In this document: positions 1 through 64,000 of the stretch, in pieces | How positions within the stretch are numbered: the first letter of the stretch is position 1 | How the letters are laid out: every line of letters starts with the position of its first letter | Source of the DNA: an uncultured Poribacteria bacterium | GTDB lineage: Bacteria; Poribacteria; WGA-4E; PCPOR2b | Direction of reading: 5' to 3' | NCBI GenBank assembly: GCA_958296125.1 | Contig: OY282444.1 | Span: forward strand, 1,289,176 to 1,353,175 | DNA length: 64,000 nucleotides | The notes under the pieces: model-generated | The model's input: only the letters and a program-made list of their open reading frames with translations | What the model was told of the DNA's origin: nothing | Databases searched by the model: none | Program-made: the position numbers and the translations under genes

Positions 1-783
1 CGGTTGATGCGCGATCTTGAGCTGCACACCGTCTGTGAGGAGGCGCAGTGTCCAAATATCGGTGAGTGTTGGGAAAGCCGATCCGCTACCTTCATGATCT
101 TGGGCGATGTCTGTACTCGGCGGTGCATGTTTTGTGCGGTTACCAAAGGAAAACCGGAGGGGGTTGATTTCGATGAACCCCGTCGGCTCGGCGAGGCTGT
201 GGGACATCTAAAACTGAAGCATGTGGTCATCACTTCCGTCAACCGCGATGAGCTTCCCGATGGCGGTGCAAGCATCTTTGCGGCGTGTATCCATGAGTCC
301 CGTCGGCATAGCCCCGGCTGCACTGTTGAAGTGTTAATCCCAGACCTTGAAGGGAATTGGGACGCGCTTGCCGTGATTGTCGAAGCGAAACCTGACGTTC
401 TCAATCATAATACGGAGACGGTGCCGCGCCTCTATCGTAGGACGCGCCCGCAAGCCAAATACCAGCGAACCTTAGACCTATTGCACATCGGCAAGCAGAT
501 GGACGGGACGATGCTGACCAAGTCGGGCTTGATGGTGGGGTTAGGGGAGAGCCCTGCAGAATTGTTGGAAACGATGCAGGATATCCGCGATACGAATTGC
601 GACCTTTTAACGGTTGGACAGTACCTTTCGCCGACATCGAGGCATCTGCCGATTCAGCGGTATTACACGCCAGAGGAGTTTGAAGCGTTGAAAGCAGCCG
701 GTATGGAGATGGGATTTCGGCATGTGGAATCGGGCCCGCTCGTCCGGAGTTCGTATCACGCGCGGGAACAGGCGCGGCTGTGA
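1..783 (+). CDS. lipA: Lipoyl synthase (radical SAM), 5'-truncated by the window edge
   Basis: CEEAQCPNIGEC (CX4CX5C), CTRRCMFC (CX3CX2C) and C-terminal RSSYHA motifs. Confidence 0.97.
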   Translation, partial: RLMRDLELHTVCEEAQCPNIGECWESRSATFMILGDVCTRRCMFCAVTKGKPEGVDFDEPRRLGEAVGHLKLKHVVITSVNRDELPDGGASIFAACIHESRRHSPGCTVEVLIPDLEGNWDALAVIVEAKPDVLNHNTETVPRLYRRTRPQAKYQRTLDLLHIGKQMDGTMLTKSGLMVGLGESPAELLETMQDIRDTNCDLLTVGQYLSPTSRHLPIQRYYTPEEFEALKAAGMEMGFRHVESGPLVRSSYHAREQARL

Positions 784-863
784 GTTGGGTTTCGACGAAT
801 GTTCTTATGTTTACGGGAAAAATCTCCCAAAAACGCAATAAAATACCATAAGGAAATAAACCT

Positions 864-2651
864 ATGAAGAAACAACCTTTTCGTTTCACGTTTTCGCTGT
901 TAATTTGTCTCTTGATTCCGTTGATGGCAACGGCGCAAACAGTGCACATCCCCGACCCCAACCTCCGTGCCGCGATTGTGAGTTCGGGCAATCCAACCGT
1001 GGCGGATATGGAGTCGCTTGACGAGCTTATGCTCACTGACGCTAACGTAAGCGATTTGACTGGGTTGGAACATGCAATCAACCTTACATTCCTGGATCTT
1101 TCGAGGAACTCCATATCGGATATCTCGGCTTTGGCGGGCTTGACTCAACTGGCATTCCTGAGTATTGGGGAGAACTCCATATCGGACATCTCAGCTTTGG
1201 CGGGCTCGACTCAACTGATATTCCTGAATCTTTGGGGTAACTCTGTATCGGATATCTCGGCTTTGAGGGACTTGACTCAACTGACATCCCTAATCCTTGG
1301 GGACAACTCCATATCGGACATCTCGGCTTTGACGGGCTTGACTCAACTGACAGAGCTGAGTCTTACGATCAACTCCGTATCGGACATCTCGGCTTTGACG
1401 GGCTTGACTCAACTGACATTCCTGAGTATTGAGGACAACTCCATATCGGACATCTCGGCTTTGGCGGGCTTGACTCAGCTGACATTCCTGAATCTTTGGG
1501 GTAACTCCATATCGGATATCTCGGCTTTGACGAGCTTGACTCAACTGACAGAGCTGAGTCTTTGGGAGAACTCCATATCGGACCTCTCGCCCCTGGTAGA
1601 AAATACAGGATTGGGGAGTGGAGCCACGCTTGATGTGCAAGCCAACCCCCTGAGTTATCTATCGATTAACACTCACATCCCAACCCTCCAAAGCAGGGGG
1701 GTTACGGTTGAGTTTGACAACCAAGCGCAGCCGGCACTTCTGAAAATCTCAGGTGATAACCAGAAAGGCATGTCCGGTGTAGCCCTGTCGGCCCCGTTTG
1801 TTGTTGAGGTACAGGATGAGAACGGTCCAGTGTCTGATAGGGTTCAGGTCACGTTCGCTGTTACCGCGGGCGATGGAATACTCAGTATCACACGCAACAC
1901 AACTGACCAAAACGGCAGGGCGGAGAGTACACTCACGCTGGGCTCCTATTTGGGAACAAACACCGTCTCTGTGTCTGCCGATGGAATTGAGAATCCGGTC
2001 ACCTTTAACGCGACCTCCGATACTGGATCACCACCGATTACGGCGGATGTCAACCGCGACGGAAAAGTGAATATCCTTGATATAGTCTCGGTTGCATCCA
2101 GCCTCGGGAATAAGGGACCCAATCTGGCGGCGGATGTCAACGGAGATGGGGTTGTCAATATTCTAGATCTGGTCACGGTTGCAGGCATGTTTGAAGCTGC
2201 GGCAGCCGCCCCCTCAGCGCATCCACAAATATCTGAGACACTCACGGCGGTAGAAGTTCAGAAGTGGCTGACCGCCGCGATCTCGATCGAGGTTAAAGAT
2301 CCCATCACGAAAAAGGGGATTATGGTGCTTGGACACCTCATGGCAGCCCTGACCCCAACAGAGACGGAGTTGCTGCCCAACTACCCGAATCCGTTCAATC
2401 CAGAGACATGGATACCGTATCGGTTGGCAGAGGATGCTTCCGTCACGTTGACCATCTGTGACCAAAGCGGTTGGGTCGTCCGCACGCTCGACGTTGGGCA
2501 TCGGGTTGCGGCGGTCTACGAGAGTCGGTCGAAGGCAGTCTATTGGGATGGGAGAAACGAGACGGGTGAGCGGGTGGCAAGCGGTTTGTACTTTTACACG
2601 CTGACAGCGGGGGATTTCTCTGCTACGCGGAAGATGCTGATTGTCAAGTAG
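864..2651 (+). CDS. Secreted internalin-like LRR protein with Ig-like domain, dockerin-like repeats and FlgD-Ig/T9SS-like C-terminal domain
   Basis: Signal peptide; eight 22-aa LRRs; ADVNRDGKVNILD and ADVNGDGVVNILD dockerin-like pair; LLPNYPNPFNPETWIPY...WDGRN...ASGLYFY tail. Confidence 0.9.
   Translation: MKKQPFRFTFSLLICLLIPLMATAQTVHIPDPNLRAAIVSSGNPTVADMESLDELMLTDANVSDLTGLEHAINLTFLDLSRNSISDISALAGLTQLAFLSIGENSISDISALAGSTQLIFLNLWGNSVSDISALRDLTQLTSLILGDNSISDISALTGLTQLTELSLTINSVSDISALTGLTQLTFLSIEDNSISDISALAGLTQLTFLNLWGNSISDISALTSLTQLTELSLWENSISDLSPLVENTGLGSGATLDVQANPLSYLSINTHIPTLQSRGVTVEFDNQAQPALLKISGDNQKGMSGVALSAPFVVEVQDENGPVSDRVQVTFAVTAGDGILSITRNTTDQNGRAESTLTLGSYLGTNTVSVSADGIENPVTFNATSDTGSPPITADVNRDGKVNILDIVSVASSLGNKGPNLAADVNGDGVVNILDLVTVAGMFEAAAAAPSAHPQISETLTAVEVQKWLTAAISIEVKDPITKKGIMVLGHLMAALTPTETELLPNYPNPFNPETWIPYRLAEDASVTLTICDQSGWVVRTLDVGHRVAAVYESRSKAVYWDGRNETGERVASGLYFYTLTAGDFSATRKMLIVK
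1083..1610 (+). repeat. 66-bp coding tandem repeat, 8 units (LRR)
   Basis: Near-identical units such as aactccatatcggacatctcggctttg...ttgactcaactg recurring every 66 bp, in frame. Confidence 0.95.
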
Positions 2652-2772
2652 GAAAGCGCGGGCTCCCCTCTACATACCGCTTATAGAACTGGAAGGGGTA
2701 TGGAATAGGTAGCAACGTGCGTTAATTTAGATTTGTAATTGATATCAGATACTGCATACGGAAAGGCAATCC

Positions 2773-3777
2773 ATGATGCCCCCCCAATACAAAGTTTTGA
2801 TAGCCGATGCCCCGTGGTCTATAGAGCCGGAACGGGAGGTCTTAGGAGAGATAGGTGCGGAGTTAATCGTCGCCGAGACAAAGACAGCGGAGGAACTTCT
2901 CACCTTAGCCCCCCAAGCTGATGGGATACTCACTGATCGGCAATCGATCACCGGCGATATCATAGCAGTTGCTCAACGGTGTCAGGCTATCGCTCGGTAC
3001 GGTGTCGGGTTTGATAATGTGGCATTGGAAGAGGCAACGGCTGCAGGCATCGTTGTTACCAACGTCCCGGCCTACTGCATTGATGAGGTCACCGACCACG
3101 CGATGGCATTGCTGCTGGCGTGTGCTCGAAAGATTCCTCTGTTCCATAAGCACATCAATAGTTGGAATCGAGATGTGGGGCCCCCGATGCGTCGTATCCG
3201 CGGGCAGACGTTAGGGGTCATCGGGTTTGGTAGGATTGGGCGGGCAATCGCACCGAAGGCAAAAGCCTTTGGATTGGAGGTTATCGTCTTTGATCAGTAT
3301 CTCACGTCGGAAGCCATTCAAGCGCACGGTGCGGTGAAGGTTCAACTCCCTGAACTTCTCGCAAAATCTGATTTTATCTCTATTCATACGCCGTTGACAC
3401 CCGAAACGCAGAACTTGATTGGTGAAGCCGAGCTTCGTCAGATGAAGCCCAACGCCTATCTCATCAACACTGCGCGAGGGGGTATCATTGATACAGTTGC
3501 ACTCCACAAAGCGTTGAGCGAGGGTTGGATTGCTGGGGCGGGTCAGGATGTTCTACCGCAGGAGCCCGCGCCCCCTGATGAGCCGTTGCTCACGCTGGAA
3601 AACGTCATTTTAACACCGCACGTTGCGTTCCTCTCCGAAGAGTCAACCTACGATGCCCAGCGAACCGCAGCGTCAGAGGTCGCAAGGGTGTTGACGGGAC
3701 AGATGCCCGAATCGGTAGTGAATCCGGAGGTTCTGGACAGTCCCGTGCTTCGCGCCAAAGGGCTCGCGGGGAAATGA
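2773..3777 (+). CDS. D-isomer-specific 2-hydroxyacid dehydrogenase (CtBP/SerA-like)
   Basis: RYGVGFDNV, GVIGFGRIG Rossmann motif, INTARG, LTPHVAF. Confidence 0.92.
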   Translation: MMPPQYKVLIADAPWSIEPEREVLGEIGAELIVAETKTAEELLTLAPQADGILTDRQSITGDIIAVAQRCQAIARYGVGFDNVALEEATAAGIVVTNVPAYCIDEVTDHAMALLLACARKIPLFHKHINSWNRDVGPPMRRIRGQTLGVIGFGRIGRAIAPKAKAFGLEVIVFDQYLTSEAIQAHGAVKVQLPELLAKSDFISIHTPLTPETQNLIGEAELRQMKPNAYLINTARGGIIDTVALHKALSEGWIAGAGQDVLPQEPAPPDEPLLTLENVILTPHVAFLSEESTYDAQRTAASEVARVLTGQMPESVVNPEVLDSPVLRAKGLAGK

Positions 3778-3824
3778 TTGAATGCCGTTTCCCGTCTTCC
3801 CGCCTTTTATGGGGTTGGATTATA

Positions 3825-4793
3825 CTAACGCCCAACAAGCCAGAATTCGCCTTCGCTACGCGTCGCCAACATACCTAGCAACACCGCACCGGGGAAATCT
3901 TCCGCCATATCAATCGCCATTGTAAAGATTCGGGTATCGGTCGTTGTGTGTTGCGCGATAGCCTTTAGGTCGGGAATCCCTGAAGTCAGAATGCCATCGC
4001 TAAATAGCACCACGATTGTAGGCCCCCTGTTGCGCGTTTCTTGTAATGCTTCAAGCATATCTTTGTCTGAATAGCGCGAACTTTTCACAGGCTTTGCGCT
4101 CTCAAGGTGGGCGATGGTATCGGCGATGTCCACATCACTGACGGGGAGGAAGTTGGGTTGATAAAATTGGACCTCTTCGCTGAAGGTACAGACGTTGAAT
4201 TGATCGTGCGATTCGAGAAATTCTAGCGAATTCGTCATGATGGTGAGAATCTTCCGAAGCTTTCGCGGCTTCAAGCCAACCATGCTTGACGAAAGGTCTA
4301 CACAGTAGATAATCCGCTGCGGCCCTTCTTGCCTTTCGATGAATTTCACCAGGCGGCTTTTGGGGCGTTCCTCCGGATCGGTTTTTTTGATGGGGTTCGT
4401 TATCACCCGTTCCATCTGTGGCATCGCCTGCGGCACGACGCTGCCCGTTGATAATCCCACATTGTCGCCCAGATTTAATGGGCCAAGGCTAAACTGTGTC
4501 GGCTCCGCTGCTGAAACAACCCCTCGCTCCGTGGCAGGTGCGTTGCTTGTTAAAATCTTCAGCGATGGTTGGTTGGTTTGCACAGTCGTTTTCTGTCTCC
4601 GAACTTGAGGACGTTTGGGGCGATTCCTCCGTTTCGTCTTGGGTTGTTCGACCTTCATCAGCACTGCGTTGATAGCCCCTTGATCTGGAATAAAGTGCTG
4701 TGTGGGCCAGAAGAAAAATCCCACGATACCTACAATGAGGTGTAAGATGAACGAAACGAAAAGGGCTACCCTGGATTTAGACTTTGATTGCAT
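3825..4793 (-). CDS. Membrane-anchored vWA-domain protein
   Basis: N-terminal TM helix, low-complexity linker, MIDAS-like DLSSSM, LFSDG. Confidence 0.8.
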   Translation of the reverse strand: MQSKSKSRVALFVSFILHLIVGIVGFFFWPTQHFIPDQGAINAVLMKVEQPKTKRRNRPKRPQVRRQKTTVQTNQPSLKILTSNAPATERGVVSAAEPTQFSLGPLNLGDNVGLSTGSVVPQAMPQMERVITNPIKKTDPEERPKSRLVKFIERQEGPQRIIYCVDLSSSMVGLKPRKLRKILTIMTNSLEFLESHDQFNVCTFSEEVQFYQPNFLPVSDVDIADTIAHLESAKPVKSSRYSDKDMLEALQETRNRGPTIVVLFSDGILTSGIPDLKAIAQHTTTDTRIFTMAIDMAEDFPGAVLLGMLATRSEGEFWLVGR

Positions 4794-4811
4794 TTTTAGA
4801 TGATTGTTCCT

Positions 4812-5732
4812 TTAGTTTTGTGAAGGGTGTTGCCGTTCAACTGCTTCCCGCAAACGCGCCATATCCGCCTGCAATTCGGTAATAATCTGATCATGAGCCG
4901 CTGCAAGCATTTTTGCTTCAGTCGCATCAGCCATTGCTGCGTCGGCATCAATCCGTGCTGCGTCGGCATCTGCCCTCGCTTGTGCGGCTCTGGCTTCAGC
5001 AGCCTCGAATCGCATTGTTGCTTCAGCCGTTTCAGCTCTTGCTTCAGCCGTTTCAGCTCTTGCTGCTGCGGTTTCGGCTTTCGATTCCGTGAGTGTCACA
5101 AAGGGTGTGCCATCGGGCAGATAGGGGCGCATGAAACGAAGTTCGTTAGGGAGCTCTTCGGTTGAAAACAACAGATTCAGGGATTCGCTGTACAACGCGC
5201 CTCGCTCATCGGGCGGGATATCTTCATATCCAGCTCCCCTTCGCCGCCACCCGTGAAATTCGGGCGGACGCTTCCCTTCAGGTTGATGAATGAAGTATTC
5301 GTGGATACCTATTTCCGAGAAATACCGCCTCATTTTTTCCGCCCGATCTCCTTTCGCTGTCGAATCGGATAGAAATTCAAAAACAACAGTCGGAGCCGCG
5401 CCTTCCGCCCATGTATAAAAACTGCGACGCAGCGGTTCGGAGGGCACCCCCAACGCCACGAACACATCGGGAGCAACGACTTTTCGCACATCTCCCTCTT
5501 GATAGTAGACAAAGCTATCTGTTCCAACATACGCTAATGTGTCACCCCGACTGAAATAGTCGTTTAGTTGCCCGCTGAGGATGCTAATTTGGCGTCCATG
5601 AAATTCGGTAGCTGACATCGGTTCACCATCTTCTGTAGGATAGCCCTTCAGGTAAACAGTCGGTTGACCAAAGGCCCTCGGCACTTTTGGCAAGAACTTG
5701 CGGCGTTTCTCTTCAAAGGTTGTTAAGCCCAT
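4812..5732 (-). CDS. Uma2 (DUF820) family PD-(D/E)XK endonuclease with Ala-rich coiled-coil tail
   Basis: VAPDVFVALG, VVFEFLSDST, GIHEYFI motifs; AETAEARAETAEA tail. Confidence 0.88.
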   Translation of the reverse strand: MGLTTFEEKRRKFLPKVPRAFGQPTVYLKGYPTEDGEPMSATEFHGRQISILSGQLNDYFSRGDTLAYVGTDSFVYYQEGDVRKVVAPDVFVALGVPSEPLRRSFYTWAEGAAPTVVFEFLSDSTAKGDRAEKMRRYFSEIGIHEYFIHQPEGKRPPEFHGWRRRGAGYEDIPPDERGALYSESLNLLFSTEELPNELRFMRPYLPDGTPFVTLTESKAETAAARAETAEARAETAEATMRFEAAEARAAQARADADAARIDADAAMADATEAKMLAAAHDQIITELQADMARLREAVERQHPSQN

Positions 5733-5768
5733 TACCCATCCCTCCTTAATAAATCACTACGCATTGCG

Positions 5769-8700
5769 TTACCGCATTGACATTTTCTCAGGATTGCTTG
5801 TGCGCCGCAGGACAACACCCCACTGACCGACTATCCATAGCGTATCGTCGTTTGGAGCGCGGACGATAGTATATAGGTTGTTGGAGATATCTGTATATTC
5901 TCGTTCCCATGTTGTGCCGCCATCCGTTGAATGGAGGATTGTGCCGGCTGCACCAACGACGTAGATTTTCTGCTCCGATAGCGCGAGGATGCCGTAGAGT
6001 GCTTCGGTGACACCGCTCGACAAGGCTTCCCACTTAAATCCGCCTCCAGTTGTGCGGAGGATGATGCCGTAATCGCCGGCTGCCCACCCCTTCCGTTTCG
6101 TGATGAACGACACCCCATACAGATTATAACCGGTGTCGGTTTCGTGATGCTTCCAATATCCGCCCCCGTTGATTGTTCGTTGGATAATGCCGCTGTGCCC
6201 AACCGCCCAACCGAGCGGCGCAAATTTCATCTCGACCCTTTCGAGGTCTTTCCCTGTGGAGGTACGTTGGGGGGTCCAGATGGGGCCCCCGTCTTGGTTA
6301 TGGATAATCTGTCCATCCCTACCAACAGCCCACCCTTCGGAGAAATCGCCAAACGCGACATCGCTTATGGCAAACGGCAACGGCGGGTCTTCCTCAAAGA
6401 GACCTGGGAGCGTCGGGGTTTGTCCCACTGACCATTTCACACCGTTGGTTGTGTACAGCACGGTGCCATCGCGCCGCATTGACCAGCCCCATCGCGTTGT
6501 TCCTTCAGATTCGGCGTTTAACCCCGATACATCGGCAAAGTGAATGCCGACAAGCGTCTGTTCAGTTCCACTTTTCACTGGGGTCCAAGTCTGCCCGCCG
6601 TCTTGGGTCTCCAGCAGTAAGCCATTATCTCCGGTAATCCAACCGTGCGTGTCGTCTAGGAAGAGGATATCCCGGAAGTCATCAAGTTGCTCGCCGAGTT
6701 GACGTTCCCACGTTTGTCCGCCATTTTCAGTGTAATAGATATGCCCTGCGTCGCCAACTGCCCATGCGTGTTGGTCGCCGACGAAGTGCACATTGGTGAT
6801 TGGCAGCCCGGATTGACGACGACCCCGATGTTGGCGGGCTATCGGTCTTTCTCGGTTTTCCCTCTCTGTATCTGTCTGTGTGGTAGCTGTGTCCTCAGCA
6901 TCACTCTCAATCTCTCCTTCAGGCGTGAAACGCCCAACGCGCGATCGCCGCTCGCTCAAATCTCTCTGAAAGGTGTCAGCAAAGCCTTCGTCCAGTGGAT
7001 TGGTGACCGGTGGCTGTGGCTCTTGCGCGTGATCCGCTGCTGCCTCCATGTCTACCTGTTTACTCTGAGCAATTAGTTCTGCCATCGTCTCAAGCCCGAC
7101 GTAGTTCGGCAGCCAACTCTCGCCTTGGTCGCTTGTTACGAGAATCGCGCCGTTACGGTCAATGCCCCAAGCCCGCTGATGGCTATGGAACTTGATTCGA
7201 CGAATCCCTTCCACCACGGTTTCCGGGAAGATTTGTCGCCACGTTACGCCGCCATCAGATGTGATGAGGGACTTGCCCTCCCTGCCCACAATCCAGCCGG
7301 ATTTTGCATCGGCGAAATGCACTGCGGCAGCAGGCTGGTGGGTCTTGCTCTGAATCTCCCAGTAGTCCCCGCTGTTGACGGTATGCAGAATCAGTCCCCC
7401 TTCGACCCGTTGGGGGGTAATTGCCCACCCTTCGGTGCTATTGACGAAATGGAGTGCTGTGATGGGTTGGTTTGTCGTCCCGGTTTTCTGACGTTTCCAC
7501 GTTACGCCGCCATCGGTCGTATGGAGCGTTTGTCCCTGATCCGCACCGAGCCACCCTTCTTGACTATTGATGAACTGCATGGCACTAATCCTGTGGAAGT
7601 TTCGCACTACCTTTTTGATGACCTGCCACGTTTTTCCACCATTTTCTGTCCGAAGCAGCACACCGCGTCCGACAATCCATCCGTGATCTTCGTTGATGAA
7701 AGTGATGTGGCGCAAATCCTCCTTCACACCACTGTGTTGGGGCACCCACGTTTTGCCGCCATCCGTCGTGTGTGCAATCACGCCGCCGGATCCGACTGCC
7801 CACCCGCGTAAAGTAGCTGGCTCATCCCCTGTACGATGAAAATAGGTATCGGCGAAATCCGTCTGCCAAGTTGCCTGACGGACGATTTCCCAATGATAGG
7901 TGACCTCCTCGACGATCGGTGGTTCTTCAATAGCTTCGGCAGCTTCCGTTGGCTCTGCCATAGGGGGGAGTTCGGCTGGCAATTCTTCCGCGTCAACAGA
8001 GTAACGCATCGCAATTCCCCCTTTGCCAACAGCGACCATCCCTTCCGGTGAAAGGGCAAATCCGTATAGGTCGTTCTCCGTGTCGCTCTCCTGCAGTTCC
8101 CATTTCGCCCCACCGTTGGTAGTAGTTAGGATAACCCCGTTGTCCCCCACGACGAGGCCATGCTTTGCATCGGCGAAGTAGACCTTATTCAAATTTGCCT
8201 CCACACCGCTCCGTTGGAATTTCCACGTTTTTCCCCCATCTTTGGTGTGCAAAATTTCTCCAAACTGCCCAGTTACCCAGCCGGTCTTGTTGTCGATAAA
8301 GTAGATCGCGTATAGTTCATTGTAGGTAGGTGTCTTTTGTTGTGTCCATGTCAGTCCGCCGTTGGCTGTGCCGATAATAATGCCGGGCCAACCGACCGTC
8401 CAGCCTTCCTTATCGTTGAGGAAGAACACGCCTTTGAGCATGTGAAATTCGCCCGGCGTTTGCTGCACCCATGATTCGCCGCCATCAGCCGTATGTAAGA
8501 CCGTCCCAAGATCGCCAACAACCCAACCTTTTTTCGGACTGACGAAGTAGGTGCCCCGGAGCGAGTACCACCACCCGCTTTTTTGCGTTTCCCAGCTCTG
8601 TCCGCCGTCAGCGGTATGGACGATCATGCCCCGATCACCGACTGCCCACCCCTCTAGGTCTGAGACAAAATAGAGGCTTCGGATGTTGTCCCAGATATCC

Positions 8701-9824
8701 GTCTGAACCTCGGTCCATGTTTGCCCGCCATCTTGGCTCATGGCGATGGTGCCCCCTTTGCCGACAGCAATTGCCCGATTCGCATCAGCAAACTGTACCT
8801 CCTCAAGGTCGTTGGCGGTCGTGCCGCTGACTATCGCCCATGTTTCTCCGCCATCCTCTGAGTGCATGATTGTGCCATACCAGCCGATCGCCCATGCCTC
8901 GTTTGGGGTGGTAAACTGAATTCCTGTCAGATTATTTTCGGTGCCGCTCTCCAGCAATCGCCAATTGTCCCCACCGTCCTCTGTGAACGTGATGAAACCG
9001 ACATCAGCGACCGCCACGCCGCGTTTGTTGTCCACAAAGTGGATACTGTTGACGGTGTCTCGAACATGTCCGTTGATTAGTGGGATACGACTATCCTGAC
9101 GCGTCCATTCGGTACCTCCGTTTATGGTGTGAAAAATTGAGCCATCAGTCCCGACAAGCCAGCCCTCATTTTTGCTGATGAAGAAGACCCGCTTGTTGTC
9201 ATTGATCATCCGGTCGCGTTCACCCTCGTAGCGGTTAGTTTGTTGCCGCCACGTTTTGCCACCGTCCTCTGTGAAGAGAATCCGATCATTTGCACCGACA
9301 GTCCAGCCACGGTACTTGCTGACAAACCAGATGCCGCTAAGTGGAAAGTCGCTGATGTATTCATACCGTTCCCATGTTTTCCCGCCGTTCTGTGTGTATA
9401 GGACATCGGCATCCTCTCCGACGATCCACCCCTCATCGGAATTTGCGAAGCAGACATCCCTGAGCATTGCTAAGGTGCCGCTTTCCTGAAGATGCCAGTG
9501 CCGTCCGCCATCATCGGTGGTAGCGATTAAGCCCTTATCGCCCACTGCCCAACCGTAACGGGGATTGGTGAAATAGACCGCCTTGAAATCACCTTCCGTT
9601 GCAATTTCTTGGCGTTTCCACGTCTTTCCACCATCGCTCGTGTGGACGATTAATCCCTTTTCGCCGACGATCCAGCCGCGTTCGGCATCTGCGAAGTGCA
9701 AATCCGTGAAATTAGTTTCCCAATCCGCTTTGCGGGTCACGTCTTGTTTACAACCGACGAGTAAAATTATGAATGTAAAAGCAAGCGTCGTCGCTCGGAA
9801 TATATGTTGGTATGCCTGTTTCAT
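5769..9824 (-). CDS. Large YCF48/BNR-repeat beta-propeller lipoprotein (1351 aa)
   Basis: Lipobox LLVGC; many GWxVGxxG.I.HTxDGGxTW (Asp-box) repeats; acidic/Pro linkers. Confidence 0.9.
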   Translation of the reverse strand: MKQAYQHIFRATTLAFTFIILLVGCKQDVTRKADWETNFTDLHFADAERGWIVGEKGLIVHTSDGGKTWKRQEIATEGDFKAVYFTNPRYGWAVGDKGLIATTDDGGRHWHLQESGTLAMLRDVCFANSDEGWIVGEDADVLYTQNGGKTWERYEYISDFPLSGIWFVSKYRGWTVGANDRILFTEDGGKTWRQQTNRYEGERDRMINDNKRVFFISKNEGWLVGTDGSIFHTINGGTEWTRQDSRIPLINGHVRDTVNSIHFVDNKRGVAVADVGFITFTEDGGDNWRLLESGTENNLTGIQFTTPNEAWAIGWYGTIMHSEDGGETWAIVSGTTANDLEEVQFADANRAIAVGKGGTIAMSQDGGQTWTEVQTDIWDNIRSLYFVSDLEGWAVGDRGMIVHTADGGQSWETQKSGWWYSLRGTYFVSPKKGWVVGDLGTVLHTADGGESWVQQTPGEFHMLKGVFFLNDKEGWTVGWPGIIIGTANGGLTWTQQKTPTYNELYAIYFIDNKTGWVTGQFGEILHTKDGGKTWKFQRSGVEANLNKVYFADAKHGLVVGDNGVILTTTNGGAKWELQESDTENDLYGFALSPEGMVAVGKGGIAMRYSVDAEELPAELPPMAEPTEAAEAIEEPPIVEEVTYHWEIVRQATWQTDFADTYFHRTGDEPATLRGWAVGSGGVIAHTTDGGKTWVPQHSGVKEDLRHITFINEDHGWIVGRGVLLRTENGGKTWQVIKKVVRNFHRISAMQFINSQEGWLGADQGQTLHTTDGGVTWKRQKTGTTNQPITALHFVNSTEGWAITPQRVEGGLILHTVNSGDYWEIQSKTHQPAAAVHFADAKSGWIVGREGKSLITSDGGVTWRQIFPETVVEGIRRIKFHSHQRAWGIDRNGAILVTSDQGESWLPNYVGLETMAELIAQSKQVDMEAAADHAQEPQPPVTNPLDEGFADTFQRDLSERRSRVGRFTPEGEIESDAEDTATTQTDTERENRERPIARQHRGRRQSGLPITNVHFVGDQHAWAVGDAGHIYYTENGGQTWERQLGEQLDDFRDILFLDDTHGWITGDNGLLLETQDGGQTWTPVKSGTEQTLVGIHFADVSGLNAESEGTTRWGWSMRRDGTVLYTTNGVKWSVGQTPTLPGLFEEDPPLPFAISDVAFGDFSEGWAVGRDGQIIHNQDGGPIWTPQRTSTGKDLERVEMKFAPLGWAVGHSGIIQRTINGGGYWKHHETDTGYNLYGVSFITKRKGWAAGDYGIILRTTGGGFKWEALSSGVTEALYGILALSEQKIYVVGAAGTILHSTDGGTTWEREYTDISNNLYTIVRAPNDDTLWIVGQWGVVLRRTSNPEKMSMR

Positions 9825-10216
9825 TTGATTGTTCCTCCTCAGAATATCATAATGTTCTCAGAAACTCGGAAAGCTTGAAACTGTTTTATACGGTGGCGTG
9901 CTAGATTGCCTGTGAGCCCGTCTTAACTCCATGAACGAGCAGAGACTAACGATAAAAATACCGCCCGAAATTCCTGATTCTTTGGACGTAAAAGCATCCT
10001 AAATGTTGAAAGGGCTAATTCATTTCTATTTTACAAAGTATAACATAATTGTGCCCCAAACCCTATACCAAAATTTGCTGAACAAGGATGTTTGTCCATT
10101 AATCCTTTCCCATCTGCTGACTTGTGTATTTATATGATTCATTAATATCGCAATGTGCAACTTCCTTGCAGATGATTCCCGCTATTTTTCCCCTGTAGAA
10201 ACGCATCCGCGCGAAA

Positions 10217-10248
10217 TCCCCCTCTCTTACGAAGGGGGACCGGAGGGG
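10217..10248. repeat. REP-like palindrome
   Basis: TCCCCCT/AGGGGGA 7-bp inverted repeat followed by ccggagggg, intergenic. Confidence 0.4.
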
Positions 10249-10673
10249 ATAGGGAACAGAGATCTCCATCCCATCAGGAAAGCCCGGCACAAACTCAAGT
10301 CCCGCGAATACGACAAAATCAAAAATGTTTGAGAATTGATGGCCGACCTGCCTTGAGTCAAAATCCCTACCGCACTCTGCGGCGATGGATGCCTGAATGA
10401 AGATACGCATCTTGAAAGCGATTTTTTGTTGACAATGAGTCGCTAATGTGGCACCATTTTTCCAATTTTTTATGCTATGCTAACGATAGGCCAACCATAC
10501 TCGATCGTAACAAGAATAATGGGGTGCAGGTTTTCCCCACAAGATGGGGAAACCGAATCAGAAAGTATTGTCAAACTTGTCTCTATTTATTGTGTAAAAG
10601 GTGGTCTCATCGTAGCTCCGGTGTTGTTCGTTGGACAACGGAATTGATAATCTCTTAACAAGGAGGATTCAGT

Positions 10674-11417
10674 ATGAACACTCGCAGGTTTATTACCACG
10701 GCCATTCTGGCAATAGTGGTGTTAATCGGGATAAGTTCATTCGTTGTTTACGATATGAGGGCCCCTGTCAAAGAAGTAAGGGTCTATGAAGTCCCCGAAT
10801 CAAGGCAGGTGCAGCGTAAAGCGAATGTAATAGAGATAGCTGACAACCCAACCCTACCTCAAGATATTTCTACCCTTACGGCAGAAGAAAAGGCTGCTAA
10901 AATTGAACAGCTACGTGCTGAAATTGAACAGCTAGATGCTGAAACTGAACAACTACGTGCTGAAACTGAACAGCTACGTCAGGAAACAGCTGAAGCAAAT
11001 CGAAGGAGTGCTGCTGCCTTACAACGCATTGCGGAAGCAAAGCGTGTAGCTGCGAGCATAAAAGATGGAACCCATCCCCTGATTGTCGAAACTCGCGAAC
11101 TAGTGTATTGGATTGAAAATGATTTTACCCCCCGATTCGCTGCAGCGGCTGACGAGGCAGGGCATTTGGTAGTTCCCCACATGACGCGAGAGACTTTTGT
11201 TGAGATGTATCCTGACCCAGCGGACCAAGCATATTACATCCAAAAACTCCAAGAAATCGTAGGTCTCCATGAAGAACTTGCCACACGCATTGCCAATGCA
11301 TCGCCAGATGTCCGCGAGGCGAGTATTGAGGGATTTCGGCGGGTGTGGACTGTCGCCTTTGGAAAAGATGTAACGGACGATTTCCTCGCAGAGATTTCTC
11401 AACGGATAACCAACTAA
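10674..11417 (+). CDS. Hypothetical membrane-anchored protein with heptad coiled coil
   Basis: Strong RBS aaggagg; N-terminal hydrophobic helix; KIEQLRA-EIEQLDA-ETEQLRA-ETEQLRQ heptads. Confidence 0.75.
   Translation: MNTRRFITTAILAIVVLIGISSFVVYDMRAPVKEVRVYEVPESRQVQRKANVIEIADNPTLPQDISTLTAEEKAAKIEQLRAEIEQLDAETEQLRAETEQLRQETAEANRRSAAALQRIAEAKRVAASIKDGTHPLIVETRELVYWIENDFTPRFAAAADEAGHLVVPHMTRETFVEMYPDPADQAYYIQKLQEIVGLHEELATRIANASPDVREASIEGFRRVWTVAFGKDVTDDFLAEISQRITN
10897..10981 (+). repeat. 21-bp coding tandem repeat, about 4 units
   Basis: Units of the form aaattgaacagctacgtgctg. Confidence 0.85.
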
Positions 11418-11783
11418 GGAGAACCCCATGAGAAAATTGATTGTAATCCCCTTGAGATTTCAAAAACGCCTGAACGACCCACACCAGCGTCTACCTCAAT
11501 TCCCGCCTTCCCACTGAATGCCCTCGCTACCCATTCGATTTATCTTAAAGTTTCGGAGAAGTAGGTAGAAATAAAGTAAGAAATCGACCGCCCGTCCTAC
11601 CCCGATCGCGTGCCCAACCCCCTTCTATCAAATTTCAATCCATTATCGCGGACGCAATCATCGAAAACAGCGTCTCCGTCCGTAGCATAAGTGATTCATT
11701 GTGCTCATTGATATGCTGCTGCTCCCGTTAGATTTAACAATCCGATGGGAGCGTGGGGGATTTGTTGTTATCAGCCTTTTTGC

Positions 11784-11812
11784 TTGCATTTCAATAACGG
11801 GTATGCTAAGAT
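11784..11812 (+). promoter_or_regulatory. Sigma70-type promoter for the MetE-like gene
   Basis: TTGCAT-17 nt-TAAGAT with extended -10 TG, about 120 nt upstream of ATG 11933. Confidence 0.55.
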
Positions 11813-11932
11813 GAACACACTATTCCCGGTGGGAAATTGATACGGGTACAGGGACACACATTGCACTGTATGTGTATGACAAACGGATAAACATCGGGTT
11901 TGCAATGGAAACCGTATTTGCGAGGGGTGCCC

Positions 11933-13042
11933 ATGATCACGGCACATACCGATGTCATTGGCAGCTTGCTCCGTCCGCCTGAACTTCTCAAAGCAAGAAG
12001 CGAGGTCACCGCGGGCAGAATAAAGCAAGCGGCGTTCAAAGCCATCGAAGATCGAGCGGTTGACAAAGTTGTCGCGCTTCAGGAAGCGGTGGGCTTGGAA
12101 GTCGTTACCGATGGCGAAATGCGTCGGTTATCCTTCCAGAGCCAGATGACAGAAGCGATTGCCGGTTTCGGCGAATATGACCTCAATGCTTTCCTTTGGG
12201 GAGATTGGCGTGGCGACGGGGGTGCGGGGAACTTGAGCCTAGAACGTCCCAAAAGCTTGGGCGTTGTCGGCAAACTCACCCGCAAGCGTCACCTCTCAGC
12301 GGAGGAGTTCACCTACCTACGAGCGCGGACGACTCGCATACCGAAGATCACGTTGCCCAGTCCCAGCCTGTGGACGAACTTCTGGTCGCCAGAATACTCC
12401 CTGCCTGCCTATCCCACGCTTGACAGTTTCCTTGCGGATGCCGTTGACATCCTACGGGACGAGGTTGCCGAGTTGGTTCGACTCGGTGGAACCTACATTC
12501 AACTTGATGCCCCCCACTACCCGCTGCTGCTCGATCCCAAGACTCGAACCTTCTATGAAGAGCAAGGTTGGTGCCTTGATCAGTGGTTGGACCGAGGCAT
12601 TGAGATGGATAACGCTGTGATTGGCGATTTCCCGGAGGTGACCTTTGGCTTTCACCTCTGACGCGGCAATCAGGGCAGCCGGTGGTTGGCCGAAGGGGGC
12701 TATGACCTGATTGCCAAACCGATTTTTCAAGGCATCCGTGCACAGCGTCTGCTGCTCGAATATGACGATGAACGCTCCGGTCTATTTGAACCGTTGAAGG
12801 AGATTCCCGATGACAAGATTGCCGTTTTAGGCTTGGTTACGACGAAAACACAACGGCGAGAGACACCGGAAGCACTCACCACGCGTATCAAGGAAGCCAG
12901 CCAATTTGTGCCGCTAGAACGACTTGCGTTGAGTCCACAGTGCGGCTTTTCAACTTCGGTCATCGGCAATCGCATCACAGCAGAGGACCAGAGGCATAAG
13001 CTGTCGGTGATTGTTGAGACCGCTAGAAGGGTATGGGGCTGA
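11933..13042 (+). CDS. Selenocysteine-containing cobalamin-independent methionine synthase II-like (short MetE catalytic-domain family) protein, 369 aa, Sec243
   Basis: Track ORFs 11900-12661 and 12686-13042 are in the same frame, joined by TGA 12659-12661 read as FHL-U-RGN (canonical HLCRGN); other Zn ligands intact (H241, E276 in LLEYD, C337 in SPQCGF); RBS gagggg before ATG 11933. Confidence 0.88.
12674..12691 (+). promoter_or_regulatory. Putative bacterial SECIS element of the MetE-like gene
   Basis: Hairpin GGC-AGCC/GGTT-(G)-GCC with apical loop GGT beginning 19 nt after the UGA; G at loop position 1. Confidence 0.65.
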
Positions 13043-13055
13043 ACTGGGAGAAATT

Positions 13056-13235
13056 TTGAAGGAGGATGGATACGGCGCAAATCCCCAAAAACCATCAAAT
13101 GCGATCGGTGATTCCTATATTTGTACTGTAGACAATGTGAGCCCCGGTGCTGTTATCGCTCGATCTACAGCGGCAACCCGCGCAGATGCTGAATCTGATG
13201 CGTTAGCACAAGCGAAAGCTGCTATGGGGACTTGA
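13056..13235 (+). CDS. Possible 59-aa small protein
   Basis: TTG start after GGGAG; Ala-rich helical C-terminus; no family recognised. Confidence 0.3.
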   Translation: MKEDGYGANPQKPSNAIGDSYICTVDNVSPGAVIARSTAATRADAESDALAQAKAAMGT

Positions 13236-13270
13236 ACTCGCGATGATATAATTGTGTTATACGAGATTAG

Positions 13271-13303
13271 AGAAACCGAGTTTTTGTCAAAAACTCAGTT
13301 TCT
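13271..13303. repeat. REP-like palindrome / possible terminator between the MetE-like gene and selD
   Basis: AGAAACCGAGTTTTT-gtc-AAAAACTCAGTTTCT, 15-bp inverted repeat with one mismatch. Confidence 0.65.
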
Positions 13304-13343
13304 GGCACCTTTGCAGAAGGTAAGAAAAGTTGGGAGTGATAGG

Positions 13344-14405
13344 ATGAACTTAAATAAGCTGTCACGAAAACATACCCTCACAAGTTTGGCAAAAACGTGT
13401 GGGTGAGCGGCGAAAGTCAGTCCAGTTGGACTGGGAGAACTCTTGGCAAAATTGCCGAAGAAAAGCGACCCGAATCTGCTTGTTGGATTTGAAACTAGCG
13501 ACGATGCCGGCATCTACCGCCTCAACGACGAGATGGCATTGGTTACGACCGCCGACTTTATCACGCCACCCGTGGATGACCCGTATCTGTTTGGTCAGAT
13601 TGCTGCAGCCAATTCAATCAGCGATATTTATGCGATGGGCGGCAGACCTGTGACCTGTCTGAATTTGGTGGGGTTTCCGGCGGATAAATTGGCCCCAGAA
13701 ATCCTGCATGGCATTGTCGAAGGTGCGTTAAGTAAAATCACTGAATCGGGTGCAGTCTTGGCGGGAGGGCATACGACCGACGATGAGGAGCCCAAGTTTG
13801 GGTTATCGGTCACTGGGATTGTGCATCCGGAAAAATATTGGCGAAATGTCGGTGCAGAACCGGGGGATGTGCTAATCTTGACCAAACCGATCGGCAGCGG
13901 CGTGATTTTTAACGCCAATCTCAAAAATTGGGTATCAGACCAAGCGTTAAACGAATGCCTACAGACTATCACAACGCTCAACAAGCAGGCGGCGGCGGTG
14001 ATGGCTGACTTCGACATCCATGCGGTAACGGACATCACCGGATTCGGATTGGGGGGGCATGCCTTGGAAATGGCGGAAGGGTCGACTGTGACTTTGGAAA
14101 TTCATACCGACGACGTGCCGATTCTGCGCGAGGCACTGGAAATGTACCAAAAAGGGATGCGGACGGGTGTCAACGCTGCCAATCGAGCCTTGATTGAAGC
14201 TTTTGTACACTTTGAAAAATCACTCCCCGAATGGCATGAGGAAATTTTTGTTGATCCGCAGACCAGCGGTGGATTGCTAGTGTCTGTGCCGGATGCTCAA
14301 AGCAAATCGCTGTTGACGGCTCTACACAATGGCGGTGTGACAAAAGCACAGGTTATCGGGAATGTGAAATCCTTTGTTGAACCGAACCATCTTGTCTTTG
14401 TATGA
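13344..14405 (+). CDS. selD: Selenide, water dikinase (selenophosphate synthetase), Sec-containing, 353 aa
   Basis: ATG 13344 reads MNLNKLSRKHTLTSLAKTCG-U-AAKVSP, in frame with track ORF 13443; TGA 13404-13406 at the catalytic C/U-x-x-K site; DDAGIY, TADFITP, AAANSISDIYAMGG, DITGFGL, DPQTSGGLL motifs. Confidence 0.96.
13418..13433 (+). promoter_or_regulatory. Bacterial SECIS element of selD
   Basis: Perfect stem CAGTCC/GGACTG, loop AGTT beginning 17 nt after the UGA, G at loop position 2. Confidence 0.8.
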
Positions 14406-14408
14406 ATT

Positions 14409-15359
14409 ATGAAAATATGCTTAATTACCCCTGCCCCAACATACTCTCGGAAGGGTAACCGTGTGACTGCCCTTCGGTGGGCTCGCATCTTACGAGACCT
14501 GGGTCACCGCGTCGTTATCGCGGAGGAATATCGGGGGGAGCGATGCGATTTGCTGGTCGCGCTCCACGCGCGTCGTAGTCACGCTTCTATTGCGCGTTTC
14601 CATCACGAACACCCAGAGCTGCCTCTCATCCTCGCCTTAACTGGAACAGATCTCTACGGCGATATCCATACAGATGCATCAGCCCAAGAATCTTTGGAGA
14701 TAGCGGATCGTTTCATTCTGTTACAGCCCGCAGGCATTAAAGAACTCTCAGAACACCTGCGTGACAAAGCGTGGGTAATCTACCAATCAATAACAGCACC
14801 ACCGGGGAGGTTTGTCCCAAAAAAGCGCGTTTTCGAGCTGTGTGTGCTGGGGCATCTGCGGCCTGTAAAGGACCCATTTCGGACTGCGATGGCAGCTCGA
14901 TGGCTGCCTCCATCATCCCAGATTCAGGTGGTGCATGTTGGGGGTGCACTCACCGACGACATGAAAGCAGCGGCAGAGGCTGAAGCAGCCACCAATCCAC
15001 GTTACCGTTGGTTGGGTGAGCTCCCACGCTGGCGGGCACTCCGTATCCTTGCACGAAGTCGGCTGCTCGTGCTGACCTCTCAAATGGAGGGAGGAGCGAA
15101 TGCAGTTTCCGAAGCGCTCGCGTGTTCCGTTCCTGTCATTTCGTCGCGGATATCTGGCTCGATCGGTCTCTTGGGAGAGGATTATCCGGGCTACTTTCCG
15201 GTGGGAGATACAAAAGCGTTGACGGATCTGCTCATGCGTGTTGAAATGGATACCGCATTTTATGACATACTCAAAGCGTGGTGTGAAAGCCTAAAGTCGA
15301 TTGTCGATCCTGACCGTGAGCGTCGGAGTTGGAAAGGTCTGCTACAGGATTTGCGGTAA
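14409..15359 (+). CDS. senB: Selenosugar synthase (TIGR04348-type glycosyltransferase)
   Basis: ITPAP..SRKGNRVTALRWA, ALHARRS, LTGTDLY, HLRPVKDP, MEGGAN motifs; starts 3 nt after the selD stop. Confidence 0.88.
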   Translation: MKICLITPAPTYSRKGNRVTALRWARILRDLGHRVVIAEEYRGERCDLLVALHARRSHASIARFHHEHPELPLILALTGTDLYGDIHTDASAQESLEIADRFILLQPAGIKELSEHLRDKAWVIYQSITAPPGRFVPKKRVFELCVLGHLRPVKDPFRTAMAARWLPPSSQIQVVHVGGALTDDMKAAAEAEAATNPRYRWLGELPRWRALRILARSRLLVLTSQMEGGANAVSEALACSVPVISSRISGSIGLLGEDYPGYFPVGDTKALTDLLMRVEMDTAFYDILKAWCESLKSIVDPDRERRSWKGLLQDLR

Positions 15360-15407
15360 ATCTTCAGAGGTGACAGGGTTTAATCTATTGGATTGGTGGA
15401 GTCAACT

Positions 15408-16379
15408 ATGAAAAGGGTTGGAGTTGTGGGGGCTGGTGCGTGGGGGACTGCGCTCGCGGTTACGGCAGCGCGGGCGGGTAGCGAAGTCACCTTATGGGCG
15501 CGGGAGCCGGAGGTTGTGGCATCTATCAACGGACGACAGGAAAACAAGATGTTCCTTCCCGGTATCGAGCTGCCCGACACTATCCATGCGGTCAACGATT
15601 TGGGGGCGATGCTGGCACAGGACGCACTGTTGATGGTGGCACCCGCCCAATATGTGCGGGACACCTGTGAGCAGCTGGCTTCAGTCAGTTTGGATGTCTC
15701 TCCTCCCGTAATTATCTGCAGCAAGGGGATAGAGCAACAGAGTTTGAAGCTGATGAGCGAAGTTGTGGCGGAGCATTGGCCCAATCCGCTAGCGACACTC
15801 AGCGGACCCACCTTTGCGACGGACGTGGCAAAGGGACTGCCTGCGTCGGTAACGCTTGCATGTGGCGACGAAGCACTTGGGCGGAAACTAGCGCGGTTGG
15901 TCGTGCACCCAAAGTTTAACGTCCATCATTCCGACGATTTGATAGGGCCCCAAATCTGTGGACCCATGAAAAATGTCATTGCCATCGCTTGCGGTATTGT
16001 GGAGGGCAAAGGGCTCGGAGAAAGCGCGAAAGCCGCATTAATCACCGAAGGGTTGGCGGAGATAAGCCAACTGTGTGTTGCTAAAGGTGGCAAACCCGAA
16101 ACAGCGATGGGGTTATGTGGCCTTGGTGACCTGATTTTGACTTGCAACAGTCACACTTCACGCAATATGTCTTTGGGCTACGCATTGGGACAAGGAGAAA
16201 CGCTAGAGGCGATTTTGCGCGAACGTAACAGTGTCGCCGAAGGTGTTGCGTCGTCCAACGCTGTGGCGGGATTAGCAGCCCAACTGGGTATTCAGCTGCG
16301 GATCTGTGGAATCGTTAATCAGATTGTGCGAGGCGATGCAGATGTAGATCAGGTGGGCCTGGCACTTGTTCAGAGCTAA
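15408..16379 (+). CDS. gpsA: NAD(P)H-dependent glycerol-3-phosphate dehydrogenase
   Basis: GAGAWGTALA, CSKGIE, LSGPTFA, KNVIAIACG, GLGDLILTC, SRN, AEGV. Confidence 0.95.
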   Translation: MKRVGVVGAGAWGTALAVTAARAGSEVTLWAREPEVVASINGRQENKMFLPGIELPDTIHAVNDLGAMLAQDALLMVAPAQYVRDTCEQLASVSLDVSPPVIICSKGIEQQSLKLMSEVVAEHWPNPLATLSGPTFATDVAKGLPASVTLACGDEALGRKLARLVVHPKFNVHHSDDLIGPQICGPMKNVIAIACGIVEGKGLGESAKAALITEGLAEISQLCVAKGGKPETAMGLCGLGDLILTCNSHTSRNMSLGYALGQGETLEAILRERNSVAEGVASSNAVAGLAAQLGIQLRICGIVNQIVRGDADVDQVGLALVQS

Positions 16380-16446
16380 AGATGGAAGATCCGGCGGAAT
16401 TGTCATAGACCTATCGATCTACCGGGGTTATGTGGGTTGAAACGAA

Positions 16447-16749
16447 ATGATTAAATACACCCCATTGACGCTTGATGAAATCCCTGAAGATGAGCAGGAA
16501 GTGCTTCTCACAAAGGTTGCGATGGAGATTGTGAAGCGGCGGCTGACCGTGCCCGCGATTGTATTCCTTGAGACCTGTAAACCGCTCAACTTTATCGGGA
16601 GTCAAATGCTTATTGCGCTTAACCCTTTTGTCACTGCAATTTTTAACACCGCTGAATATCAGAAATTTGCTTTGATAATCGAAAAGGATGCAAATGTTGA
16701 ATTGCTGACTCAACTTATTGAGAAATTAGATGGAGAGGAGAAAAAGTAG
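16447..16749 (+). CDS. Conserved hypothetical protein upstream of the GlmL-like gene
   Basis: 100-aa ORF with plausible composition, stop 2 nt before the next start. Confidence 0.75.
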   Translation: MIKYTPLTLDEIPEDEQEVLLTKVAMEIVKRRLTVPAIVFLETCKPLNFIGSQMLIALNPFVTAIFNTAEYQKFALIIEKDANVELLTQLIEKLDGEEKK

Positions 16750-16750
16750 T

Positions 16751-18559
16751 ATGTCGGACCAGGCACAGGAGATGCGCTCGATTCTTGCAACAGATTGTGG
16801 CAGCACCACCACGAAAGCTATCTTGATAGAGAAACGGGGGGACGAATACCATCTTGTGGTTCGTGGGGAGGCACCGACAACGGTTGAAGCACCGGTGGAG
16901 GATGTCACCGCTGGGGTAATCAACGCGATAACGGAGGTCGAGGAACTCGCTGGACGTAGGCTCTTGAAGGACGGGCAGATCCTCAAGCCGCAACAGGGGA
17001 ATGAAGGCACAGATCTGTATATCTCGACGAGTAGTGCAGGCGGTGGTTTACAGATGATGGTTGCGGGTGTCGTGCGGAACCTCACCGCCGAGAGCGCGGA
17101 ACGTGCCGCACTGGGCGCGGGCGCGATTGTCATGGATGTAATCGCTTCTAACGACAAGCGGCTCCCTCACGAGAAGATTGAGCGCATCCGACATCTCCGC
17201 CCGGATATGGTGCTTCTTTCCGGCGGCATTGACGGCGGGACAACCTCCCACGTTGCGGAGTTAGCAGAGATCATTGGGGCAGCAAATCCCAAACCCCGTT
17301 TGGGGGTGAGTTATAAGTTGCCGGTGGTCTATGCAGGAAACAAGGAGGCGCGCTCGGTTGTCGGCGAGCGACTTGGCGATAAAATGGCGTTAGAGGTGGT
17401 CGATAACCTACGTCCGGTGTTAGAGCGCGAAAATCTGATGCCGACCCGTCTGAAAATCCAAGATCAGTTTCTAGAGCATGTCATGGCGCACGCCCCCGGC
17501 TACAGAACATTAATCTCTTGGACCGATGCGCCGATTATGCCAACGCCCGGTGCTGTCGGCGCAATTATGCAAACGATTGCCGCCCAGCAGAACATCGAGG
17601 TAGTTGGCGTGGACATCGGGGGCGCAACAACAGATGTGTTCTCGGTCTTCAGAAATCAAGAGGGTGAGGCGATTTTTAACCGCACGGTGAGTGCCAATCT
17701 GGGGATGAGCTACAGTATCTCCAACGTCCTTGCGGAGGCGGGGATGGAGAACGTTTTGCGTTGGGTACCCTTTGATATTGATGTCAGCAACCTTGGGAAT
17801 CGGATCAAGAACAAAATGATAAGACCGACAACGATTCCGCAGGCATTGGAGGAACTAATTATCGAGGGTGCCATTGCGCGTGAAGCCTTGCGATTGGCGT
17901 TTGATCAGCACAAGCAGCTTGCGGTCGAACTGCGGGGGGTGCAGCAACAGCGCACCATCTCCGAGGCGTTCTCTCAATCTGAGACCGGGGCGACACTTGT
18001 GGATATGCTTTCGCTGGACCTGATTGTCGGAAGTGGCGGCGTACTTTCCCACGCACCCCGCCGGAATCAGGCGATGTTGATGATGATTGACGCATTTCAG
18101 CCGGAGGGAGTTACCCACCTCGCTGTCGATAGTATTTTTATGATGCCTCAACTCGGTGTGCTCGCTCAGGTCAACGAAGCGGCGGCGACACAGGTCTTTG
18201 AGCGTGATTGTCTCATCCACTTAGGCACCTGCATTGCACCGATTGGGGTTGCCACCCCCGGCGATTCGGGTGTCACAATCACCGGCGATTTGACGGAAAC
18301 CGTGCCGTTTGGCGAATTGCGTCTCTATCCGTTGGGTGTCGGGGAGAAGGCACGGGTGACAATCCAACCTGAGCGTCGTCTCGACATGGGGGCGGGACGT
18401 GGACAGCTAGTGGAAGCGGAGGTTGAAGGGGGCGTAGTCGGCTTGGTAGTAGATACGCGCGGTCGCCCTCTCGAAGTTTCTAACGCGTCCACCGAGCGTG
18501 TCGCAATGCTCAAAAAGTGGTTCCAAGCGTTGGAGGTATATCCCGAAAGTTTCATGTAA
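16751..18559 (+). CDS. Glutamate mutase L (GlmL/MutL)-like ASKHA ATPase
   Basis: ILATDCGSTTTK and VDIGGATTDVFS phosphate loops; RTVSANLGMSYS. Confidence 0.85.
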   Translation: MSDQAQEMRSILATDCGSTTTKAILIEKRGDEYHLVVRGEAPTTVEAPVEDVTAGVINAITEVEELAGRRLLKDGQILKPQQGNEGTDLYISTSSAGGGLQMMVAGVVRNLTAESAERAALGAGAIVMDVIASNDKRLPHEKIERIRHLRPDMVLLSGGIDGGTTSHVAELAEIIGAANPKPRLGVSYKLPVVYAGNKEARSVVGERLGDKMALEVVDNLRPVLERENLMPTRLKIQDQFLEHVMAHAPGYRTLISWTDAPIMPTPGAVGAIMQTIAAQQNIEVVGVDIGGATTDVFSVFRNQEGEAIFNRTVSANLGMSYSISNVLAEAGMENVLRWVPFDIDVSNLGNRIKNKMIRPTTIPQALEELIIEGAIAREALRLAFDQHKQLAVELRGVQQQRTISEAFSQSETGATLVDMLSLDLIVGSGGVLSHAPRRNQAMLMMIDAFQPEGVTHLAVDSIFMMPQLGVLAQVNEAAATQVFERDCLIHLGTCIAPIGVATPGDSGVTITGDLTETVPFGELRLYPLGVGEKARVTIQPERRLDMGAGRGQLVEAEVEGGVVGLVVDTRGRPLEVSNASTERVAMLKKWFQALEVYPESFM

Positions 18560-18717
18560 AAAGAAAGTACAAAATGCGAAGATTACTCAAATTTTTGTCA
18601 AAAACGCAGGGGCTGTTACACCATTTCCTAACATGAGTTTCCAGACCCGATTAGTATGTCTCATGGATGCGGATTACCGGGGTAACACACAGACACTCAG
18701 AACAGGAGGAATCGACG

Positions 18718-19545
18718 ATGCCCATTATGGATGCGCTGCCGGATATGAAGCGAGAGCTCAAATTCTTTCCGGGCGGGAATGACAATCCCCAAAAACTGAC
18801 AGCAGAACAGATTCGTCAATTTAACGAAAAGGGCTACATCTTTCCGCTAGATATATTTACGGAAGCAGAGGTGACGGCGAACCGAGCGTATTTCGATCGG
18901 ATTGTGGGAATGGCAAAGGAAGCTGGCTTGAACAGTTATTCAATCAATGGTTGGCATCCCACCTGCCGGGGGATTTACGATTTGGCAATGAATGACCGCA
19001 TCCTCGATTATGTGCAAGACCTACTCGGCGAGGACCTGATCTGCACCATGACCCACTATTTCTGTAAGGAGCCGGGCGATACGAAACGGGTCACTTGGCA
19101 TCAAGATGCTTCCTATTGGCCCCTGACCCCCAGTAAAGTGGTCACAGTTTGGTTAGCGATTGATGATGCAGATGAAGAAAATAGCGCGATGAAGGTTATC
19201 CCCGGATCTCATTTACAGGGACAGATTCCGTTTGAGCATAGCACAGCGGAGGAGAACAACGTCCTGGGCCAGTCGGTGCGTCAACCGGAAGAGTATGGAG
19301 AAACACCTGTTGCTTTTGAAATGAGAGCCGGTCAGATTTCGCTACACACCGATCTATTGCTACATGGATCGGAGCCGAATACCTCAAATCGGCGGCGCTG
19401 CGGTCTCACTCTCCGCTATTTCCCGCCGGACGTGCGTGGGAGGGATCCGAAGCACGGTTCGGGTATCATCTGTCGTGGAAGCGATGGCGAGGGTTATTGG
19501 CAGCACATTCCGAGACCTGAGGGCGATCAGATCCGGAGGACGTAG
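18718..19545 (+). CDS. Phytanoyl-CoA dioxygenase (PhyH) family Fe(II)/2OG oxygenase
   Basis: WHQDASYW (HxD), distal HGS and NRRR; RBS ggagg before ATG 18718. Confidence 0.9.
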   Translation: MPIMDALPDMKRELKFFPGGNDNPQKLTAEQIRQFNEKGYIFPLDIFTEAEVTANRAYFDRIVGMAKEAGLNSYSINGWHPTCRGIYDLAMNDRILDYVQDLLGEDLICTMTHYFCKEPGDTKRVTWHQDASYWPLTPSKVVTVWLAIDDADEENSAMKVIPGSHLQGQIPFEHSTAEENNVLGQSVRQPEEYGETPVAFEMRAGQISLHTDLLLHGSEPNTSNRRRCGLTLRYFPPDVRGRDPKHGSGIICRGSDGEGYWQHIPRPEGDQIRRT

Positions 19546-19718
19546 GGTTCGATCGATACCGGTCCCATTCAAAAGGGGATAAGTCTCTGCTAGCTTAAAT
19601 TAACCGCAGAGACACAGAGTCCGCAGAGTTTTTTAAGGGATAGGGTTTTTGATATTCAAAAATGTGGAGAGAGGGCTTGGGCTCCAAGTCCTTGACCCAA
19701 ATTAATAAGGAGAAAAAT

Positions 19719-20540
19719 ATGCCAGTTTTAAGTGCAGCAGATATAGACTTTTGGGAAGAGAACGGTTACGTTGTCCTTCACGATGCGGTGCCACCGGAAA
19801 ACTGTAAAGCAGCCGAGCAGGCTGTCTGGGACTTCCTTGAAATGGATACAGATGACCCAGCGACTTGGTATCCAGACCCGCCGCGCCGCGGCATTATGGT
19901 CGAGATTTATCAGCATCAAGCGTTGTGGGACAATCGGCAATATCCCCGAATCCATCAAGCTTTTTCCGAGATTTGGGACACGGAGCAGCTGTGGGTCAGC
20001 TTCGATCGCGCCAGCTTGAACCCGCCAGAACGACCGGATTATAAATTTCCGGGGCCCCACCTGCACTGGGATATGTCTTTGGATATGCCGTTTGGCCTCA
20101 GGGTGCAGGGGGTGTTATACCTGACCGATACACCTGCCAATCAGGGGGCATTCACCTGTATACCGGGCTTCCACCGGAAATTGGAGGATTGGCTCAACGC
20201 TCTTCCGGAAGGGACAGATCCACGGCAGGTTATCAAGGAAAGAGATGCCGAGGCCGTGCCGGTTGCGGGGAAAGCTGGGGATCTGGTGATCTGGCACAGT
20301 GCTCTGCCACACGGGAGCAGTCCGAATAGCAGCGATCGCCCTCGAATTGTGCAATATATCACCATGTCGCCGGCACCGAAGGATAATGAGGAAGCGCGTC
20401 AGAACCGGATCAACGGATGGCGGGAACGGTTGACAGGGTTAGGCAAGGAAGAGAAGGAGAAGGAGCACCTCCAAGGTAAGACAGCGGAGTTGACCCCGTT
20501 AGGACGCAAACTTTTGGGGCTGGCCGCTTGGGAAGAGTGA
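19719..20540 (+). CDS. Phytanoyl-CoA dioxygenase (PhyH) family protein
   Basis: LHWD, VQGVLYLTD, LPHGSSPN..R; RBS aaggag. Confidence 0.9.
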   Translation: MPVLSAADIDFWEENGYVVLHDAVPPENCKAAEQAVWDFLEMDTDDPATWYPDPPRRGIMVEIYQHQALWDNRQYPRIHQAFSEIWDTEQLWVSFDRASLNPPERPDYKFPGPHLHWDMSLDMPFGLRVQGVLYLTDTPANQGAFTCIPGFHRKLEDWLNALPEGTDPRQVIKERDAEAVPVAGKAGDLVIWHSALPHGSSPNSSDRPRIVQYITMSPAPKDNEEARQNRINGWRERLTGLGKEEKEKEHLQGKTAELTPLGRKLLGLAAWEE

Positions 20541-20704
20541 AAGTGAGCAAGCGAGAAAGGGGTTGTGTTCATTGAACTGATGAAACTTAGAAATATCGAT
20601 CCTCCCCGATAAGATTGGGTCCGTCCCGCCCCTGGTCACGCCTGCACACGGAACGGGGAGACCAGGGATTCAGAGCAACTGGAGTGAGAGGCAAAGCACT
20701 TGAC

Positions 20705-20727
20705 GGGCGGGGAGACCGCGCCCCTAC
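20705..20727 (-). repeat. GTAG-type REP element
   Basis: Reverse complement reads GTAGGGGCGCGGTCTCCCCGCCC (GTAG foot plus imperfect palindrome). Confidence 0.6.
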
Positions 20728-20784
20728 AGGAAAAACGATGGATTTTCAATATCTAGAACCTAGGTTAATTTATGGAGGTTTATT

Positions 20785-21825
20785 ATGTATAAATGTGCAT
20801 TTTTAGGTTGTGGTGGACGGGCGCGTGCCCATGCACACGCATATCAATATATCAAGCGCGGTGAAATTGTCGCGCTGTGCGATATGAATGAGGAACTGCT
20901 CAATAGTTTCGGCGATGATTTTGGGATTGAAAAACGCTACACGGACATCCATGAAATGTTGGACAAGGAACGTCCTGACCTGCTGCATATCGTAACTGCG
21001 CCGGTGCTGCGGGGAACGAACCAATTGATCCGCTACCCGCTGATGAATATCGCATCGGAACATGAGGTGCCTGCCGCGATTGTTGAAAAACCGATTGCAG
21101 TGATGGGAGAAGATTGGCATCAGCTGAGCGACTTATGTCAGAATACCAAGACCAAATTCGCTGTGAACACGCAGCTCAATTTCCATCCACCGAATCTGAA
21201 GTTAAAGGCTGAGGTCGCCGCTGGGTCAATTGGGGACATTAACTTTATTGATGCTAGTGCGCGTTCAACGCCGATTGATCAGGGCCCGCATGTACTGCAA
21301 CTGGTCTCCTCGTATATCGACAATTCGCGTCCGGTCAAGGTTTTCGGTCAGGTTTCAGGAGGTGAGCATCTGGAGACCGCCCAACCGTCGCCCGATCATG
21401 CTACCGCGTCAATTACGTATGCCAACGGGGTTCGGGCGTTGGTCACGTTTGGCACAAAAGGCTCGCCCGAAATTAGCGATCATGAATCGGTGTTCCTGCA
21501 CAAACGGGTCCGCGTTTTTGGGAAGCGCGGGTTTGTCCATTGGTGGATGTTCGGATGGGAGTGCAACACATCGACAGATCGCTATAGTCGTGGAGCACAC
21601 GATTACGGTGAGCAGGATGTCTTGGGACAGGCGGGCCTCACCGAGGCGATGTTTGATTGGCTTGACGATGACGAAAAGGTACATCCCACCCACTTGGCGC
21701 AGTCGCTTGCGGAGTTCAATGCGATTTTGGGTATCTATCACAGTGCGTTGACGCATGCGCCGGTTGAGCTTCCCTTTGATCCTCCGGATGGGTTGATTGA
21801 GTCTCTCAAGACGCTGCTGCTGTGA
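20785..21825 (+). CDS. Gfo/Idh/MocA family oxidoreductase
   Basis: AFLGCGGRA N-terminal Rossmann motif, VEKP motif. Confidence 0.88.
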   Translation: MYKCAFLGCGGRARAHAHAYQYIKRGEIVALCDMNEELLNSFGDDFGIEKRYTDIHEMLDKERPDLLHIVTAPVLRGTNQLIRYPLMNIASEHEVPAAIVEKPIAVMGEDWHQLSDLCQNTKTKFAVNTQLNFHPPNLKLKAEVAAGSIGDINFIDASARSTPIDQGPHVLQLVSSYIDNSRPVKVFGQVSGGEHLETAQPSPDHATASITYANGVRALVTFGTKGSPEISDHESVFLHKRVRVFGKRGFVHWWMFGWECNTSTDRYSRGAHDYGEQDVLGQAGLTEAMFDWLDDDEKVHPTHLAQSLAEFNAILGIYHSALTHAPVELPFDPPDGLIESLKTLLL

Positions 21826-21971
21826 GATGAAGGAATAGGGACGGATTCCAGAGCGTTTCAAACAGTTTTCACCCCGATAGCTCTGTCTTGTTTGAGCTAT
21901 CGGGGATATCAACATCACTGGAAAGTCATATCAGTTAATATGTCCAAGGAAGGTGGATTGAGTCATAATCA

Positions 21972-24900
21972 ATGAATGAGATGAATTCTATACAAACCGA
22001 ATTAGACGCAGCACGGGCAGAGCTGCTTGATCAGAGTTTACGCAACCCCCTCATTAACTACAGACTGCTCAAGGCGCGAGGGCTTGAGGTGGTTGATGAA
22101 TCTCCTCCAGATGTTTACCGTATTCTTGTTCAAGAGGGTAAGGCTATGTCTTTCCTACGAAAGCCTGAACCTGAAGAAGATGATAACTTACAACTGTTTG
22201 AAGATGATGAGGTGGAGAAAGATTCGGATCGACATACCGATAACAAACTTCAAACAGACTATTCACAAACGGAGCTTCAAAAGCGTTTACTGAACACTCT
22301 TAATACAGCGCGGACAGCTATCGAAGAGCAAGGGGTGACTATACTCTATCTCGCACTCGGCATGCTTCAATGGTATGAATCCGAATCGAGTGATATACTG
22401 CATCGTGCCCCACTTATCCTGATTCCGGTGGGGATTGATCGTGCCAGTGTCCATGCGCGTTTTAATATCCGCTACACAGAAGAGGATATCGGGACAAATC
22501 TTTCCCTTCAGGAGAAATTAAAATCTGAATTTGGCATCCAACTCCCAGACCTTCCTGATGCGGATGATCTTGAGCAGTCCAACATTCAGAGCTACTATCA
22601 AACAGTAGATGCGGCAATTGATGGACGTAAGCGGTGGTCGGTTGATGAGACTGCAATTACGCTTGGTTTCTTTTCGTTTGCTAAGTTCTTGATGTATCAT
22701 GACTTAGATAGCGTAAACTGGCCCGACGATTCCCTATCTCAACATCCCGTATTGCACTCGCTGCTGACAACTGGATTTCAAGAACCGGAATCAGCCATTC
22801 CTGATGACGCTCAAATTGACAATGACGAACACTTCAATCCTGCGGAGACCCATCATGTCGTTGATGCAGATAGTTCACAGGCGTTGGCTATCCACGATGT
22901 GAGTCAAGGGCGAAACCTTGTTATTCAAGGACCACCGGGCACCGGAAAATCCCAAACCATTACCAATCTGATTGCGGAAGCCATTGCAAAGGGAAAGCGG
23001 GTGCTGTTTGTGGCAGAAAAGATGGCGGCTTTGGAAGTGGTCAAGCGTAATTTAGACAAGGTAGGGCTCGGAGATGCGTGTTTGGAACTGCATAGCCATA
23101 AGATGAACAAAAAGGCGGTAGTTGATGAACTAAAGCGAATCCTAGAACTCGGCGAGCCACGGACAACAGCCTTTGAAGAGGAAGTAAGATTACTGTGCAA
23201 TAACCGTGATCGCTTAAACAGTTACTGTCAGGCAGTCAACACGCCCATTGGCGAAAGTGGGATAACACCTTATCAGGCGTATGGAGAACTTTTAGCGGTG
23301 AAACGTCGCCTTTCAGGAGTGGAACTTCCGACTTTGGATTTACACCAATTTCAACATTCGGTGTCTGAATTTGGAGAAGGGTTAGAGCGCACAGAAGAAT
23401 TACAACGCCACCTCAAGCAGATGGGGATACCTGTAAACCACCCGTTTTGGGGCAGTCTTTGCAGACTTTTCCTTCCAACAGACAGGGATCTACTGGAACG
23501 GGTGGTGGGAGAGGCGACAGCGAAAGTTATAGCACTCAAGGATTCATCCGAACAACTCGCACAACACCTCAAACTTACGGTGCCGGACACTTGCGTAGCG
23601 GTCGAAAACCTGCTAAATGTGGCACATCGTGCGTTAGATGCGCCACACTTAGCAGGTGTCAATGTGCAGTCAACCGAATGGCGGACGCACCGTAGCGATT
23701 TGGAGGTAGGATTAAGCGCGGGGGAACGGTTGAGCGAACTTCATGCTAAATATGATAGTATCCTTATCCCTGAAGCGTGGGAACAAAATGTTCTGGAGAT
23801 TCGGCAGATGTTGGCAGCCTATGGAGGCAAATGGTGGCGATCTTTTTCGGGCAAATATCGACGCGCCCACGATAAACTAACAGGCTTATGTACGCAACCA
23901 CTACCCAAAACCCAAGAAGCGCGACTCCGTATCGTTGACGCGATTCTCGAAGCACGACGTGAACTACCCCATCTCGAAGATATACAGGAGCTCGGACAGC
24001 GGTTATTTGGCACACATTGGCAAGAAGAGTCCTTGAATTGGTCTCAACTTCAAGAAATTGTCAGGTATCTTTCAGCACTGCATGAATCGATAGTGAACCG
24101 TGAATTGCCAGGGGCATTGGTTGCATATCTCGCAGCAAACCCCGATTTGGAAACACTTCGGACATTGGTTTCAACGGTTGAGGGGCACAAAAACAGCCAT
24201 TCAGATCTCCTTCAAACTGTCCTCGAAAAGATTCAACTTGACGAAACAGTGCGTTTTGGATGCAATAATGGCCTGAAAGCGTGTCCACTCACAGAACAGG
24301 TACACACTCTTGAGTGTTGGGAACAGGAAGCGGAGAAACTCCAGGATATTGTCACCTATAACCACTTGGTGGAGGCGTTAAGGAACAGCGGCTTCGCTGA
24401 AATTGTGAAAATCGCGAATGTCTGGCCTGAGGCGAGCCAGTTTCTATCGGACGTACTCAGACGAGCTTGGTACAGTGCACGAGTTGAGAAAGCGATGCTG
24501 GAGCACCCCATCCTTGCGGGCTTTACTGGCGATTCCCATCAACATACTGTTGAACGGTTTACAGAATTAGACAGCTACTCACTTGAATCCAATAAGGCTA
24601 AAGTTGCATACGAACATTGGAAGCGTTTGCCTCAACACAAAGCGTCTAGTGGACAGTTAGGGCTGCTCAGGCGTGAATTTGAAAAAAAGCGACGGCATCT
24701 ACCAATTCGTCAGCTTATGGATAAGGCGGGAAATGCTATACAAGCGATTAAGCCGATATTCATGATGAGTCCACTCTCAGTAGCAGCGTTCCTAAAGCCA
24801 AACAGTGTTGATTTCGATTGGGTGGTGTTTGACGAAGCAAGTCAAGTCAAACCTGTTGACGCTTTCGGGGCAATAATTCGGGGTAGACAAACCGTTGTTG

Positions 24901-26699
24901 TTGGGGATAACCGTCAACTTCCACCGACCCGTTTCTTTGATAAGAACATAGCGGATGATCAAAATGGAGATGAGGGAGAAAACCTAGTAGGCGATATGGA
25001 GAGCATTTTGGGGTTGTTTAGTGCCCAGTACGCACCAGAGCGTATGTTACGCTGGCACTATCGCAGTCGACACGAATCGTTAATTACTGTATCCAACATT
25101 GAATTCTACGACAATAAGCTTCAACTCTTCCCAAGTCCTGACGCTGCGAAGGAGGAGGTAGGCTTAATTTATCATTACCTAAAAGATACTGCTTATGAAC
25201 GCGGGGGAAGTAAAGGAAACAGGAAGGAAGCTCAAATCGTGGCAGAGAAAGTGATGGAGCACGCCCGTTCATCTCCCGATCTGACGCTCGGTGTAGCAAC
25301 GTTTAGTACACCGCAGATGATAGCAGTTCAGGATCAACTTGAAATCCTGCGGCGGGCAGAGGATGATCCGTCGTGCGAAGAGACGTTTTTCAACGCGCAT
25401 CCTGAAGAACCGTTTTTCGTCAAAAATCTAGAGAACGTCCAAGGCGATGAACGCGATGTTATTTTTATTAGCATCGGCTACGGACGGGATGCCAATGGAC
25501 GCCTCACAATGAACTTTGGCCCTCTCAATCAAGATGGTGGGGAGCGACGGTTGAACGTATTGATTACGCGGGCGCGGCGGCGTTGTGAAGTGTTCACCAA
25601 CCTGACTGCTGATGATATTGATCTGAGTCTTACCCTTGCACCCGGTGTCGTAGCACTTAAACGTTACCTGAAATATGCAGCGACAAGCGAACTTGACATC
25701 CCAGAACCAAGCAACAGGGAGGCAGATTCACCGTTCGAGGAAGAGGTTGCAAACGCCTTGCGTGAACTTGGTCACCAAGTTGACCATCAAATTGGTTCCG
25801 CCGGATATTTCATTGATCTTGGGGTCAAAGATCCAGAGCGTCCGGGACGCTATCTGTTGGGCATTGAGTGTGATGGTGCGACCTACCATAGTGCACAATC
25901 AGCGCGTGACCGTGACCGCCTTCGACAGCAAGTGCTTGAAGATCTGGGTTGGCGTATCCATCGCATCTGGAGTACCGATTGGTTTAAAAGGCAGGACCAC
26001 GAAATCAGAAAGGCAGCAGAAGCGATCGAGGCAGCTAAAGCATATGTTCCTTCGCTACCTGAGTTGTCTCCCGGAAACAACTTCTCCGATTCCAATGGGA
26101 GTGAGGAAGAACCAGAGCCCAATCCTGATATAACTGTTCCTCCAGCACCAGAACCGACCGAAAAGTACAAACTCGCCAAACTGTTTATTTCTACCGGTGG
26201 AGTACATTTACATGAAGTTACGTTGTCCAAGATGGAAAATTGGATTCAGGATGTTCTTAAAATTGAAAGCCCAGTGCATCTTGACGAAGTAACGAAGCGT
26301 ATCACAAATGCTGTGAAGGTAAAGCGAAGAGGCAATCGCATCCGAGAAAAGGTCAAGAGTGCCGCTAGGCAAGCAACGCGTTCTGGTAGCGTTCAGATTA
26401 GAGGAGAATTTCTCTATTGGACAAAGCAAGGGAAGGTCACAGTGCGGGACCGAAGTGAACTCCCGAACCCTTCACGAAAGCTTGAACTTATCGCGCCTGA
26501 AGAGATAAAAGCCGCTATCAAGCAGGCCATATCGGACGCATTTGGGATCGAGCGAGACGATTTAGCCCGTGAGGTTTGCAAACTTTTCGGCTTCAAGTCG
26601 TCAAGCGGGGATATGCGACAAGGAGTTGAGAAGGTCGTAGAGGAACTGATCGAGGAGGAGCAGTTGATTCGGAAGGGGGATTCATTGATTATTCCTTAA
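21972..26699 (+). CDS. DUF4011 - SF1 helicase - Vsr/MTES_1575-like nuclease - DUF3320 protein (Hhe-type anti-phage protein)
   Basis: LLDQSLRNPLINY N-terminus; GPPGTGKSQT Walker A; FDEASQ; VVVGDNRQLPP; HYRS; NVQGDERD; RRLNVLITRAR; GIECDGATYH...RDRLRQ..LEDLGWRIHRIWSTDW. Confidence 0.9.
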   Translation: MNEMNSIQTELDAARAELLDQSLRNPLINYRLLKARGLEVVDESPPDVYRILVQEGKAMSFLRKPEPEEDDNLQLFEDDEVEKDSDRHTDNKLQTDYSQTELQKRLLNTLNTARTAIEEQGVTILYLALGMLQWYESESSDILHRAPLILIPVGIDRASVHARFNIRYTEEDIGTNLSLQEKLKSEFGIQLPDLPDADDLEQSNIQSYYQTVDAAIDGRKRWSVDETAITLGFFSFAKFLMYHDLDSVNWPDDSLSQHPVLHSLLTTGFQEPESAIPDDAQIDNDEHFNPAETHHVVDADSSQALAIHDVSQGRNLVIQGPPGTGKSQTITNLIAEAIAKGKRVLFVAEKMAALEVVKRNLDKVGLGDACLELHSHKMNKKAVVDELKRILELGEPRTTAFEEEVRLLCNNRDRLNSYCQAVNTPIGESGITPYQAYGELLAVKRRLSGVELPTLDLHQFQHSVSEFGEGLERTEELQRHLKQMGIPVNHPFWGSLCRLFLPTDRDLLERVVGEATAKVIALKDSSEQLAQHLKLTVPDTCVAVENLLNVAHRALDAPHLAGVNVQSTEWRTHRSDLEVGLSAGERLSELHAKYDSILIPEAWEQNVLEIRQMLAAYGGKWWRSFSGKYRRAHDKLTGLCTQPLPKTQEARLRIVDAILEARRELPHLEDIQELGQRLFGTHWQEESLNWSQLQEIVRYLSALHESIVNRELPGALVAYLAANPDLETLRTLVSTVEGHKNSHSDLLQTVLEKIQLDETVRFGCNNGLKACPLTEQVHTLECWEQEAEKLQDIVTYNHLVEALRNSGFAEIVKIANVWPEASQFLSDVLRRAWYSARVEKAMLEHPILAGFTGDSHQHTVERFTELDSYSLESNKAKVAYEHWKRLPQHKASSGQLGLLRREFEKKRRHLPIRQLMDKAGNAIQAIKPIFMMSPLSVAAFLKPNSVDFDWVVFDEASQVKPVDAFGAIIRGRQTVVVGDNRQLPPTRFFDKNIADDQNGDEGENLVGDMESILGLFSAQYAPERMLRWHYRSRHESLITVSNIEFYDNKLQLFPSPDAAKEEVGLIYHYLKDTAYERGGSKGNRKEAQIVAEKVMEHARSSPDLTLGVATFSTPQMIAVQDQLEILRRAEDDPSCEETFFNAHPEEPFFVKNLENVQGDERDVIFISIGYGRDANGRLTMNFGPLNQDGGERRLNVLITRARRRCEVFTNLTADDIDLSLTLAPGVVALKRYLKYAATSELDIPEPSNREADSPFEEEVANALRELGHQVDHQIGSAGYFIDLGVKDPERPGRYLLGIECDGATYHSAQSARDRDRLRQQVLEDLGWRIHRIWSTDWFKRQDHEIRKAAEAIEAAKAYVPSLPELSPGNNFSDSNGSEEEPEPNPDITVPPAPEPTEKYKLAKLFISTGGVHLHEVTLSKMENWIQDVLKIESPVHLDEVTKRITNAVKVKRRGNRIREKVKSAARQATRSGSVQIRGEFLYWTKQGKVTVRDRSELPNPSRKLELIAPEEIKAAIKQAISDAFGIERDDLAREVCKLFGFKSSSGDMRQGVEKVVEELIEEEQLIRKGDSLIIP

Positions 26700-26731
26700 C
26701 GCAAGTTGCCACCTTGACAAGCATTAGGGTT

Positions 26732-26776
26732 AGGGATTCCAAATCTTTCGAGGGAGCGTGCAGGTTCAAGGCCTGC
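26732..26776 (+). other. Degenerate tRNA-like fragment (anticodon arm, variable region, T-arm)
   Basis: AGGGA-TTCCAAA-TCTTT arm, 11-nt variable region, perfect GCAGG-TTCAAGG-CCTGC T-arm; no D-arm or acceptor stem. Confidence 0.35.
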
Positions 26777-27017
26777 CTATGTATCACGGTAAATATAGCT
26801 GATAAGGGGTTCACAAAGATAGAAGAATTAAAAAAGAATGGAGGATACAGATGATAGCCGCTCATGATATTGCTACAAGGGTAGTATCAGAAGACGAGGG
26901 TGAAATATCTTTTGCAATTAAAGCTTTGATTCAGAATTAGAGAATAACACTATACACCTTTCGCCCCGCTGAGACTTAAGGTGGCGATTCAGATTCTCTT
27001 AATTACGGAGGTATTAG

Positions 27018-28058
27018 ATGGCACAAAAGACATGTTTGATGATTGGCGGGAGCGGCATGGCAGGCGGCTGGATCCGAAACTTTGTCGATAACTTCAGCGA
27101 TCGGATAAAAATTATTGGATTAGCGGATGTGCTGCCGGATGTGCTGGCACAGCAGGGAGAAGCCCTCGGCCTCAACGAAAACCAGCTGTTCACGGACTTT
27201 AACGAAGCGTGTGCGACGGTTAAAGCGGACTTCTGCGGCGTTGCGACTCCCCCACCATTCCATAGCCCCGCGGCGATCGCTGCGATGGAGAACGGGCTGC
27301 CGGTGATTTGCGAAAAGCCGATCGCGGACACGCTCGAAGCGGCGAAGGCGATGGTAGCTACCGCCCAGAAAACCGGGCTGCCGTGTGCGATTATCCAGAA
27401 TTACCGTTATGCGAGGAACAAGCAGGAGTTGGTTCGGATTCGGGGAGAGGGACGGTTAGGGCGGCTTCAGCATATTGTAGGACGGTACGCCTGCGATTAT
27501 CGCCGTTATCAATCGTGGGGAAAGGCGTGGCGGCACGATATGGATTTCAGTCTGCTCTTTGAGGGTTCCGTTCACCATCTCGACATGCTGCGCTTCCTCT
27601 CCGGCGGCGACTGCGAGACACTAATCGGGTTCGGTTGGAATCCAGAGTGGTCCAGTTTTAAGCACTTTTCCAGTGGGCTATATCTGATGCAGATGGACAA
27701 TGGAGTTCATACCTGTTACGAGGGGAATAGCTCCGCTGCGGGCATCGTCAACTGTTGGCATAATGAACATTATCGAGCAGAATTTGAGGAGGGATGTGTC
27801 GAAATTGCCGGTGAAGATCAGGTTACGATTCATCGGGTCGGTCAGGAGCCTGAAATATACGAGGCACCGGAAATATCCCGCTTCGGTCATGAGCATCTGT
27901 TCGATGAGTTTATCAACTGGCTTGATGGCGGTGCACCCTCTGCAACGCGAATTGAGGACAACATCAAGAGTTTCGCGTTAGTGATTGCGGCGATGGAAAC
28001 CTCCGTTGATGGACAACCGAAACGGATTGCAGACTACTTGAGCGGGCTGGATCTTTAA
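27018..28058 (+). CDS. Gfo/Idh/MocA family oxidoreductase
   Basis: MIGGSGMA, ICEKPIA, SVHHLD motifs. Confidence 0.9.
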   Translation: MAQKTCLMIGGSGMAGGWIRNFVDNFSDRIKIIGLADVLPDVLAQQGEALGLNENQLFTDFNEACATVKADFCGVATPPPFHSPAAIAAMENGLPVICEKPIADTLEAAKAMVATAQKTGLPCAIIQNYRYARNKQELVRIRGEGRLGRLQHIVGRYACDYRRYQSWGKAWRHDMDFSLLFEGSVHHLDMLRFLSGGDCETLIGFGWNPEWSSFKHFSSGLYLMQMDNGVHTCYEGNSSAAGIVNCWHNEHYRAEFEEGCVEIAGEDQVTIHRVGQEPEIYEAPEISRFGHEHLFDEFINWLDGGAPSATRIEDNIKSFALVIAAMETSVDGQPKRIADYLSGLDL

Positions 28059-28110
28059 TCCGTCCACTCAGAATTTAGAGCGAACGCGTAACAATACAAG
28101 GAGAACGAAA

Positions 28111-29313
28111 ATGGCAAATTTAGCGATTAACGGCGGCACACCCGTTCGGACCGAACCGTATCCGTCGTGGCCCACCTTTGACGATAGCGACCTCAAAGCC
28201 TTTGAGGCAATCTATCGGAGCGGGGTATGGGGCACCGGCGGGTCAAGGGTTCCTGAGTTTGAAGAGCGTTTCGCTCAATTCCAAGGTGCAAAGTATGGTG
28301 TCTGTGTGAATAGTGGCACGGCAGCGTTATACGTCGCGCTCAAGGCTGCGGGGGTCGGGCTTGACGACGAAGTGATTACAACGTCATACACTTTCCAGGC
28401 GACGGTCGTGTCAATTTTGATGGCGAACGGAACGCCGGTTTTTGTGGATACACTTCCCGACGGTTTTAACATTGATCCATCAAAAATCGAGGCGGCGATA
28501 ACACCGAAGACCAAAGCTGTCCTGCCAGTTCATATTGCGGGTTATCCTGCCGATATGGATGGGATTTTGGAAGTTGCCGAGCGGAACAACCTCGTTGTGG
28601 TTGAGGACTGTGCTCAAGCACACGGCGCGGAGTGGCGGGCCAGAGGGGTCGGCGGTTGGGGGCATCTTGGTTGTTTTAGCTTTCAATCCTCCAAGAACCT
28701 CTGCGCGGGCGAAGGGGGTATTATCCTGACCAACGATCGGAAACTGTATGAACGAGCGTGGGCGATTCATAACTGTGGACGTTCTCTATCAGAGTCCGAG
28801 TTTGAGACGGAGCCGTTCGGCGGGAATTTCCGGATGACGGAATGGCAGGGCGGATTGCTACTCTCACGCCTTGAACGGTTGGATGGCGAGGTCAACCTAC
28901 GCAATACAAATATGCGCTTTTTAGATGCTGGCCTAGGAGAAATTCCCGGCATCAAGGTGGTGCCGCTCGATGCACGCGCAACCCGCGGCGGTTGTCACGG
29001 TTATAAGGCAATTTTCGACTCAGAGGAGTTTGAGGGTATCTCCCGCGAAACGTTCCTCAAGGCGATGGGTGCGGAGGGCATTCCAATGCGGCATTGGTAC
29101 ACGACACCGATGTACCGAGAGCCGTTTATGGAATCAGGTCTCTTGAGCGCGAAGCCTGACTATTCAAGCGTCTCCTGTCCAGAGACGGAAAAGCTATGTA
29201 AAAGCGGTTTAGCACTCGGTCAGAGCCTTCTGATGGGCACCGAGGCAGATATGGCAGATATCGTCACGGCGGCGACAAAGGTTCGTCGCTATGTGGGCGA
29301 ATTGAAGTCGTGA
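28111..29313 (+). CDS. DegT/DnrJ/EryC1/StrS family PLP aminotransferase
   Basis: NSGTAAL, VVEDCAQAHG, FSFQSSKNL (PLP lysine), GEGG. Confidence 0.93.
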   Translation: MANLAINGGTPVRTEPYPSWPTFDDSDLKAFEAIYRSGVWGTGGSRVPEFEERFAQFQGAKYGVCVNSGTAALYVALKAAGVGLDDEVITTSYTFQATVVSILMANGTPVFVDTLPDGFNIDPSKIEAAITPKTKAVLPVHIAGYPADMDGILEVAERNNLVVVEDCAQAHGAEWRARGVGGWGHLGCFSFQSSKNLCAGEGGIILTNDRKLYERAWAIHNCGRSLSESEFETEPFGGNFRMTEWQGGLLLSRLERLDGEVNLRNTNMRFLDAGLGEIPGIKVVPLDARATRGGCHGYKAIFDSEEFEGISRETFLKAMGAEGIPMRHWYTTPMYREPFMESGLLSAKPDYSSVSCPETEKLCKSGLALGQSLLMGTEADMADIVTAATKVRRYVGELKS

Positions 29314-29891
29314 AAACGAAAAGACGCGCAATGCACCAAGAACTCACTTACAAGCTCGCCCAATGTTGTTCACCAGAGGCGGGGGAGGACATCATCGGGT
29401 ACTTTAAGGAAGATGGCACGGTTGCTGTCCACCGATCCGATTGCGCCTCCGTTCAGCGGCTGCGCCTTGAACGGCTCCTTGAGGTGACATGGGATGAAAT
29501 CCACGCAGCGGAAACACCTACCGATATCAAAACAGAAGATCCGACGTTTGATCAACTCCATTCCGAGAGGCTTCGACTGGATGAGGTGGATTACCTCATC
29601 CTGAAACACCATCAGGAATTTGGGTTGGACTATTCGATTGTTGTCTCGGAGATGCTCGGTCTACCCTTGGAGGAGACCCATAAACGCCATCGGAAGCTGC
29701 GGGAGTTGGGCGGCTTGAAGCGTGTGGAGAAGCGGATGATTCAGTACCGTAAGAACATTGTGAAGGGGAAGTGGATCAAACACCGCAACCACACCTACTA
29801 CGAATTGACACCCAAAGGGGATCGATGGATACGCTCGTTTGAGGAGAAGACAGAGGCAGTTACATCGCAAAATTTGTCAGACGCGAAATAA
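29310..29891 (+). CDS. Fusion of RelA/SpoT Zn-finger (CC/RIS)-like domain and DUF2250 winged-helix domain
   Basis: LAQCCSP..GEDIIGY....VAVHRSDC; C-terminal KHRNHTYYELTPKG. Confidence 0.7.
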   Translation: MKTKRRAMHQELTYKLAQCCSPEAGEDIIGYFKEDGTVAVHRSDCASVQRLRLERLLEVTWDEIHAAETPTDIKTEDPTFDQLHSERLRLDEVDYLILKHHQEFGLDYSIVVSEMLGLPLEETHKRHRKLRELGGLKRVEKRMIQYRKNIVKGKWIKHRNHTYYELTPKGDRWIRSFEEKTEAVTSQNLSDAK

Positions 29892-29915
29892 ACGGAATAG
29901 TTTTAGGAGAGTGGA

Positions 29916-31286
29916 TTGCAGCAGAACGTAGAAATTCGGGATGTAAAAGGAGGGGTAACGGGACCCGGTGGTTACCGAGAGGTCTGGCTGTTAGCCTATC
30001 CGATTGTTATCACGATGTTATCGCGGACAGCGATGATGTTCGTAGATGCGGCAATGGTCGGACGTTTGGGCGCGACAGAATTGGCAGCTGTCGGATTGGC
30101 AGGGATATTGACATGGGCGTTATTCTCCTTTTTTCAGGGATTTTTGGGTAGTGTCAACACCTTCGTCGCACAACGTTATGGGGCGGGGAATCGGCAGGGT
30201 GCCACTGTTGCAGCATGGCAAGGGATTTATCTCGCACTTGGTTCGTATCTTGTCATACTGCTAATTAATCAATTCACGGGCCCTGCGTTCGCCCTGATGA
30301 AACCGTCTCCGGAGGTTCAACGTCTAGGGGGCATCTACGCGCGAATTCGGTTATATGGTGGAATGACTGTCTTTATCTCTTTTGCGCTAGGCAGTTTTTT
30401 ACGGGGCATCGGTGATACGAAGACACCGATGCGAATTGAGATTGTCGCAAATCTGGTTAACCTGCTCCTCGACTATCTACTGATCTTTGGAAAATTTGGT
30501 TGTCCCCGGCTTGAGGTTGTTGGGGCTGCGGTCGCTACGTTGGTTGCAGGTGCGGTCGCTGCAGTTTGCTATCTCGCCGTTTTCCTCTCGCGGAAGTCGA
30601 ATCGGGCGTTCCAAACCCGATCCCATTCACAGATCGATTTCCGTGACCTCCGCCGTATTCTGCGAATCGGTCTGCCGATGGGCGTTCACAATTTGATGGA
30701 TATGGGGAGTTTTACGGTGTTTGTCGCCTTAGTTGGGCGAATGGGCGATGTCGCGCTTGCGGCGAATAATGCTGGAGTAACTTTAATCTCTACATCGTTT
30801 ATGCCTTTGTATGGATTTTCAATGGCAGCAACGACGCTGGTTGGGCATTACATCGGATCCGGTCAAGTCCATCATGCGCGCAGGAGCGGCTACACGGCGA
30901 TAAAGTTGGGGGTTGTGTATACCTTTTTCGTTGCCATTGCGTTTTTTTTGGTACCGGAATTTCTTATCTCGCTGGTTACGCCGGATGCGGAGGTTATTCG
31001 TATCGGGACGCAGCTCCTGTTTTTCGCAGCACTTTTTCAACTTTCCGATGGATTCGGCATCTGTGCATCAGGCGCGCTCAAGGGGGCTGGCGATACCTTT
31101 TTCACAATGTGTGTTAGCATTGGCTATGCGTGGCTGCTCTTTCTTCCACTTGCATACATTTTGGGATTTTGGTTGGGGTATGGGGTGCCTGGCGCGTGGT
31201 GCGGCGCAACAATCTATATCATTTTGGCAGGTGTGACCTATTTTCTCCGTTTTCGGAGTGACCGGTGGGAGCGGATTCGGATCTAA
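29916..31286 (+). CDS. MATE family efflux transporter
   Basis: About 12 TM segments; VDAAMVGRLG, RGIGDTKTPM, LKGAGDT motifs. Confidence 0.93.
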   Translation: MQQNVEIRDVKGGVTGPGGYREVWLLAYPIVITMLSRTAMMFVDAAMVGRLGATELAAVGLAGILTWALFSFFQGFLGSVNTFVAQRYGAGNRQGATVAAWQGIYLALGSYLVILLINQFTGPAFALMKPSPEVQRLGGIYARIRLYGGMTVFISFALGSFLRGIGDTKTPMRIEIVANLVNLLLDYLLIFGKFGCPRLEVVGAAVATLVAGAVAAVCYLAVFLSRKSNRAFQTRSHSQIDFRDLRRILRIGLPMGVHNLMDMGSFTVFVALVGRMGDVALAANNAGVTLISTSFMPLYGFSMAATTLVGHYIGSGQVHHARRSGYTAIKLGVVYTFFVAIAFFLVPEFLISLVTPDAEVIRIGTQLLFFAALFQLSDGFGICASGALKGAGDTFFTMCVSIGYAWLLFLPLAYILGFWLGYGVPGAWCGATIYIILAGVTYFLRFRSDRWERIRI

Positions 31287-31369
31287 TAATTGATTCTAAT
31301 GCCGTGTCGGGGCGGCTGTGGTCTGGAACGTCCATAGCCTTCATACATATCAGCGGAAAGGAGGCACAA

Positions 31370-32584
31370 ATGCTGCAACAATATACGGATTTTAACAAAA
31401 CTCGGCGGCGGTCGGCGATATTGGTCGCGTTAATTTTACACATGATTATCGGAATTGTTTACGTCTTGAGACCTGACCGAGAGATTTCCGAAGATAAGGA
31501 TCATATCATGGTGGAGTGGGTGAAAGAACCACCGAGACCTGAGATCAAAGCAATCAAGACTAAGCCCCCACTGAAGATGCAGGTTCGTAAGCCTGACGAG
31601 AATCTGGCTCGCAGATCGAAGGAAAAACTCCTCGAATCCTCACGCCACAAACTGACAGAAGTTGCCCGCCTCAGCCAACGGATTGTACGCGAGAATCTTG
31701 ACGTGACCACAGCACCACTCACTGAGAAGCTGCCGAAGGTAATGACAGATGTGGACCTGCGTGAATCTGAAAGGTCGGATATTGGACGACCGGTTTCGCT
31801 TCGAGCGGACGGTCAAGGCAAAGTGACGGGACGAATGCGGGTGCGTGGACAACGCAGCGGCCTTGATATGGTTGACTCGTTGGGGGACTCAAAAGATGGG
31901 TTGATTGGTGGAGGCGGGGCTCCAGGCATTTTGAAAAAGTTGGGGAAAGTACCGAAGGATAAATTGGGTATTATCAAATTCATTGAGGAATCGGAAGGCC
32001 CCCAACAGGTTGTCTTCTGCCTTGATGTCTCCGCAAGTATGCAGGCCGCTGGGTTAAGAAAACTGGAATTGGCAATTGAGGCAATCAAGGAAGCACTGTC
32101 TTCACTTGACGATGATGACTCTTTCAATATTATCACCTTCGCGGCGAATGCCAAGCTGAGGAAGCGTAAACTGGCACCGGCAACAGAAAAGAATATCGAA
32201 ACGGTGTCGAAGTACCTAGACCGCTTCACGCCTGAAGGGATTGCAAATAATCAAGGAACGAATCTCCTCGAAACTATTGAAACGGCACTTGAGGTCAATC
32301 CATCAATGATTGTGTTGGTCACCGATGGTTTACCCACAACGGGTCCCAATGAAGCGATTGAAATAGATTCAACAAAAATTCTGGAAACCGTTAAGGCGAA
32401 AAATGTGAATGGTGCCAGCATCTATCTCGTGGCGTTTGAGATAGATTTAAAGTATTCACCCGGTGCCGCCCTCCTTGTCGATCTGGTGGAGCAAAACAAC
32501 GGAGAGATAACGGTCGTTGATTACAAGCAGCTCGTGAAATATGCAGAAGAGGACTTGAATACACAAAATTCACGAATACAGTGA
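31370..32584 (+). CDS. Membrane-anchored vWA-domain protein, paralog of 3825-4793
   Basis: TM helix LILH; EGPQQVVFCLDVSASM MIDAS; LVTDG; RBS aaggagg. Confidence 0.82.
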   Translation: MLQQYTDFNKTRRRSAILVALILHMIIGIVYVLRPDREISEDKDHIMVEWVKEPPRPEIKAIKTKPPLKMQVRKPDENLARRSKEKLLESSRHKLTEVARLSQRIVRENLDVTTAPLTEKLPKVMTDVDLRESERSDIGRPVSLRADGQGKVTGRMRVRGQRSGLDMVDSLGDSKDGLIGGGGAPGILKKLGKVPKDKLGIIKFIEESEGPQQVVFCLDVSASMQAAGLRKLELAIEAIKEALSSLDDDDSFNIITFAANAKLRKRKLAPATEKNIETVSKYLDRFTPEGIANNQGTNLLETIETALEVNPSMIVLVTDGLPTTGPNEAIEIDSTKILETVKAKNVNGASIYLVAFEIDLKYSPGAALLVDLVEQNNGEITVVDYKQLVKYAEEDLNTQNSRIQ

Positions 32585-32681
32585 TTGTAAAATTGAACCG
32601 TTCCCCCATCTTGTTATGTATCATAGCAGCAAACATGACATCATCATGTCAAACTAAACTCTCTGGAAAATTAGAATAGGC

Positions 32682-32710
32682 TTGACAGCCCATTTGGACT
32701 TGCATATAAT
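32682..32710 (+). promoter_or_regulatory. Consensus sigma70 promoter upstream of the BMP gene
   Basis: TTGACA-17 nt-TATAAT, exact consensus. Confidence 0.85.
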
Positions 32711-32810
32711 TTGAACCGATATTTGATTGAATGGCGGACAACGAGCGTTGTCCTGTACTCAGGAGATGTTGTAAATGCTAACTGATTAAATTGATTGTTG
32801 AGGTGTTTTT

Positions 32811-33800
32811 ATGGATAAAAAAAATTGGATTGTTTGTAGCTTACTCATTCTACTGTTTGGATTCACTAGCGGCACAGCCAATGCGGCGAAATTCAAGGTC
32901 GCCTTGCTGACCCCCGGCTCGATCAGCGATGCCGGGTGGAACGCGCTGGCTTATGAAGGGTTGAAGCGGATTGAAAAGGAACTGGGGGCAGAGATTAGCC
33001 ATGTCGAAAGCAAAACCCCATCGCAATGGGAGGAACATTTTCGATTCTATGCGAGTAAGGGGTACGGTCTGGTCTTCGGACACGGATTTGAGTATCAGGA
33101 GGCTGCAAAAGCTGTTGCGCCCGATTTTCCGGATACGGTGTTTATCACAACCTCCGGGAATACAGTTTTAGATAATGTGGCATCAATTGTTTTTGAGCTT
33201 GAGGAGGTAACATATCTGCTAGGAGTCATTTCCGGCGCGATGACCCAGACAGGAAAGATTGGGCTTGTCGGCGGCATGAACATCCCGCCGATTAACAGCA
33301 CTTTTCACGCCTTTGAAGAAGGGGCGAAATCTGTCAATCCAAATATCAAAGTTTCCCGATCCTACGTCGGAGATTGGGAGAACATCGGAAAAGCGAAGGA
33401 GTTGACATTGTCCCAAATCACAGAAGGAGCGGATTTCATCTTCCACAATGCGGATGCCGCCGGGCGTGGTGTTTTTCACGCTGTCGAAGAGAGCCGTAAA
33501 GCGGGTAAGGACGTTTACGCTTTCGGATCAAATCGGAATCAGAACGACATTGCCCCCGATGCAATACTTGCAAGTGCCGTAATCGATACCCAAGCCTTTG
33601 TATACGCCGCCGATTTGGTTCAGACGGGCAAATTTGAACCCCAAGTGATCTGGATGGGGATGTCGCTTAATGAGACTGTGAAGTTGGTTTACAACCCGAA
33701 ACTGAAGGGTCGCATCCCTGAGGATCTCCTCGCCAAAGTTGAGAAAATTCGTCAGGATATTCTCGTTGGTAATTTTAAGGCACCTCGCGTGAAATTTTAG
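32811..33800 (+). CDS. BMP family (nucleoside) ABC transporter substrate-binding protein
   Basis: Signal peptide; GSISDAGWNALAYEG, VFGHGFEY, IGLVGG, GADFIFH. Confidence 0.92.
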   Translation: MDKKNWIVCSLLILLFGFTSGTANAAKFKVALLTPGSISDAGWNALAYEGLKRIEKELGAEISHVESKTPSQWEEHFRFYASKGYGLVFGHGFEYQEAAKAVAPDFPDTVFITTSGNTVLDNVASIVFELEEVTYLLGVISGAMTQTGKIGLVGGMNIPPINSTFHAFEEGAKSVNPNIKVSRSYVGDWENIGKAKELTLSQITEGADFIFHNADAAGRGVFHAVEESRKAGKDVYAFGSNRNQNDIAPDAILASAVIDTQAFVYAADLVQTGKFEPQVIWMGMSLNETVKLVYNPKLKGRIPEDLLAKVEKIRQDILVGNFKAPRVKF

Positions 33801-33826
33801 AAACAGGGGGCATTTAGAGGTAAAGG

Positions 33827-36610
33827 ATGATTATATTACATGACAATTCAAATAGTGACTTATCGCATATTCAGGCAATGGGACGGATGGAGGAGAAGTT
33901 TGCTCTGTTTGATTATGTTCGTATAGAACAACAGGACGGTAAAGCGTGGATTGGACAGATTGTCCACCCTAACCGAAATATCTCGACCGTGGGTAATCCC
34001 CTTGATCCAACGATTCTTCATGGCCTCGAACTGATGGAATCCCACGCTGATGTGCACTCCGTAAAATCGGTACAGGTGTTTGATATATTGATATTAGGAG
34101 AAGACGACGGGAATCAGATGCTCACGCCGCGGATACGCCCCTTGCCGGGTGCTTCCGTGACTCCACTGGATAGAAAAACGATAAGCCTGGTTATTAGGAT
34201 CCCTGAACAAGCAGAGCATAGAGATGGAAGTTCTAACGTCATCGGTGAGCTTCTCAATGCAGGCGGTGTGCCGCTCTGCATTGATGAGCGAACGTTTAAC
34301 CACCACATCATGATTGCAGGTGGGACCGGTTCGGGAAAATCAAACATTGCCGCGAATTTAAGCGATCAGGCAATGAAATTTAACAAATGCGTTTTGGTTC
34401 ATGACGCAAAACCTGACTATGCGTTTATTGAGAATCAAAATAGCGACCCAAACGTAGAGACAGTCTGGAAACGCTTTGAAAAATATGGATTAAAACCTCG
34501 TTCAGCTAATGACATAATTCGTCGTGTCGGATTCTACGGCAAGTGCGATCCAAACCGTGTAGATATTGTCGCTGGGTGTAGGGCATCAGATTTATCACCG
34601 CCTATGCTAGCAGGTTTCTTCTTTCCTAGAAAAGAGGAAGAATTACAATTTGAAGGATTTGTAAGTGCCGCTGATTCCATCGCTGATTCCATCGCTGATT
34701 CCATTGAGGAGAAGCACTATTCACTTGATGACATCGTGAAAGTTGTTCGAGATCGCATGGGGTCCGTGGATCCGGGAGAAGGGATTCATCCTGCAACAGG
34801 AAAAACCATATTGGGAAAAGTCCAAACCCGCAGGAAAGAAATGCCGTGGCTTGATGCTGTTGGTGTCAAGACAGTTGACGGCAAGACAGTAAAAAAATTT
34901 GATATTAATGTAAGGGAAGGGCGGATTTTGGTCATTGATTATTCACAGATGGACGATTCGTCCTATGCCTTACTCTTGTCCTACGTCCTTGAGTATTGTC
35001 AATCGCTTCGCAGTAATGGAGAAGGAGTGGGCATTGTTCACATGGTAGATGAAGCACACCGCATTTTTGATAATGAGTCACGTTACAGCGATACACTCGC
35101 CGGTTCATTCAACGACATTATGCGTGAAGGGCGAACGCTTGATCACTCAATTATTCTTAGCCTTCAAAATGCTTCGCAAATCCCCCGGCTTGTGATGAAT
35201 AATCTCAACACGCATCTGGTGATGCATCAGAACAGCAAGGCTGAAGCGGACTTCGCAACGCAGGCAATGGGAAGAGAGTTTTCTGTAGAGGCGTTAGCAC
35301 TTGGCACAGGCCATGCCCTTGTTAAGATGTTTGAATCGTCCGCTGTTATTCTAGTGCAGATGGCACCCTCTCCATTTGAACTCATGCGTAGCGATAACAC
35401 GCTAAGCCGGGTTATTAGAATCCCTCAAAAAGTAGAGCATACAGATGGAAGTTCTAACGTCATCGGTGAGCTTCTCAAGGCAGACGGTGTGCCGCTCCGC
35501 ATTGATGAGCGAACGTTTAACCACCACATCATGATTGCAGGTGGGACCGGTTCGGGAAAATCAAACATTGCCGCGAATTTAAGCGATCAGGCAACGAAAT
35601 TTAACAAATGCGTTTTGGTTCATGACGCAAAATCTGACTATGCGTTCATTAAGTCTCAAAATAGCGACCCAAACGTAAAAACAGTCTGGAAACGCTTTGA
35701 AAAATATGAATTAAAACCTCGTTCAGCTAGTAACGTCACTCGTGTCGGATTCTACGGCAAGTGCGATCCAAACCGTGTAGATATTGTCGCTGGGTGCATG
35801 ACATCAGATTTATCACCGCGTATGCTAGCAGGTTTCTTCTTTCCTAGAGAAGAGGAAGCATTAAAATTTGAAATATTTGTAAGTGCCGCTGATTCTATTG
35901 AGGAGAAGCCATATTCACTTAATGACATCTTGGAAGTTGTTCGAGATCGCATGAAGTCCGTAGATCCGGGAGAAAAGATTTATGCTGGAACAGGAAACAC
36001 CATATTAAAAAAAGCCCAAACTCGCAAGGAAGAAATGCCGTGGCTGGATGCTGTTGGCATCAAGACAGTTGACGGCAAGACAGTACACGAATTTGATTTT
36101 AATGTAAATGAAGGGCGGATTTTGGTCATTGATTATTCACAGATGGACGATTCGTCCTATGCCTTACTCTTGTCCTACGTCCTTGAGTATTGTCAATCGC
36201 AGCGCAGTGAGAGAGAAGGAGCGGGCATTGTTCACATGGTAGATGAAGCACACCGCATTTTTGATAATGAGTCACTTTACAGCAATACACTCACCGATTC
36301 ATTCAACCGTATTATGCGGGAAGGACCAACTCTTGATCACTCAGTTATTCTTAGCCTTCAAAATGCTTCGCAAATCCCCCGGCTTGTGATGAATAATCTC
36401 AACACGCATCTGGTGATGCATCAGAACAGCGAGGCTGAAGCGGACTCCGCAACGCAGGCAATGGGAAAAGAGTCTTCTGCAGAGGCGTTAGCACTTGGTA
36501 CAGGCCATGCCCTTGTTAAGATGTTTGAATCGTCCGCTGTTATTCTAGTGCAGATGGCACCCTCTCCATTTGAACTCATTCGTAGCGATAACATAGATAA
36601 CAAAAAGTGA
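33827..36610 (+). CDS. HerA/FtsK-superfamily ATPase with HAS-barrel and two tandem ATPase domains
   Basis: N-terminal FDYVRIE...WIGQI; two GGTGSGKS Walker A and two HMVDEAHR Walker B motifs. Confidence 0.85.
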   Translation: MIILHDNSNSDLSHIQAMGRMEEKFALFDYVRIEQQDGKAWIGQIVHPNRNISTVGNPLDPTILHGLELMESHADVHSVKSVQVFDILILGEDDGNQMLTPRIRPLPGASVTPLDRKTISLVIRIPEQAEHRDGSSNVIGELLNAGGVPLCIDERTFNHHIMIAGGTGSGKSNIAANLSDQAMKFNKCVLVHDAKPDYAFIENQNSDPNVETVWKRFEKYGLKPRSANDIIRRVGFYGKCDPNRVDIVAGCRASDLSPPMLAGFFFPRKEEELQFEGFVSAADSIADSIADSIEEKHYSLDDIVKVVRDRMGSVDPGEGIHPATGKTILGKVQTRRKEMPWLDAVGVKTVDGKTVKKFDINVREGRILVIDYSQMDDSSYALLLSYVLEYCQSLRSNGEGVGIVHMVDEAHRIFDNESRYSDTLAGSFNDIMREGRTLDHSIILSLQNASQIPRLVMNNLNTHLVMHQNSKAEADFATQAMGREFSVEALALGTGHALVKMFESSAVILVQMAPSPFELMRSDNTLSRVIRIPQKVEHTDGSSNVIGELLKADGVPLRIDERTFNHHIMIAGGTGSGKSNIAANLSDQATKFNKCVLVHDAKSDYAFIKSQNSDPNVKTVWKRFEKYELKPRSASNVTRVGFYGKCDPNRVDIVAGCMTSDLSPRMLAGFFFPREEEALKFEIFVSAADSIEEKPYSLNDILEVVRDRMKSVDPGEKIYAGTGNTILKKAQTRKEEMPWLDAVGIKTVDGKTVHEFDFNVNEGRILVIDYSQMDDSSYALLLSYVLEYCQSQRSEREGAGIVHMVDEAHRIFDNESLYSNTLTDSFNRIMREGPTLDHSVILSLQNASQIPRLVMNNLNTHLVMHQNSEAEADSATQAMGKESSAEALALGTGHALVKMFESSAVILVQMAPSPFELIRSDNIDNKK
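34182..36593 (+). repeat. Intragenic tandem duplication (34182-35399 and 35403-36593)
   Basis: Long runs of identical DNA at an offset of about 1221 nt, in frame. Confidence 0.95.
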
Positions 36611-36620
36611 GAAATTTCAA

Positions 36621-37754
36621 ATGCTCAGAAGGATTTTGGAGTTCTTCAATCCATCGGAACACAAGAATCCATCGGAACGCAAGAATCCACCGGAACACGA
36701 GAATCCACCGGAACGCAAGCAACCTGTTGAAATGTTTCACGAACTGCTCAATGGATCGAGATGTGTATCGAGAAATGATTTTGCCGCTAATTTCGGTGGA
36801 ATTGCCAACGATGTTGTGAAGATGCTCACCAGCGATCAAGCAAAGCAGGCAATACAGGAAGCGCGTAAAACTATGGACAATGATCCGGTCGATTCCCGGT
36901 TGCGTAAGGTGAAGTTTGGTTTATTCAGTGATGCGAAAGAATTAGAGAGGGGAGAAGTCGCCGCTATAGACGGAACCTTCGCCCTTCCAATGCAGAAGTA
37001 TTCAGCAGGGCAGGCGATCTGCATTGGCATTGGTAGTCTCTCACATTGTCGACTAATGCAAGATTCGTCACACTATTGGTCAAGCAAGGCTTTTCTTTCT
37101 GATGCAGCCGATACAGATGATTTCATTGCACGCGAAAAACGAGGGCTTTTCGGCATATATCCAACAGCGTATTTGCGATACTATGAGATTAAGCACTGTC
37201 TTAAAATTAAGGAGCCATACCTGTTCTTAGATGGTCCCTTGATCGATGAGTCCCTCATATCAACTCAAGAAGGGGTGCAACTGTATAACAAACTATTTGG
37301 AAAGAAAAACAAGCAAGTTCTGGGGATTATCAAAAATATAGCGAATCCTGCATTTACCAAATTTGCTCGCGCCCTTAAATCCGGTGAAATTTATGTGATT
37401 GAAACTTTAGCAGACCACTTAAATCAGAGCAACGTAGCCCGTAGCCGCCCTGTATCGGCTGAGTTTAAGAATGGCATCGCCTGCGATGTGTTCAGGGGTG
37501 TCTTTAAGCCCGGAAAAAAAACATTCGGTTTCGAGGTACACAGGGATCACCTAGAGGATATGCTACGCATCATGGCCGCTGATTGTCAAATGAACAAACC
37601 CGGACACGAAATCCCATTTTTACTCAATCGAATTGATGAAGAAGTTCGCAAAAATTTCAGTCAACACATCTTAAGAGATCGAATCGCTACTGAGATGGCG
37701 ATTCAGAGTGAGGAGTTGTTTTTTGAGGAGACGGATGAGCGTTTTTTCCGTTAG
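36621..37754 (+). CDS. NurA-like nuclease
   Basis: AAIDGT and LFLDGPL acidic motifs, C-terminal IPFLLNRIDEEV; starts 10 nt after the HerA stop. Confidence 0.7.
   Translation: MLRRILEFFNPSEHKNPSERKNPPEHENPPERKQPVEMFHELLNGSRCVSRNDFAANFGGIANDVVKMLTSDQAKQAIQEARKTMDNDPVDSRLRKVKFGLFSDAKELERGEVAAIDGTFALPMQKYSAGQAICIGIGSLSHCRLMQDSSHYWSSKAFLSDAADTDDFIAREKRGLFGIYPTAYLRYYEIKHCLKIKEPYLFLDGPLIDESLISTQEGVQLYNKLFGKKNKQVLGIIKNIANPAFTKFARALKSGEIYVIETLADHLNQSNVARSRPVSAEFKNGIACDVFRGVFKPGKKTFGFEVHRDHLEDMLRIMAADCQMNKPGHEIPFLLNRIDEEVRKNFSQHILRDRIATEMAIQSEELFFEETDERFFR
36648..36719 (+). repeat. 18-bp coding repeat x4
   Basis: aatcca(t/c)cggaac(a/g)c(a/g)ag encoding NPSEHK NPSERK NPPEHE NPPERK. Confidence 0.9.
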
Positions 37755-37774
37755 TGAGGGGTCTTAACCAGCTA

Positions 37775-39316
37775 ATGGACTCTACCAAATCGTCTTTAGC
37801 ACTTGAATTGCACGGCATCACCAAAGCATTCGGGAGCAACCTCGCCGTGGATGGCGTGGACTTCGCGTTAGAGCGAGGGGAGATTCATGCCTTACTCGGT
37901 GAAAACGGCGCGGGTAAGTCCACGCTGATGAACCTAATCTACGGCTTGTATCAACCCGATGCCGGGGAGGTTCTAATCGACGGAAAGCCGAGGGTTGTCG
38001 ATTCACCAAAGACAGCGATTGCCTTGGGGTTGGGCATGGTGCATCAGCACTTTATGCTTGTGCCTTCGTTGAGTGTGGCTGAAAATATTGCCCTCAATTC
38101 TGGAAGCGGCAAATTTCGGTTTCGGCGGAACGAAGCGGAGGAAAACGCCCAGCAGCTTTCCACCCGTTACGGGCTGTCCATCTCGCCGGGCATGAAGATT
38201 TGGCAGCTGTCTGTCGGGCTTCAGCAACGGGTTGAGATTCTCAAAGCACTTTCAGCGGAGGCGCGAATCCTTATTCTTGATGAGCCGACCGCGGTCCTAT
38301 CTCCACAAGAAACCGCAGAACTGTTTACTATCCTCCGTCGCCTCAAATCGGATGGGCATTCCATTATCTTCATTAGCCATAAGCTGAAGGAGGTGATGGA
38401 AATCAGCGATCGGATTACTGTGTTGCGTCGTGGCAAAAGTGTTGCGACGACGAAAGTTGCTGATACCTCGCCCGCCCGTTTAGCGAAACAGATGGTCGGA
38501 TATGAGTTGCCACAGATTCAGCGAAGCCCACAAGTCCCCGGTGCGCCAATCCTTGAAATCCGCGAATTAACCGTTGCAGACCATCATGGCCGGAGGGTCG
38601 TTGATAGTCCTTCGTTTGATGTTTGTGCCGGTGAAATCGTGGGCATCGCTGGCATTGATGGTAATGGGCAGATTGAACTTGCCGAAGCGATTGTTGGACT
38701 CCGTAAGTCTTTGGGTGGTGCTATCCGTTTTAAGGGGGGAGCGATCACCAACCTTCCGACGAGCAAGAGTCGTCAGTTGGGATATGGCTATATCCCCGAA
38801 GACCGACAGACCGCCGGGCTCATCCTGAGTTTCACAATCGCAGAGAATCTGATTCTCAACGTTCACCGGCTCAGGCGGTATCGGTCGGAACTTTTGAAAG
38901 GTTGGCTGGCGTTTTTAGATCTTAAACGGATTGACGCTGATACCGAGGCACTCATCCAAAGCTATGACGTGCGGACAACCTACACACATGCGCCGGCGAA
39001 GTCGTTATCCGGGGGCAATCAGCAGAAGGTTGTTATTGCGCGGGAACTTTCACAGGAGCCACAACTGTTGCTAGCTGTCAACCCAACCCGTGGATTGGAC
39101 ATCGGTGCCGCGGATTACACACATCAGCAGTTTCTTAAGCAACGTCGGGATCAACGGGGTGTCCTGCTAATCTCAACGGAACTTGATGAGGTCTTGGCAC
39201 TGAGTGACCGAATCTTTGTCATGTATAGGGGTGGATTGATTGAGGCGACACAGTTTCGGGATAACCTGTCCAAAATCGGGCTATTGATGACGGGGAATTG
39301 GCAGCATGAACTGTAA
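37775..39316 (+). CDS. ABC transporter ATP-binding protein (two-domain, nucleoside/sugar type)
   Basis: GENGAGKS, LSVGLQQRVE, ILDEPT, LSGGNQQK, NPTRGLD. Confidence 0.93.
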   Translation: MDSTKSSLALELHGITKAFGSNLAVDGVDFALERGEIHALLGENGAGKSTLMNLIYGLYQPDAGEVLIDGKPRVVDSPKTAIALGLGMVHQHFMLVPSLSVAENIALNSGSGKFRFRRNEAEENAQQLSTRYGLSISPGMKIWQLSVGLQQRVEILKALSAEARILILDEPTAVLSPQETAELFTILRRLKSDGHSIIFISHKLKEVMEISDRITVLRRGKSVATTKVADTSPARLAKQMVGYELPQIQRSPQVPGAPILEIRELTVADHHGRRVVDSPSFDVCAGEIVGIAGIDGNGQIELAEAIVGLRKSLGGAIRFKGGAITNLPTSKSRQLGYGYIPEDRQTAGLILSFTIAENLILNVHRLRRYRSELLKGWLAFLDLKRIDADTEALIQSYDVRTTYTHAPAKSLSGGNQQKVVIARELSQEPQLLLAVNPTRGLDIGAADYTHQQFLKQRRDQRGVLLISTELDEVLALSDRIFVMYRGGLIEATQFRDNLSKIGLLMTGNWQHEL

Positions 39317-39483
39317 TCTGAATCAGGATACTCAGGATTCAAGGATTTACAGGATAGAAGACGCGAGGGCCCGTATCACCGCGTTGGGGCTAAGTGAACC
39401 AATGAACTGCTGCACCCTATACATATTGCCCTGCTGGAGTTTTCAGACAGCAACTTAGCTTAGAATAGGATTCGCGTGGGTTT

Positions 39484-40227
39484 CTACTTCAGTCGGAGAA
39501 TCTCACGTTGTGCCTCTGATAGGTTATCTGTGACGTGGTTGCTGAAAATTAAGCCCTGACCGCCCCAATCGGGCATGTAGCCGATACTGTAGCAGTAATA
39601 AATGGTTCGGCGCGGGCGTTTTGAGGTGTTCACCACCGAACCGTGTGTCAAGGCTTCGGTGAAAATAATGGCATCACCTGCCTTTGCAGGAATTGGTGTC
39701 AACACCGGATTTTCGTCGGGGTGGCTGCCCCAGGGTCTCAAGAAGTTGCTCTTATGTGCGCCCGGTATGACAGCAAAGCATCCGTCCTCAACATCGCAAT
39801 CCAGCATCGGAAATACAGCTTTGGTCAGCGTCGAGATCATTTGACCGTTGCGACAATGATACTGACATTTGGGGATGATTGGGGTGCCCTGCATGTGCAG
39901 CCCTGTATAACCGCCGCCCCACCGGTAGATTGTGTAGGTATGGTTGAGTCGGTAAGGTCCACCGGTCACACCTTCAACCACATCTAACACCTCAGGAAGG
40001 TCAATCAGTGGATTGAAAACGGGATCGGCTTCGAGAATATTGGAGATATAGAGTTCCTTTTCTGTCTTAGGGGTGCCGAGACAGAGCGGCGGTGGATAGT
40101 TTTCTGGCGGCATGTCTTCAAAGGGGTCTAATGTCTTATTACACGCTTCCACCACAGATTGAGGCACCACATTTTCCAAGACAATGTAGCCTTGCAGGTC
40201 AAATAGATATTTTTGTTCTTCTGTCAC
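39484..40227 (-). CDS. Phytanoyl-CoA dioxygenase (PhyH)-like protein
   Basis: QGYIVLENV, IPGAHKSN, FTEALTHGS...RR; the usual HxD reads HMQ. Confidence 0.8.
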   Translation of the reverse strand: MTEEQKYLFDLQGYIVLENVVPQSVVEACNKTLDPFEDMPPENYPPPLCLGTPKTEKELYISNILEADPVFNPLIDLPEVLDVVEGVTGGPYRLNHTYTIYRWGGGYTGLHMQGTPIIPKCQYHCRNGQMISTLTKAVFPMLDCDVEDGCFAVIPGAHKSNFLRPWGSHPDENPVLTPIPAKAGDAIIFTEALTHGSVVNTSKRPRRTIYYCYSIGYMPDWGGQGLIFSNHVTDNLSEAQREILRLK

Positions 40228-40307
40228 TGTCTGTCTCCCTAGTTATCGGTTGTTCTAGCCGGAAATTAGTTTCAATTTAACAATTTTTTCACGCTTTGCC
40301 ATAGACG

Positions 40308-41135
40308 CTAGGGCCACTGTGTTTCAAAGGCATCGGTTCCATCGCCATATACCAGTTTACCATACGCCTCCCAAAGCGGGAGATTTTGTGGGGGGTGTTC
40401 TGCCCCCTTCAGGGCGATTAGGTTCTCCTCCAACTGTGCCAGCGTCGCTGGTGCAGTTAATGCAATGTGGACAGCCGAGTGATGTAGGACGTATTGGTAG
40501 CAATTCGCTGCACTTGGGACGGGCCCGTCCCAATCTTGATGTCCTGTCAGCAGCGATCCCCACCGTGTGCATGTAAATGCAACCACCGGAACCCCAGCGT
40601 TGAGTGCTGCAGGGAGCACCTGTTCTTCTGCGCCTCGATGCGCCATGTTATAACGGTGCATAAGCACATCAATGCGACCACTCTCAATGAGCTCGACTGC
40701 CATCGGTCGGTTGTGTGCTGTGGCACCGACGTAACGGATGAGTCCTTCAGCTTTCCAACGATGAAGTTCGTCAAACACACCCCCCGCGCCCAGCAGCGTC
40801 TCCATGTCATCCCCAGGAGCGACATACTCTGCATAGAAGACATCCACCGCATCTAGCTCCAGTTGGCGGCGTATCTGATCGAGGTATGCACGCAATGTTT
40901 CGGGATTGCGAGATTCGCTCCCCGTTGCTACAACTATCGACTCCCAACTGTCGGATAGCAAGGATTTCAGTTCGCCGATGAGTATTGGATACGATTGATT
41001 ATAAAAGAAGAAGTAATTGATACCCGCATCATAAGCTGCGGTAACACAACCTTCCTCCATATTTGGATTGCCAGCCAGACCGAGCGGCTGTACCGGTTGA
41101 TTCAGCCGGGTTGTTATCTTGGCGATTTTTTCCAT
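40308..41135 (-). CDS. Aldo/keto reductase family protein
   Basis: AYDAGINYFF, LELDAVDVFY, GLIRYVGATAH, RYNMAHR. Confidence 0.85.
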   Translation of the reverse strand: MEKIAKITTRLNQPVQPLGLAGNPNMEEGCVTAAYDAGINYFFFYNQSYPILIGELKSLLSDSWESIVVATGSESRNPETLRAYLDQIRRQLELDAVDVFYAEYVAPGDDMETLLGAGGVFDELHRWKAEGLIRYVGATAHNRPMAVELIESGRIDVLMHRYNMAHRGAEEQVLPAALNAGVPVVAFTCTRWGSLLTGHQDWDGPVPSAANCYQYVLHHSAVHIALTAPATLAQLEENLIALKGAEHPPQNLPLWEAYGKLVYGDGTDAFETQWP

Positions 41136-41321
41136 GGGCGACTCCCTGTTTCTGTTTTCACAATTAGCTCTACGCCTCCATTATATACCTTTGATTGGCT
41201 ATGTCAACCAAATTTTTCTATACATATAGTTGGAGGTATGGTAACATAGCCCACGCGAAACCGAATGTGAGAAATTATCTGTATATCAAATTGAGAAGCC
41301 TATTCTAATGTAGGTTGCTAC

Positions 41322-42839
41322 CTATTTTATGTGGGGTTGATGGATATCAGGTTGTGTAGGGAATGCAGATCTGCGTTCCCTACTATTGTCGAGATCCGAG
41401 ACATAAAAGATAAGCCCAATCAGAAACCAGAAAATTAGCAGGGGTCGTTGATGGAGAATATGATCGGCGAGCCCGTAGACAAGGGCGGAGATCAGGAAAC
41501 CGCTGCCTCCGATGAACAAGCCAGAGCACCAAAAGTCGTCCCTTTTACGTAGGGCAGAAAGCCGACGAAAGATGAGAAAGAGTATCGCTAAAAACAGAAT
41601 TAGCGATGGAATTCCCTGTTCAACGGCGATGTGTAGGTAGATGTTATGGGCGTGATACGGCTTGTGATGGGTTCCTACTGGTGCGTGTAATTGGTATTCA
41701 TGACGAAACCTTCCCAAACCGATGCCGGTGATTGGATACTTTGCTATCAGTTGGGCGGACGTTTTCCACCATTGGGGCCGCTCGCTCATAAAGCCCTGCG
41801 GACGTTGGCGAATCGTTTCAAAGCGATCCTTGACGGTCTGGGGCATCAAAAAGGGGGATAGGATCACAAGGGCTAGCAATCCCCAGAGTAGTTTCCGCTG
41901 AAAGTAGACTGCGATATAAATTGTTGCGGCAAACACCCCAATCCATGCAGCCCGCGTGAGTGTGAGGGCGAGATTAGCTCCCATCGCGCATAAGAATCCC
42001 CCTAACACAGCGATGAACTTCCAGGCTTTGCCCACGCGCCAGCTTGCAACCAAATAACCTATCGCTATCGGTAAAACGATTACGAGGTAAGCTCCCAAGT
42101 CATTGGGCATCTTAAAGGTGCCGGCGAGTCGAGGTTCAATCATGTAAACTTTGAGTTGCCCTTCACTTTTCTCGATAGCGTATTTGCGGTTTTGGTTCTT
42201 ATCAACTATCAGCCAGTCACCGTATTTTTTCGAGGAAAAGATAGTCGCATTTTGAGAGAGCTGTCTGCCGTTTTCTTCATAAGCCCGCCGCAAATCCTCC
42301 GAGACCTTAATCCCATCATTACGATGGGCTGCATGGCTGAAGTGACTTTCTAAGTGTGACTCCATGCCGAACATATAGGCGGTTCCCATGTGTGTACCGG
42401 AGGCGTAGTAATATAGACCAAGGATAGAGGAGAACCCCCCGGCAAACACAAAAGCGATGATAAGGTGCCGCCAACGCCCATCCAGCCGACTGTGAACAAC
42501 CGCATAAAACAACATCACAGCTCGAAGCAATTTCCAGAAATACCCTAGGCTACTTGTCGCTCGATGTGGTGCAAAGAGTGAAGCGACAAGTGCAAGGAGA
42601 AGAAAGACCGCGATCGGGATGTCTAGCGGTGTTTTTTTCCATTCAAACCGACGCTCGCAACAGATACGCCCTACCCACCCAAACAATACGAGTAGTAGAC
42701 TCGCGTTCAAAATTGCCGTTGCATAGCCGAATGGGAGGATAAGCACGAAAAGAAGAAAACCAACGTAGATAGCCAGATCGAAAAACTCGCTTGGGCGGCG
42801 ATAGTATTGGATTGTGGTCTGCCGAATTTTGTCTAACAT
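41322..42839 (-). CDS. O-antigen ligase (Wzy_C) family membrane protein
   Basis: Multiple TM helices; RLAGTFKMPNDLG, LTLTRAAW, PITGIGLG, HAHNIYL. Confidence 0.88.
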   Translation of the reverse strand: MLDKIRQTTIQYYRRPSEFFDLAIYVGFLLFVLILPFGYATAILNASLLLVLFGWVGRICCERRFEWKKTPLDIPIAVFLLLALVASLFAPHRATSSLGYFWKLLRAVMLFYAVVHSRLDGRWRHLIIAFVFAGGFSSILGLYYYASGTHMGTAYMFGMESHLESHFSHAAHRNDGIKVSEDLRRAYEENGRQLSQNATIFSSKKYGDWLIVDKNQNRKYAIEKSEGQLKVYMIEPRLAGTFKMPNDLGAYLVIVLPIAIGYLVASWRVGKAWKFIAVLGGFLCAMGANLALTLTRAAWIGVFAATIYIAVYFQRKLLWGLLALVILSPFLMPQTVKDRFETIRQRPQGFMSERPQWWKTSAQLIAKYPITGIGLGRFRHEYQLHAPVGTHHKPYHAHNIYLHIAVEQGIPSLILFLAILFLIFRRLSALRKRDDFWCSGLFIGGSGFLISALVYGLADHILHQRPLLIFWFLIGLIFYVSDLDNSRERRSAFPTQPDIHQPHIK

Positions 42840-43007
42840 GATGTCTGGAACGTAAGCCGTGAATAGGCAGGTTGGTGCTGCCGAGCCTTCCTCAAGGTAA
42901 TTGGGCGCGTTATCTCAGTGCCCGTGGACAGACGCGAGCCAGCCATAATGTAACATATCAGGACTCGAAAGGACGAGCAAAAATGGTTCGACAACCGGAG
43001 ATAGATT

Positions 43008-44027
43008 GTGAACAGATTGAGGTTATTGTTTCTTATTTTCGCCGCTGGTTTCGTAGCTTCCACCGTAGGTGCACAGGAGCGCGGAATGATAATCCCCCAT
43101 TTGTCGTTTCACTTTGGCGTGAGCCAGAATCCACCGGGCGATCGTTTGTTGCCTGAGGTTTCTCGGCGTATTGTCTTCAGCTTGGATAACACCAAAATTA
43201 TCTCCAAACTGATGGATGGGCGCGTTGAGCAGTGGGATTTAGAAACCCGCGAAAAAAAACATATTACTACCACCAAAGCCCTATTTGCCTACTCACCGAC
43301 TCGCAATCTTCTCTTGGTCAAAAAAGAGAATGATGACGTTGTGCTTATCTTGTTGGACACCAATCAGGAGACAATTCTGACCAATGGTGCATTTGAAAGC
43401 GTGAGCCTGTCAGCAAACGGGAGATTCGTGGTGCTATCGCGTGGGGATAAACAGATAGAAATCTGGGAAATAGACCAGAAGCGGCTGCTAAAACGCCTGA
43501 ACACGGTTGAGCCGGTGAGAAACGGTTTAGCCATTTCCCACGATGGTCAGTACGTTGCCGCGGCTGAAGGCGTGTACAAGGATGGGGAAGGTCATCGCAC
43601 AGTCATCGAAGTGTGGGATATCAAGCGAGACACCCCGGCGGATCTGATTGATACGGAACCCATCTTGGGTGTCTGGAACGTGCATTTTTCTCCTGACGCT
43701 TCAATGCTCGCTGTTGATAGTCAAATACAGGCGCAGGCTGGGATTCGTGTCTGGGACAGAACGACAAGAAGACAACTATTTCAGAAAGACCTCTTGAAGA
43801 CGTATTGGGTGCGTGCCCTCACGTTTGCATCGGCGGGGAAATACATCGCGTTCGGCGATGAATCGGGAGTGATAGGACTCTGGAATATCAAAGAAGATAA
43901 AGAGGTGTTTACACTGAAAATCGATACCGGAATTGAATCCCTCGCGTTTTCTCATGACGGGAAGTATATGGCAGTTGGGCTTTTCGATTCGACAGTTCAA
44001 ATCTGGGAGATCGAATCCGATCTCTAG
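43008..44027 (+). CDS. Secreted WD40-repeat protein
   Basis: Signal peptide; LAFSHDGKYMAVG..DSTVQIWE-type repeats. Confidence 0.85.
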   Translation: MNRLRLLFLIFAAGFVASTVGAQERGMIIPHLSFHFGVSQNPPGDRLLPEVSRRIVFSLDNTKIISKLMDGRVEQWDLETREKKHITTTKALFAYSPTRNLLLVKKENDDVVLILLDTNQETILTNGAFESVSLSANGRFVVLSRGDKQIEIWEIDQKRLLKRLNTVEPVRNGLAISHDGQYVAAAEGVYKDGEGHRTVIEVWDIKRDTPADLIDTEPILGVWNVHFSPDASMLAVDSQIQAQAGIRVWDRTTRRQLFQKDLLKTYWVRALTFASAGKYIAFGDESGVIGLWNIKEDKEVFTLKIDTGIESLAFSHDGKYMAVGLFDSTVQIWEIESDL

Positions 44028-44068
44028 TGTTTGCTCGGAATTTTCATGAATTGGAGGGGAAATCTGTT

Positions 44069-44578
44069 ATGGATCCAAAAGGTGACACATCATATACCGA
44101 TGCAAAAGGTCGTACCCGTTGGCGACGCAATGACGAAATTGCTAAGAAACTCCGGCAGCTCCACGAGATCTTGGTCATTGGGGGCTACGAAGAATCCCAT
44201 GCTACACGATATTCAAGGTTAGCCTATACTATTTCGCGCCACCCGGAATCGATAGAGGAATTGCATCGGAAAGGACGTTTGGCGACGGTCTCCGGTGTCG
44301 GTGAAACGATTGCTGAGATTATCGGTGAGTTTATCGAGACTGGGACATGTGCGAAGTTGGAGGAATTCGCTGAGCATACCCCGAAAACTGTGCTGGAGTT
44401 GACAGCACTTCCCGGAGTTGGTATCAAGACCGCAAAGGCGTTGTACGATGAGCTTGGTATTGATAGCCTTGTCTCTCTTGGCGAAGCACTTAATGAAGAT
44501 AGGCTTGAAGGGTTCAAACTCATGACAAAAAAGACGCAGGAGAGGATTCGGCAGCACATCAGCGAGGATTTCAGATGA
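44069..44578 (+). CDS. Stand-alone DNA polymerase X N-terminal (HhH) domain protein
   Basis: NDEIAKKL, SGVGETIA, LPGVGIKTA HhH motifs; stops before any palm domain; RBS ggagggg before ATG 44069. Confidence 0.8.
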   Translation: MDPKGDTSYTDAKGRTRWRRNDEIAKKLRQLHEILVIGGYEESHATRYSRLAYTISRHPESIEELHRKGRLATVSGVGETIAEIIGEFIETGTCAKLEEFAEHTPKTVLELTALPGVGIKTAKALYDELGIDSLVSLGEALNEDRLEGFKLMTKKTQERIRQHISEDFR

Positions 44579-44681
44579 GGGGGTTGCGTTTCTATTCATA
44601 CAGTGATACCTTGTGGGTATGGAATAACCTCAGTTCCTACTCATAACGCAAGTTGCTAGACAGATAGAGGAGACAGAAAAG

Positions 44682-45509
44682 ATGCAAAGACAAGATCAAC
44701 CGTCTCAGCCTACGCCGGAATTTTCTCACCGACTCGCTGACAAAGTGGCAGCTGTCACCGGCACGGGCCAGGGGATCGGCAGAGCAACCGTCTTACGATT
44801 GGCACAGGAGGGAGCGTCGCTCTTTGCCAGTGACATCCAAGAAGATCTGCTAGAGAAACTCGAAAGTGACATCAAAGCGATCGGTGCCCCGATTGCCACA
44901 GGAATTTTCGATGCCGCTAAAGCGGCGGATGCCCCATCTTTTGTTCAGGCGGTCATCGAACGGTACGGACGCATCGATATCATGGTTAACAATGCAGGGG
45001 GCATACGGACGCAGCCATTTCCGGATGTTACGGAAGAGACGTGGGACTGGACGCTCAATCTGAACCTCAAAGGACCTTATTTTTATATGCAGGAAGCGGC
45101 GAAACCGATGATAGCGCAGAAAAGCGGCACGATTATCAATATTGCCTCGGTGGCTGGAATTGCTGGGGGCATGACTTACTCGCCACCTTATGCAGCGAGC
45201 AAAGCAGCGATCATTAATCTCACTAAGGTGGCTGCCGCTAACCTCGCGGAGCACGGGGTTACGGTCAACGCTATCGCCCCCGGTATTGTGGAGACCGCTT
45301 TTAACTGGACGCTCGATGACCTGATAGGGGTTCAGCAGATGGGGCTGGCCCCCGGCGAGTTTATGGAGCGTCGCCGTGCCTCTATTCCATTGGGTCGGCT
45401 TCAACAGCCGCAAGACATTGCCAACGTTGTAGCTTTTCTGGCAGGTCCAGATGCTTCCGAGATGACAGGCGAGACGGTTGTCGTTTCCGGGGGGTTGGTC
45501 ACGCGGTGA
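44682..45509 (+). CDS. SDR family oxidoreductase
   Basis: TGTGQGIG, NNAG, YAASK. Confidence 0.95.
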   Translation: MQRQDQPSQPTPEFSHRLADKVAAVTGTGQGIGRATVLRLAQEGASLFASDIQEDLLEKLESDIKAIGAPIATGIFDAAKAADAPSFVQAVIERYGRIDIMVNNAGGIRTQPFPDVTEETWDWTLNLNLKGPYFYMQEAAKPMIAQKSGTIINIASVAGIAGGMTYSPPYAASKAAIINLTKVAAANLAEHGVTVNAIAPGIVETAFNWTLDDLIGVQQMGLAPGEFMERRRASIPLGRLQQPQDIANVVAFLAGPDASEMTGETVVVSGGLVTR

Positions 45510-45527
45510 TTATTCAAAGGAGAAGTT

Positions 45528-47285
45528 ATGATCAAAGAATCGGTATTATCAAAACCTCAATATGAAACAGCTCATGACAAGAATCAAGAAATTTCCATGC
45601 GGGACGGCACGATTCTTCGCGCTAACATCACCCGCCCTGATGTGGAGGGCAAGTTTCCTGTACTCATAGAGCGCACACCGTATAACAAGGAGGGGGGATC
45701 CGAGAATGGGGTGGGCTCCCCCCAATTCTTCGCCCAGAGGGGGTATGTTGTCATTATCCAAGATGTGCGAGGCAGGTTCGCTTCTGACGGTGAATTTTAC
45801 CCATTTCGGGACGATGGGGCAGGGATAAACCGCGATGGCTATGATACCATTGAGTGGGCGGCGGCACAACCGTGGTCTGATGGCAATGTAGGAACGATTG
45901 GCGGTTCCTATTCTGGTGCCACGCAGTACAGAAACGCGCTGAGTCGCCCGCCTCACCTACGGGCGATGTTTGTCCGTGAGTCCGCCGCGGACTACTATCA
46001 GGAATGGGTGTACCGAAGTGGTGCATTTGAGCTCGCGTTCAACATGGCTTGGGCGCATGGTGTGACGTTGACTAATCTCGCACACCTCGCGGAGGGGGAG
46101 GAATTTAATCGACAAAAGGGCAGACTCGAAAGGGTTCAGCAGGAGATGGATAACTGGTATGCGCGCCTTCCGCTGCATCCATGCCCGTTCCTTGAGGGTT
46201 TGAGCGATTGGTTCAACGATTGGCTTCAACACCCGATGGATGGTGGATACTGGGACCGCTTTAACATCGACAAATTCCACGATCAGATAGAAACGCCCAT
46301 GTACCACCTGGGGGGATGGTTTGACATCTTTTTGGCGGGGACTTTCAAGCACTATATGGGTATTAAGCAGCGTGGTCGTACAGAAAAAGCTCGCCAGAGC
46401 CAGAAACTGATTATTGGACCGTGGGTGCACGGTCCTGGGAACATCAACACCCAATTTGCTGGCGAATTTGATTTCGGCGTTGATGCGGCTAAGGATTTCA
46501 ACGAAATGCGTCTCCCTTGGTTCGATTATTGGCTCAAGGGAATTGACACAGGAATTATGGATGTACCGCCGGTACGCATTTTCGTGATGGGGTGCAACGA
46601 ATGGCGCGATGAGTCCGATTGGCCCCTACCCGACACGCAGTACACGAACTATTATCTACACGGTGGACAGAGTGGTTCAGTCAAATCATTGAACGATGGA
46701 ACACTATCGCCGAAACCTCCCGAAGGAAGTGAAGATCCGGAGAGTTTTGTGTATGATCCACTCCAACCCGTTCCCACTCAAGGCGGCAACACATTAAATG
46801 TACCCGGCGGCGTTTATGACCAGCGCGAGGTTGAGCAGCTGTGTCTTACATTCACCAGCGAGCCATTAACGGAAGAACTCGATGTCACGGGCCCTGTGAA
46901 AGCGGTGATATATGGGTTGTCCTCTGCGCCGGATACCGATTGGGTCGTGCGGCTCACCGATGTGCACCCGGATGGTTACTCGCGACTATTATGTGACGGC
47001 ATCCTTCGCGCACGATACAGGGATTCTTTCGCGCATCCTGAGCTGTTGGAGGTTGGTAAGGTATACAGATATGAGATTGATATGTGGGCAACGAGCAACG
47101 TTTTCCTACCGGGGCATCGAGTGCGGGTGTCGGTCACGAGTAGTTGTTTCCCTCGGTTTGACCGAAATCTCAACACCGGTGGATCCATTCACAACGAGGC
47201 TACCGGGCAAGTTGCTATCAATACGGTCATGCACGACGAAATGAGACCATCCCATATCGTGCTGCCCGTGATTAAGCGAAGGTGA
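45528..47285 (+). CDS. CocE/NonD family serine hydrolase
   Basis: MRDGTIL, RTPY, QDVRGRFASDG, GGSYSG nucleophile elbow, GPWVH. Confidence 0.93.
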   Translation: MIKESVLSKPQYETAHDKNQEISMRDGTILRANITRPDVEGKFPVLIERTPYNKEGGSENGVGSPQFFAQRGYVVIIQDVRGRFASDGEFYPFRDDGAGINRDGYDTIEWAAAQPWSDGNVGTIGGSYSGATQYRNALSRPPHLRAMFVRESAADYYQEWVYRSGAFELAFNMAWAHGVTLTNLAHLAEGEEFNRQKGRLERVQQEMDNWYARLPLHPCPFLEGLSDWFNDWLQHPMDGGYWDRFNIDKFHDQIETPMYHLGGWFDIFLAGTFKHYMGIKQRGRTEKARQSQKLIIGPWVHGPGNINTQFAGEFDFGVDAAKDFNEMRLPWFDYWLKGIDTGIMDVPPVRIFVMGCNEWRDESDWPLPDTQYTNYYLHGGQSGSVKSLNDGTLSPKPPEGSEDPESFVYDPLQPVPTQGGNTLNVPGGVYDQREVEQLCLTFTSEPLTEELDVTGPVKAVIYGLSSAPDTDWVVRLTDVHPDGYSRLLCDGILRARYRDSFAHPELLEVGKVYRYEIDMWATSNVFLPGHRVRVSVTSSCFPRFDRNLNTGGSIHNEATGQVAINTVMHDEMRPSHIVLPVIKRR

Positions 47286-47306
47286 GGGACGATAAATTGT
47301 AATTGC

Positions 47307-48458
47307 TCAGCCCTCACGTAGATGTTGAGGGCGTGTCAGCTCCGCTGTCAGTGCTTCAATAGAGTGGCTCAGTACTAGGTCCTCCTTGAGTAGTGTTTCA
47401 ATTCGTTGACAGCTTCGCACGACTGTTGTTCGACTCTGTCCAAACCCTTGATAAATCTCTTTCAACGAGAGGGTGGTTAACTGACGCGCAAGATACATTC
47501 CGACTTGTCGAGGGAGTACAAACCGTCTTTCGCGCTTTCGAGAACATAGGTCTGATACGGTGAGGTGGAAATACCTAGCAACGGTTTCCTGAATAATTTC
47601 CAGCGTGATTGTGTCGGATGGAGGTCGATCCGGGCTTCTACCCTCTAACGCGTGATGAGCAGTCTGTAGGGTCAAGGGTGAGCCCAAACGCGCCTCTGCC
47701 ATTAATCGGTTTAAAGCACCTTCAAGCTGACGAACGTGCTGCGTCAGATGTTTTGCTAAATAACGTAGCATTTTCAAGGGCACGGGTCCAGATTCCCGTT
47801 CTTTTAACTTCTGCTTCAGGATTGAAAGCCGCAAATCAAACTCAGGCGCACAAATTTCAACGATGTGCCCCTGCGTGGGTTCATTGGACGAGTCCCAAAA
47901 CTCCTTCAGAAACTGCGGTAAACGATCGCAGGTGCATACGAGCCGTTGGCTTCGTTCACTCAAGCAGTTAAGTAAGTGGAAAAACTCCTCCTGAATCCTT
48001 TGCTCCGGCGATAAAAAGTGAATGTCGTCAATCAGCAACAGATTGACATCCTTATACTGTTGCCGCAGTGCGGCAGCTTTCCGAGGGTCAGCAATGGATC
48101 GAAGCCATTCACGCATGAATTTCTCTGCTGAGGAACAGTACACCGTGCGATTCAGGTGCCCCTGACGAAATTGGTTTCCAATTGCATGCAACAGATGGGT
48201 TTTCCCTAGCCCAACGTCTCCATGTATAATTAATGCCCGCTCTACCCTTCCAACCCCATTTGTCAAGCTTTGCGCTGCTTCACACGCCTCTTGATTGCTT
48301 TCCCCAACGACAAACCGATCAAAAGTTAATGCTGGATTCAATCCTGAATTGGCAGGTATGCGTGGTGCTGAAGTTGGCATATAAGTCAGCAATTCGGCTG
48401 ACTGTGATACCGGAGGCTGGGAAGGGCGATCATCGCTGCCGCCATTCGAGTGATTCAT
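47307..48458 (-). CDS. DnaA-like protein (AAA+ domain III and DNA-binding domain IV, lacking domain I)
   Basis: TFDRFVVGESN, GDVGLGKTHLL, LLIDDIHF, VRQLEGAL, LPRQVGMYLAR..T..SLKEI. Confidence 0.85.
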   Translation of the reverse strand: MNHSNGGSDDRPSQPPVSQSAELLTYMPTSAPRIPANSGLNPALTFDRFVVGESNQEACEAAQSLTNGVGRVERALIIHGDVGLGKTHLLHAIGNQFRQGHLNRTVYCSSAEKFMREWLRSIADPRKAAALRQQYKDVNLLLIDDIHFLSPEQRIQEEFFHLLNCLSERSQRLVCTCDRLPQFLKEFWDSSNEPTQGHIVEICAPEFDLRLSILKQKLKERESGPVPLKMLRYLAKHLTQHVRQLEGALNRLMAEARLGSPLTLQTAHHALEGRSPDRPPSDTITLEIIQETVARYFHLTVSDLCSRKRERRFVLPRQVGMYLARQLTTLSLKEIYQGFGQSRTTVVRSCQRIETLLKEDLVLSHSIEALTAELTRPQHLREG

Positions 48459-48535
48459 TGCTATTGTCCTATGATTCGCGATTAAATATTTCTGCTAATA
48501 CTCAATCCACATCCACACGTTGCAAAGATGCCTAG

Positions 48536-48557
48536 GTAGGGGCGACTGAAATCGCTC
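48536..48557 (+). repeat. GTAG-type REP element
   Basis: GTAGGGGCGA-ctgaaa-TCGCTC. Confidence 0.55.
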
Positions 48558-48912
48558 TTTCTCTGTCATTAGCAACATCATAATTGAAGCTTTGTGTGGG
48601 GGCTCATCATCCTCTGCCACAATATAGGCTGGGAAGACAATTTGGGTAGCACAATAGTCTATTAAAAAATCAAAACGAGATCAAGCCTTTTTTTCGAGGG
48701 CTCATAGGGGAATTGCCCCTGTAAATGTTAGCAGAGCGCAGATGATGGCACAGATTACCATCACAATCGTATCCATCAGTTTATGACAGGTACGACTGTC
48801 ATTGCGTCGGGGAGCTGTCAAGTCGGAAAAATGTACTTAGATTGAGGCGATTGGTACTTTCGCCATTTAATCTGCTCCTTATGGGTTTGGATAGCTTAAT
48901 ACATTACCTCAA

Positions 48913-48952
48913 GTGACATATTCCCAAGCCTAAATGCTTGGGAGTATGTCAC
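48913..48952. other. 17-bp inverted repeat hairpin at the left edge of the phage-like remnant
   Basis: GTGACATATTCCCAAGC-ctaaat-GCTTGGGAGTATGTCAC, one G.U pair. Confidence 0.8.
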
Positions 48953-49480
48953 CGTTACGGTAAGCAGCATTTTAATCAATGGATCGGGATTAGCCTTGAT
49001 GAAGTGACACGGATGAAAAAGTCTAATTTGAAGTCGGTCAGTTTTTATTATCCGCTTGTCGAGAAACGGTGGACGCGGAACGACTGCGTTCAGTATCTTC
49101 ATAAACACGGCATTCCTATCCCCAATAAGAGTGCCTGTGTCGGGTGTCCGCTTCATTCTAATGTCACGTGGCTAAGCCTGACGGATGCTGAGAAACAGGA
49201 TGCGATCGATTTTGATGAGGCTATTCGAGATAGCCAATTACATATAGATAATACGCCCAAGGCTAAAAAGGCTGTCAAGGGACAACTGAACCTGCTGGAT
49301 ATGGAGGAGGTGGATGCAACAACGAAACAGAGAACTCCTCGACAAGGAGGCACGCAACTATTTATCCATTATTCGGGCAGACCGTTTCGAGACGTACTAT
49401 CAGATATAGGCGATTCACAACAACAACCAGAACTCTTTAATAGAAAAGATGAAGAGTGCGCTGGAGTGTGTTTTATCTAA
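48938..49480 (+). pseudogene. 5'-truncated phage-type PAPS-reductase-like (adenine nucleotide alpha hydrolase) gene
   Basis: QWIGISLDE..RM, YPLVE..WTRNDC, KSACVGCP, C-terminal CAGVCFI; N-terminal PP-loop half and RBS absent. Confidence 0.7.
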
Positions 49481-49538
49481 ACCTAAAAGAGAAACCTTGA
49501 GGAAAGACTCAAGCGTACCGAATTTCTTATTTAATCAA

Positions 49539-49609
49539 TCGAAACGCTCCCGCAGGGGAGCGTCGGGGCAACCTAAGCGTCGGGAGCCCCCTGATGAGAA
49601 CCCCGACGC
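49539..49609 (+). ncRNA. Type II hammerhead ribozyme with pseudoknot; predicted cleavage after C49564
   Basis: UC-GAAA-C 49539-45; stem III GCUCCC/GGGAGC; GUC 49562-64; stem I GGGGC/GCCCC; CUGAUGA 49591-97; 2-bp stem II; 8-bp pseudoknot GCGUCGGG 49577-84 with CCCGACGC 49602-09. Confidence 0.92.
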
Positions 49610-49636
49610 ACAACCTTAACCATAAGGAGATTTATA

Positions 49637-50323
49637 ATGTTACGCTTTGTTTTGGCAATTACAGTTTTTCTCACCCTTCAGCTATCACTGCTTTCATTTT
49701 CAGATGAAGATAACCAAAAGCCAAAGATTCGAGCAGCCATACCGCTTATTGCATATACAGAAGATGGACGAAAGGTTCTATTAAAAAGCGATGGAACTTG
49801 GGAATGGGCAATTGACGCTCCCGCTCCCCCATCATCTAAACCTATCTATCCCAAACAAACAGTGGCTAAAATCATATCTTCAGGTGTTCTTGTAACAACC
49901 CCACATCTACAAGATGTGAGCATAAGCCTCGGGCAGAATATAGTCGAATTAGAACAATTATATGGCGCAGCTGCCCCTAGTCGCTACGACGAAGAAACAG
50001 GATTAACCTTTCCTGGTAATCGTGGTAATGCCCGATTCGGCGGCCTTGAGATCAGTTTGGATAATGACCACAAAGTAGAAACTATTATGATTTACGATTC
50101 AAAGTATAAAACGAATAAAGGAGTTGGAGTTGGCAGTCTCCATCATAAAGTTCGTATCGCTTATGGCATCCCGACAGACATCGGTAGCGGTGGCACGGAC
50201 GCAAGGCTTGAGCACTACAAAGCAGGTGAAGCAGGTGAAATTACGCTAACTTTTGGGTATACAAAGGGTAAGGTTATACTCATTGCGCTATCAGCCATCC
50301 CAATCCCCAACTCAAACCAATAG
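49637..50323 (+). CDS. Secreted hypothetical protein with DUF3157-like motif
   Basis: RBS aaggag; signal peptide; AYTEDGRKVLLKSDGTWEW motif; C-terminal TNKGVGVGS...AYG. Confidence 0.8.
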   Translation: MLRFVLAITVFLTLQLSLLSFSDEDNQKPKIRAAIPLIAYTEDGRKVLLKSDGTWEWAIDAPAPPSSKPIYPKQTVAKIISSGVLVTTPHLQDVSISLGQNIVELEQLYGAAAPSRYDEETGLTFPGNRGNARFGGLEISLDNDHKVETIMIYDSKYKTNKGVGVGSLHHKVRIAYGIPTDIGSGGTDARLEHYKAGEAGEITLTFGYTKGKVILIALSAIPIPNSNQ

Positions 50324-50361
50324 ATAACAACATCGGGGGCGACTTCCCTCGTCCCCGACTG

Positions 50362-50426
50362 TAATGCAGCCCCCGCTGTCATGTAGACAGTCGGTGACGG
50401 TCCCAAGTCCGGAGCGATGCAGAGGG
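50362..50426 (+). ncRNA. Twister ribozyme (P1-type topology); predicted cleavage U50362/A50363
   Basis: UAA; P2 UGCA 50365-68/50418-21; T2 GC/GU; P3 hairpin 50373-94; A then P4 CGG/CCG; L4 UCCCAAGU; GA-GGG giving T1 with CCC; P1 stem not evident. Confidence 0.78.
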
Positions 50427-50469
50427 ATAACAAGGAGGTTAGACACGGAATACAACACACAAGGATATT

Positions 50470-50577
50470 ATGAACGTCATGGATAGAACCATCATTGTGA
50501 ATGCGCCTTGCGGGGATTGCGGCGGCGACTTGTATTCAGGCTATAGCACAGTAAAGAAGCCAGCCCCCATCAATTAA
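50470..50577 (+). pseudogene. 35-aa ORF with a single CxxC, probably a truncated Zn-ribbon gene
   Basis: MNVMDRTIIVNAPCGDCGGDLYSGYSTVKKPAPIN after aaggat. Confidence 0.35.
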
Positions 50578-50592
50578 ACCTGTTAATAAATC

Positions 50593-50620
50593 TTGCATTC
50601 CTTTTATTAATCTGTATAAT
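50593..50620 (+). promoter_or_regulatory. Sigma70-type promoter for the MFS gene
   Basis: TTGCAT-16 nt-TATAAT. Confidence 0.55.
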
Positions 50621-50743
50621 GAATGCGCTGACCGTACGGTGGATCTCGATTTCCGTTCAGCTTTAGTTTGGCGTAGTTGACAATGGAGATGTGCCTATGT
50701 GTATCTTATCTAAAAACCGACGAAGACAGGTGCCCTCAATCTG

Positions 50744-51904
50744 ATGTGGAATCGCCAATTCATCTCATTGTGCCTTATTCTACTTGTAGCGGGCCTTGTC
50801 ACCGCGCCCATCGAACTCCTTTTCCCAGTCTACGTGGAAGATGTATTGGGAAAAACGGTATGGTTTGCCGCGTTATTACGGTCAATCCCAATCACCCTCG
50901 GTGGTTTATTTGCTCTGGTCGGTGGCGCATTCAGTGATCGATTGGGTCGGAAGCTCACGTTAATCTTGGGCATGACCGGGGCGTTGGTTGTGGGTATTGT
51001 GTTTATAAGCAAACAACTGCTGCTAATCTGGGGCGTGCTCTGCTATCAGGGAATTGCTTCCGGTTTCCGTATCGCGGGTGGACAGTCGTATCTCATCAGT
51101 GCCGTTGATGCGAATCGGCTCGGCTTAGCCGCCGCTGTCTACTTCCTGACGTATACATTCGGGGGGGCAGTTGGTAGTGCGATTGGTGGTAAATTAATTG
51201 ACCGTTTCAACTACGGGGTCGTTGGCGGTGGGGCAATCTTTGTCATGGCCCTACTCATTTTAACGGCACTTATCCTTCTACCTCGCCTGCCGCGTGAGAG
51301 CGATGAACGGGAATCTTTCACTCAAATGCTAGTAGGGTATCGCAAAGCACTTCAACACCGAGAGATTCGTTTACTGCTCGGTATGCGTTTTCTGCCGACC
51401 TACTATTGGGGAACGGTTAGCCTTCTTCTGCCGGTTCTGATCGACCGCGCCGTGGGCGTCAAGTTGGCGGGATACTACGGTGCATCAAGAGATTTATTTG
51501 CCGCCTGCTGCCAACTAATCTCAGGCCGCATTTGTGACGCTGTCGGAGCTAAGTCAACGGCCCTTGTGGCAACTTGTCTTGTCGCACTGATCGCGGCCCT
51601 AATTACGCTGAATACAGACTCGACAATTCTTCTATTTGCGTTGGGGGTTTTCAGCGCGGGGGCAGCATGGTCAATCTCGATCACAATGCCCCGCTTTATC
51701 GATGAATTTTTTGCGACGGAGGAAAAGGGGCGAGGCGTTGGGATCACCCATCTCGCATGGAGTTCAGGTTTCCTCTCAGGACACATGGTCGGGGGCAGAC
51801 TTGAATCGGTAGAGATTTCCTTGTCGTTTGCTGTGGCTGGCGGAATGGTCATCATTTCGGCGATACTCGCTTTTCGGCTTTGGCGAAGTGAAACAAGTGT
51901 GTAG
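50744..51904 (+). CDS. MFS transporter
   Basis: About 12 TM segments; GAFSDRLGRK motif A, GRICDAVGAK. Confidence 0.92.
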   Translation: MWNRQFISLCLILLVAGLVTAPIELLFPVYVEDVLGKTVWFAALLRSIPITLGGLFALVGGAFSDRLGRKLTLILGMTGALVVGIVFISKQLLLIWGVLCYQGIASGFRIAGGQSYLISAVDANRLGLAAAVYFLTYTFGGAVGSAIGGKLIDRFNYGVVGGGAIFVMALLILTALILLPRLPRESDERESFTQMLVGYRKALQHREIRLLLGMRFLPTYYWGTVSLLLPVLIDRAVGVKLAGYYGASRDLFAACCQLISGRICDAVGAKSTALVATCLVALIAALITLNTDSTILLFALGVFSAGAAWSISITMPRFIDEFFATEEKGRGVGITHLAWSSGFLSGHMVGGRLESVEISLSFAVAGGMVIISAILAFRLWRSETSV

Positions 51905-52101
51905 CAGGATGTAGTGGAACTGGTAACATGGTATCCTGGCAATAGTGACGCGAAATCTTCTACAAACGGTTTCAGTCGGATAGCCTAGTTGATTTACAGC
52001 GATAATTATGATACTATCAGCATTGCTCTCACGAAGAGATTGGGATATTCATCAGATTTCTGCATCTGTGACAGACTGTGCACGGATTGAAAGGAACTTT
52101 T

Positions 52102-53211
52102 ATGCATCAGCGGGCTTCGATCGCACTCTTTCACGGCGTGAATCAGCCATTTGAACTTTGTGAACGGAAGATTACAGCACCAAATAAAGACGAGGTACTA
52201 GTTCAGATCTCGTTAGCAACCATCTGTGGTTCGGATCTACACACCCTTACGGGCCGACGGACCGCACCCATACCGTGCGTGTTAGGTCACGAAGCGATTG
52301 GGCGTATCGCTTGCCCAACGACGGTCCGTGATGCGTATGGTGAACCTTTGCACGAAGGCGACCGCGTGACGTGGAGCATCATGGCTGCGTGTGGTGCGTG
52401 CGACTATTGTAACGAACGGAATCTGCCACAGAAGTGTGAGCGGCTGTTCAAGTATGGGCATGCACAGAGTATTCCTCCTCATTTTTTCAACGGCGGGTTC
52501 GCGGAGCATATCTGCCTTCGGCCGGGGACAGCCATCTATCGTATCCCCGATACCATCAGCGACCTTGAAGCAGCACCGCTTAACTGCGCCCTCGCTACCG
52601 TTTTAGGTGGACTAGCAACCCTTGACCCCACAGGAGGAGCCAGCGCGGTTGTTCAAGGTGCGGGCATGTTAGGTATTTATGCTGCGTGCTGTTTACGTGA
52701 ACGTGGGTTTGAAATTGTCGCCTGCGTAGACCGTGTCGCCGAGCGGCTCCGCATCGCGGAAACCTTCGGGGCGACGCATACATTTAATCTTTCGGAAGGT
52801 TCTGCGGTTGAAATTGGGGAAGCCTTACATGATTTAACGGGCGGGCGCGGCGTAGATTTCGCTGTCGAGGTGAGCGGTGCAGAGGCTGCGCTGGTCAACT
52901 CCCTCGATTGGCTGGGAATCGGCGGCAGCTGTTTGACGCTCGGCTATGTCTTCCCGCACGCGGATGTTACGGTGGACGCGCACAAGATTGTGACAAAATG
53001 CTTGACGATGCGAGGAAATCACAACTATCATCCGTCTGCACTAGGAAACGCGCTCCGGTTTGTCGAGGAAACGGGCGCGCGTTATCCATTTGAGGAATTA
53101 GTCGGTGCGGTCTATCCCCTGCAGGACATCAATGCTGCGTTTGACCGAGCGGTGCAGGGAGATTTAATCCGAGTTGGTATTAATCCAACCTCAGAAGGGA
53201 GGCCATTTTGA
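52102..53211 (+). CDS. Zn-dependent alcohol dehydrogenase, similar to the phosphonate-catabolism-associated family (HpnZ-like)
   Basis: CGSDLH, GHEAIG, CGACDYC...C, LNCALAT, GAGMLG; overlaps the phnA-like gene by 4 nt. Confidence 0.85.
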   Translation: MHQRASIALFHGVNQPFELCERKITAPNKDEVLVQISLATICGSDLHTLTGRRTAPIPCVLGHEAIGRIACPTTVRDAYGEPLHEGDRVTWSIMAACGACDYCNERNLPQKCERLFKYGHAQSIPPHFFNGGFAEHICLRPGTAIYRIPDTISDLEAAPLNCALATVLGGLATLDPTGGASAVVQGAGMLGIYAACCLRERGFEIVACVDRVAERLRIAETFGATHTFNLSEGSAVEIGEALHDLTGGRGVDFAVEVSGAEAALVNSLDWLGIGGSCLTLGYVFPHADVTVDAHKIVTKCLTMRGNHNYHPSALGNALRFVEETGARYPFEELVGAVYPLQDINAAFDRAVQGDLIRVGINPTSEGRPF

Positions 53212-54317
53212 GCCGACGTAAAGTTTTGATTATCTGTATTGATGCCGGTGGGCACGATTACCTGGCCGCTAGCGACACACCAAATATCCAAAGGTTAGCG
53301 GAGGATGGCTTCTACCAACACGCGAGGTCAGTTATTCCCTCGGTCACGAATGTCAACAACGTGAGCCTTGCGACCGGGACGTTCCCAGAGACGCACGGTA
53401 TCACGACTAACTACCATGTTGACCGCGAGACGGGCGAAGGGGAGTTTATCGAGGATAATCGTTTTCTACTTGCACCGACGTTATTTGAGCACGCCAAATT
53501 GTCGGGTTTTGCAGAGAAAACCGCCCTGCTCGTTACGAAGAAAAAATTGTTACGGATGCTTGAGGCTGGAACGGATATCGCTATCGCTGCGGAAGCCCCA
53601 CCTATCGAATATGTTGAGGCGGCTGGACCGGTTGAGGATATCTACTCGTCGGAAATCAATTGGTGGCTACTGCGGGCATTGCGTCAGGTCCTACGCGAGC
53701 ATGACCCACAACTCGCCTACTGCTCAACAACGGATTGGACGCAGCACAAGTACGCCCCAACGGAGGCACCTTCGCTGGAACATATCGCTGAACTCGATCG
53801 ACTCATTGGAGCGATTGTGGATGATAACCCGGAGCGGGAGATTTATATCACCGCGGATCACGCGATGTTGCCGAAGCCCCGCGCGCTCGATCCGGGGCGG
53901 TGGTTGATCGAGCATAGTATCCCGTCAAGTGCCATCCCTATCATCAAAGACCGCTATGTCGCCCATCACGGTAATTTGGGAGGGGCAGCGTATGTTTTTC
54001 TACAGCGGGAAGCAGATCTTCCGAGGGCACTTGAAACGTTAGGTGCTGCGCCGGGTGTCGAAGAGGTCTATACTTCGGAGGAAGCGGCGCGTCAATTTCG
54101 GCTCCATCCGGATCGGATTGGGGATATTTTCGTTCTCGCAGATCGAGATACCGTTTTTGGCGAGCTCATCGAGACCGAGATGTCCGTCGCTATCAGATCT
54201 CACGGGTCACGCCATGAGAGCGAGGTGCCGGTCATCGGCTACAACGGTCCTTGGACAGCGAGTGATTTCGCGTATAATCTTGATGTCGGTCGCTTGTTCC
54301 TGAAAAGTCTCGAATGA
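53208..54317 (+). CDS. phnA: Phosphonoacetate hydrolase-like (alkaline phosphatase superfamily)
   Basis: PSVTNVNNVSLATG, TTDWTQHKYAP, ITADHAM, LHPDRIGD, RSHGSRHE. Confidence 0.75.
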   Translation: MSRRKVLIICIDAGGHDYLAASDTPNIQRLAEDGFYQHARSVIPSVTNVNNVSLATGTFPETHGITTNYHVDRETGEGEFIEDNRFLLAPTLFEHAKLSGFAEKTALLVTKKKLLRMLEAGTDIAIAAEAPPIEYVEAAGPVEDIYSSEINWWLLRALRQVLREHDPQLAYCSTTDWTQHKYAPTEAPSLEHIAELDRLIGAIVDDNPEREIYITADHAMLPKPRALDPGRWLIEHSIPSSAIPIIKDRYVAHHGNLGGAAYVFLQREADLPRALETLGAAPGVEEVYTSEEAARQFRLHPDRIGDIFVLADRDTVFGELIETEMSVAIRSHGSRHESEVPVIGYNGPWTASDFAYNLDVGRLFLKSLE

Positions 54318-54431
54318 ATACCTTGATTAGCCACGGAGCGGGTCAATGATAGAGGAATCCCAATGCTTTAGGTTTGGGAGTATATCAATAGTGAGCAGGG
54401 GGGTTATGCCCCACAACGATAGGAGACCATC

Positions 54432-54902
54432 ATGGCACGAAAAGGACCATCTTCGCCGAAAAAGCGGAGAAAACCGCTTGAGGATTTGAGAACGCCTGAT
54501 TTTTCAATTCAGTATTGGTCAGAAGTGGCTGATAGTTTGCTTTGGCTTTTTGAGTTGACCCGAGTCAATCAAAATTTCATAGAAGAATGCACAGATCCGA
54601 TTCTTTTAGAGATTGCAGATTTCCTTAATGCGACATTAGAGCCAATGAACGATACTGGGGAATGGTTTGAGCATCTTCATGCATCCGTGCTGAGTAAATG
54701 TCCAGAACTTGAGCATGAAGCAGAAAAAGAAATATCTCGGCTGCTTGGGTCACAGGATCATGTATCAGAAAACGTCCAACAGGAAATCTTCTTTTTTTTA
54801 CTAGAGCACCTGTATAGGCAGCTTCTGACCGGGCTCCTTGAAGGATTAAACGGATCTAGTTTGAGAGATAAACTTTCTACACGAGAAATCGAGAGTGTGT
54901 AG
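54432..54902 (+). CDS. Hypothetical protein
   Basis: RBS aggag; 156-aa ORF, no motif recognised. Confidence 0.65.
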   Translation: MARKGPSSPKKRRKPLEDLRTPDFSIQYWSEVADSLLWLFELTRVNQNFIEECTDPILLEIADFLNATLEPMNDTGEWFEHLHASVLSKCPELEHEAEKEISRLLGSQDHVSENVQQEIFFFLLEHLYRQLLTGLLEGLNGSSLRDKLSTREIESV

Positions 54903-55008
54903 CGCGCCAGAAAATTAACTGACGCTTTAGATCGCGGCTTTGCCGAATGCGAAACGTAACGAGGCACAATCGACTTTAACGGTAATTAGGAAATGGAGAG
55001 GTAGCAAC

Positions 55009-56370
55009 ATGGCAAGCACTTCGGATCAGCCTAATGTAATCGTGTTTTTCACAGACCAGCAACGGTGGGACACAACAGGCGTACACGGCAATCCGCTGGA
55101 TTTGACACCGAATTTTGATCGGATGGCACGACAAGGAACGCACGTCTACCACTCGTTCACATGCCAGCCTGTTTGTGGTCCTGCGCGGTCCTGCTTGCAG
55201 ACCGGGCTTTACGCCACTGAAACGGGTTGTTACCGAAACGGTATCCCATTGTCGTCAAATCTGAAGACGCTTGCCCACCATTTTCGTGAAAGTGGCTACA
55301 GAACCGGCTACATCGGCAAGTGGCATCTTTACGATAGGGGTGATGAGGGAGCTGTCCCTGAGTCCGCGCGTGGGGGTTATGAATATTGGCTTGCCTCCAA
55401 TGTGCTTGAATTTACCTCCGATGCCTATCACACTGTTCTCTACAATAATGACAACCAACCTGTCAAACTCCCCGGCTATCGTGTGGATGCCGTTACCGAT
55501 GCCATGATTCGCTACATTGACGCTCACCAAGGCAATCCATTTTACCTTTTCACCTCGTATATTGAGCCGCACCACCAGAATCACCTTGATGATTATCCGC
55601 CGCCCGATGGCTACCGTGAACGTTACGCGGGGCGATGGATTCCGCCAGATCTCGCTGCGTTGGGTGGCTCAACGCATCAGCACATCGCCGGCTATTACGG
55701 CATGGTCAAACGCCTTGATGAAGCACTTGGCAGGGTGTTGGATGCCCTCAAGAGTCTTAACCTGCTCGATAACACGATTCTGCTCTTTACATCGGATCAC
55801 GGTTGTCACTTCAAGACCCGAAATGCGGAATACAAACGCTCCTGCCACGAAAGTTCCATCCGTGTTCCCACTGCACTGCACGGGCCCGGTTTCGATGGTG
55901 GCGGGCAGCTTCAACAACTAGTCAGTCTCGTTGACCTACCGCCAACCCTTCTCGATGCTGCCGGGATTCCTGTGCCCGAAGAGATGCAAGGGCGTTCAAT
56001 GCTTCCACTGACAAGAGGTGAAACGGATGGGTGGCCCGAGGAGGTTTTCGTTCAGGTAAGCGAGTCACAGGTGGGACGCGCGGTCCGCACCCACCGATGG
56101 AAATACGGTGTTGCTGCGCCGGGGGGACGCGGCGCGCAGGGTGCAGCATCAGAGCGGTATGCCGAGGAGTCTTTCTATGATCTACAGGCAGATCCATACG
56201 AGTTGACAAATCTCATCGGCCGAGAGTCGCATCAGGAGGTTGCTGCGGTGATGCGGGATCGTCTTATCCGACGCATGATTGAAGCAGGTGAAGCGGCACC
56301 GACCATCGAACCTGCGCCGACACAACCGAGTGGGCAGCGGCGGGTTTCTCCTGAGGAGGCACGTGCCTAA
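55009..56370 (+). CDS. Sulfatase (S1, formylglycine-dependent)
   Basis: FFTDQQR, CGPARSCLQTG (CxPxR), GKWH, FTSDHG. Confidence 0.93.
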   Translation: MASTSDQPNVIVFFTDQQRWDTTGVHGNPLDLTPNFDRMARQGTHVYHSFTCQPVCGPARSCLQTGLYATETGCYRNGIPLSSNLKTLAHHFRESGYRTGYIGKWHLYDRGDEGAVPESARGGYEYWLASNVLEFTSDAYHTVLYNNDNQPVKLPGYRVDAVTDAMIRYIDAHQGNPFYLFTSYIEPHHQNHLDDYPPPDGYRERYAGRWIPPDLAALGGSTHQHIAGYYGMVKRLDEALGRVLDALKSLNLLDNTILLFTSDHGCHFKTRNAEYKRSCHESSIRVPTALHGPGFDGGGQLQQLVSLVDLPPTLLDAAGIPVPEEMQGRSMLPLTRGETDGWPEEVFVQVSESQVGRAVRTHRWKYGVAAPGGRGAQGAASERYAEESFYDLQADPYELTNLIGRESHQEVAAVMRDRLIRRMIEAGEAAPTIEPAPTQPSGQRRVSPEEARA

Positions 56371-56402
56371 ACCTGAGTTGGAATGAATTAAGCGAGCAGC
56401 CC

Positions 56403-57845
56403 CTAAATCCTTGCTAAGTTTGCGTAAACTTTTCGTCCTTCGTTGAACAAGTGTAGGACTTCTTCCCGCTGAGTATCCTTTGTAAACCGCCAATCCCGGT
56501 TCACTATCTCCATCGCACTGTCAATTGAGCGAACAAAGAACGCTGCTGATGCCTGTGCGATGTCAGCAGGGATGCCCGTGCCGATATAGACAGGGCTTGT
56601 GTGTGCATAGATCGGTTGTGCAAAGCTGTCACGGGCTTCCCCAAAAGCGCGTGCCGCGATCCAACCGTCAGATTCGATTCGGAGGTCAAACGCCCACTCC
56701 CCACCCTGTCTCACTCCGTCGAGGGGCACTGTTTGTGTGACTACCCCGTTGTAAACCAATTCGACACGGTCGAGCGGATAGTGCGACTGCCACGCGATTT
56801 GCCCTGATACCTTACGAGGATGTCCATCCGGCGATTTGATGGTGCTGCCGGGTGTTTTCCCATCAAGGTTCAGGAACAGTGCCGGTCCGTTCGTGATAAA
56901 TGTACATCCCGCCTGCAAGCCTCTCAACCAGTTTTCATAGGTAAATTCGCCATCAGTCTGGACATAAACACGATTGTTCGCGCAGATGAACCAATCTGTC
57001 CCTGTGGATGCAGGCAGCGGGATACCGCAGTTGAGCAGGTGATACCAGAGGTCGTATTCAAGGTCTTTCCAGCCGGGATCGAACAGGTTAAAGGCATCCA
57101 ATTTCCCTAATGCAGCCGCCACCGGTGCTTCCATCCCGCTACCGTTGTGGCACCACAGCACGATGCCTCCCTGTCGTTTCGCATCGTCACAGGCATAACA
57201 GATCGGCGGATAGTCGGGGTCAAAGCTACTGACGAGATCGCCACGACTGACAGGCTTAACCAGATTCTCAATGTGCAAGAACATGACGTGCCCGGACCCA
57301 CCACCGTAATGGGAGTTATGGCGGTTCTCCTCGCCGCAATCGACGAGGTGATGCGCGGTCGAATAATCGGTCATGAACCCGAGCGGATACTTATTGCTGG
57401 CATAGGGCAGTTCACCCCGCTGAAGGATGCTGATGACGGTCACGCTGAGGTCGTGGACTTTTGGATCGAGCCGCAACCGATCATCAGGCTGAGCCTCCTG
57501 CTCATTGTAGTGCAGATGTGTATTCCCCGGATACCAACCTTGCGACGGTAGGTCTGCCCACCGTTTGAGATCCAACTCGACCTCAACCGCCCCTTTTGCA
57601 GGCATCGAAACGACCTTCCGAAGGGGTTCATACTCCGTGCCGCGCTCAACTACGATGTCCGTTGAACCGCGGGGCACATCCACAGTAAACTCGCCCGGAC
57701 AGTAGAAAAACGGGTCGCCCGGTCCAATCTTCAGGATGCTATCGGTCGGGTGGACAAACTGCCCGCTACTGGTCAGGACATGGACTTTCGCCTCGACGCA
57801 GGCACCTGAAACGCTGTCTCGAATAACGCCTTTAAGTGTTGCCAT
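56403..57845 (-). CDS. CehA/McbA family PHP-like metallohydrolase
   Basis: WYPGNTHLH, GEE, WCHN, ASTGTD, FITNGP, AHTSPVY. Confidence 0.85.
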   Translation of the reverse strand: MATLKGVIRDSVSGACVEAKVHVLTSSGQFVHPTDSILKIGPGDPFFYCPGEFTVDVPRGSTDIVVERGTEYEPLRKVVSMPAKGAVEVELDLKRWADLPSQGWYPGNTHLHYNEQEAQPDDRLRLDPKVHDLSVTVISILQRGELPYASNKYPLGFMTDYSTAHHLVDCGEENRHNSHYGGGSGHVMFLHIENLVKPVSRGDLVSSFDPDYPPICYACDDAKRQGGIVLWCHNGSGMEAPVAAALGKLDAFNLFDPGWKDLEYDLWYHLLNCGIPLPASTGTDWFICANNRVYVQTDGEFTYENWLRGLQAGCTFITNGPALFLNLDGKTPGSTIKSPDGHPRKVSGQIAWQSHYPLDRVELVYNGVVTQTVPLDGVRQGGEWAFDLRIESDGWIAARAFGEARDSFAQPIYAHTSPVYIGTGIPADIAQASAAFFVRSIDSAMEIVNRDWRFTKDTQREEVLHLFNEGRKVYANLARI

Positions 57846-57859
57846 GGAGTTGCTCCTCT

Positions 57860-59326
57860 TTACACATCGTCACGTAGGGCATCGGCGGGCCCCCACGGCG
57901 CAAATGCTACTGTTGCATACGGGTTGAAGATGATGTCGTCTTCGCGTCCTGCGAACCGCCACATCCGACGCACTAGATCGCGCTTCACCTCCTGATAATC
58001 GGCATGGTCGCTGAGGTTCACCATCTCGTGCGGGTCGTTCCGCAAATCATATACCTCGTCGAAGTCAAAACCGTTGTAGACGTATTTGAACGCTTTGGTG
58101 GTCACGACGCGCTGGCTATAATACAACTCGACACCGTTGAACTGTGTGTAGAATGTGTCCGTCCAATCGGAGGGGGTTTCGTCTTTCAGGAATGGCACGA
58201 GGCTCCGCCCCGTTAGGTTCTCCGGGGGTGGTTCGCCCGCCAACTCGATGAAGGTCGGTGCAAAATCGGCGAGGCTCACAAATTCGTCAACTTCGCGGTT
58301 GGAATTGGCAATCCCTTGGGGCCAGCGGGCAATCGTGGGGATGTGATAAGCCTCACGGAATGCCGGCACCCCTTTGAGGTACAATCCGTGTGCGCCGCAG
58401 TAATCGCCGTGGTCGCTCATTCGTAAAACAAGGGTGTTCTCCGCCTGCCCTGTTTCCTCCAATGTCTCAAGCACCTCACCGAACATCGCGTCCTCCATTG
58501 TGCAGTATCCCCAATAGTGCTGGATGGACTCGCGCACCTCGTCCTCCGAAAGTTGTCCCCAATACTGTTGACGCGCACGCTGATACGCGCGAGGCTTGTC
58601 TTCAAGTGTGTCGTGGAAGTTCGGCGGCAAGGGAATCTCTTTGGGGTCATACATCCGGGCGAATCGCTCTGGCACGATGAACGGGTCGTGGGGCCCACTC
58701 GGTCCGATGTATAGACACCACGGCGCATCCGCTTGGGATAATCGCTGCAACGCATCCAATCCAGACTGCACAACACGATAATCTCGGTGGTCTTCATAGC
58801 CTTTCGGTGTGTCGGTCGGGTAGGATTGATACAGTTGATAGTGCCCCCAGCCGGGGCGGAGGATTTGCCCACGCTGGCGTTCCGTTGATTCGGGTTGTTT
58901 GGCTTGTTCCTGCCACTGTGCAACAGAACGGTGCATGTAGCTGCCTTTGCCCGCTGTGATGTGCAAATCTTCCCAGCCCCGGTCGGATGGATTCTCGGCA
59001 TCGGTGACATGCCATTTCCCGGCATACGCCAAGTTATAGCCCGAAGATCGGAGGACCTCACTGAACATCCCGACACCTTCGTAGAGAGCGTGGTGGATGG
59101 CGGTCGGATTGCTGACGTTGTTGTAGATGCCGTGCCGACTGGGATACAAACCTGTCATGAACGTTGCCCGTGAGGGGCAGCAGTGCGCCGTTGGACAAAA
59201 TGAACGGCGAAAGAGAACTCCCTCCTGCGCTAATCTCGTAGCGTTAGGTGTGATACATGGATGGTCTGGATGCACCACATCGGCTTGCTCTTGGTCGGTC
59301 ATAAAAATAAGAATGTTGGGTCTCAT
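57860..59326 (-). CDS. Sulfatase (S1, formylglycine-dependent)
   Basis: PNILIFMTDQ, CCPSRATFMTG, GKWH, GPHDPF, SDHGD; start at ATG 59326 with RBS. Confidence 0.93.
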   Translation of the reverse strand: MRPNILIFMTDQEQADVVHPDHPCITPNATRLAQEGVLFRRSFCPTAHCCPSRATFMTGLYPSRHGIYNNVSNPTAIHHALYEGVGMFSEVLRSSGYNLAYAGKWHVTDAENPSDRGWEDLHITAGKGSYMHRSVAQWQEQAKQPESTERQRGQILRPGWGHYQLYQSYPTDTPKGYEDHRDYRVVQSGLDALQRLSQADAPWCLYIGPSGPHDPFIVPERFARMYDPKEIPLPPNFHDTLEDKPRAYQRARQQYWGQLSEDEVRESIQHYWGYCTMEDAMFGEVLETLEETGQAENTLVLRMSDHGDYCGAHGLYLKGVPAFREAYHIPTIARWPQGIANSNREVDEFVSLADFAPTFIELAGEPPPENLTGRSLVPFLKDETPSDWTDTFYTQFNGVELYYSQRVVTTKAFKYVYNGFDFDEVYDLRNDPHEMVNLSDHADYQEVKRDLVRRMWRFAGREDDIIFNPYATVAFAPWGPADALRDDV

Positions 59327-59516
59327 GTGCCCCTCCCGTGCCAAGCTTGTCTCAACGGTCAAGTAGTTAAGTGGATTTGCATTTCTTTCAACGATTTCCC
59401 CGCTTGATCCCTTCCGCAACTAGCAATATCTAATTAGGTTATCATAAGTCGAAAGTTAGGTTATGATAGTCGGACTATGTCAAGCTTTTAGTCCGTTAAT
59501 CAACCCTCAATACCCG

Positions 59517-61760
59517 TTAAAATTCGGTGGTAATCCCTAAGTAGGGGATGATCGGAAATTGGTAAATTTCGTTTTTTTCTGTATAATCGTCGCTGTAACT
59601 AAACTCGAGCAGGTTCTTGCGATTATAGGCGTTTAGGAGTTCAAGAAAGAGACTCATCTCCCAACTTTTAAATCGAAACGCTTTACTGAGTTTCATATCC
59701 AACCGATGATAGGGTGGAAGTCGCCCCGAATTTGTTTCCGCGTAAATGGGGATGTAGATAGACTCTCCGTTACGCGGGTCGGTTTGCAGGATTGCATCTA
59801 GCACCGGAGTATAGGGGTTGCCGGTTCGGTATTGCCATTTTACACCAATCTCCCAAGTCGGCGTTAGGCGGTAAGTCGCCGCCAAGGTCGCAACGTGCGT
59901 CTGGTCAAACGAATAGTAGCGATACGGCTCCTCTGGTCGATCCCGGCGTTTGGAGAGCCCATACGCATAGGAACCCCAACCCAAAAATCGATCGCCCGTG
60001 CGATGGCGTAAAAACACCTCAGTCCCTTGCGCGAATCCAGCCCCTTGGTTAAGATAGATCATATTATCATCATTTGTGACAAGGTTCGCAAGATTTTTGT
60101 AATAGCCTGCAAATTTGAATTCGGTCCCCTCCGAAACTTGGCGTGTGAATTCCAATACATAGTGACTCGCTTGGCTTGTGCTCAAATCAGGGTTCCCAAT
60201 GCTCTGGGTCAATCGCGGCGGGCCTGGGACCTGATAATAGTTGCCGTAAGAGAATTGGAGTTGAGAACCTTCCATAATGTCCAACAGGAGACTTCCGCGC
60301 GGTTGAATAGAAAACTCATCAATCAGACTATAGTAATCCACCCTCAAACCGAGCGCAACCGACAAGAATGGTAACACCCGATACCGGTCTTGCAGATACA
60401 CTTCCACCCGTTTGCCAAGGACGGATTCATCGAACGTTTGCTTTTCAACAAACCGTGGATCATAATCGACTTCCCCCTCATCGGGCGGACGGATAAACCG
60501 ACCAGTGGCTCTGCCCGGTTCGAGCCCAAGTATCACGCCGGATTCAAGTCGATGTTTTGGCGTTAAGGTGTAGATGAGGTCCTCGCGGAGTATGTAATCG
60601 GGTGCATCAATCTCGAGAGAAAGCCCCGGACCGACATCCACATCGAATTGGAAATAGGAGCGGGTCAAGGATAAAAAGGAGGTCAACCGGTCCGTGAACT
60701 GGGAACGGAGGTGAATACCAGCTCCTTCAAAGCCGCTCCCGAAGCTAACGTTCCCTCTAATATCCTCGTCCACATCTTCGCCATCCAGCTTGAGTGCAAA
60801 GTTGTCCCCGGAGGCAAATAGGTTCAGCGAGAGTTGATGTTTTTCGTCGAGGTTATAGGCTCCCTTTACCTGATAATCCCAGAAGCGGGGGAAGGCGGTG
60901 ATTTGTCCGGTATCAAACGACAACGATCCGAGAAACAGATCAATGTAACTCCGTCGCCCGGCGGCATACCAGAACCCCTGATCGCCGATTTTTCCCTCCA
61001 AGAGTCCTTCCGAGTAAAGCACGTTCAGGTTAAATTTTGCACGGAAGCCGTCCGTGTTCTTGTAGCGGGAATAGATGTCAATCACCGCCTGGGAATCGAC
61101 ACCAAATTCGGCACCGTAGCCGCCGGCGTAGACATCGATCCGCTCAATGACTTCAGAACTGAGAGACGAGACGATGCCACCAAGATGGTAGGGATAACCG
61201 ATTGGCACTCGATCAAAATAGTATAGGTTGTCTTCATCGGAGCCGCCGCGGATATAGAGGGCCCCGCTAAAGTCGTTTGCGACACCGATACTGGGCAAGG
61301 CTTGCAGAGCGCGCAGGGCATCGCCTACGGATCCGGGGACACGCTGAATCTCTGCACTGCCTAAACTCTGTCTGCCAACGACTGACGCAGCCCGCTCGCC
61401 CGTCACTTCTACCTCATCAAGAGTAACTACCACCTGTTCAACGTAAATTTTAATTTGGGTGGTTTCTCCCGGCTCGATGGTGACGGCGACATCGTTCTCC
61501 AGACGATACTCGGAAGCGGAGACGGTGAGTGTATATTTTCCGGCGGGTAAGTCGCTGAATCGAAATTCGCCATTCTGATTGGTTACGGTGCGCTGATTTG
61601 TTTCTACGATGCGGACCTGTATGGATGCGACAGGCTGCTCAAGATTCTGTTGATAGACTGTGCCGTAGATTTCCCCGGTGCCGCTTGGGACTTGTTGTCC
61701 AAATACAACATAGGGGTAAAAGGATAGGACGAATAGAAAACAGATTGAAAACCTTTTCAC
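59517..61760 (-). CDS. TonB-dependent receptor with N-terminal carboxypeptidase-regulatory-like domain
   Basis: Signal peptide; TNQNGEFRF, LDEVEVTG, plug IRGG, C-terminal aromatic F. Confidence 0.92.
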   Translation of the reverse strand: MKRFSICFLFVLSFYPYVVFGQQVPSGTGEIYGTVYQQNLEQPVASIQVRIVETNQRTVTNQNGEFRFSDLPAGKYTLTVSASEYRLENDVAVTIEPGETTQIKIYVEQVVVTLDEVEVTGERAASVVGRQSLGSAEIQRVPGSVGDALRALQALPSIGVANDFSGALYIRGGSDEDNLYYFDRVPIGYPYHLGGIVSSLSSEVIERIDVYAGGYGAEFGVDSQAVIDIYSRYKNTDGFRAKFNLNVLYSEGLLEGKIGDQGFWYAAGRRSYIDLFLGSLSFDTGQITAFPRFWDYQVKGAYNLDEKHQLSLNLFASGDNFALKLDGEDVDEDIRGNVSFGSGFEGAGIHLRSQFTDRLTSFLSLTRSYFQFDVDVGPGLSLEIDAPDYILREDLIYTLTPKHRLESGVILGLEPGRATGRFIRPPDEGEVDYDPRFVEKQTFDESVLGKRVEVYLQDRYRVLPFLSVALGLRVDYYSLIDEFSIQPRGSLLLDIMEGSQLQFSYGNYYQVPGPPRLTQSIGNPDLSTSQASHYVLEFTRQVSEGTEFKFAGYYKNLANLVTNDDNMIYLNQGAGFAQGTEVFLRHRTGDRFLGWGSYAYGLSKRRDRPEEPYRYYSFDQTHVATLAATYRLTPTWEIGVKWQYRTGNPYTPVLDAILQTDPRNGESIYIPIYAETNSGRLPPYHRLDMKLSKAFRFKSWEMSLFLELLNAYNRKNLLEFSYSDDYTEKNEIYQFPIIPYLGITTEF

Positions 61761-61933
61761 GGGGTGCTGTTCTCCTTTGATGTTTTTAGTTTGTTCACAT
61801 AACGGAAATATTTCGATCTAAGTTGACACCTCAATAAGAAAGGAAGCAATTGAATTTTTGAGACGGGTGCACAGTTAGGGAGAACATCGGGACCATGCTG
61901 GCTTGCGGGATGGAAATCGGAAGGGATGAATCT

Positions 61934-62257
61934 CTAGGCATTTGGCAAGATTTGGAGGTGGTGCTGCCGCTCTTCCCAATCGGGCAGGTAGGCGGACATA
62001 AAACTCTTGAACACCCTCCCGTGGTTCGGGGCGAGGAGATGGACTAATTCGTGGACGATGACAAACTCTCTCAACGCTTCCGGCAGGTTAAGCAAGTCGG
62101 TGCTGAGGGTCAACCGCCCACTCGTTGATATAGATGCCCACTTCCGCCGCATGTCGCGTAGGTGCACCTCTCGCACAGTGACACCGATGCGGTCTGCCCA
62201 TTCCCACACAGCACCTTTCAAATCCTCTGAATCATGTCGGACACTTTTGCTCTTCAT
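61934..62257 (-). CDS. YgjP/DUF45 (M48-like) metallopeptidase associated with type I R-M
   Basis: KWASIS, VIVHELVHL (HExxH), NHGRVF; overlaps the hsdR stop. Confidence 0.9.
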   Translation of the reverse strand: MKSKSVRHDSEDLKGAVWEWADRIGVTVREVHLRDMRRKWASISTSGRLTLSTDLLNLPEALREFVIVHELVHLLAPNHGRVFKSFMSAYLPDWEERQHHLQILPNA

Positions 62258-64000
62258 ATCCGTTGTATCTTCAATAAGGCATTTGTTGGCTCTATAACAC
62301 CTTGGTTAAGGATTGGTCTCAAGGTCCGGTAGAGCTTAATTCTTAACTCACGATCCTGCTGTCTGTTCCATTGATAATCGGGAAATTGGTCAAATATGCT
62401 ATTGACCGCTCCCACCTGTTCTGGGGTAATGTCTTTTTCAAACTCCTTAAGAACCGTATAAACCGTGTAGGCGTTTTCGTCTAGGTTCATTCGGGCGCGT
62501 TCGCTTGATGCCTGTTCACATTCCTTCACTAACTCCCTAAACTCAACTAATACCTCTTGCGTTGTCAGTTGACGGTTTTCATAAGCTTCGGTCAGTGCCT
62601 CCGCCCGTTCCCCAATTGAGATGAGAAAAGGTTTTGACCGACTCTCTTCTGTCACTGTTTTATGCAGTATCTTCCGCAAATTCAGCACCTTCACCTTATC
62701 GGAGACATCGCGATCCCCAACTTCCCTCAATGTGTTAGCGTCCAACACTTGAATAGACCCCGGTAACGCAAACCGATCGCTGCCCGTATGCTGCTGTAGC
62801 AGTTCCCGCGTCTTGGCAGTCAATTCCTTATCAACGTAAATACGATCAGCGTATGCGTTACGAATCAGTCCATAGAGCGATGCAAGCGATTGATAATCAT
62901 CAATAAAGGGGTGTAAGTAGGCATCTGGCGAAAGGATGGTATAGATATCCTGCAACCGCTTGAAGAATTTGAAAAAGGTCTCTCTGTCCTCCCTGTCATC
63001 AAAGTGCTCAATCGCGTGCTCTTTCGCCCTATCGTCCCACCCCCTCGCAAAGGGCAAATACTGCGCCGCGTCCTCCTGAATTAGCTCAACGAACAGTTTC
63101 TTGAGTCTATCAAGATTCCGAATCACGCTCCCCACCTCTTCTGAATCAAACGCGAGGGCTTTTTCCAAGTTTGCAAAAATACCGACAAAATCTAGGACAA
63201 ACCCGTAAGGTTTTATTAGCCCGTCGTCGTCGTCATAAGGACGGTTGACACGCGCAATTGCCTGTAACAGCACATGGTCACGCATCGGTTTATCGAGGTA
63301 GATGCAGTAGAGAATCGGAGCATCGAAGCCGGTCAACAACTTTTGGGTCACAATCAGAATTTTTGGATGCTTGCTTTTATCGGAGAATTTTTTACGAATC
63401 TCCTTCTCTTGGTCATCGGTGCGATGATACGCTTTCATGGCTGCGGGGTCTTGATGGTAGGGTGAATAGACCATCTCCGAATATTCTGGCGGTAAATATT
63501 TATCGAGTGCCGCCTTGTATAACGCACACGCTTCACGGTCAACAGCAACGAGAAACGCCTTGAATCCCATCGGCTCCACGTTTTCCTGAAAATGTTTGGC
63601 AACAGCCGCGGCAACGTTATCAACCCGATCGGAGGCTTTCATTATCTCTTTTAAGCTGATCGCACGGTCTAGAATCGCGTGCAGCTCTTCAAAATCGCTC
63701 ACGCCTTCTGCTACCACAAGGCTTAAAAATTCTCGCTCCAGTGTTTCGCGGTCAACCTGCAAATCGGACGGGGCAAGGGCATAATTCAGTGGAACGGTGG
63801 TGCCGTCTTCAATGGATTCGACTATTGCGTATTTATCTAGATAGCCCTGATCGTCGTCCACACCGAACACCTTAAAGGTCCCTTTGCCCTGAGAGAGGTT
63901 ATCGATTGGGGTGCCAGTAAAACCGATATAGGTCGCATTGGGTAGGGCTGCCATCAGGTAGTTGCCCAAATCGCCGCCGGTCGTTCGGTGCGCTTCATCA
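62254..64000 (-). CDS. hsdR: Type I restriction enzyme R subunit, 5' part outside the window
   Basis: DEAHRT at the window edge, GFTGTP, KLLTGFDAP, YLDKPM, LLQAIARVNR. Confidence 0.93.
   Translation of the reverse strand, partial: DEAHRTTGGDLGNYLMAALPNATYIGFTGTPIDNLSQGKGTFKVFGVDDDQGYLDKYAIVESIEDGTTVPLNYALAPSDLQVDRETLEREFLSLVVAEGVSDFEELHAILDRAISLKEIMKASDRVDNVAAAVAKHFQENVEPMGFKAFLVAVDREACALYKAALDKYLPPEYSEMVYSPYHQDPAAMKAYHRTDDQEKEIRKKFSDKSKHPKILIVTQKLLTGFDAPILYCIYLDKPMRDHVLLQAIARVNRPYDDDDGLIKPYGFVLDFVGIFANLEKALAFDSEEVGSVIRNLDRLKKLFVELIQEDAAQYLPFARGWDDRAKEHAIEHFDDREDRETFFKFFKRLQDIYTILSPDAYLHPFIDDYQSLASLYGLIRNAYADRIYVDKELTAKTRELLQQHTGSDRFALPGSIQVLDANTLREVGDRDVSDKVKVLNLRKILHKTVTEESRSKPFLISIGERAEALTEAYENRQLTTQEVLVEFRELVKECEQASSERARMNLDENAYTVYTVLKEFEKDITPEQVGAVNSIFDQFPDYQWNRQQDRELRIKLYRTLRPILNQGVIEPTNALLKIQRI

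Follow-up and report, generated by a model that had tools for sequence, protein, structure and literature searches.

A short MetE-like enzyme with a predicted selenocysteine zinc ligand, encoded upstream of selD and senB in Poribacteria

A locus that gene callers render as two open reading frames in an uncultured Poribacteria bacterium is very likely an intact selenoprotein gene. It occupies positions 11933-13042 of the 64-kb stretch of DNA analysed here (the window) and would encode a MetE-like barrel in which UGA243 is read as selenocysteine (Sec) by way of a hairpin, forming a Zn-selenolate site that probably supports homocysteine-type methylation. In the mechanism that we propose, the bacterial Sec machinery would decode UGA243, and the hairpin at 12673-12691 would recruit SelB with Sec-tRNA(Sec), its GGU loop lying 23-25 nt from the U of the UGA. 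The product would be a 369-residue (β/α)8 barrel, a homologue of the C-terminal, catalytic half of MetE that has no folate-binding half. Sec243 would replace the first Cys of a His-x-Cys...Glu...Cys zinc site, where the metal would most likely activate homocysteine, or a closely related amino acid bearing a thiol or selenol, for methylation.

The gene and its start are defined by the following features:
11922..11927, + strand: Shine-Dalgarno-like GAGGGG, 5 nt upstream of ATG 11933, read from the sequence
11933..13042, + strand: single-domain MetE-like gene of 369 residues ('cobalamin-independent methionine synthase II family'), one frame with a single internal TGA
12659..12661, + strand: UGA codon 243, proposed Sec, aligned with zinc ligand Cys643 of E. 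coli MetE

Translation of 11933-13042 on the + strand gives 369 codons with one internal stop, TGA 12659-12661, in the context VTFGFHL*RGNQGSRWL, and the MITAH N-terminus shared by homologues matches ATG 11933. The first-pass annotation had placed the sole interruption exactly on the Cys of the HxC zinc motif, and this holds: there is no other stop in the frame, and profile alignment (hhalign) equates U243 with C643 of E. coli MetE. Beyond the TGA, Glu276 (GAA 12758-60, in LLLEYDDE) and Cys337 (TGC 12941-43, in SPQCGF) are both intact in the translation, as had been claimed. Among the best 120 database homologues, which are 72-79% identical, all 119 motif-matched proteins carry Cys at the TGA column. 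Promoter and terminator scans around the gene found nothing exceeding shuffles, and a crude scan of the window for genes combining an in-frame TGA with a hairpin returned only this gene and selD.

The TGA is not an assembly artefact. The interval 12300-13000, with TGA rather than TGC or TGT, is identical in three independent run assemblies of the source sample, where its word depth is low (3-6). At the RNA level, contigs from close relatives cover the site at 100-400x word depth, and none lists a change at 12659-61. Assembly error is ruled out by the three identical assemblies together with the same TGA in 96 genomes. The locus is called as two ORFs divided at the TGA, and no full-length Sec form from Poribacteria is present among database proteins, which indicates that gene callers split the gene, as had been anticipated. 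Current annotation splits or discards it, with the result that these genomes are under-called for methionine and methyl metabolism.

The same TGA recurs widely. Scanning species genomes and metagenome contigs for the exact pattern H-L-TGA-R-G-N-Q-x-S-R-W located TGA at this codon in the genomes of at least 96 species, drawn from at least 12 phyla (among the 96, 20 Poribacteria, 19 Dehalococcoidia, 19 Acidobacteriota, 7 Methylomirabilota and members of other groups), as well as in at least 120 metagenome contigs, which disposes of the concern that it might be unique to one genome. Among the matches listed, 211 of 216 loci are true homologues with an open downstream frame; one match, L123, is unrelated sequence. 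The frame runs exactly 126 codons past the TGA in 143 loci and about 126 in nearly all. Because 73 of the TGA-form genes themselves terminate at TGA, this codon still functions as a stop in these genomes, and reassignment of TGA is ruled out.

Selection on the protein extends across the interruption. Downstream of the TGA, divergence by codon position is 0.27/0.19/0.58, the coding-type pattern of a frame under purifying selection, and none of the 147 unique Sec proteins departs from S11, E62, D192, H241, E276 or C337. A pseudogene or split gene is ruled out by the roughly 126 open codons, the invariant residues and the coding-type divergence downstream. We weighed the more general possibility that the TGA is a real stop, leaving either a pseudogene or a 242-residue N-terminal piece that reassembles with a separately initiated C-terminal piece (for example from TTG 12686). 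Gene callers do give exactly these two ORFs, and archaea have split MetE proteins (PMC7857596). However, among the matches listed the break is a TGA on the zinc-ligand Cys codon in 211 loci from many phyla, a split there would lose one zinc ligand, and the RGNQGSRW segment, which lies between the TGA and any possible restart, is in frame and as conserved as the rest of the protein. With same-frame purifying selection downstream and synonymous sites constrained toward a SECIS-like hairpin, we consider a real stop extremely unlikely.

Sec and Cys forms are interleaved in the protein tree, with at least 21 Sec/Cys switches in a sampled NJ tree, and TGA is kept through large clades. No Cys paralogue was found within Sec loci. 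A scan of viral contigs for the Cys-form pattern gave 0 matches, and a tblastn search of plasmids returned a single close orthologue, from Rubrobacter (63%); plasmids contributed no Cys-form codon statistics.

Two RNA structures follow the UGA:
12673..12691, + strand: SECIS-like hairpin inside the coding sequence, from folding, covariation and synonymous-site constraint
12665-12674 pairing with 12706-12715, + strand: clade-specific outer stem enclosing the hairpin, from the window's minimum-free-energy fold

The hairpin comprises a lower stem (12673-74/12690-91), a 1x1 mismatch, an upper stem (12676-80/12684-88) and the apical loop GGU (12681-83). With the U of UGA numbered 1, C18-C22 pair with G26-G30 around loop G23 G24 U25, and positions 15-16 of the lower stem pair with 32-33. 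A bacterial SECIS is a stem-loop just past the UGA with G/U in an apical loop about 16-37 nt from it, and the element has this form. The first-pass annotation had described a hairpin beginning 19 nt downstream; that distance is correct for the loop, which 19 nt separate from the UGA, but the stem itself starts 11-14 nt past it. The geometry is that of accepted elements, as the annotation had said for selD: the loop occupies nt 22-25 from the UGA in E. coli fdhF, nt 21-24 in the selD of the window and nt 23-25 in the MetE-like gene.

The element is conserved, as a Sec reading demands. Over 150 sequences, 93.1% of the cells are paired, a level reached by 0 of 500 shuffles and by no slid register; the loop consensus is G23-(G/U)24-U25; and pair 18-30 shows seven double-sided changes (GC x4, AU x2, UA x1) beside CG. 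Codon choice points the same way. At S249, 98.7% of Sec forms use AGC, which makes up 30% of the other Ser codons in the same genes; at L252, 95% use CTG or TTG, whose share elsewhere is 47%. R250 is encoded by CGC or CGA in 0 of 153 Sec forms, compared with 49% elsewhere in the same genes and with 6 of 10 Cys forms (Fisher p=9e-9). The hairpin is maintained by synonymous-site constraint and compensatory changes.

We noted, going beyond the first-pass annotation, that the conserved peptide QGSRWL forces most of the hairpin, which is nearly present in Cys forms too. The Sec-specific signal accordingly rests on few positions, and the Cys-form DNAs compared number only ten. Since QGSRWL encodes most of the element, Cys and Sec forms could interconvert repeatedly via one or two point changes. 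Rfam returned no match at the gathering threshold or at E<=10 for this hairpin or for the accepted selD element, and the null is uninformative because the latter is also unmatched. The outer stem keeps a mean of 8.7 of 10 pairs in the window's clade (31 members) versus 5.7 of 10 elsewhere, a difference whose significance is not established.

The genes next to the MetE-like gene bear on how its UGA would be read:
13344..14405, + strand: selD, a senC-type selenophosphate synthetase and itself a selenoprotein (TIGR00476, E=8e-113; 376.7 bits, cutoff 125)
14409..15359, + strand: senB, selenosugar synthase of selenoneine biosynthesis (TIGR04348, 398.1 bits against 300), starting 3 nt past selD

The selD gene starts about 300 nt downstream of the MetE-like gene and carries its own in-frame TGA (13404-06, in the motif TCG-U-AAK), 745 nt downstream of the MetE-like TGA and followed by a hairpin at 13417-13434 with loop AGUU; the neighbouring selD with a bacterial SECIS described in the first-pass annotation is therefore present. 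Searches with E. coli SelA and SelB (tblastn) gave no match within the 64-kb window or any fetched locus, and ARAGORN found no tRNA genes in the window; selC likewise turned up neither there nor in the fetched loci.

UGA is the leakiest of the stop codons, and selenium-free read-through, whether by local recoding or by a near-cognate tRNA for Cys, Trp or Arg, could in principle yield an ordinary Cys-type or variant enzyme in low amounts; the window and the fetched loci showed no Sec machinery gene besides selD, which is consistent with such leakage. Against this, the position of the hairpin and its G/U loop are those of known SelB-binding elements, the synonymous constraint is Sec-specific, and a Sec-type selD adjoins the gene. 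Moreover, a single TGA-to-TGY change would restore full yield, yet TGA persists through large clades. TGA-carrying lineages are also independently reported to have Sec enzymes, Sec-type hydrogenases having been described in Poribacteria (PMC13582414). We regard selenium-free read-through as highly improbable and Sec insertion at UGA243 as the preferred reading.

The remaining predicted zinc ligands are encoded at three positions:
12653..12655, + strand: His241 codon, first ligand of the H-x-C motif (hhalign H241=H641; invariant in 147 Sec and 120 Cys proteins)
12758..12760, + strand: Glu276 codon, probable third zinc ligand (invariant; at a strand end in an AF2 orthologue model)
12941..12943, + strand: Cys337 codon (SPQCGF), fourth zinc ligand (C726 of E. 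coli MetE by hmmsearch and hhalign; invariant)

Alignment by hhalign to the C-terminal half of E. coli MetE (probability 98.9%) pairs H241 with H641, U243 with C643 and C337 with C726; the E. coli ligand and substrate residues are those given in PMC7857596. Together with Glu276 these residues predict a His241, Sec243, Glu276, Cys337 site, which would constitute a Zn-selenolate centre. The assignment of Glu276 comes from its motif and strand end only, as hhalign places E665 opposite residues of the R269 region; E276 aligns Glu-to-Glu with MesD (3RPD) and ends strand 272-276 in the orthologue model. Near the H-x-C motif, HMMER local alignments to MetE and to MesD cannot be relied on, the one to 3RPD being shifted by 4 residues. 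S11, E62 and D192 align with the homocysteine-binding S433, E484 and D599 of E. coli MetE. In MetE, the counterparts of these invariant residues bind the homocysteine amino and carboxyl groups, so a homocysteine-type substrate is most likely.

The protein scores 54.4 bits against PF01717 (Meth_synt_2; gathering cutoff 21) over residues 6-343, which at 369 residues agrees with its earlier description as a single-domain MetE-like member that lacks the folate-binding half. An AF2 model of the Cys orthologue P0002, 78% identical, has a pLDDT of 86.8 and a pTM of 0.89, and its ligands lie where the strands end on their C-terminal side. The top Foldseek matches of this model are T. maritima MetE (TM 0.75), 1YPX and MesD 3RPD, at TM 0.72-0.76. 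As modelled from this orthologue, the fold is a (β/α)8 barrel of MetE type.

The pairing of selD with senB and the association of Sec forms with selenoneine clusters go beyond the first-pass annotation. The MetE-like gene precedes selD and senB in the same arrangement in 15 Poribacteria loci, and egtD, senA, senB or selD lies within an 8-kb block in 36 of the 96 genome loci. The sen-linked loci show at least five gene orders and come from Poribacteria, Methylomirabilota, Planctomycetota, Latescibacterota, Gemmatimonadales and Nitrospinota. In other loci, egtD (368.5 vs 290.9) and senA (448.5 vs 420) flank the gene with scores above NCBIfam cutoffs; neither was found in the 64-kb window. None of 10 Cys-form contexts, which are heterogeneous, has egtD, senA, senB or selD nearby. 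Described sen clusters consist of senA-senB-senC with optional egtD, and the window resembles them in having selD(senC)-senB after the gene; it differs in that a MetE-like gene is no defined sen component, and selenoneine was reconstituted in vitro without a MetE-like enzyme (bioRxiv 10.1101/2022.04.13.486033).

On the simplest reading of this context, the enzyme would regenerate methionine and SAM for the three SAM-dependent methylations of EgtD. We also entertain, as a tentative and rather doubtful proposal, that the Sec enzyme is an unrecognised functional component of selenoneine clusters, with a Zn-selenolate or Sec-nucleophile step tying selenium metabolism to methyl or thiol transfer. 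That step could be donor-specific methionine regeneration from imported betaine, or the processing of a selenium intermediate. Such an enzyme would be the first in nature in which selenocysteine ligates a catalytic zinc.

A further alternative departs from the zinc-site reading itself. Sec243 might be a redox-active or nucleophilic catalyst of a selenoneine-specific reaction rather than mainly a structural or Lewis-acid zinc ligand, making the protein a fourth sen-cluster component. It might, for instance, reduce the hercynyl selenenic acid or selenoxide made by SenA with Cys337 resolving, act in a methyl or selenium relay, or supply selenium to SelD/SenC. The presence of sen-type genes near 36 of the 96 genome loci, in at least five gene orders and several phyla, and in 0 of 10 Cys-form contexts, would suit such a role; Sec/Cys pairs are usually redox-active catalytic residues (PMC13188914), and the published pathway leaves selenenic acid reduction to unspecified reductants (bioRxiv 10.1101/2022.04.13.486033). 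However, all four zinc-ligand positions and the three homocysteine-binding positions of MetE are invariant, a pattern more suited to a zinc-thiolate methyltransferase than to a reductase. Outside any sen context, Cys orthologues (72-79% identical) are plentiful, so the core reaction is probably not selenium-specific, and the in vitro reconstitution needed no such enzyme. We judge this alternative improbable and retain the Zn-selenolate methyltransferase.

A selenoprotein of this kind would extend the prokaryotic selenoproteome by a widespread family, found in no fewer than 96 species from at least 12 phyla and groups that include sponge-symbiont Poribacteria, Dehalococcoidia, Acidobacteriota and NC10. 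With Sec as a ligand of a non-redox catalytic zinc, it would offer a natural Sec/Cys pair for studying a selenolate at a zinc-thiolate alkylation site, where effects on nucleophilicity, oxidation resistance or other properties could be compared. The recurrent embedding with egtD, senA, senB and selD suggests a link between selenoprotein synthesis, methionine and SAM supply, and selenoneine production.

Among known proteins, the closest are the short 1YPX-type or YxjG/YxjH-like members of the 'vitamin-B12-independent methionine synthase family' (PRK06233, PRK06520), which share its length and single-domain architecture. 1YPX is the closest solved structure, aligning over its full length (E=1.6e-49 by sequence, 1.5e-61 by profile) and sharing the motifs H-x-C-R-G-N, LEYD-ERSG and SPQCGF, with a Foldseek TM of 0.72/0.83. 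In contrast, members of this type from Firmicutes and Enterobacteria are about 33-35% identical and carry Cys. The NCBIfam methionine-synthase models score below cutoff, and the scores against PRK06520 (236.8 vs 313) and PRK06233 (218.7 vs 576) place the protein in a separate subfamily.

The resemblance to MetE is confined to its catalytic C-terminal barrel, which is homologous (hhalign 98.9%, Foldseek TM 0.75) and whose H641, C643, C726, S433, E484 and D599 all have invariant counterparts. Unlike MetE, the protein has no N-terminal folate-binding domain (369 vs 753 residues), is about 18-27% identical and has Sec in place of C643; its Glu ligand lies 33 residues past H-x-C, compared with 22 in MetE, and methyl-folate is not to be assumed as methyl donor. 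It scores far below the canonical models TIGR01371 (38.2 bits vs 929.95) and PRK05222 (39.1 vs 541). The core methionine synthases MesA-MesD, which are folate-independent and take a methyl donor other than methyl-folate, are likewise single MetE-like barrels with an HCEC-type zinc site and homocysteine-binding residues; the paper describing them makes no mention of Sec forms (PMC7857596). MesD 3RPD is similar in fold (TM 0.73/0.79) and distant in sequence (E=5e-7), the score against the MesD model being 45.8 bits (PRK09121, cutoff 392). Its DUF1852 partner (MesX) occurs neither in the 10 Cys-form contexts nor among the frequent neighbours of Sec loci.

A literature search for a Sec-containing MetE or methionine synthase found none, and an inventory of 119 prokaryotic selenoprotein families from May 2026 holds no entry for a Sec-Zn catalytic site or for this family (PMC13188914), in keeping with the first-pass view that it lies outside the classic bacterial selenoprotein families. 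The nearest parallels for the proposed substitution are formate dehydrogenase H (Mo/W) and the [NiFeSe] hydrogenases (Ni), in which Sec also replaces a metal-ligand Cys of the Cys-type homologue, an fdhF-type SECIS hairpin lies in frame, and Sec and Cys forms are interleaved (PMC13188914; PMC13582414). In contrast to those enzymes, this one would hold redox-inactive zinc and would alkylate a thiolate instead of transferring hydride or electrons.

The MetE-like gene reads as one frame interrupted by a single TGA, proposed to encode Sec243.

11933-13042, + strand: MetE-like gene, a 369-codon frame whose sole internal stop is TGA 12659-61 (from translation; region 11800-13200 inspected)
5′ of ATG 11933, + strand: Shine–Dalgarno-like GAGGGG (from sequence)

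Translating 11933-13042, which gives ...EVTFGFHL-TGA-RGNQGSRWLAEGGYD... around the interruption, bears out the first-pass annotation's account of one frame with a lone TGA at 12659-61. A mechanical ORF listing breaks the gene into 11900-12661 and 12686-13042, the mishandling by gene callers that had been anticipated. Over residues 6-343 the read-through protein scores 54.4 bits against Pfam PF01717, the MetE catalytic domain (cutoff 21), and it is predicted to form a single barrel. Its closest NCBIfam models, PRK06520 and PRK06233 (short 'methionine synthase' families), were rejected because the scores fall under both cutoffs; so were canonical MetE, since the folate domain is missing and TIGR01371 scores 38 (cutoff 930), and MesD (PRK09121 46 versus 392). 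A protein search returned at least 8000 homologues, the best 120 of which are full-length, 72-79% identical and, where the source gives a name, called 'cobalamin-independent methionine synthase II family protein'. The motif FHLCRGNQxSRWL occurs in 119 of these 120, with Cys at the window's TGA column; this and the alignment of U243 with C643 of Escherichia coli MetE agree with the earlier placement of the TGA on the Cys of an HxC motif.

The first-pass annotation had proposed looking for homologues with TGA at the same codon. Scanning species-representative genomes and metagenome contigs for the DNA pattern H-L-TGA-R-G-N-Q-x-S-R-W recovered this Sec form in 96 genomes and at least 120 contigs, so the TGA is not unique. 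The genomes, with taxa as named in their records, comprise Poribacteria (20), Dehalococcoidia (19), other Chloroflexota (5), Acidobacteriota (19), Methylomirabilota (7), Binatia (3), Deltaproteobacteria/Desulfobacterales (3), Latescibacterota, Gemmatimonadales, Tectomicrobia and Nitrospinota (2 each), Planctomycetota, Cytophagia and Gammaproteobacteria (1 each) and unclassified lineages (9). Among the matches listed, 211 of 216 loci keep an open frame past the TGA, 143 of them with the window's exact length of 126 codons, and the true terminators are TAA (74), TGA (73) and TAG (58). TGA therefore still terminates 73 of the TGA-form genes, and its reassignment is rejected. Mean pairwise divergence 3′ of the TGA is 0.27/0.19/0.58 by codon position, the signature of translated sequence, and S11, E62, D192, H241, E276 and C337 are kept in all 147 unique Sec-form proteins, E276 and C337 having already been noted as intact beyond the TGA. 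The concern that reads might carry TGC or TGT did not materialize: three independent run assemblies of the source sample reproduce 12300-13000 without any difference; word depth is low, at 3-6. RNA contigs of close relatives (four metatranscriptome runs) span 12625-12697 at 100-400x word depth with no listed difference at 12659-61. Collectively, TGA recurrence, the open frame, the divergence pattern, the invariant residues, the run assemblies and the RNA contigs exclude assembly error, private mutation and a pseudogene. Across window 11900-13100, contigs of related organisms (~85-97% identical) in RNA runs X10-X13 cover the gene from end to end, with word depths of ~100-580, and a MetE-like orthologue appears to be highly expressed in the metatranscriptome community.

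The TGA is followed by a candidate decoding element.

12673-12691, + strand: SECIS-like hairpin, loop at 12681-83

With numbering from the U of UGA (position 1), 178 unique sequences share a structure that has a lower stem (15-16 with 32-33), a 1x1 mismatch (17/31), an upper stem (C18 A19 G20 C21 C22 with G26 G27 C28 U29 G30) and an apical loop, G23-(G/U)24-U25. The loop occupies nt 22-25 (GGUC) in the E. coli fdhF element and nt 21-24 (AGUU) in that of the window's selD; all three elements place G-U in a loop ~22-25 nt from the UGA, supporting the geometry first likened to that of neighbouring selD. Rfam returned no match for the MetE-like hairpin, nor for selD's element.

Because the hairpin lies within codons for Q-G-S-R-W-L, conservation alone is no proof, and three controls were used. 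Internally, hairpin codons were compared with codons for the same amino acids elsewhere in the same Sec-form genes: S249 is AGC in 98.7% of Sec forms (30% elsewhere), L252 is CTG or TTG in 95% (47%), and the third base of x248 is C in ~96% (46%). R250 is CGG (78%), CGT (17%) or AGG (5%); CGC and CGA are found there in 0/153 Sec forms, against 49% elsewhere in the genes and 56% at R244. Externally, contig look-ups supplied 10 distinct DNAs of Cys forms (homologues with a Cys codon at position 243). Six of them use CGC or CGA for R250, versus none of the Sec forms (Fisher p=9e-9); all ten have AGY for Ser, and the remaining hairpin is largely present. The peptide thus pre-encodes most of the structure, and what sets Sec forms apart is a loop nucleotide 24 restricted to G or U, together with tighter pairing. 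Cys-form orthologues at loci L217-L239 write QGSRWL (codons 247-252) as CAG GGC AGC CGN TGG CTG, already most of the hairpin. With such a 'pre-adapted SECIS', Cys-to-Sec conversion would need one or two point changes.

Both partners of pair 18-30 are third-codon positions; the pair is C-G in 161 sequences, G-C in 4, A-U in 2, U-A in 1 and U-G in 2, non-C at 18 being associated with non-G at 30 (Fisher p=4e-7). On a 150-sequence alignment 93.1% of cells are paired; none of 500 shuffles and no slid register matched this pairing or the covariation score. A 10-bp outer stem (12665-12674 with 12706-12715) encloses the hairpin, with a mean of 8.7/10 pairs kept in 31 members of the window's clade versus 5.7/10 elsewhere; the stem may be an extension peculiar to that clade, or reflect nothing beyond shared codons.

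Among solved structures 1YPX, a 375-residue Listeria 'putative vitamin-B12 independent methionine synthase family protein', comes closest; it aligns over the full length (E=1.6e-49 by sequence, 1.5e-61 by profile) and shares the motifs HICRGN, LEYDNERSG and SPQCGF. Alignment of the family profile with residues 421-753 of E. coli MetE by hhalign (98.9% probability) sets FGFHLC on IHTHMC (H241=H641, U243=C643) and SPQCGF on NPDCGL (C337=C726), and pairs S11 with S433, E62 with E484 and D192 with D599. In E. coli MetE, H641, C643 and C726 are zinc ligands and S433, E484 and D599 bind homocysteine (PMC7857596). In HMMER the invariant E276 lines up with a Glu of MesD 3RPD; it is graded only a probable third zinc ligand because hhalign gap placement leaves it off E. 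coli MetE E665. An AF2 model of P0002, a 78%-identical Cys orthologue (pLDDT 86.8, pTM 0.89), places H241/C243, E276 and C337 at the C-terminal ends of strands 237-242, 272-276 and 331-335, and its best Foldseek PDB matches are Thermotoga maritima MetE (TM 0.75), 1YPX (0.72/0.83) and MesD 3RPD (0.73/0.79). The model drops below pLDDT 50 only at residues 247-251 and 339-344, the loops that directly follow the H-x-C motif and Cys337, around the presumed metal/substrate site.

We propose that UGA243 would be decoded as Sec through hairpin 12673-12691, and that Sec243 would join His241, Glu276 and Cys337 as ligands of a predicted catalytic zinc. The predicted enzyme would bind homocysteine, or an amino-acid thiol or selenol closely resembling it, via S11, E62 and D192, and would transfer to it a methyl group from some donor.

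The nearest relatives of the window protein are Poribacteria Sec forms (87-89% identity), the nearest Cys form being 78.6% identical. A neighbour-joining tree of 147 Sec and 120 Cys proteins distributes the Sec forms over 27 clades that contain no Cys form, and parsimony gives at least 21 Sec/Cys switches, an approximate count because branch support was not computed into the tree and the sampling of Cys proteins leans toward the window. Such easy interconversion fits the pre-encoded hairpin.

Directly downstream lies a pair of genes assigned by profile matches to the selenoneine pathway.

13344-14405, + strand: selD (TIGR00476 E=8e-113), with in-frame TGA 13404-06 in the active-site motif TCG-U-AAK and a hairpin at 13417-13434
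14409-15359, + strand: senB, selenosugar synthase of selenoneine biosynthesis (TIGR04348 398 bits, cutoff 300), 3 nt after selD

Neither senA nor egtD occurs anywhere in the 64-kb window. The window also holds, at 5769-9824 (−), a 1351-residue ORF with many 'DGG.TW'-type repeats (BNR/Ycf48-like in appearance) and a lipoprotein-like N terminus and, a few kb downstream at 16730-18559 (+), a GlmL-family protein (methylaspartate mutase accessory/ornithine-degradation related) below NCBIfam cutoffs. When neighbours of all Sec loci were clustered, the two commonest were EgtD immediately upstream (TIGR03438 368.5, cutoff 290.9) and the selenoneine synthase SenA immediately downstream (NF041186 448.5, cutoff 420), on the same strand with gaps of ~40-70 nt. 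By tblastn, at least one of egtD, senA, senB and selD lies beside the gene in 46 of 217 loci among the matches listed, and near it in at least 36 of 96 genome loci, a lower bound because genome blocks span only 8 kb. Sec forms sit inside such clusters at L006, L035, L103 and L116 (Methylomirabilota), L034, L015, L042 and others, in an order that varies between phyla.

Gene orders around the MetE-like gene (X)
Most Poribacteria: X-selD-senB
Methylomirabilota, Tectomicrobia, Thermoanaerobaculia: egtD-X-senA
Planctomycetota L034: senA-senB-X-egtD
Latescibacterota L015: X..senA-senB
Poribacteria L042: egtD..X-senA..selD

Several sen clusters (L103, L116 and L096, ~+1.4 to +3.6 kb from the gene; L034; L042) also carry an ABC pair, an ATPase of ~243 aa and a fused substrate-binding/permease protein of ~500-527 aa, which by eye resembles an OpuB/EgtUV-type quaternary-amine (ergothioneine) transporter.

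The simplest explanation of the cluster context is that the enzyme regenerates methionine/SAM for EgtD, which consumes three SAM for each hercynine; ergothioneine engineering has taken the SAM cycle, metE included, as a target (PMC13276445). The main rival, a selenium-specific or redox role for Sec243 inside the selenoneine pathway itself, shares this gene context; the described pathway requires only SenA, SenB, SenC and hercynine from EgtD, with no MetE-like gene mentioned (bioRxiv 10.1101/2022.04.13.486033), and we consider such a role improbable. No sen or egt genes were found in 10 sampled Cys-form contexts. Two Cys-form orthologues have MttB-family (quaternary-amine methyltransferase) genes nearby, in L219 (9791-11230) and L222, where MttB-family and pterin-binding methyltransferase genes occupy 7363-8856 and 11276-12154; these neighbours may hint at a methyl-donor system. 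A methylaspartate ammonia-lyase-like gene lies directly upstream of the L222 orthologue.

The suggestion that this family stands outside the classic bacterial selenoprotein families agrees with Table 1 of a May 2026 review (PMC13188914), whose 119 prokaryotic selenoprotein families and subfamilies include no PF01717, MetE or methionine-synthase entry. A MetE-type selenoprotein is mentioned neither in the deep-Sep main text or supplements nor in the main texts of the GOS selenoproteome and BSepDB papers, and a phrase search of the searchable literature found no Sec-containing MetE or methionine synthase. The decoding machinery and the enzyme fold are already known; what appears to be new is the family itself, which the inventory does not list and which has Sec at a predicted zinc-ligand position.

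Follow-up and report, generated by a model that had tools for sequence, protein, structure and literature searches.

The selenium locus in the 64-kb window (the whole stretch of DNA analyzed here, from the genome of a Candidatus Poribacteria sponge symbiont) is best explained, at a probability of about 70%, as one half, the one that activates selenium, of a conventional selenoneine pathway whose genes occupy two separate chromosomal sites in this clade. A sequence-only reading of the window had proposed an organism that lacks SenA and sends its selenosugar to a new product. This proposal is unsupported, because senA was found elsewhere in every close relative examined and also in the window's own sample, and no new SenA-less selenometabolite pathway should be claimed from this locus. 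The new lead is a MetE-like gene in its selenocysteine-encoding (Sec) form, which was found beside selenoneine genes in several bacterial phyla.

Gene content of the selenium locus

Three genes on the forward strand constitute the locus: the MetE-like gene (11933-13042), selD (senC; 13344-14405), and senB (14409-15359). As described previously from the letters alone, the end of selD and the start of senB are 3 nt apart, and senB is followed by gpsA (15393-16379; NF000942, 370.6 bits). SelD, corresponding to selenide, water dikinase (TIGR00476, 376.7 bits, cutoff 125), is itself a selenoprotein. Its TGA codon (13404-13406) lies in the motif TCG-U-AAK and was retained in all poribacterial relatives, and Cys was present at this position in distant SelDs. 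A hairpin was predicted downstream of this codon on the forward strand (13417-13434; GUCAGUCC-AGUU-GGACUGGG).

SenB, corresponding to selenosugar synthase (Se-glycosyltransferase; TIGR04348, 398.1 bits, cutoff 300), was aligned with the Variovorax SenB structures 8JJN and 8FBX (E 1e-55). In the structure alignment, N20, T23, Q131, V157, K158, E231, and E239 were kept and H235 was replaced by Asn, giving the motif EGGANA here versus EGGAHV. The roles of the catalytic and sugar-binding residues, including K158, N20/T23, and E231 in EGGAHV, have been reported (PMC10891094). No tRNA genes were found in the 64-kb window, and neither selA nor selB was noticed among its scanned ORFs.

The MetE-like protein and its selenocysteine residue

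The MetE-like gene is one reading frame, the sole break of which is an in-frame TGA. The encoded protein, a 369-residue core (single-domain) member of the MetE family, matched Pfam PF01717 (Meth_synt_2; E 1.6e-14), and no N-terminal folate-binding domain was detected in it. Scores against NCBIfam models fell below the cutoffs (236.8 bits against 313 for PRK06520; 218.7 against 576 for the other top score). The protein was filed as a family member with its specificity left unassigned, and was not classed as a proven methionine synthase. The nearest solved structure was 1YPX (E 1.6e-49), a structural-genomics entry from a MetE subfamily in which activity is proven for no member, whereas the match to MesD (3RPD) was only E 4.9e-7. 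Thousands of full-length proteins with Cys in place of Sec (Cys forms) were 72-79% identical to the MetE-like protein.

Alignment to 1YPX assigned the zinc site (His-x-Cys, Glu, Cys) to H241, U243, E276, and C337. The homocysteine-binding Ser, Glu, and Asp (S433, E484, and D599 in E. coli), whose roles in core methionine synthases have been described (PMC7857596), correspond to S11, E62, and D192. All of these residues, with U or C at position 243, were invariant across 98 MetE-like family members. Because the homocysteine-binding residues are all invariant, an amino-acid thiol or selenol would be favored as the substrate and a selenosugar disfavored. For the same reason, the likeliest role, although unproven, appears to be a methyl transfer of the methionine-synthase type with a connection to the pathway or to the supply of selenium.

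The in-frame TGA (12659-12661, forward strand) stands where the zinc-ligand cysteine of His-x-Cys would be encoded, in the motif GFHL-U-RGNQ. Cys was found at this position in all 120 best database homologues. The earlier interpretation of this codon as Sec was borne out by its conservation, since TGA was kept at the site in all loci of the close clade as well as in other phyla. A SECIS-like hairpin (CAGCC-GGU-GGUUG; 12676-12688, forward strand) begins 17 nt past the U of UGA, within a longer stem (12665-12715) with a predicted folding energy of -26.4 kcal/mol (z -2.2), and the consensus of 71 Sec-form sequences gave the same core hairpin. The codons that form the stem and its GGU loop were also uniform among Sec forms, with AGC for Ser in 67/67 and CGG for Arg in 62/67, whereas CGG was used at this Arg codon in none of five Cys forms. 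Judging from these sequence patterns, the TGA is a genuine Sec codon accompanied by a SECIS-like hairpin with G in the apical loop. The MetE-like protein is a candidate for a new selenoprotein family with Sec at the zinc site; no relevant report of a Sec-containing MetE was found in the literature searched.

SenA and EgtD at a second chromosomal site in relatives

The window contains no EgtB/SenA/OvoA-like gene, in agreement with the sequence-only reading, and both Pfam scans and tblastn were empty in this respect. The Pfam scans covered 41 ORFs, picked by eye as likely genes from the 64 listed with a length of at least 130 aa, and detected neither an FGE-sulfatase nor a DinB_2 domain in them. 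When the entire window was searched by tblastn with a poribacterial SenA and EgtD, the best match had an E value of only 0.37. A senA remnant in the 301-bp gap between the MetE-like gene and selD was also considered and was ruled out, as no similarity was found there.

In the closest complete chromosome (OZ242036.1), genes encoding SenA (521 bits, cutoff 420), EgtD (356 bits, cutoff 291), and an ABC transporter follow one another at a site approximately 1.35 Mb from selD-senB. On the OvoA model, this SenA scored only 147 bits (cutoff 400). A clade-specific motif scan followed by tblastn identified SenA, 84-93% identical to that of OZ242036.1, in 16/16 close-clade genomes with the MetE-like/selD/senB locus. 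It was full length wherever the sequence block spanned the gene and was followed by EgtD wherever the block reached far enough; neither SenB nor SelD was encoded in these senA blocks. In a more distant relative (OZ244587.1), the gene order was MetE-like-senA-selD-senB.

Three runs (X1-X3) contain the window at 100% identity. A single senA-egtD contig of 5.7 kb, with 83-87% identity to the relative's senA-egtD site, is also present in them, which indicates presence in the sample and not necessarily in the same cell. The depth of this contig in the three runs (4.8, 7.0, and 5.2) was similar to that of the window's contig (3.1, 6.2, and 5.2). In Poribacteria, which are abundant sponge symbionts, the selenoneine pathway appears to be complete and to occur in three arrangements within one phylum. 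No report linking Poribacteria with selenoneine was found in the literature searched.

Recurrence of the MetE-like gene beside selenoneine genes

The adjacency noted in the sequence-only reading proved to be conserved. The exact order MetE-like/selD/senB was confined to a single clade of closely related Poribacteria, in which the whole neighborhood is syntenic, but in several phyla a Sec-form MetE-like gene adjoins sen genes, of which egtD and senA are the most frequent. Sec forms were present in about 70 species from many phyla. Outside the clade, sen genes occurred at 19 of the 52 Sec-form loci within the stretch covered, and the other 33 had no sen gene within their 8-kb blocks. The typical cassette outside the clade consisted of egtD-MetE-like-senA with a betaine-type ABC transporter next in line: among the 19 sen-bearing loci, senA was located 31-152 bp downstream of the MetE-like gene on the same strand in 14, and egtD 26-105 bp upstream in 11. 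In one such cassette that was checked, both senA and egtD scored above the curated cutoffs.

On the MetE-like tree, the sen-associated genes fell into separate regions. In an Acidobacterium, a MetE-like gene with 31% identity adjoins senA. Sen genes also adjoin a Cys-form MetE-like gene (L112, from a Thiohalorhabdus-like strain) and a distant Cys-containing one (L138). No sen genes were found at four Cys-form MetE-like loci looked up, and the MetE-like gene was present in only 3 of 79 SenA-anchored loci. Because the Sec-form gene stands beside sen genes in several phyla, a link between the MetE-like gene and the selenoneine system is likely. The earlier suggestion that the MetE-like enzyme is a partner of the pathway therefore gains from this repeated placement, whereas the part of it that concerned alkylation of the selenosugar is disfavored by the invariant homocysteine-binding residues. 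MetE in sen clusters was not mentioned in the literature searched.

Proposed pathway and alternative explanations

In the proposed pathway, selenophosphate would be produced by the Sec-containing SelD, and SenB would convert selenophosphate and a UDP-sugar to a 1-selenosugar. SenA (selenoneine synthase), probably encoded with EgtD (hercynine synthase) at a distant site ahead of the betaine-type ABC transporter, would then join the selenosugar to hercynine. The MetE-like protein would be a zinc enzyme of the core methionine-synthase type in which selenocysteine replaces one zinc-ligand cysteine, and would act as a recurrent accessory of sen clusters and not as a substitute for SenA. We infer that its methyl acceptor is homocysteine or a closely related amino-acid thiol or selenol and that its donor is a compound other than methyl-folate; a substrate of the homocysteine type is suggested because the homocysteine-binding residues are unchanged. 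Its placement with the sen genes may serve EgtD, which requires three SAM per hercynine, and/or may ensure that the enzyme is made only when selenium is available. The idea of methyl supply is weakened because selenium is a trace element and the SAM demand of selenoneine synthesis would be small. For selenium biochemists, the gene represents a specific, testable candidate for an accessory step, or a regulatory link, that has gone unrecognized in the biosynthesis of selenoneine.

An organism without SenA, in which SelD and SenB feed the selenosugar to the MetE-like alkyltransferase to form, e.g., Se-methyl-selenosugar, would explain why SenA and EgtD are missing from the 64 kb and why three neighboring genes on one strand keep their order in approximately 18 related genomes. 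It is nevertheless highly improbable, given that SenA is encoded elsewhere in every close relative, with EgtD beside it where the sequence reaches, and that a matching senA-egtD contig was obtained from the window's own sample. Moreover, the MetE-like gene stands beside egtD and senA in other phyla, often without senB in the stretch covered, the homocysteine-binding residues are unchanged, and the distance to selD varies. Thiolates and selenolates are known to be activated for methyl transfer at the zinc sites of MetE-family enzymes, and the MetE-like gene is tightly and repeatedly set between egtD and senA; both points would be consistent with a dedicated fourth selenoneine enzyme, a zinc/selenolate Se-methyltransferase or demethylase. 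Such an enzyme might make Se-methylselenoneine or free selenium from methylated compounds for SelD, and related enzymes of the UroD/MetE superfamily have been linked to methyl-selenium metabolism (PMC10418091). However, no variation was seen in the residues binding the free amino and carboxyl groups of homocysteine, even in Cys forms far from sen genes, and selenoneine has no free alpha-amino group. The identity of 72-79% to Cys forms in unrelated contexts also points to one shared activity, and a dedicated Se-methyl enzyme is considered unlikely. If true, it would be a new step of the selenoneine pathway and the first selenoenzyme with a Sec zinc ligand in a methyl-transfer site.

The absence of any metabolic link is likewise doubtful. 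In that case, the Sec-form MetE-like protein would be a housekeeping methionine synthase isozyme that requires selenium, brought together with other selenium genes by shared selenium-responsive regulation or joint gene transfer. The MetE-like protein and SelD are indeed both selenoproteins, Sec forms are possible only in Sec-decoding, SelD-containing organisms, the majority of the Sec-form loci outside the clade (33/52) had no sen gene in the stretch covered, and the Cys-form family is widespread in unrelated contexts. Coincidence of this kind would, however, poorly account for the precise position of the MetE-like gene, which has egtD on one side and senA on the other at gaps of 26-105 bp, as EgtD and SenA are not selenoproteins, or for the Cys-containing genes L112 and L138 that also adjoin sen genes. 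Clustering with selA or selB was not noticed in an unsystematic look.

Comparison with known systems

The locus resembles the senABC selenoneine cluster in that SelD/SenC and SenB are encoded nearly contiguously, SenB scores above the TIGR04348 equivalog cutoff and keeps K158, and SenA and EgtD are present in the genomes of relatives. It differs in that the genes are split between selD-senB and senA-egtD-ABC transporter, so that senA is not adjacent, and in that SelD is a selenoprotein and a MetE-like selenoprotein gene is attached. Split sen arrangements are not new in themselves, because homologues of both egtB and selD were reported within 5 kb of only 827 of 2,353 TIGR04348 genes (Kayrouz et al., 2022; bioRxiv 10.1101/2022.04.13.486033). 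The same senB/senC selenosugar cassette occurs in the ovs cluster for ovoselenol (ovsA, ovsM, senB, senC), the genes of which can be chromosomally separated (PMC11030361). In contrast to that cluster, an OvsA-type enzyme and OvsM are absent from the window, and the SenA score (521 bits) of the partner encoded at a distance in relatives, together with its position beside EgtD, points to hercynine and hence to selenoneine.

The MetE-like protein shares a single Meth_synt_2 domain without a folate domain with the core methionine synthases MesA-D (PMC7857596) and with the YxjG/YxjH-like 1YPX family. It also shares the His-x-Cys...Glu...Cys zinc site and the conserved homocysteine-binding Ser, Glu, and Asp, but carries selenocysteine in place of one zinc-ligand cysteine. 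No MesX (DUF1852) partner was detected in the Pfam scans of the 41 selected ORFs of the window. Formate dehydrogenase and [NiFeSe] hydrogenase are bacterial selenoproteins in which Sec serves as a metal ligand. Like these, the MetE-like protein has Sec in place of a metal-ligand cysteine, common Cys homologues, and a hairpin after UGA, whereas its metal would be zinc and its reaction that of a non-redox methyltransferase. No report of Sec as a zinc ligand in a non-redox methyltransferase was found in the literature searched.

Spacer and upstream elements of selD

The gap between the MetE-like gene and selD is 301 nt in the window. In the clade, this spacer ranges from 301 to 2055 bp and can contain unrelated genes, which upholds the earlier caveat that the two genes could be merely co-located. 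Because the spacer is variable and can contain an unrelated gene, co-transcription of the MetE-like gene and selD in the clade is unlikely as far as gene arrangement indicates.

The palindrome noticed previously in the gap is a real inverted repeat (13270-13304, forward strand), for which 14 pairs were predicted (-14.6 kcal/mol, z -2.5). No second copy is present in the window, and the repeat is positioned between a TATAAT box and the ribosome-binding site of selD. In 13 relatives, both arms were nearly invariant and the loop was variable. Because only one compensatory pair was found, an RNA structure is indistinguishable from a DNA operator, and candidate roles of the repeat are an operator, a 5'-UTR hairpin, or a weak terminator. 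A search of 11400-16500 against Rfam gave no match. The consensus promoter/terminator scan returned no promoter-like site and just two terminator-like sites, both inside genes. The TATAAT box (13247-13252, forward strand), which was read directly and lies approximately 95 nt upstream of selD in a block conserved in most relatives, is possibly selD's own promoter and is taken as a lead only. Three runs contain the locus, and their contigs of 17-18 kb resemble DNA, not RNA-seq.

Selenium locus of the window

Three co-directional genes were identified on the forward strand, encoding a MetE-like protein (11933-13042), SelD (also termed SenC; 13344-14405), and the selenosugar synthase SenB (14409-15359). 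The MetE-like gene formed one reading frame, the sole break of which was a TGA codon (12659-12661) in the motif GFHL-U-RGNQ. Its product contained a single Meth_synt_2 domain (Pfam PF01717) and resembled the short "methionine synthase" models of NCBIfam at scores under their cutoffs (236.8 vs. 313). The selD gene (TIGR00476, 376.7 bits) also carried a TGA codon (13404-13406, in TCG-U-AAK), and SenB matched the equivalog model TIGR04348 with 398.1 bits (cutoff, 300). The gap between selD and senB was 3 nt, and gpsA followed senB. In an alignment with the SenB structures of Variovorax, residues N20, T23, Q131, V157, K158, E231, and E239, including the catalytic K158 (residue roles from PMC10891094), were kept, and the position of H235 was occupied by Asn. 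No EgtB/SenA/OvoA-like gene and no gene for EgtD (hercynine synthase) was detected in the 64 kb, either with Pfam (41 of 64 listed ORFs of ≥130 aa scanned) or by tblastn with poribacterial SenA (selenoneine synthase) and EgtD. The gene arrangement and the lack of an EgtB/SenA-like gene, as described in the sequence-only reading, were thus confirmed.

Conservation of the locus in close relatives

The SenB relatives placed the window among Candidatus Poribacteria, which are sponge symbionts, with the closest SenB match showing 91% protein identity. The order MetE-like gene, selD, senB was common to 17 genomes of the SenB search (including L012; L-numbers denote loci of other genomes compared with the window), most of which also retained gpsA, a 100-aa ORF, a GlmL-like gene, and PhyH genes; it is therefore general synteny that accounts for the conserved trio within the clade. 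Across these genomes, the MetE-like/selD spacer measured 301 to 2055 bp. In three relatives it contained a gene for a secreted hypothetical protein of approximately 310 aa (L004:7316-8275, L030:6950-7879, and L015:7681-8605, the last being frameshifted), which was missing in the window. One relative carried a 1.1-kb insert between selD and senB (L008:8887-10000), with a 122-aa STAS-like ORF and a tandem duplication of approximately 96 bp (99% identical).

A conserved block containing a TATAAT box (13247-13252) was located 5' of selD, with an inverted repeat (13270-13304) after it. selD-senB probably has its own promoter. Among 13 relatives, the arms of the repeat were nearly invariant and its loop was variable; because a compensatory change was found at only one pair, a candidate RNA hairpin and a DNA operator were not distinguishable.

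Location of SenA and EgtD

SenA (518-522 bits; cutoff, 420) directly precedes SenB in less closely related Poribacteria, in Acidobacteria, and in other phyla. On OZ242036.1, the closest chromosome to the window, genes for SenA (521 bits), EgtD (356 bits; cutoff, 291), and a betaine-type ABC transporter were found in this order, approximately 1.35 Mb away from selD-senB. A genome-collection scan was performed with the motif HEDMHNEAFTYTR, designed for this use, which had matched only poribacterial SenA among the loci compared beforehand. SenA was detected in all 16 close-clade genomes, with 84-93% identity to that of OZ242036.1; it was full length wherever the examined block covered the gene, and EgtD came next wherever the block reached that far. 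Neither SenB nor SelD was encoded within these SenA blocks. In a somewhat more distant relative (OZ244587.1), the order was MetE-like-senA-selD-senB, so that senA lay exactly in the MetE-like/selD spacer. In another poribacterial sequence (OY764061.1; L150:6441-7734), the SenA alignment was broken into two segments (residues 1-41 and 40-431), which suggests either a frameshift or an error in long-read assembly.

The window was present at 100% in three sequencing runs of one sample. The same runs contained a single 5.7-kb contig with senA and egtD (83-87% identity to those of a relative), at depths of 4.8, 7.0, and 5.2 vs. 3.1, 6.2, and 5.2 for the contig of the window. It had been proposed from the window that, without SenA, the selenosugar made by SenB may go to another product; given SenA in 16 of 16 close relatives and the senA-egtD contig in the sample, this proposal was rejected, and a selenoneine pathway split over two sites is the best explanation for SenB without an adjacent SenA. 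Egt​B and SelD homologues are encoded within 5 kb of only 827 of 2,353 TIGR04348 genes, as reported in the original sen paper (bioRxiv 10.1101/2022.04.13.486033), and chromosomally separated clusters have been described for ovoselenol (PMC11030361).

The MetE-like gene as a selenoprotein gene

The TGA codon of the MetE-like gene was kept in every close relative and also in other phyla, and all of the 120 best database homologues, which were full length and 72-79% identical, had Cys there. This position is that of the cysteine in the His-x-Cys zinc motif. Among 98 family members, H241, U/C243, E276, and C337 were invariant, as were the homocysteine-binding residues S11, E62, and D192 (S433, E484, and D599 of E. 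coli; roles in MetE and MesD from PMC7857596). A hairpin, CAGCC-GGU-GGYUG, was located 17 nt past the UGA and represented the consensus of 71 Sec-form sequences. The codons building it were fixed in Sec forms, all 67 of which used AGC for Ser and 62 of which used CGG for Arg; CGG was used by none of five Cys forms. From these sequence features, the gene is predicted with confidence to encode a genuine selenoprotein. The nearest solved structure was the uncharacterised 1YPX, whereas MesD (3RPD) was only a distant match.

Recurrence of the MetE-like gene beside sen genes

A motif scan for Sec forms yielded 75 stretches, approximately 70 of which were real; five were chance matches that held no MetE-like gene. 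Sec forms were distributed among Anaerolineales, Acidobacteriota, Methylomirabilota, Latescibacterota, Gemmatimonadales, Tectomicrobia, Nitrospinota, Binatia, Planctomycetota, and others. Outside the clade of the window, sen genes were present at 19 of 52 Sec-form loci (examined block, ≤8 kb) in several phyla, demonstrating that the adjacency recurs. Of these 19, 14 had senA 31-152 bp 3' of the MetE-like gene on the same strand, and 11 had egtD 26-105 bp 5' of it. The usual cassette consisted, in this order, of egtD, the Sec-form MetE-like gene, senA, and genes for an ABC ATPase and a fused substrate-binding/permease protein; in one cassette, senA (515 bits) and egtD (381 bits) both scored above curated cutoffs. 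Other arrangements were senA-senB-MetE-like-egtD (one Planctomycetota genome) and MetE-like followed by senA-senB (one Latescibacterota genome). A Cys-form MetE-like gene was located near selD, senB, and senA in Thiohalorhabdus. In Acidobacterium MEKR01000144.1 (L138:11-2513), a different Cys MetE-like gene (only 31% identical to that of the window) was located 113 bp 5' of senA on the same strand, which hints that MetE-type activity was recruited independently. In a neighbour-joining tree, cassette-type proteins formed one group and the poribacterial ones were placed apart from it, among Cys forms; the association with sen genes therefore arose, or was retained, on more than one occasion.

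Evidence against the association was that the MetE-like gene occurred in only three of 79 SenA-anchored loci and that no sen genes were found at the four Cys-form loci looked up, two of which had MttB-family methyltransferases near the MetE-like gene. The Cys-form MetE-like genes on two unrelated contigs (L233:8363-13154 and L236:10791-12230) were located within a few kb of MttB-superfamily genes (PF06253), one with a Pterin_bind protein nearby; these neighbours hint that the gene is connected with the methyl metabolism of quaternary amines. No report of a MetE-family protein with Sec, of a MetE-like gene within sen clusters, or of poribacterial selenoneine genes was found in the incomplete literature searched.

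In Poribacteria and Methylomirabilota, senA/egtD were followed by a betaine/choline-type ABC transporter (L035:10538-12877, L042:9352-11591) composed of a ProV-like ATPase and an OsmF-like binding domain fused to a permease, an arrangement shared with the ergothioneine importer EgtUV. The transporter may move hercynine, ergothioneine, or selenoneine.

Possible role of the MetE-like selenoprotein

The locus appears to be a variant of the known selenoneine system, split, with a MetE-like selenoprotein gene as neighbour. The selD-senB pair probably constitutes the selenosugar-forming half of the normal pathway, and the MetE-like selenoprotein is a recurrent neighbour of sen genes and no substitute for SenA. 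The earlier interpretation was partly supported: its new pathway was rejected, and the suspected tie of the MetE-like gene to selenium genes found support in a different form.

Active-site and homocysteine-binding residues were common to the whole MetE-like family. Because they were unchanged even in members far from selenium genes, the most economical reading of the sequences would be one shared activity, in which homocysteine or a close analogue is methylated by a donor different from methyl-folate. The gene may sit with sen genes to support EgtD, which consumes three SAM for each hercynine; the trace scale of selenium metabolism weakens this idea. Alternatively, a selenium-dependent isozyme may be grouped with other genes that depend on selenium. 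A dedicated role in selenium methyl transfer is a less probable alternative.

Other genes in the window

Upstream of the locus, a gene whose position was kept in relatives (5769-9824, reverse strand) encoded a 1351-aa protein with 13 Ycf48/BNR-like beta-propeller repeats (PF14870, E 9e-125). Defence- or DNA-processing-like genes (21972-26699 and 33827-36610, forward; 62254-63969, reverse) included those for a helicase of 1575 aa (DUF4011/AAA_11/AAA_12) that carries an MTES_1575 nuclease domain, a HerA/FtsK-like ATPase of 927 aa, and a fragment of a type I restriction R subunit. A 383-aa DnaA-family protein (47307-48458, reverse) contained Bac_DnaA and Bac_DnaA_C with no apparent N-terminal domain; because the GC-skew table of the window showed no sign change nearby, it may be a DnaA paralogue rather than an origin-linked gene. 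Three PhyH-family dioxygenases and two sulfatases were encoded at 18667-20540, 39484-40227, and 54940-59419, a content typical of sponge-associated Poribacteria.

Follow-up and report, generated by a model that had tools for sequence, protein, structure and literature searches.

In the solved HerA-NurA complexes, the ring on which NurA docks is built of six HAS domains, and each NurA monomer contacts several HerA subunits (PMC9960219). In HerA of Sulfolobus solfataricus (SsoHerA), K363 interacts with DNA (PMC5715905), the substitution R381K abolishes ATPase activity (PMC4351679), and a C-terminal brace embraces the adjacent protomer (PMC5715905; PMC9960219). The anti-phage protein DUF4297-HerA has the finger motif KEGRK, of which R455 and K456 act in trans; R455 touches ATP in trans and serves here as the structural reference for the finger (PMC11291478). 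A different arrangement is found in EccC, in which the D1 domain is catalytic and carries an arginine finger, whereas the domains after it have degenerated and play a regulatory part (PMC11154593).

Here we describe a HerA-family gene, located in a 64,000-nt stretch of DNA (the window), in which two complete motors follow a single HAS-barrel N-domain. The HerA family is known; what is new is the tandem-motor variant, which comes from one metagenome-assembled genome of one sample, that of a Candidatus Poribacteria sponge symbiont.

A HerA gene with one N-terminal domain and two motors

The gene is a single ORF (Table 1) whose product is a chain of ~104 kDa. The central domain of HerA, Pfam DUF87, was matched twice, scoring 102.7 bits (cut-off 23.2), and both copies contain the RecA-like ASCE core motifs GGTGSGKS and MVDEAH, encoded by identical DNA. 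The N-domain was assigned to the HAS region because the phmmer alignment to 4D2I begins at residue 26 in both proteins, and AF2 predicted it to be beta-rich. Self-alignment and breakpoints place the start of the duplicated unit downstream of the HAS domain. Copy 1 contains the linker, the RecA-like motor, the helical insertion and the C-terminal part, and the native C-terminus IDNKK follows copy 2 directly. There is thus one HAS domain per chain, that is, one per two motors, and the gene departs from the one-motor-per-polypeptide organization of the HerA clade by carrying two full motors in one ORF.

Foldseek searches with a model of aa 1-525 returned HerA structures only among the top 50 matches, and the alignment spans the whole 525-aa model. 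HerA accounts for all of the best fold matches (E 5e-23, TM 0.62-0.70), and a sequence profile matched 4D2I with an E value of 2.4e-13. The NCBIfam equivalogs HerA_Thermprot and HerA_antiphage scored only 39.9 and 42.3 bits against a cut-off of 800, and the EssC model T7_EssCb scored 28.8 bits against 778. Judged by sequence, the protein belongs to a separate, unnamed HerA subfamily.

Table 1. Features of the tandem-motor herA gene and its partner gene (positions in the window)
Feature	Position	Strand	Basis or remark
Tandem-motor HerA gene, 927 aa + stop	33827..36610	+	Single ORF; Pfam DUF87 twice; HerA-like fold
HAS-barrel-like N-terminal domain, aa 1-117, once per chain	33827..34177	+	Aligns with SsoHerA 4D2I; AF2
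Repeat unit 1 (copy 1), 1221 nt, aa 118-524	34177..35398	+	Repeat finder, self-alignment, breakpoints
Walker A GGTGSGKS, copy 1 (K171)	34319..34342	+	Aligns with SsoHerA K154
12-nt x3 tandem repeat (ADSIADSIADSI), copy 1 only	34669..34704	+	
Walker B VDEAH, copy 1 (D408, E409)	35045..35059	+	Aligns with SsoHerA E355/E356
R419 (CGT), pore-loop basic residue, copy 1	35081..35083	+	Aligns with SsoHerA K363; 98% Arg in family
D430 (GAC), copy 1; family position 98% Arg	35114..35116	+	Ancestral CGC to GAC, two adjacent bases
R436 (CGA), intact trans-acting arginine finger, copy 1	35132..35134	+	Aligns with SsoHerA R381 and DUF4297-HerA R455
Junction peptide between copy 1 and copy 2, containing ...FELMRSDNTLSRVIRIPQK...			
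Repeat unit 2 (copy 2), aa 525-922	35399..36592	+	Repeats, self-alignment, breakpoints, junction unitig
Walker A GGTGSGKS, copy 2 (K578)	35540..35563	+	DNA identical to copy 1
Walker B VDEAH, copy 2 (D806, E807)	36239..36253	+	
L817 (CTT), same pore-loop position in copy 2, Arg to Leu	36275..36277	+	
R828, copy 2, Arg retained at the 430-equivalent position	36308..36310	+	
P834 (CCA), finger position of copy 2, Arg to Pro	36326..36328	+	Short-read unitigs, 4 runs
NurA-like nuclease gene, 377 aa	36621..37754	+	Pfam NurA 21.6 bits, cut-off 21 (borderline)

The duplication is recent, in frame and present in the reads

Direct repeats in the gene are spaced start to start by 1221, 1218 and 1194 nt. 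Aligned with itself, the protein pairs aa 119-524 with aa 526-922 across two in-frame indels of 1 and 8 codons; the 8-codon length difference is accounted for by the triple 12-nt repeat present in copy 1 only. The copies are identical at 1101 of 1191 aligned nucleotides (92.4%) and at 335 of 397 residues (84.4%), and their 90 nucleotide differences are distributed 35/31/24 over the codon positions. The 1221-nt unit was copied in frame, with microhomology of just 1-2 nt at the breakpoints. The dS between the copies is 0.067 vs 0.21 to the nearest orthologue, and in the tree the copies are sisters with 100% bootstrap support. These results uphold the recent in-frame duplication that the first-pass annotation had proposed; the coordinates it gave were all right within 1-5 nt. 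Since each copy has the other as its nearest relative, we rejected a transferred foreign allele as the origin of copy 2.

Because the genome is metagenome-assembled, and the 7.6% distance between the copies could also separate strains, the assembly might have placed alleles of a single-motor gene from two strains in tandem. That the genome is a single 5.16-Mb contig speaks for a real duplication. We examined short-read unitigs from five runs of one sample (X1-X4 and X9). A 117-nt unitig across the junction (35356-35472) was found without mismatch in X1-X4, at depths of 6.5/8.7/2/2.6, as in the single-copy flanks (5.1-6.3/5.6-9.0/2-2.9/2.8-4.9). A segment common to both copies (35306-35385) had about twice the depth of the flanks (13.1/19.2/4.1/7.5), and every copy-specific unitig was at ~1x, full rather than half depth. 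The CCA codon of copy 2 lies in a 129-nt unitig recovered at 1x without mismatch in X1, X2, X4 and X9. With 1x depth at the junction and at the CCA codon and 2x in the shared segments, these are not two collapsed alleles, the outcome that would have overturned the first-pass claim of a real duplication, and the collapsed-allele artefact was rejected as extremely improbable. The tandem duplication inside herA is genuine, lineage-specific, recent and in frame.

Copy 2 has lost the arginine finger and a pore-loop arginine

Walker A and Walker B are kept in both copies, as had been claimed, and we verified the codons of the finger motif, MREGRTL (CGA) in copy 1 and MREGPTL (CCA) in copy 2. The finger motif, (R/K)EGR(K), follows helix alpha4, and the reading of the second arginine of REGR as the trans-acting finger is borne out by the alignments in Table 1. 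In the AF2 single-motor model (pLDDT 80.6, pTM 0.80), R436 comes directly after helix 422-434, and the position just after such a helix is the usual finger site (PMC11154593). The proline at this position of copy 2 is, by comparison of sequences, derived, since arginine is present in 120/120 listed homologues and at 10/10 orthologous loci. The residue after the finger is Thr (REGRT motif).

Two further replacements, R817L in copy 2 and R430D in copy 1, were absent from the first-pass annotation; R430D sits on the copy 1 helix that ends in the finger. Upstream of its P-loop, copy 2 also carries N551K and C558R, both at positions that are 100% invariant. In SsoHerA, the residue equivalent to R430 is R375, and those equivalent to N144/C151 are approximately G128/L135. 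Besides the finger (R834P) and the pore-loop arginine (R817L), copy 2 has five more never-seen residues at 90-100% conserved positions. With its cis motifs kept and both of these arginines lost, copy 2 probably binds nucleotide, and probably can neither stimulate a neighbour's hydrolysis nor pull DNA.

The retention of the cis-acting motifs in both copies, with the loss of a single trans element, would suit an alternating-site pseudo-hexamer, the model put forward in the first-pass annotation. In such an assembly, three chains would form one six-domain ring in which copies 1 and 2 alternate. R436 would complete the ATP site of the neighbouring copy 2, probably within its own chain, given that the HerA C-terminal part extends toward the protomer beside it, and the next copy 1 site would be dead. 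The ring would then have three live sites and three dead ones, the pattern of F1 alpha3beta3. By analogy with the SsoHerA brace, the end of copy 1 would point toward the position of the neighbour, and HerA-NurA has been reported to use its ATP sites pairwise, not all six together (PMC5715905). The changes at invariant sites also look complementary, with the trans-face helix of copy 1 losing a positive charge (R430D) and copy 2 gaining positive charges (N551K, C558R), and could represent a co-adapting, non-equivalent interface. However, the ring would contain three HAS domains only, and NurA docks on a six-HAS ring. Moreover, R817L would remove half of the DNA-contacting staircase, though copy 2 would hold the live sites. 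The tandem fusions of KaiC and type II AAA+ proteins stack as tiers. The natural tandem fusions EccC and EssC likewise form tiers and do not alternate (PMC11154593). We therefore consider the alternating ring unlikely.

Protein divergence between the copies is fast and asymmetric

The dN/dS between copy 1 and copy 2 is ~1.2 (72 non-synonymous and 17 synonymous changes), compared with 0.10-0.36 for orthologue pairs. These values and the percent identities above complete the comparison of the copies that the first-pass annotation had called for. A ratio of 1.2 is unlike the allelic divergence of a constrained gene, which also speaks against an assembly artefact; it is compatible with relaxed constraint or decay. 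When the changes were polarised by outgroup-majority parsimony, 27N:4S were assigned to copy 1 and 39N:8S to copy 2. The ratio is high in both, indicating that copy 1 is not evolving as a normally constrained motor either. After the duplication the changes total 66N:12S, whereas the stem branch has 13N:9S (Fisher p=0.016).

The divergence is asymmetric, with copy 2 evolving faster. Sites derived relative to the family consensus number 27 in copy 2 and 11 in copy 1 (p=0.014), departures from the consensus in columns at least 90% conserved number 9 and 4, respectively, and the ML branch lengths are 0.052 and 0.034. This asymmetry is compatible with sub-functionalisation in progress.

The excess of non-synonymous changes after the duplication is also what early decay would produce. 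Under this explanation, the duplication crippled the assembly or the cassette became dispensable, and herA is drifting to a pseudogene; the lost finger and pore-loop residues would be the first lethal changes, with no stop codon or frameshift yet. At positions that are at least 90% conserved, copy 2 has 7 replacements, and in 6 of these the new residue is absent from the 120 listed homologues, consistent with such drift. No stop codon has arisen after ~90 substitutions. This may be a trace of residual selection, but under neutrality it is only weakly improbable (P=0.04-0.08 when both copies are counted and ~0.2 when copy 2 is taken by itself), which leaves room for decay. On the other hand, conserved columns were strongly avoided, with 8/61 differences observed in the 177 conserved columns where 27 were expected (Fisher p=2e-8), and copy 1 keeps all its catalytic residues; these two results indicate that purifying selection has acted since the duplication. 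All three length changes are in frame, which also argues against decay. Tandem duplications are unstable. In a genome with two recA genes, as here, a direct repeat of 1.2 kb is expected to collapse unless kept, and an unfavoured one should vanish well before 7.6% divergence.

A positive-selection test gave omega values of 1.6-2.0 at variable columns only, with a borderline p of 0.02-0.1 that depends on kappa. An omega above 1 at these columns hints at adaptive change, which we do not claim. It would suit the alternating ring, but the full form of that idea, in which the protein works as a covalent dimer, three chains build a six-domain ring of alternating live and dead sites, and the halves co-adapt under positive selection, appears improbable to us.

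Distribution of the gene and its NurA-like partner

The 120 listed homologues are single-motor proteins of 513-630 aa that cover 57% of the query. No two-motor HerA was present among the best 150 of 297 matches in a scan of 1.84 billion representatives. A search for single-domain orthologues, suggested in the first-pass annotation, found them in relatives as proteins of 516-558 aa with one motor each.

The NurA-like gene starts 11 nt past the HerA stop, and a NurA-like gene adjoins herA in 11/11 related loci. A PDB sequence search with this NurA gave no meaningful match. In PADLOC, the best match was 'mad8' (E 1.3e-22), accompanied by HerA models that match partly (E 1e-13 to 1e-8 over ~100 residues), and NurA had none; these matches are insufficient to identify the cassette with a known defence system.

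The herA-nurA cassette was present in 4/40 related genomes searched and absent from 36/40. It occurs in varied contexts, and some congeners have an empty insertion site; among Poribacteria and cyanobacteria it behaves as an accessory, mobile cassette. This distribution favours decay, as does the frameshifted NurA of the nearest relative, which indicates that the cassette can be dispensable. The NurA downstream of the tandem-motor gene, in contrast, is intact, with an ordinary dN/dS of 0.13-0.24 vs orthologues. Taking both sides together, we regard decay as a serious but rather doubtful explanation.

Possible role of the second motor

The explanation we prefer, tentatively and as something just short of probable, is that the working ring consists of HAS and copy 1, with copy 2 kept as a nucleotide-binding module that has no finger. 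The duplication took in the whole motor, from the linker through the RecA-like core and the helical insertion to the C-terminal part, and left out the HAS barrel. HAS plus copy 1, which keeps nearly all family-conserved residues, including Walker A, Walker B, R419 and R436, would most likely still be an ordinary six-fold HerA ring with NurA docked via the HAS domains and with ATP hydrolysed at copy 1/copy 1 interfaces. Copy 2 would be an added paralogous domain on which constraint has become much weaker or has changed, perhaps a non-catalytic collar or second tier comparable to the degenerate D2/D3 domains of EccC/EssC. Such a two-tier geometry, drawn from that analogy, is possible though on the unlikely side. 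We infer that the protein is still functional and that selection retains copy 2.

Against this working-ring explanation stand the high dN/dS in copy 1, R430D, the origin in one metagenome-assembled genome and a cassette that can be dispensable. A search for RNA runs returned nothing beyond the same DNA-like runs of one sample and so yielded no expression evidence. An AF2 model of the full 927-aa chain (63 homologues) had a mean pLDDT of 61.6 and a pTM of 0.46, with copy 2 and the junction mostly below 50; copy 2 had no alignment depth because MAFFT puts all homologues on copy 1, and the model was set aside as uninformative about domain arrangement.

Comparison with known systems

The closest proteins are the single-motor orthologues of Candidatus Poribacteria and cyanobacteria (OZ244587.1, OZ242326.1; 'ATP-binding protein' of Roseofilum and Phormidesmis), which are 57-84% identical over aa 1-525 and share the NurA-like partner and the REGRT motif. 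They differ in having 513-630 aa and one motor, and the duplication was found in none of them. HerA of the HerA-NurA end-resection system (Sulfolobus solfataricus 4D2I; Deinococcus radiodurans 7WRW/7F6D; Thermococcus kodakarensis 9X1M) is only 14-16% identical. It shares the HAS barrel, the RecA-like core with helical insertion, Walker A/B, the REGR finger and an adjacent NurA-like gene, but it has Lys after the finger where Thr is found here, and it lies in an mre11-rad50 operon, whereas the present cassette is accessory and mobile. A further difference is that each chain of the tandem-motor protein has two motors, of which the second lacks the finger and the pore-loop Arg. The anti-phage HerA proteins (SIR2-HerA, DUF4297-HerA/Nezha, TdpAB) resemble it in the HerA fold and in the patchy two-gene cassette of ATPase and effector; the partner here is NurA-like, not SIR2 or DUF4297.

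EccC/EssC of type VII secretion, from the FtsK/SpoIIIE branch, also has several tandem ATPase domains of this superfamily per chain and provides a precedent, by analogy only, for one live motor with dead copies. EccC is ancient and membrane-anchored and has a DUF in addition to its three domains, and what the dead ones lost is Walker A/B, not the finger; the duplication described here is very young (dS 0.067) and its architecture is HAS plus two motors. In F1/V1-type alpha3beta3 rings, only every second interface is competent and the finger is supplied by the non-catalytic subunit. The subunits of those rings are separate and anciently diverged, whereas the domains here are fused and 84% identical.

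Ring motors with duplicated, partly dead domains include F1 alpha/beta, EccC D1-D3, NSF, p97, KaiC and the RecA domains of SF1/SF2 helicases. Because their duplications are ancient, the first steps are invisible in them. In the present gene, a young duplication with single-motor outgroups, the first losses are directly readable: the finger and the pore-loop Arg in the distal copy and one conserved Arg in the proximal copy. Under decay, this would be an ordinary accessory gene being lost. If the protein is functional, it would be a natural construct for studying the number of live sites that a HerA ring requires and the way in which asymmetry develops. If the alternating ring were true, it would be an early natural intermediate, ~7% divergence after its birth, between a homomeric ring and an F1-like or tandem-RecA asymmetric motor. 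Compared with these older motors, the locus offers a rare early view of ring motors gaining non-working domains.

Tandem duplication of the HerA motor domain

The herA gene encodes a protein that matched the Pfam domain DUF87 ("Helicase HerA, central domain") twice. A repeat finder detected direct repeats of 300 nt and 159 nt with spacings of 1221, 1218 and 1194 nt, and local self-alignment of the protein paired aa 119-524 (copy 1) with aa 526-922 (copy 2), interrupted by just two gaps, one of a single codon and one of eight. The copies were identical at 1101 of 1191 aligned nucleotides (92.4%) and at 335 of 397 residues (84.4%), and the 90 nucleotide differences were distributed 35/31/24 over codon positions 1, 2 and 3. 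Homology started at ~34177 on the 5' side and ended at ~35398 on the 3' side, and the breakpoints had no more than 1-2 nt in common. The duplicated unit of 1221 nt (407 codons) runs from the linker past the HAS barrel, an N-terminal domain present once per chain, to 5 codons short of the stop. Walker A (GGTGSGKS) and Walker B (VDEAH) are encoded by identical DNA in both copies. A first-pass annotation had correctly described the two-copy ATPase and its coordinates, the retained Walker motifs, and the Arg and Pro codons that distinguish the REGR motifs of the two copies.

Coordinates of the herA and NurA-like genes and of the codons discussed
Feature	Position	Strand	Remark
Tandem-motor HerA ORF	33827..36610	+	927 aa, single long open frame
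D430 codon, copy 1	35114-35116	+	GAC; Arg in 98% of family and in copy 2
Finger codon, copy 1	35132-35134	+	CGA within MREGRTL
Finger-position codon, copy 2	36326-36328	+	CCA within MREGPTL
NurA-like gene	36621..37754	+	weak Pfam NurA match, above threshold; next gene after HerA

Presence of the duplication in short reads

The window lies within a single-contig 5.16-Mb genome. Its sequence was found in five public runs, of which the short-read unitigs were examined; as a caveat, all five derive from the one sample that also gave the assembly. The junction between the copies (35356-35472) was crossed without mismatch by a 117-nt unitig in four runs, at the depth of the single-copy flanks (6.5, 8.7, 2 and 2.6). 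Depth was doubled (13.1, 19.2, 4.1 and 7.5) over 80 nt that the two copies share without difference (35306-35385), and copy-specific unitigs (34549-34945 and 35767-36139) each had full rather than half depth. The CCA codon lay within a 129-nt unitig that was mismatch-free and at 1x depth in four runs. These results rule out two alleles collapsed in tandem, which predicts half depth per copy and no junction, and they agree with the earlier view that the repeat is not an assembly artefact. Two discrepant unitigs, each from a single run, may be rare variants or assembly errors: a T>C at 34374 (run X2), and a G inserted after 36462 (run X4) that would frameshift copy 2.

Loss of the arginine finger from copy 2

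SsoHerA (4D2I) was aligned both pairwise and by profile, which placed E409 of copy 1 on E356 and R436 on R381. According to published work, R381 acts in trans, and its replacement in R381K eliminates ATPase activity and DNA degradation (PMC4351679). Alignment to DUF4297-HerA (8XAU) placed R436 on R455, which by cryo-EM touches the ATP phosphates from the adjacent subunit together with K456, and mutation of which drastically lowers ATPase activity (PMC11291478). This column was Arg in 120/120 homologues (the best 120 of 243 matches). A model of aa 1-525 that AF2 predicted with confidence (pLDDT 80.6, pTM 0.80) had R436 directly past helix 422-434 and ahead of strand 440-446, which is the canonical finger position, at the end of alpha4 (PMC11154593). 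The best 50 Foldseek matches of this model were all HerA structures (4D2I, E 5e-23). Alignment to two HerA proteins with a characterised finger thus confirmed the residue missing from copy 2 as the predicted finger, the role assigned to the second Arg of REGR at first pass.

Each differing position was also compared with the 120-member family. Copy 2 departed from the family at seven columns of at least 90% conservation, namely N551K, C558R and P603S (these three 100% conserved), K728, R817L, R834P and M918I, in six cases with a residue that occurs in no family member, and copy 1 departed at two, G330 and R430D. R817L stands out because its copy 1 equivalent, R419, aligns with SsoHerA K363, which is known to interact with DNA in the central channel (PMC5715905). 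The losses of copy 2 thus include both the catalytic residue that acts in trans and a putative DNA-gripping residue; its P-loop, Walker B and QN sensor region are kept. To give R430D, two adjacent bases of the ancestral codon had to change (CGC to GAC); the residue lies six positions ahead of the finger in the same helix, at the equivalent of SsoHerA R375. Derived sites relative to the family consensus numbered 27 in copy 2 and 11 in copy 1 (binomial p=0.014). Judged from sequence, the pair shows asymmetry, HAS plus copy 1 being nearly canonical and copy 2 having nucleotide-binding residues without the finger and the pore-loop Arg. The first-pass annotation had proposed covalently linked dimers in a single ring with alternating competent and incompetent sites. 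Such a ring is a lesser possibility, favoured by charge changes in the two copies that look complementary (R430D versus N551K and C558R) and by the C-terminal brace, which points toward the neighbouring protomer (PMC5715905, PMC9960219).

Selection since the duplication

The dN/dS between copies was ~1.2 (72 non-synonymous and 17 synonymous differences), and that among single-motor orthologues over the same region was 0.10-0.36. Polarisation assigned 27 non-synonymous and 4 synonymous changes to copy 1 and 39 and 8 to copy 2 after the duplication (66 and 12 together), and 13 and 9 to the pre-duplication stem; 11 further differences could not be polarised and are outside the post-duplication counts. 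The difference between post-duplication and stem counts (Fisher p=0.016) indicates that constraint shifted sharply after the duplication, in both copies.

The substitution pattern is not neutral. The 177 columns at least 90% conserved held 8 of 61 amino-acid differences versus 27 expected (Fisher p=2e-8); omega was ~0.5 there and, in the variable columns, 1.6-2.0, a borderline excess over 1 (p=0.02-0.1). The share of differing columns was highest in the helical insertion (25%) and the linker (22%) and lowest in the RecA core (10%). All length changes between copies were in frame. Neither copy had acquired a stop codon (P=0.04-0.08 on the assumption that each of the 90 substitutions was neutral; for copy 2 taken by itself, P is ~0.2). 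The downstream NurA was intact, with a dN/dS of 0.13-0.24 versus orthologues. Tandem duplications are unstable, and a perfect 1.2-kb direct repeat is normally recombined away long before 7.6% divergence unless it is retained; the genome encodes two RecA proteins.

Origin of the duplication

Single-motor orthologues (516-558 aa), whose existence the first-pass annotation had left to be checked, were found in four related and nine species-representative genomes, every one with MREGRT[LFR]. In a maximum-likelihood tree of the motor region, copies 1 and 2 were sisters (bootstrap 100%), with branch lengths of 0.034 and 0.052 and a stem of 0.060. The dS was 0.067 between the copies and 0.21 to the nearest orthologue. 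The duplication thus took place in the present lineage and is comparatively recent. Searching 5.8 billion proteins with the full 927-aa query gave 243 matches, the best 120 of which were all 513-630 aa, each spanning 57% of the query. No other tandem-motor member of this HerA family was found among these 120. When 1.84 billion cluster representatives were scanned exhaustively with HMMER, the best 150 of 297 matches likewise included no two-motor protein. The sole long protein in those 150 (P0229, 4763 aa) matched a 70-residue segment (HerA residues 462-532) in 16 separate stretches and is a giant protein with some repeat of a motor sub-segment. The gene thus encodes a HerA whose motor was duplicated in tandem comparatively recently, an arrangement known from one genome.

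Genomic context of the herA-NurA cassette

HerA and the NurA-like gene always occurred together, in differing neighbourhoods, and in 4/40 related genomes. In the window and three relatives (G005, G010 and G022), the pair lies between the genes for a BMP-family lipoprotein and its ABC ATPase. The same site is empty in four congeners, with the genes ~30 nt apart, and is filled by a 371-aa enolase-superfamily gene in others; comparison of window 33800-33827 and 37754 and relatives' loci (L018, L019, L024 and L026 versus L020-L023 and L025) identified it as a variable insertion site. The closest HerA (84% aa identity) is from a genome of another genus (G022), versus 75-78% for same-genus genomes (G005, G010 and G014), suggesting cassette exchange among Poribacteria. 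In that closest relative (OZ244587.1; locus L008, 7541-8685), the NurA-like gene is frameshifted into 154-aa and 271-aa frames, so the cassette there appears to be decaying. Together, these observations define an accessory, mobile and sometimes decaying cassette. The present gene may itself be in early decay, given that the cassette is dispensable and that omega between the copies is ~1.2.

Against the HerA equivalogs, repair-type and anti-phage alike, the present HerA scored far below the curated cut-offs, and its matches to PADLOC HerA models were no more than partial. At the 5' end of the NurA-like gene (36648-36719), an 18-nt unit occurs four times in tandem (88% matches) and encodes NPSEHK-like hexapeptides; in orthologues the unit, NPSK(R/P)K, is present once. 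Counting also the 12-nt x3 repeat of HerA and the 1221-nt duplication, three tandem expansions, all in frame, fall within 3 kb.

Proposed arrangement of the two motors

We propose that HAS plus copy 1 would still build a six-fold ring that docks NurA and hydrolyses ATP, each R436 serving the neighbouring copy 1 site within that ring. This is supported by the single HAS per chain, given that solved HerA-NurA complexes hold NurA with six HAS domains (PMC9960219). Copy 2 would have been retained as a catalytically silent appendage, the simplest case being a second tier, and loss of the pore-loop residue fits a copy 2 that no longer pulls DNA. AF2 of the full chain was uninformative for the appendage, alternating-ring and decay readings alike. 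In our view, a ring with alternating sites is less probable than two tiers or an appendage. All natural tandem ring-ATPase fusions known to us stack as tiers, which supports copy 2 as a second tier. EccC/EssC, a tandem fusion in the HerA superfamily, is arranged in this way (PMC11154593).

Follow-up and report, generated by a model that had tools for sequence, protein, structure and literature searches.

The segment at positions 49539-49609 (+) of the window, which is the whole 64,000-nt stretch of DNA analysed here, is supported as a type II hammerhead ribozyme by all criteria of sequence and structure, complete with a pseudoknot between loop I and the 3′ tail. The reading that is favoured here, with a probability of roughly 0.7, is that this segment is a catalytically competent, phage-derived hammerhead that would process the transcript of the gene that follows it, ORF228. 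The window belongs to the chromosome of a sponge symbiont, a Candidatus Poribacteria bacterium, and lies on a contig of 5.16 Mb. The hammerhead, ORF228 and a P0 hairpin with a candidate twister ribozyme appear to form a cassette, carried on ~1.64 kb of a fragmentary phage operon that would have come to lie at a chromosomal rearrangement junction.

Sequence and structure of the hammerhead candidate

Read directly, the segment is UC-GAAA-CGCUCCC-GCAG-GGGAGCG-UC/GGGGC-AACCUAAGCGUCGGGA-GCCCC-CUGAUGA-GA-AC-CCCGACGC, where the slash marks the predicted cleavage site (Table 1). All residues of the catalytic core that define the Rfam family Hammerhead_II (RF02276) are in place, namely C3 U4 G5 A6 N7 G8 A9 in the CUGAUGA motif, G12 A13 A14 in the GAAA motif, the A15.1-U16.1 pair (A49544-U49563), and a residue other than G at H17 (C49564). 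The three helices meet in the arrangement of the family, with loops closing stems I and III, an open stem II, and the G10.1-C11.1 pair present; stem II is restricted to 2 bp because the following pair would be A-A. The tertiary contact between GCGUCGGG in loop I and the tail sequence CCCGACGC is 8 bp long; such a pseudoknot, of at least 4 bp, is typical of type II hammerheads though not universal among them. Damage was found in none of the 23 base pairs and none of the 13 core nucleotides. An earlier note on this DNA had reported a complete core (CUGAUGA, GAAA and GUC), perfect stems I and III, a 2-bp stem II and an 8-bp pseudoknot composed of loop I and the 3′ tail, and all of these features were recovered at the positions in Table 1. 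What that description missed was that the segment scores below the Rfam gathering threshold, that it sits on a truncated phage fragment, and that a twister candidate lies across ORF228 from it.

The nested minimum-free-energy fold retains stem III and the pseudoknot helix, and the individual helices have energies of -16.1 (stem III), -8.9 (stem I), and -15.3 kcal/mol (pseudoknot helix). An alternative fold in which the tail pairs with 49560-68 (-17.5 kcal/mol) is uncompetitive and would break stem III, stem I and the pseudoknot.

Table 1. Coordinates of the insert, its genes and its candidate ribozymes in the window
Feature	Position	Strand	Description or basis
Insert, ~1.64 kb, carrying the ribozyme cassette	48922-50565		Synteny; borders approximate, within ~10-25 nt
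Hairpin	48913-48952	+	17-bp stem (16/17 complementary), 6-nt loop; inverted repeat at left border of insert
Phage-type PAPS reductase, C-terminal fragment	48938-49480	+	PHROG 424, E 5e-15
Type II hammerhead ribozyme candidate	49539-49609	+	Core, helices, covariance models, shuffles
Hammerhead core GAAA	49541-44	+	Sequence
Hammerhead core CUGAUGA	49591-97	+	Sequence
Hammerhead GUC	49562-64	+	C17 = C49564; predicted cleavage directly 3′
Hammerhead stem III	49544-51 with 49556-63		8 perfect pairs including A15.1-U16.1; loop GCAG
Hammerhead stem I	49565-69 with 49586-90		5 perfect pairs
Hammerhead loop I	49570-85		16 nt
Hammerhead stem II	U49539-A49599 and C49540-G49598		2 bp, open
Loop-I/3′-tail pseudoknot	49577-84 (GCGUCGGG) with 49602-09 (CCCGACGC)		8 Watson-Crick pairs
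Shine-Dalgarno AAGGAG	49624-49629	+	Sequence; 7 nt before ATG 49637
ORF228	49637-50323	+	228 aa; signal-peptide-like N-terminus; sole complete gene of insert
10-bp GC-rich hairpin, optional P0 of twister	50333-50358	+	Ends 4 nt before predicted twister cut
Twister-P1 ribozyme candidate	50358-50430	+	RF03160; predicted cut between U50362 and A50363
AAGGAGG	50433-50439	+	Directly 3′ of twister; no start codon at working distance
35-codon ORF	50470-50577	+	Enters ancestral flank; probably not a gene

Position of the hammerhead relative to ORF228

The candidate is found in phage DNA, in an intergenic position on the coding strand and directly before a gene, which is the usual context of RF02276 hammerheads. 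The pseudoknot is separated from the ATG of ORF228 by 27 nt (49610-36), the distance given for it previously, and the Shine-Dalgarno sequence falls on the predicted 3′ cleavage product, so that the ribosome binding site would be left intact downstream of a cut after C49564, as had been proposed. Of 178 unique related hammerheads, 150 have the start of an ORF of at least 40 codons 10-45 nt past CUGAUGAGA (median 26 nt), against 35% of random positions with an ORF start in that range, and the corresponding distance at 49539-49609 is 37 nt. Placement just before a ribosome binding site and start codon is thus the norm for the class.

ORF228 itself has few relatives. A 90%-cluster search returned the protein alone, nine distant and unannotated homologs were found (best E 1e-23), the only Pfam match (DUF3157) is weak and sub-threshold, and no relatives were found in species genomes. 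At L214, the one retrievable locus that encodes a homolog, there is no ribozyme. The single-sequence AlphaFold model of the protein is unusable (pLDDT 35.7). Promoter-like sites were no better than chance, and a search for terminators gave none on the + strand. The hammerhead tail and the ribosome binding site are each touched by perfect 10-nt inverted repeats; the two repeats are near the chance expectation for 2.1 kb, and are not nested.

A twister candidate downstream of ORF228

A candidate twister-P1 ribozyme begins 35 nt past the ORF228 stop codon. With 36.9 bits to RF03160 (E 2.2e-4 for the whole window) against a gathering threshold of 67.2 bits, it is the best Rfam match of the window, and the top two matches are this candidate and the hammerhead, which lie 750 nt apart on the same strand. 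The candidate resembles the RF03160 twisters of phages in its intact UAA, P2 (UGCA/UGCA), GCC, 8-bp P3, P4, T1 (CCC with GGG) and GAGGG elements, in its P0 hairpin and in the ribosome binding site-like sequence downstream, and differs from them in P1 and in T2; its score is also far below the gathering threshold. Pairing is complete in P2 (4/4) and T1 (3/3), nearly so in P4 (3/4), and absent from P1 (0/4). At least three of four P1 pairs form in 38 of 46 phage twisters, and P1 is dispensable for twister cleavage in vitro (PMC5408937). The L4 sequence GUCCCAAGUC is present, and T2 is composed of a C-G and a G-U pair, the latter because of a C-to-U change in L4 at 50408. This variant was found in 0 viral contigs, compared with 79 that have C, and the equivalent C31U change is tolerated in the Osa-1-4 twister (PMC5113685). 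A hairpin of at least 5 bp occupies the P0 position in 40 of the 46 phage twisters. In phages an ORF starts at a median of 18 nt after P1, and the AAGGAGG that directly follows the Poribacteria candidate looks like the ribosome binding site of a lost downstream gene.

Twister and hammerhead ribozymes have gene neighbourhoods in common (PMC6765202, PMC5408937). Of 79 phage loci chosen for a twister alone, 16 also carry type II hammerheads, and in the six of these 16 that were compared the hammerheads are always on the strand of the twister. The phage contig L279 has the order hammerhead, ORF, GC hairpin with twister, ribosome binding site and ORF, GC hairpin with twister, ribosome binding site and ORF; the hammerhead-ORF-hairpin-twister order of the insert is the same. 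At 11149-11213 (-) of L279 a 58-bit phage hammerhead reads CUGAUGU for CUGAUGA, and looks like an A9-to-U variant of the core.

The insert and its phage origin

The cassette lies in a region where the gene order of related genomes is interrupted on both sides. To the left, synteny with 11 Poribacteria loci ends at ~48694, past a DnaA-like gene, and those genomes continue with era. To the right, synteny with 22 Poribacteria loci resumes at ~50565-50592 with an MFS transporter gene and its promoter-like TTGCAT/TATAAT. The two syntenic blocks are far apart in other Poribacteria genomes. In one relative alone, L230, a homolog of 48739-48921 directly adjoins the MFS promoter region. Because synteny breaks on both sides and the blocks lie apart elsewhere, 48922-50565 is read as an insert that only this genome carries, at the junction of a rearrangement. 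The insert is missing from 33 related Poribacteria loci, and no hammerhead was found in 34 related loci (366 kb). The hairpin at its left border, which may be a recombination site, a terminator or the end of an element, extends into the initial codons of the PAPS-reductase fragment, and homology with L230 stops at the start of this hairpin. No convincing direct repeats or att sites were found at the borders.

The PAPS-reductase fragment corresponds to positions 257-352 of the 460-position profile, with ~250 N-terminal residues missing, and is 26-42% identical to phage PAPS reductases (tblastn). It has no Pfam match and no close relatives in viral contigs, and the insert has no DNA similarity to GenBank phages. 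To judge from this fragment and from the absence of the insert from the 33 Poribacteria loci, the insert is of phage origin. The fragment of the operon has been cut at both ends, and only the middle gene and its two flanking ribozymes are whole. A recurrent link between PAPS reductases and hammerheads was considered and rejected, as a homolog is encoded by just 2 of 281 ribozyme-bearing loci.

Several observations were made at the periphery of the insert. An 18-nt direct repeat (16/18 identical) joins 49826-49843, within ORF228, and 50564-50581, at the right junction; it may be microhomology or chance, with ~0.04 such repeats expected by estimate. The DnaA-like protein on the left flank (383 aa, 47307-48458, -) is without the N-terminal domain, covers positions 93-437 of TIGR00362 with 321.8 bits against a cutoff of 343.9, and is 77-86% identical in the 11 Poribacteria, whose genomes have era upstream. 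ATCCACA repeats that resemble DnaA boxes occur at ~48500-48520, and the GC skew has no turn there. Two sulfatase genes and a phosphodiesterase-family gene are found downstream at 54940-59419; sulfatases are typical of Poribacteria. A weak match to the whalefall-1 RNA is present at 37666-37715 (+), with 24 bits against a gathering threshold of 37 and E 0.071 for the whole window.

The truncation of the fragment bears on whether the ribozyme is at work in its present host. A true hammerhead homolog that arrived with phage DNA could be a relic that is untranscribed, or whose cleavage is inconsequential, and that owes its intact appearance to a recent insertion. Only part of the PAPS-reductase gene is present, the gene that would have followed the twister appears to have been lost with its AAGGAGG left as an orphan, the twister combines an unpaired P1 with an L4 change unseen in phage contigs, no promoter rises above chance, and the insert is found in this genome alone. 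Moreover, the reading frame of the truncated PAPS reductase remains open for 180 codons, suggesting that there has been little time for decay. With a cassette cut at both ends, two atypical features in the twister and a ribosome binding site without a gene, the insert may be a recent fossil. This reading is possible but rather unlikely: ORF228 is complete, with a good ribosome binding site and distant homologs, the hammerhead is undamaged in every pair and core nucleotide, and neither oddity of the twister need be disabling, given what is tolerated in Osa-1-4 and dispensable in vitro.

Proposed processing of the ORF228 transcript

On the preferred reading, that of a competent hammerhead, a + strand transcript of the cassette would form all three stems, of which stem II has just 2 bp, together with the 8-bp pseudoknot of loop I and the tail, and would cleave itself after C49564. 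The upstream RNA would then close with the stem III hairpin and bear a 2′,3′-cyclic phosphate end, and the 5′ end of the ORF228 mRNA would be G49565 with a 5′-OH. The leader of this mRNA would comprise 45 nt of structured RNA (stem I and pseudoknot), a free AAGGAG 14 nt further on, and then the ATG. Cleavage by the twister after U50362, if it takes place, would yield a 798-nt monocistronic mRNA that has the 10-bp hairpin as a 3′ stem-loop and ends 4 nt past it. The effect would be to give ORF228 an mRNA with defined, structured and protected ends, uncoupled from transcription up- and downstream. A role of this kind, in which ribozymes set the ends of mRNAs in phage operons, has been proposed but not proven. 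We infer transcription, cleavage and any effects on stability or translation in this host; in public runs the locus is contained only in four assemblies of metagenome DNA, of low depth (2-5x) and from one sample.

Two ribozymes that bracket one ORF on one strand could also release an RNA that is subsequently closed. RtcB ligates 5′-OH and 2′,3′-cyclic-phosphate ends, and the 798-nt RNA from G49565 to U50362 would have ends that suit such a ligase, by which it might be circularised into a translatable molecule. The products of hammerhead cleavage do have this end chemistry (PMC8782182). The ribozymes are of different classes, however, and there is nothing to bring the two ends together; the stop codon of ORF228 is normal, and the many-ribozyme arrays of phages are a better fit to the processing of linear mRNA, all of which makes circularisation highly improbable. 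Were it true, a secreted protein of a sponge symbiont would be encoded by an mRNA that is circular and stable, and bacteria would have a counterpart to the circular RNAs that derive from ribozymes.

Significance of the motif and comparison with covariance models

A type II hammerhead descriptor, applied to both strands of the 64-kb window, has its sole match at 49539-49609. In 400 dinucleotide-preserving shuffles of the window, loose motifs are expected at 0.04 per window and moderately strict ones (stems of at least 4 bp) at 0.005, and no motif of the observed stringency was seen. In composition-matched shuffles, loop I and the tail are joined by at least eight Watson-Crick pairs with P about 1e-4.

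The segment aligns end to end with RF02276 at 29.2 bits, with E 4e-4 for the local 351 nt; when all 4227 families are scanned against the whole window, E is 0.078. The gathering threshold of the family is 37 bits, and a default Rfam scan is silent on the segment because its score falls below this value. A cmscan against Hammerhead_II, the check that the earlier note had suggested, thus gave a full-length match but not a score above threshold. The low score is not disqualifying, because 11 of 34 hammerhead matches in the same-strand arrays of seven phage contigs are likewise below the threshold, at 30.5-36.8 bits. In the RF02276 alignment (window 49537-49607) the pairs of stem II seem to be one position off the C11.1-G10.1 register; U49539 is matched to G49598 and A49538 is set against A49599, so that the hammerhead loses some score.

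A second covariance model, R1, was built from 46 type II hammerheads of phages and metagenomes, with 49539-49609 itself left out. The segment scores 41.9 bits (E 2e-8) and is the sole match to R1 within the window, a result that is partly circular because the pattern used to gather the training set had been derived from the hammerhead under study, from its core and the base of its stem III. It ranks about 145th of 162 matches in the viral loci and the window. In an alignment of the class that was fitted to the model, 98.9% of cells are paired, whereas shuffles reach 65.9%, and compensatory changes are seen at 13 of the 15 pairs. The Poribacteria segment forms 14 of these 15 pairs, the sixth pair of stem I being an A-A mismatch (49570/49585). 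The type II identity that had been claimed for the segment is supported by its full-length alignment to RF02276 and to R1. That the segment is instead a cluster of GC-rich hairpins, from a terminator or repeat element, which fortuitously holds GAAA and CUGAUGA is scarcely credible, for although the Rfam score is sub-threshold with an unimpressive whole-window E-value, and GCGUCGGG(G) is present three times nearby, the shuffles, the pseudoknot and the R1 E-value all speak against it, the locus has no U-tract and no + strand terminator call, and the twister candidate 750 nt away supplies a known partner context.

Relation to known hammerheads and other ribozymes

Type II hammerheads with a pseudoknot of loop I and the 3′ tail were described by Perreault et al. 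(2011), and pseudoknot-dependent members with a 1-2-bp stem II flank prophage genes (PMC3088659). The earlier statement that such a pseudoknot stabilises bacterial and phage type II hammerheads in which stem II is very short agrees with that work. The Poribacteria hammerhead shares with the RF02276 ribozymes of that study the core, the capped stems I and III, the open 2-bp stem II and the pseudoknot, as well as its setting in phage-derived DNA, in a short intergenic gap with a ribosome binding site and start codon next. It differs from them in its sub-gathering score and in a geometry at the edge of the class, with a pseudoknot of 8 bp (usually 5-6, class mode 5), a 16-nt loop I and a 5-bp stem I. 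Altered spacings of the pseudoknot, loop I and stem I can cut activity by orders of magnitude (PMC3088659). Its host lineage, Poribacteria, also sets it apart from the species genomes that match the pattern of the subclass.

The same core with a U-A/C-G stem II was found in 78 contigs of viruses and in at least 120 of metagenomes. Among 185,579 species genomes it is present in just 10, and no Poribacteria are included in these. With a looser pattern for stem III, four genomes were matched, and two of these matches lie in what we take, from ORFs recognised by eye, to be Mu-like prophages. Across the class, 226 of 229 hammerhead matches are well formed, with a pseudoknot mode of 5 bp, and loop I pairs better with its own tail than with permuted tails. 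There is no close ortholog of the Poribacteria segment among these sequences, as even the best matches in global alignment have no more than the core and stem III in common with it. Viral contigs L088, L059 and L017 carry same-strand arrays of 8-9 type II hammerheads that are 0.3-1 kb apart, at about one per small gene. In comparison to such arrays, the Poribacteria hammerhead is a single copy on a truncated fragment.

Chromosomal type II hammerheads are known in Desulfovibrio vulgaris, where three of them cleave in vivo as observed by cyPhyRNA-seq (PMC8782182). Both the D. vulgaris trio and the Poribacteria hammerhead are beside hypothetical or phage-like genes, and their fragments are similar, with a 5′ piece of ~30 nt and a 3′ piece of ~40 nt. 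Cleavage has been observed in D. vulgaris, whereas that of the Poribacteria element is predicted from sequence. A synthetic parallel is the insulator RiboJ, a hammerhead that cleaves in the 5′ UTR, so that upstream RNA is removed and a fixed, structured leader is left before the ribosome binding site. RiboJ is an engineered derivative of a satellite-RNA hammerhead that has a loop-loop contact, and it carries an added hairpin; the Poribacteria element would work alike, but is of the natural type II pseudoknot form. The glmS ribozyme is likewise a self-cleaving class of bacterial 5′ UTRs whose 3′ product has a 5′-OH (PMC6765202). Unlike glmS, which needs a metabolite cofactor and lowers expression, the Poribacteria element has no hint of a ligand pocket or of regulation.

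Implications

As one more example of a class that is known from thousands of sequences, and in a standard arrangement, the hammerhead is of small direct value. Both ribozyme candidates score below the Rfam gathering thresholds and would therefore be missed by routine annotation, as would about a third of the evident hammerheads in phage arrays. Isolated from its phage on a chromosome, the cassette is a clean, natural test case for the role of such ribozymes toward the gene that they flank, for which mRNA insulation, end protection and stability are the candidates. The cassette also marks a horizontally acquired fragment and a rearrangement junction in an uncultured lineage of sponge symbionts.
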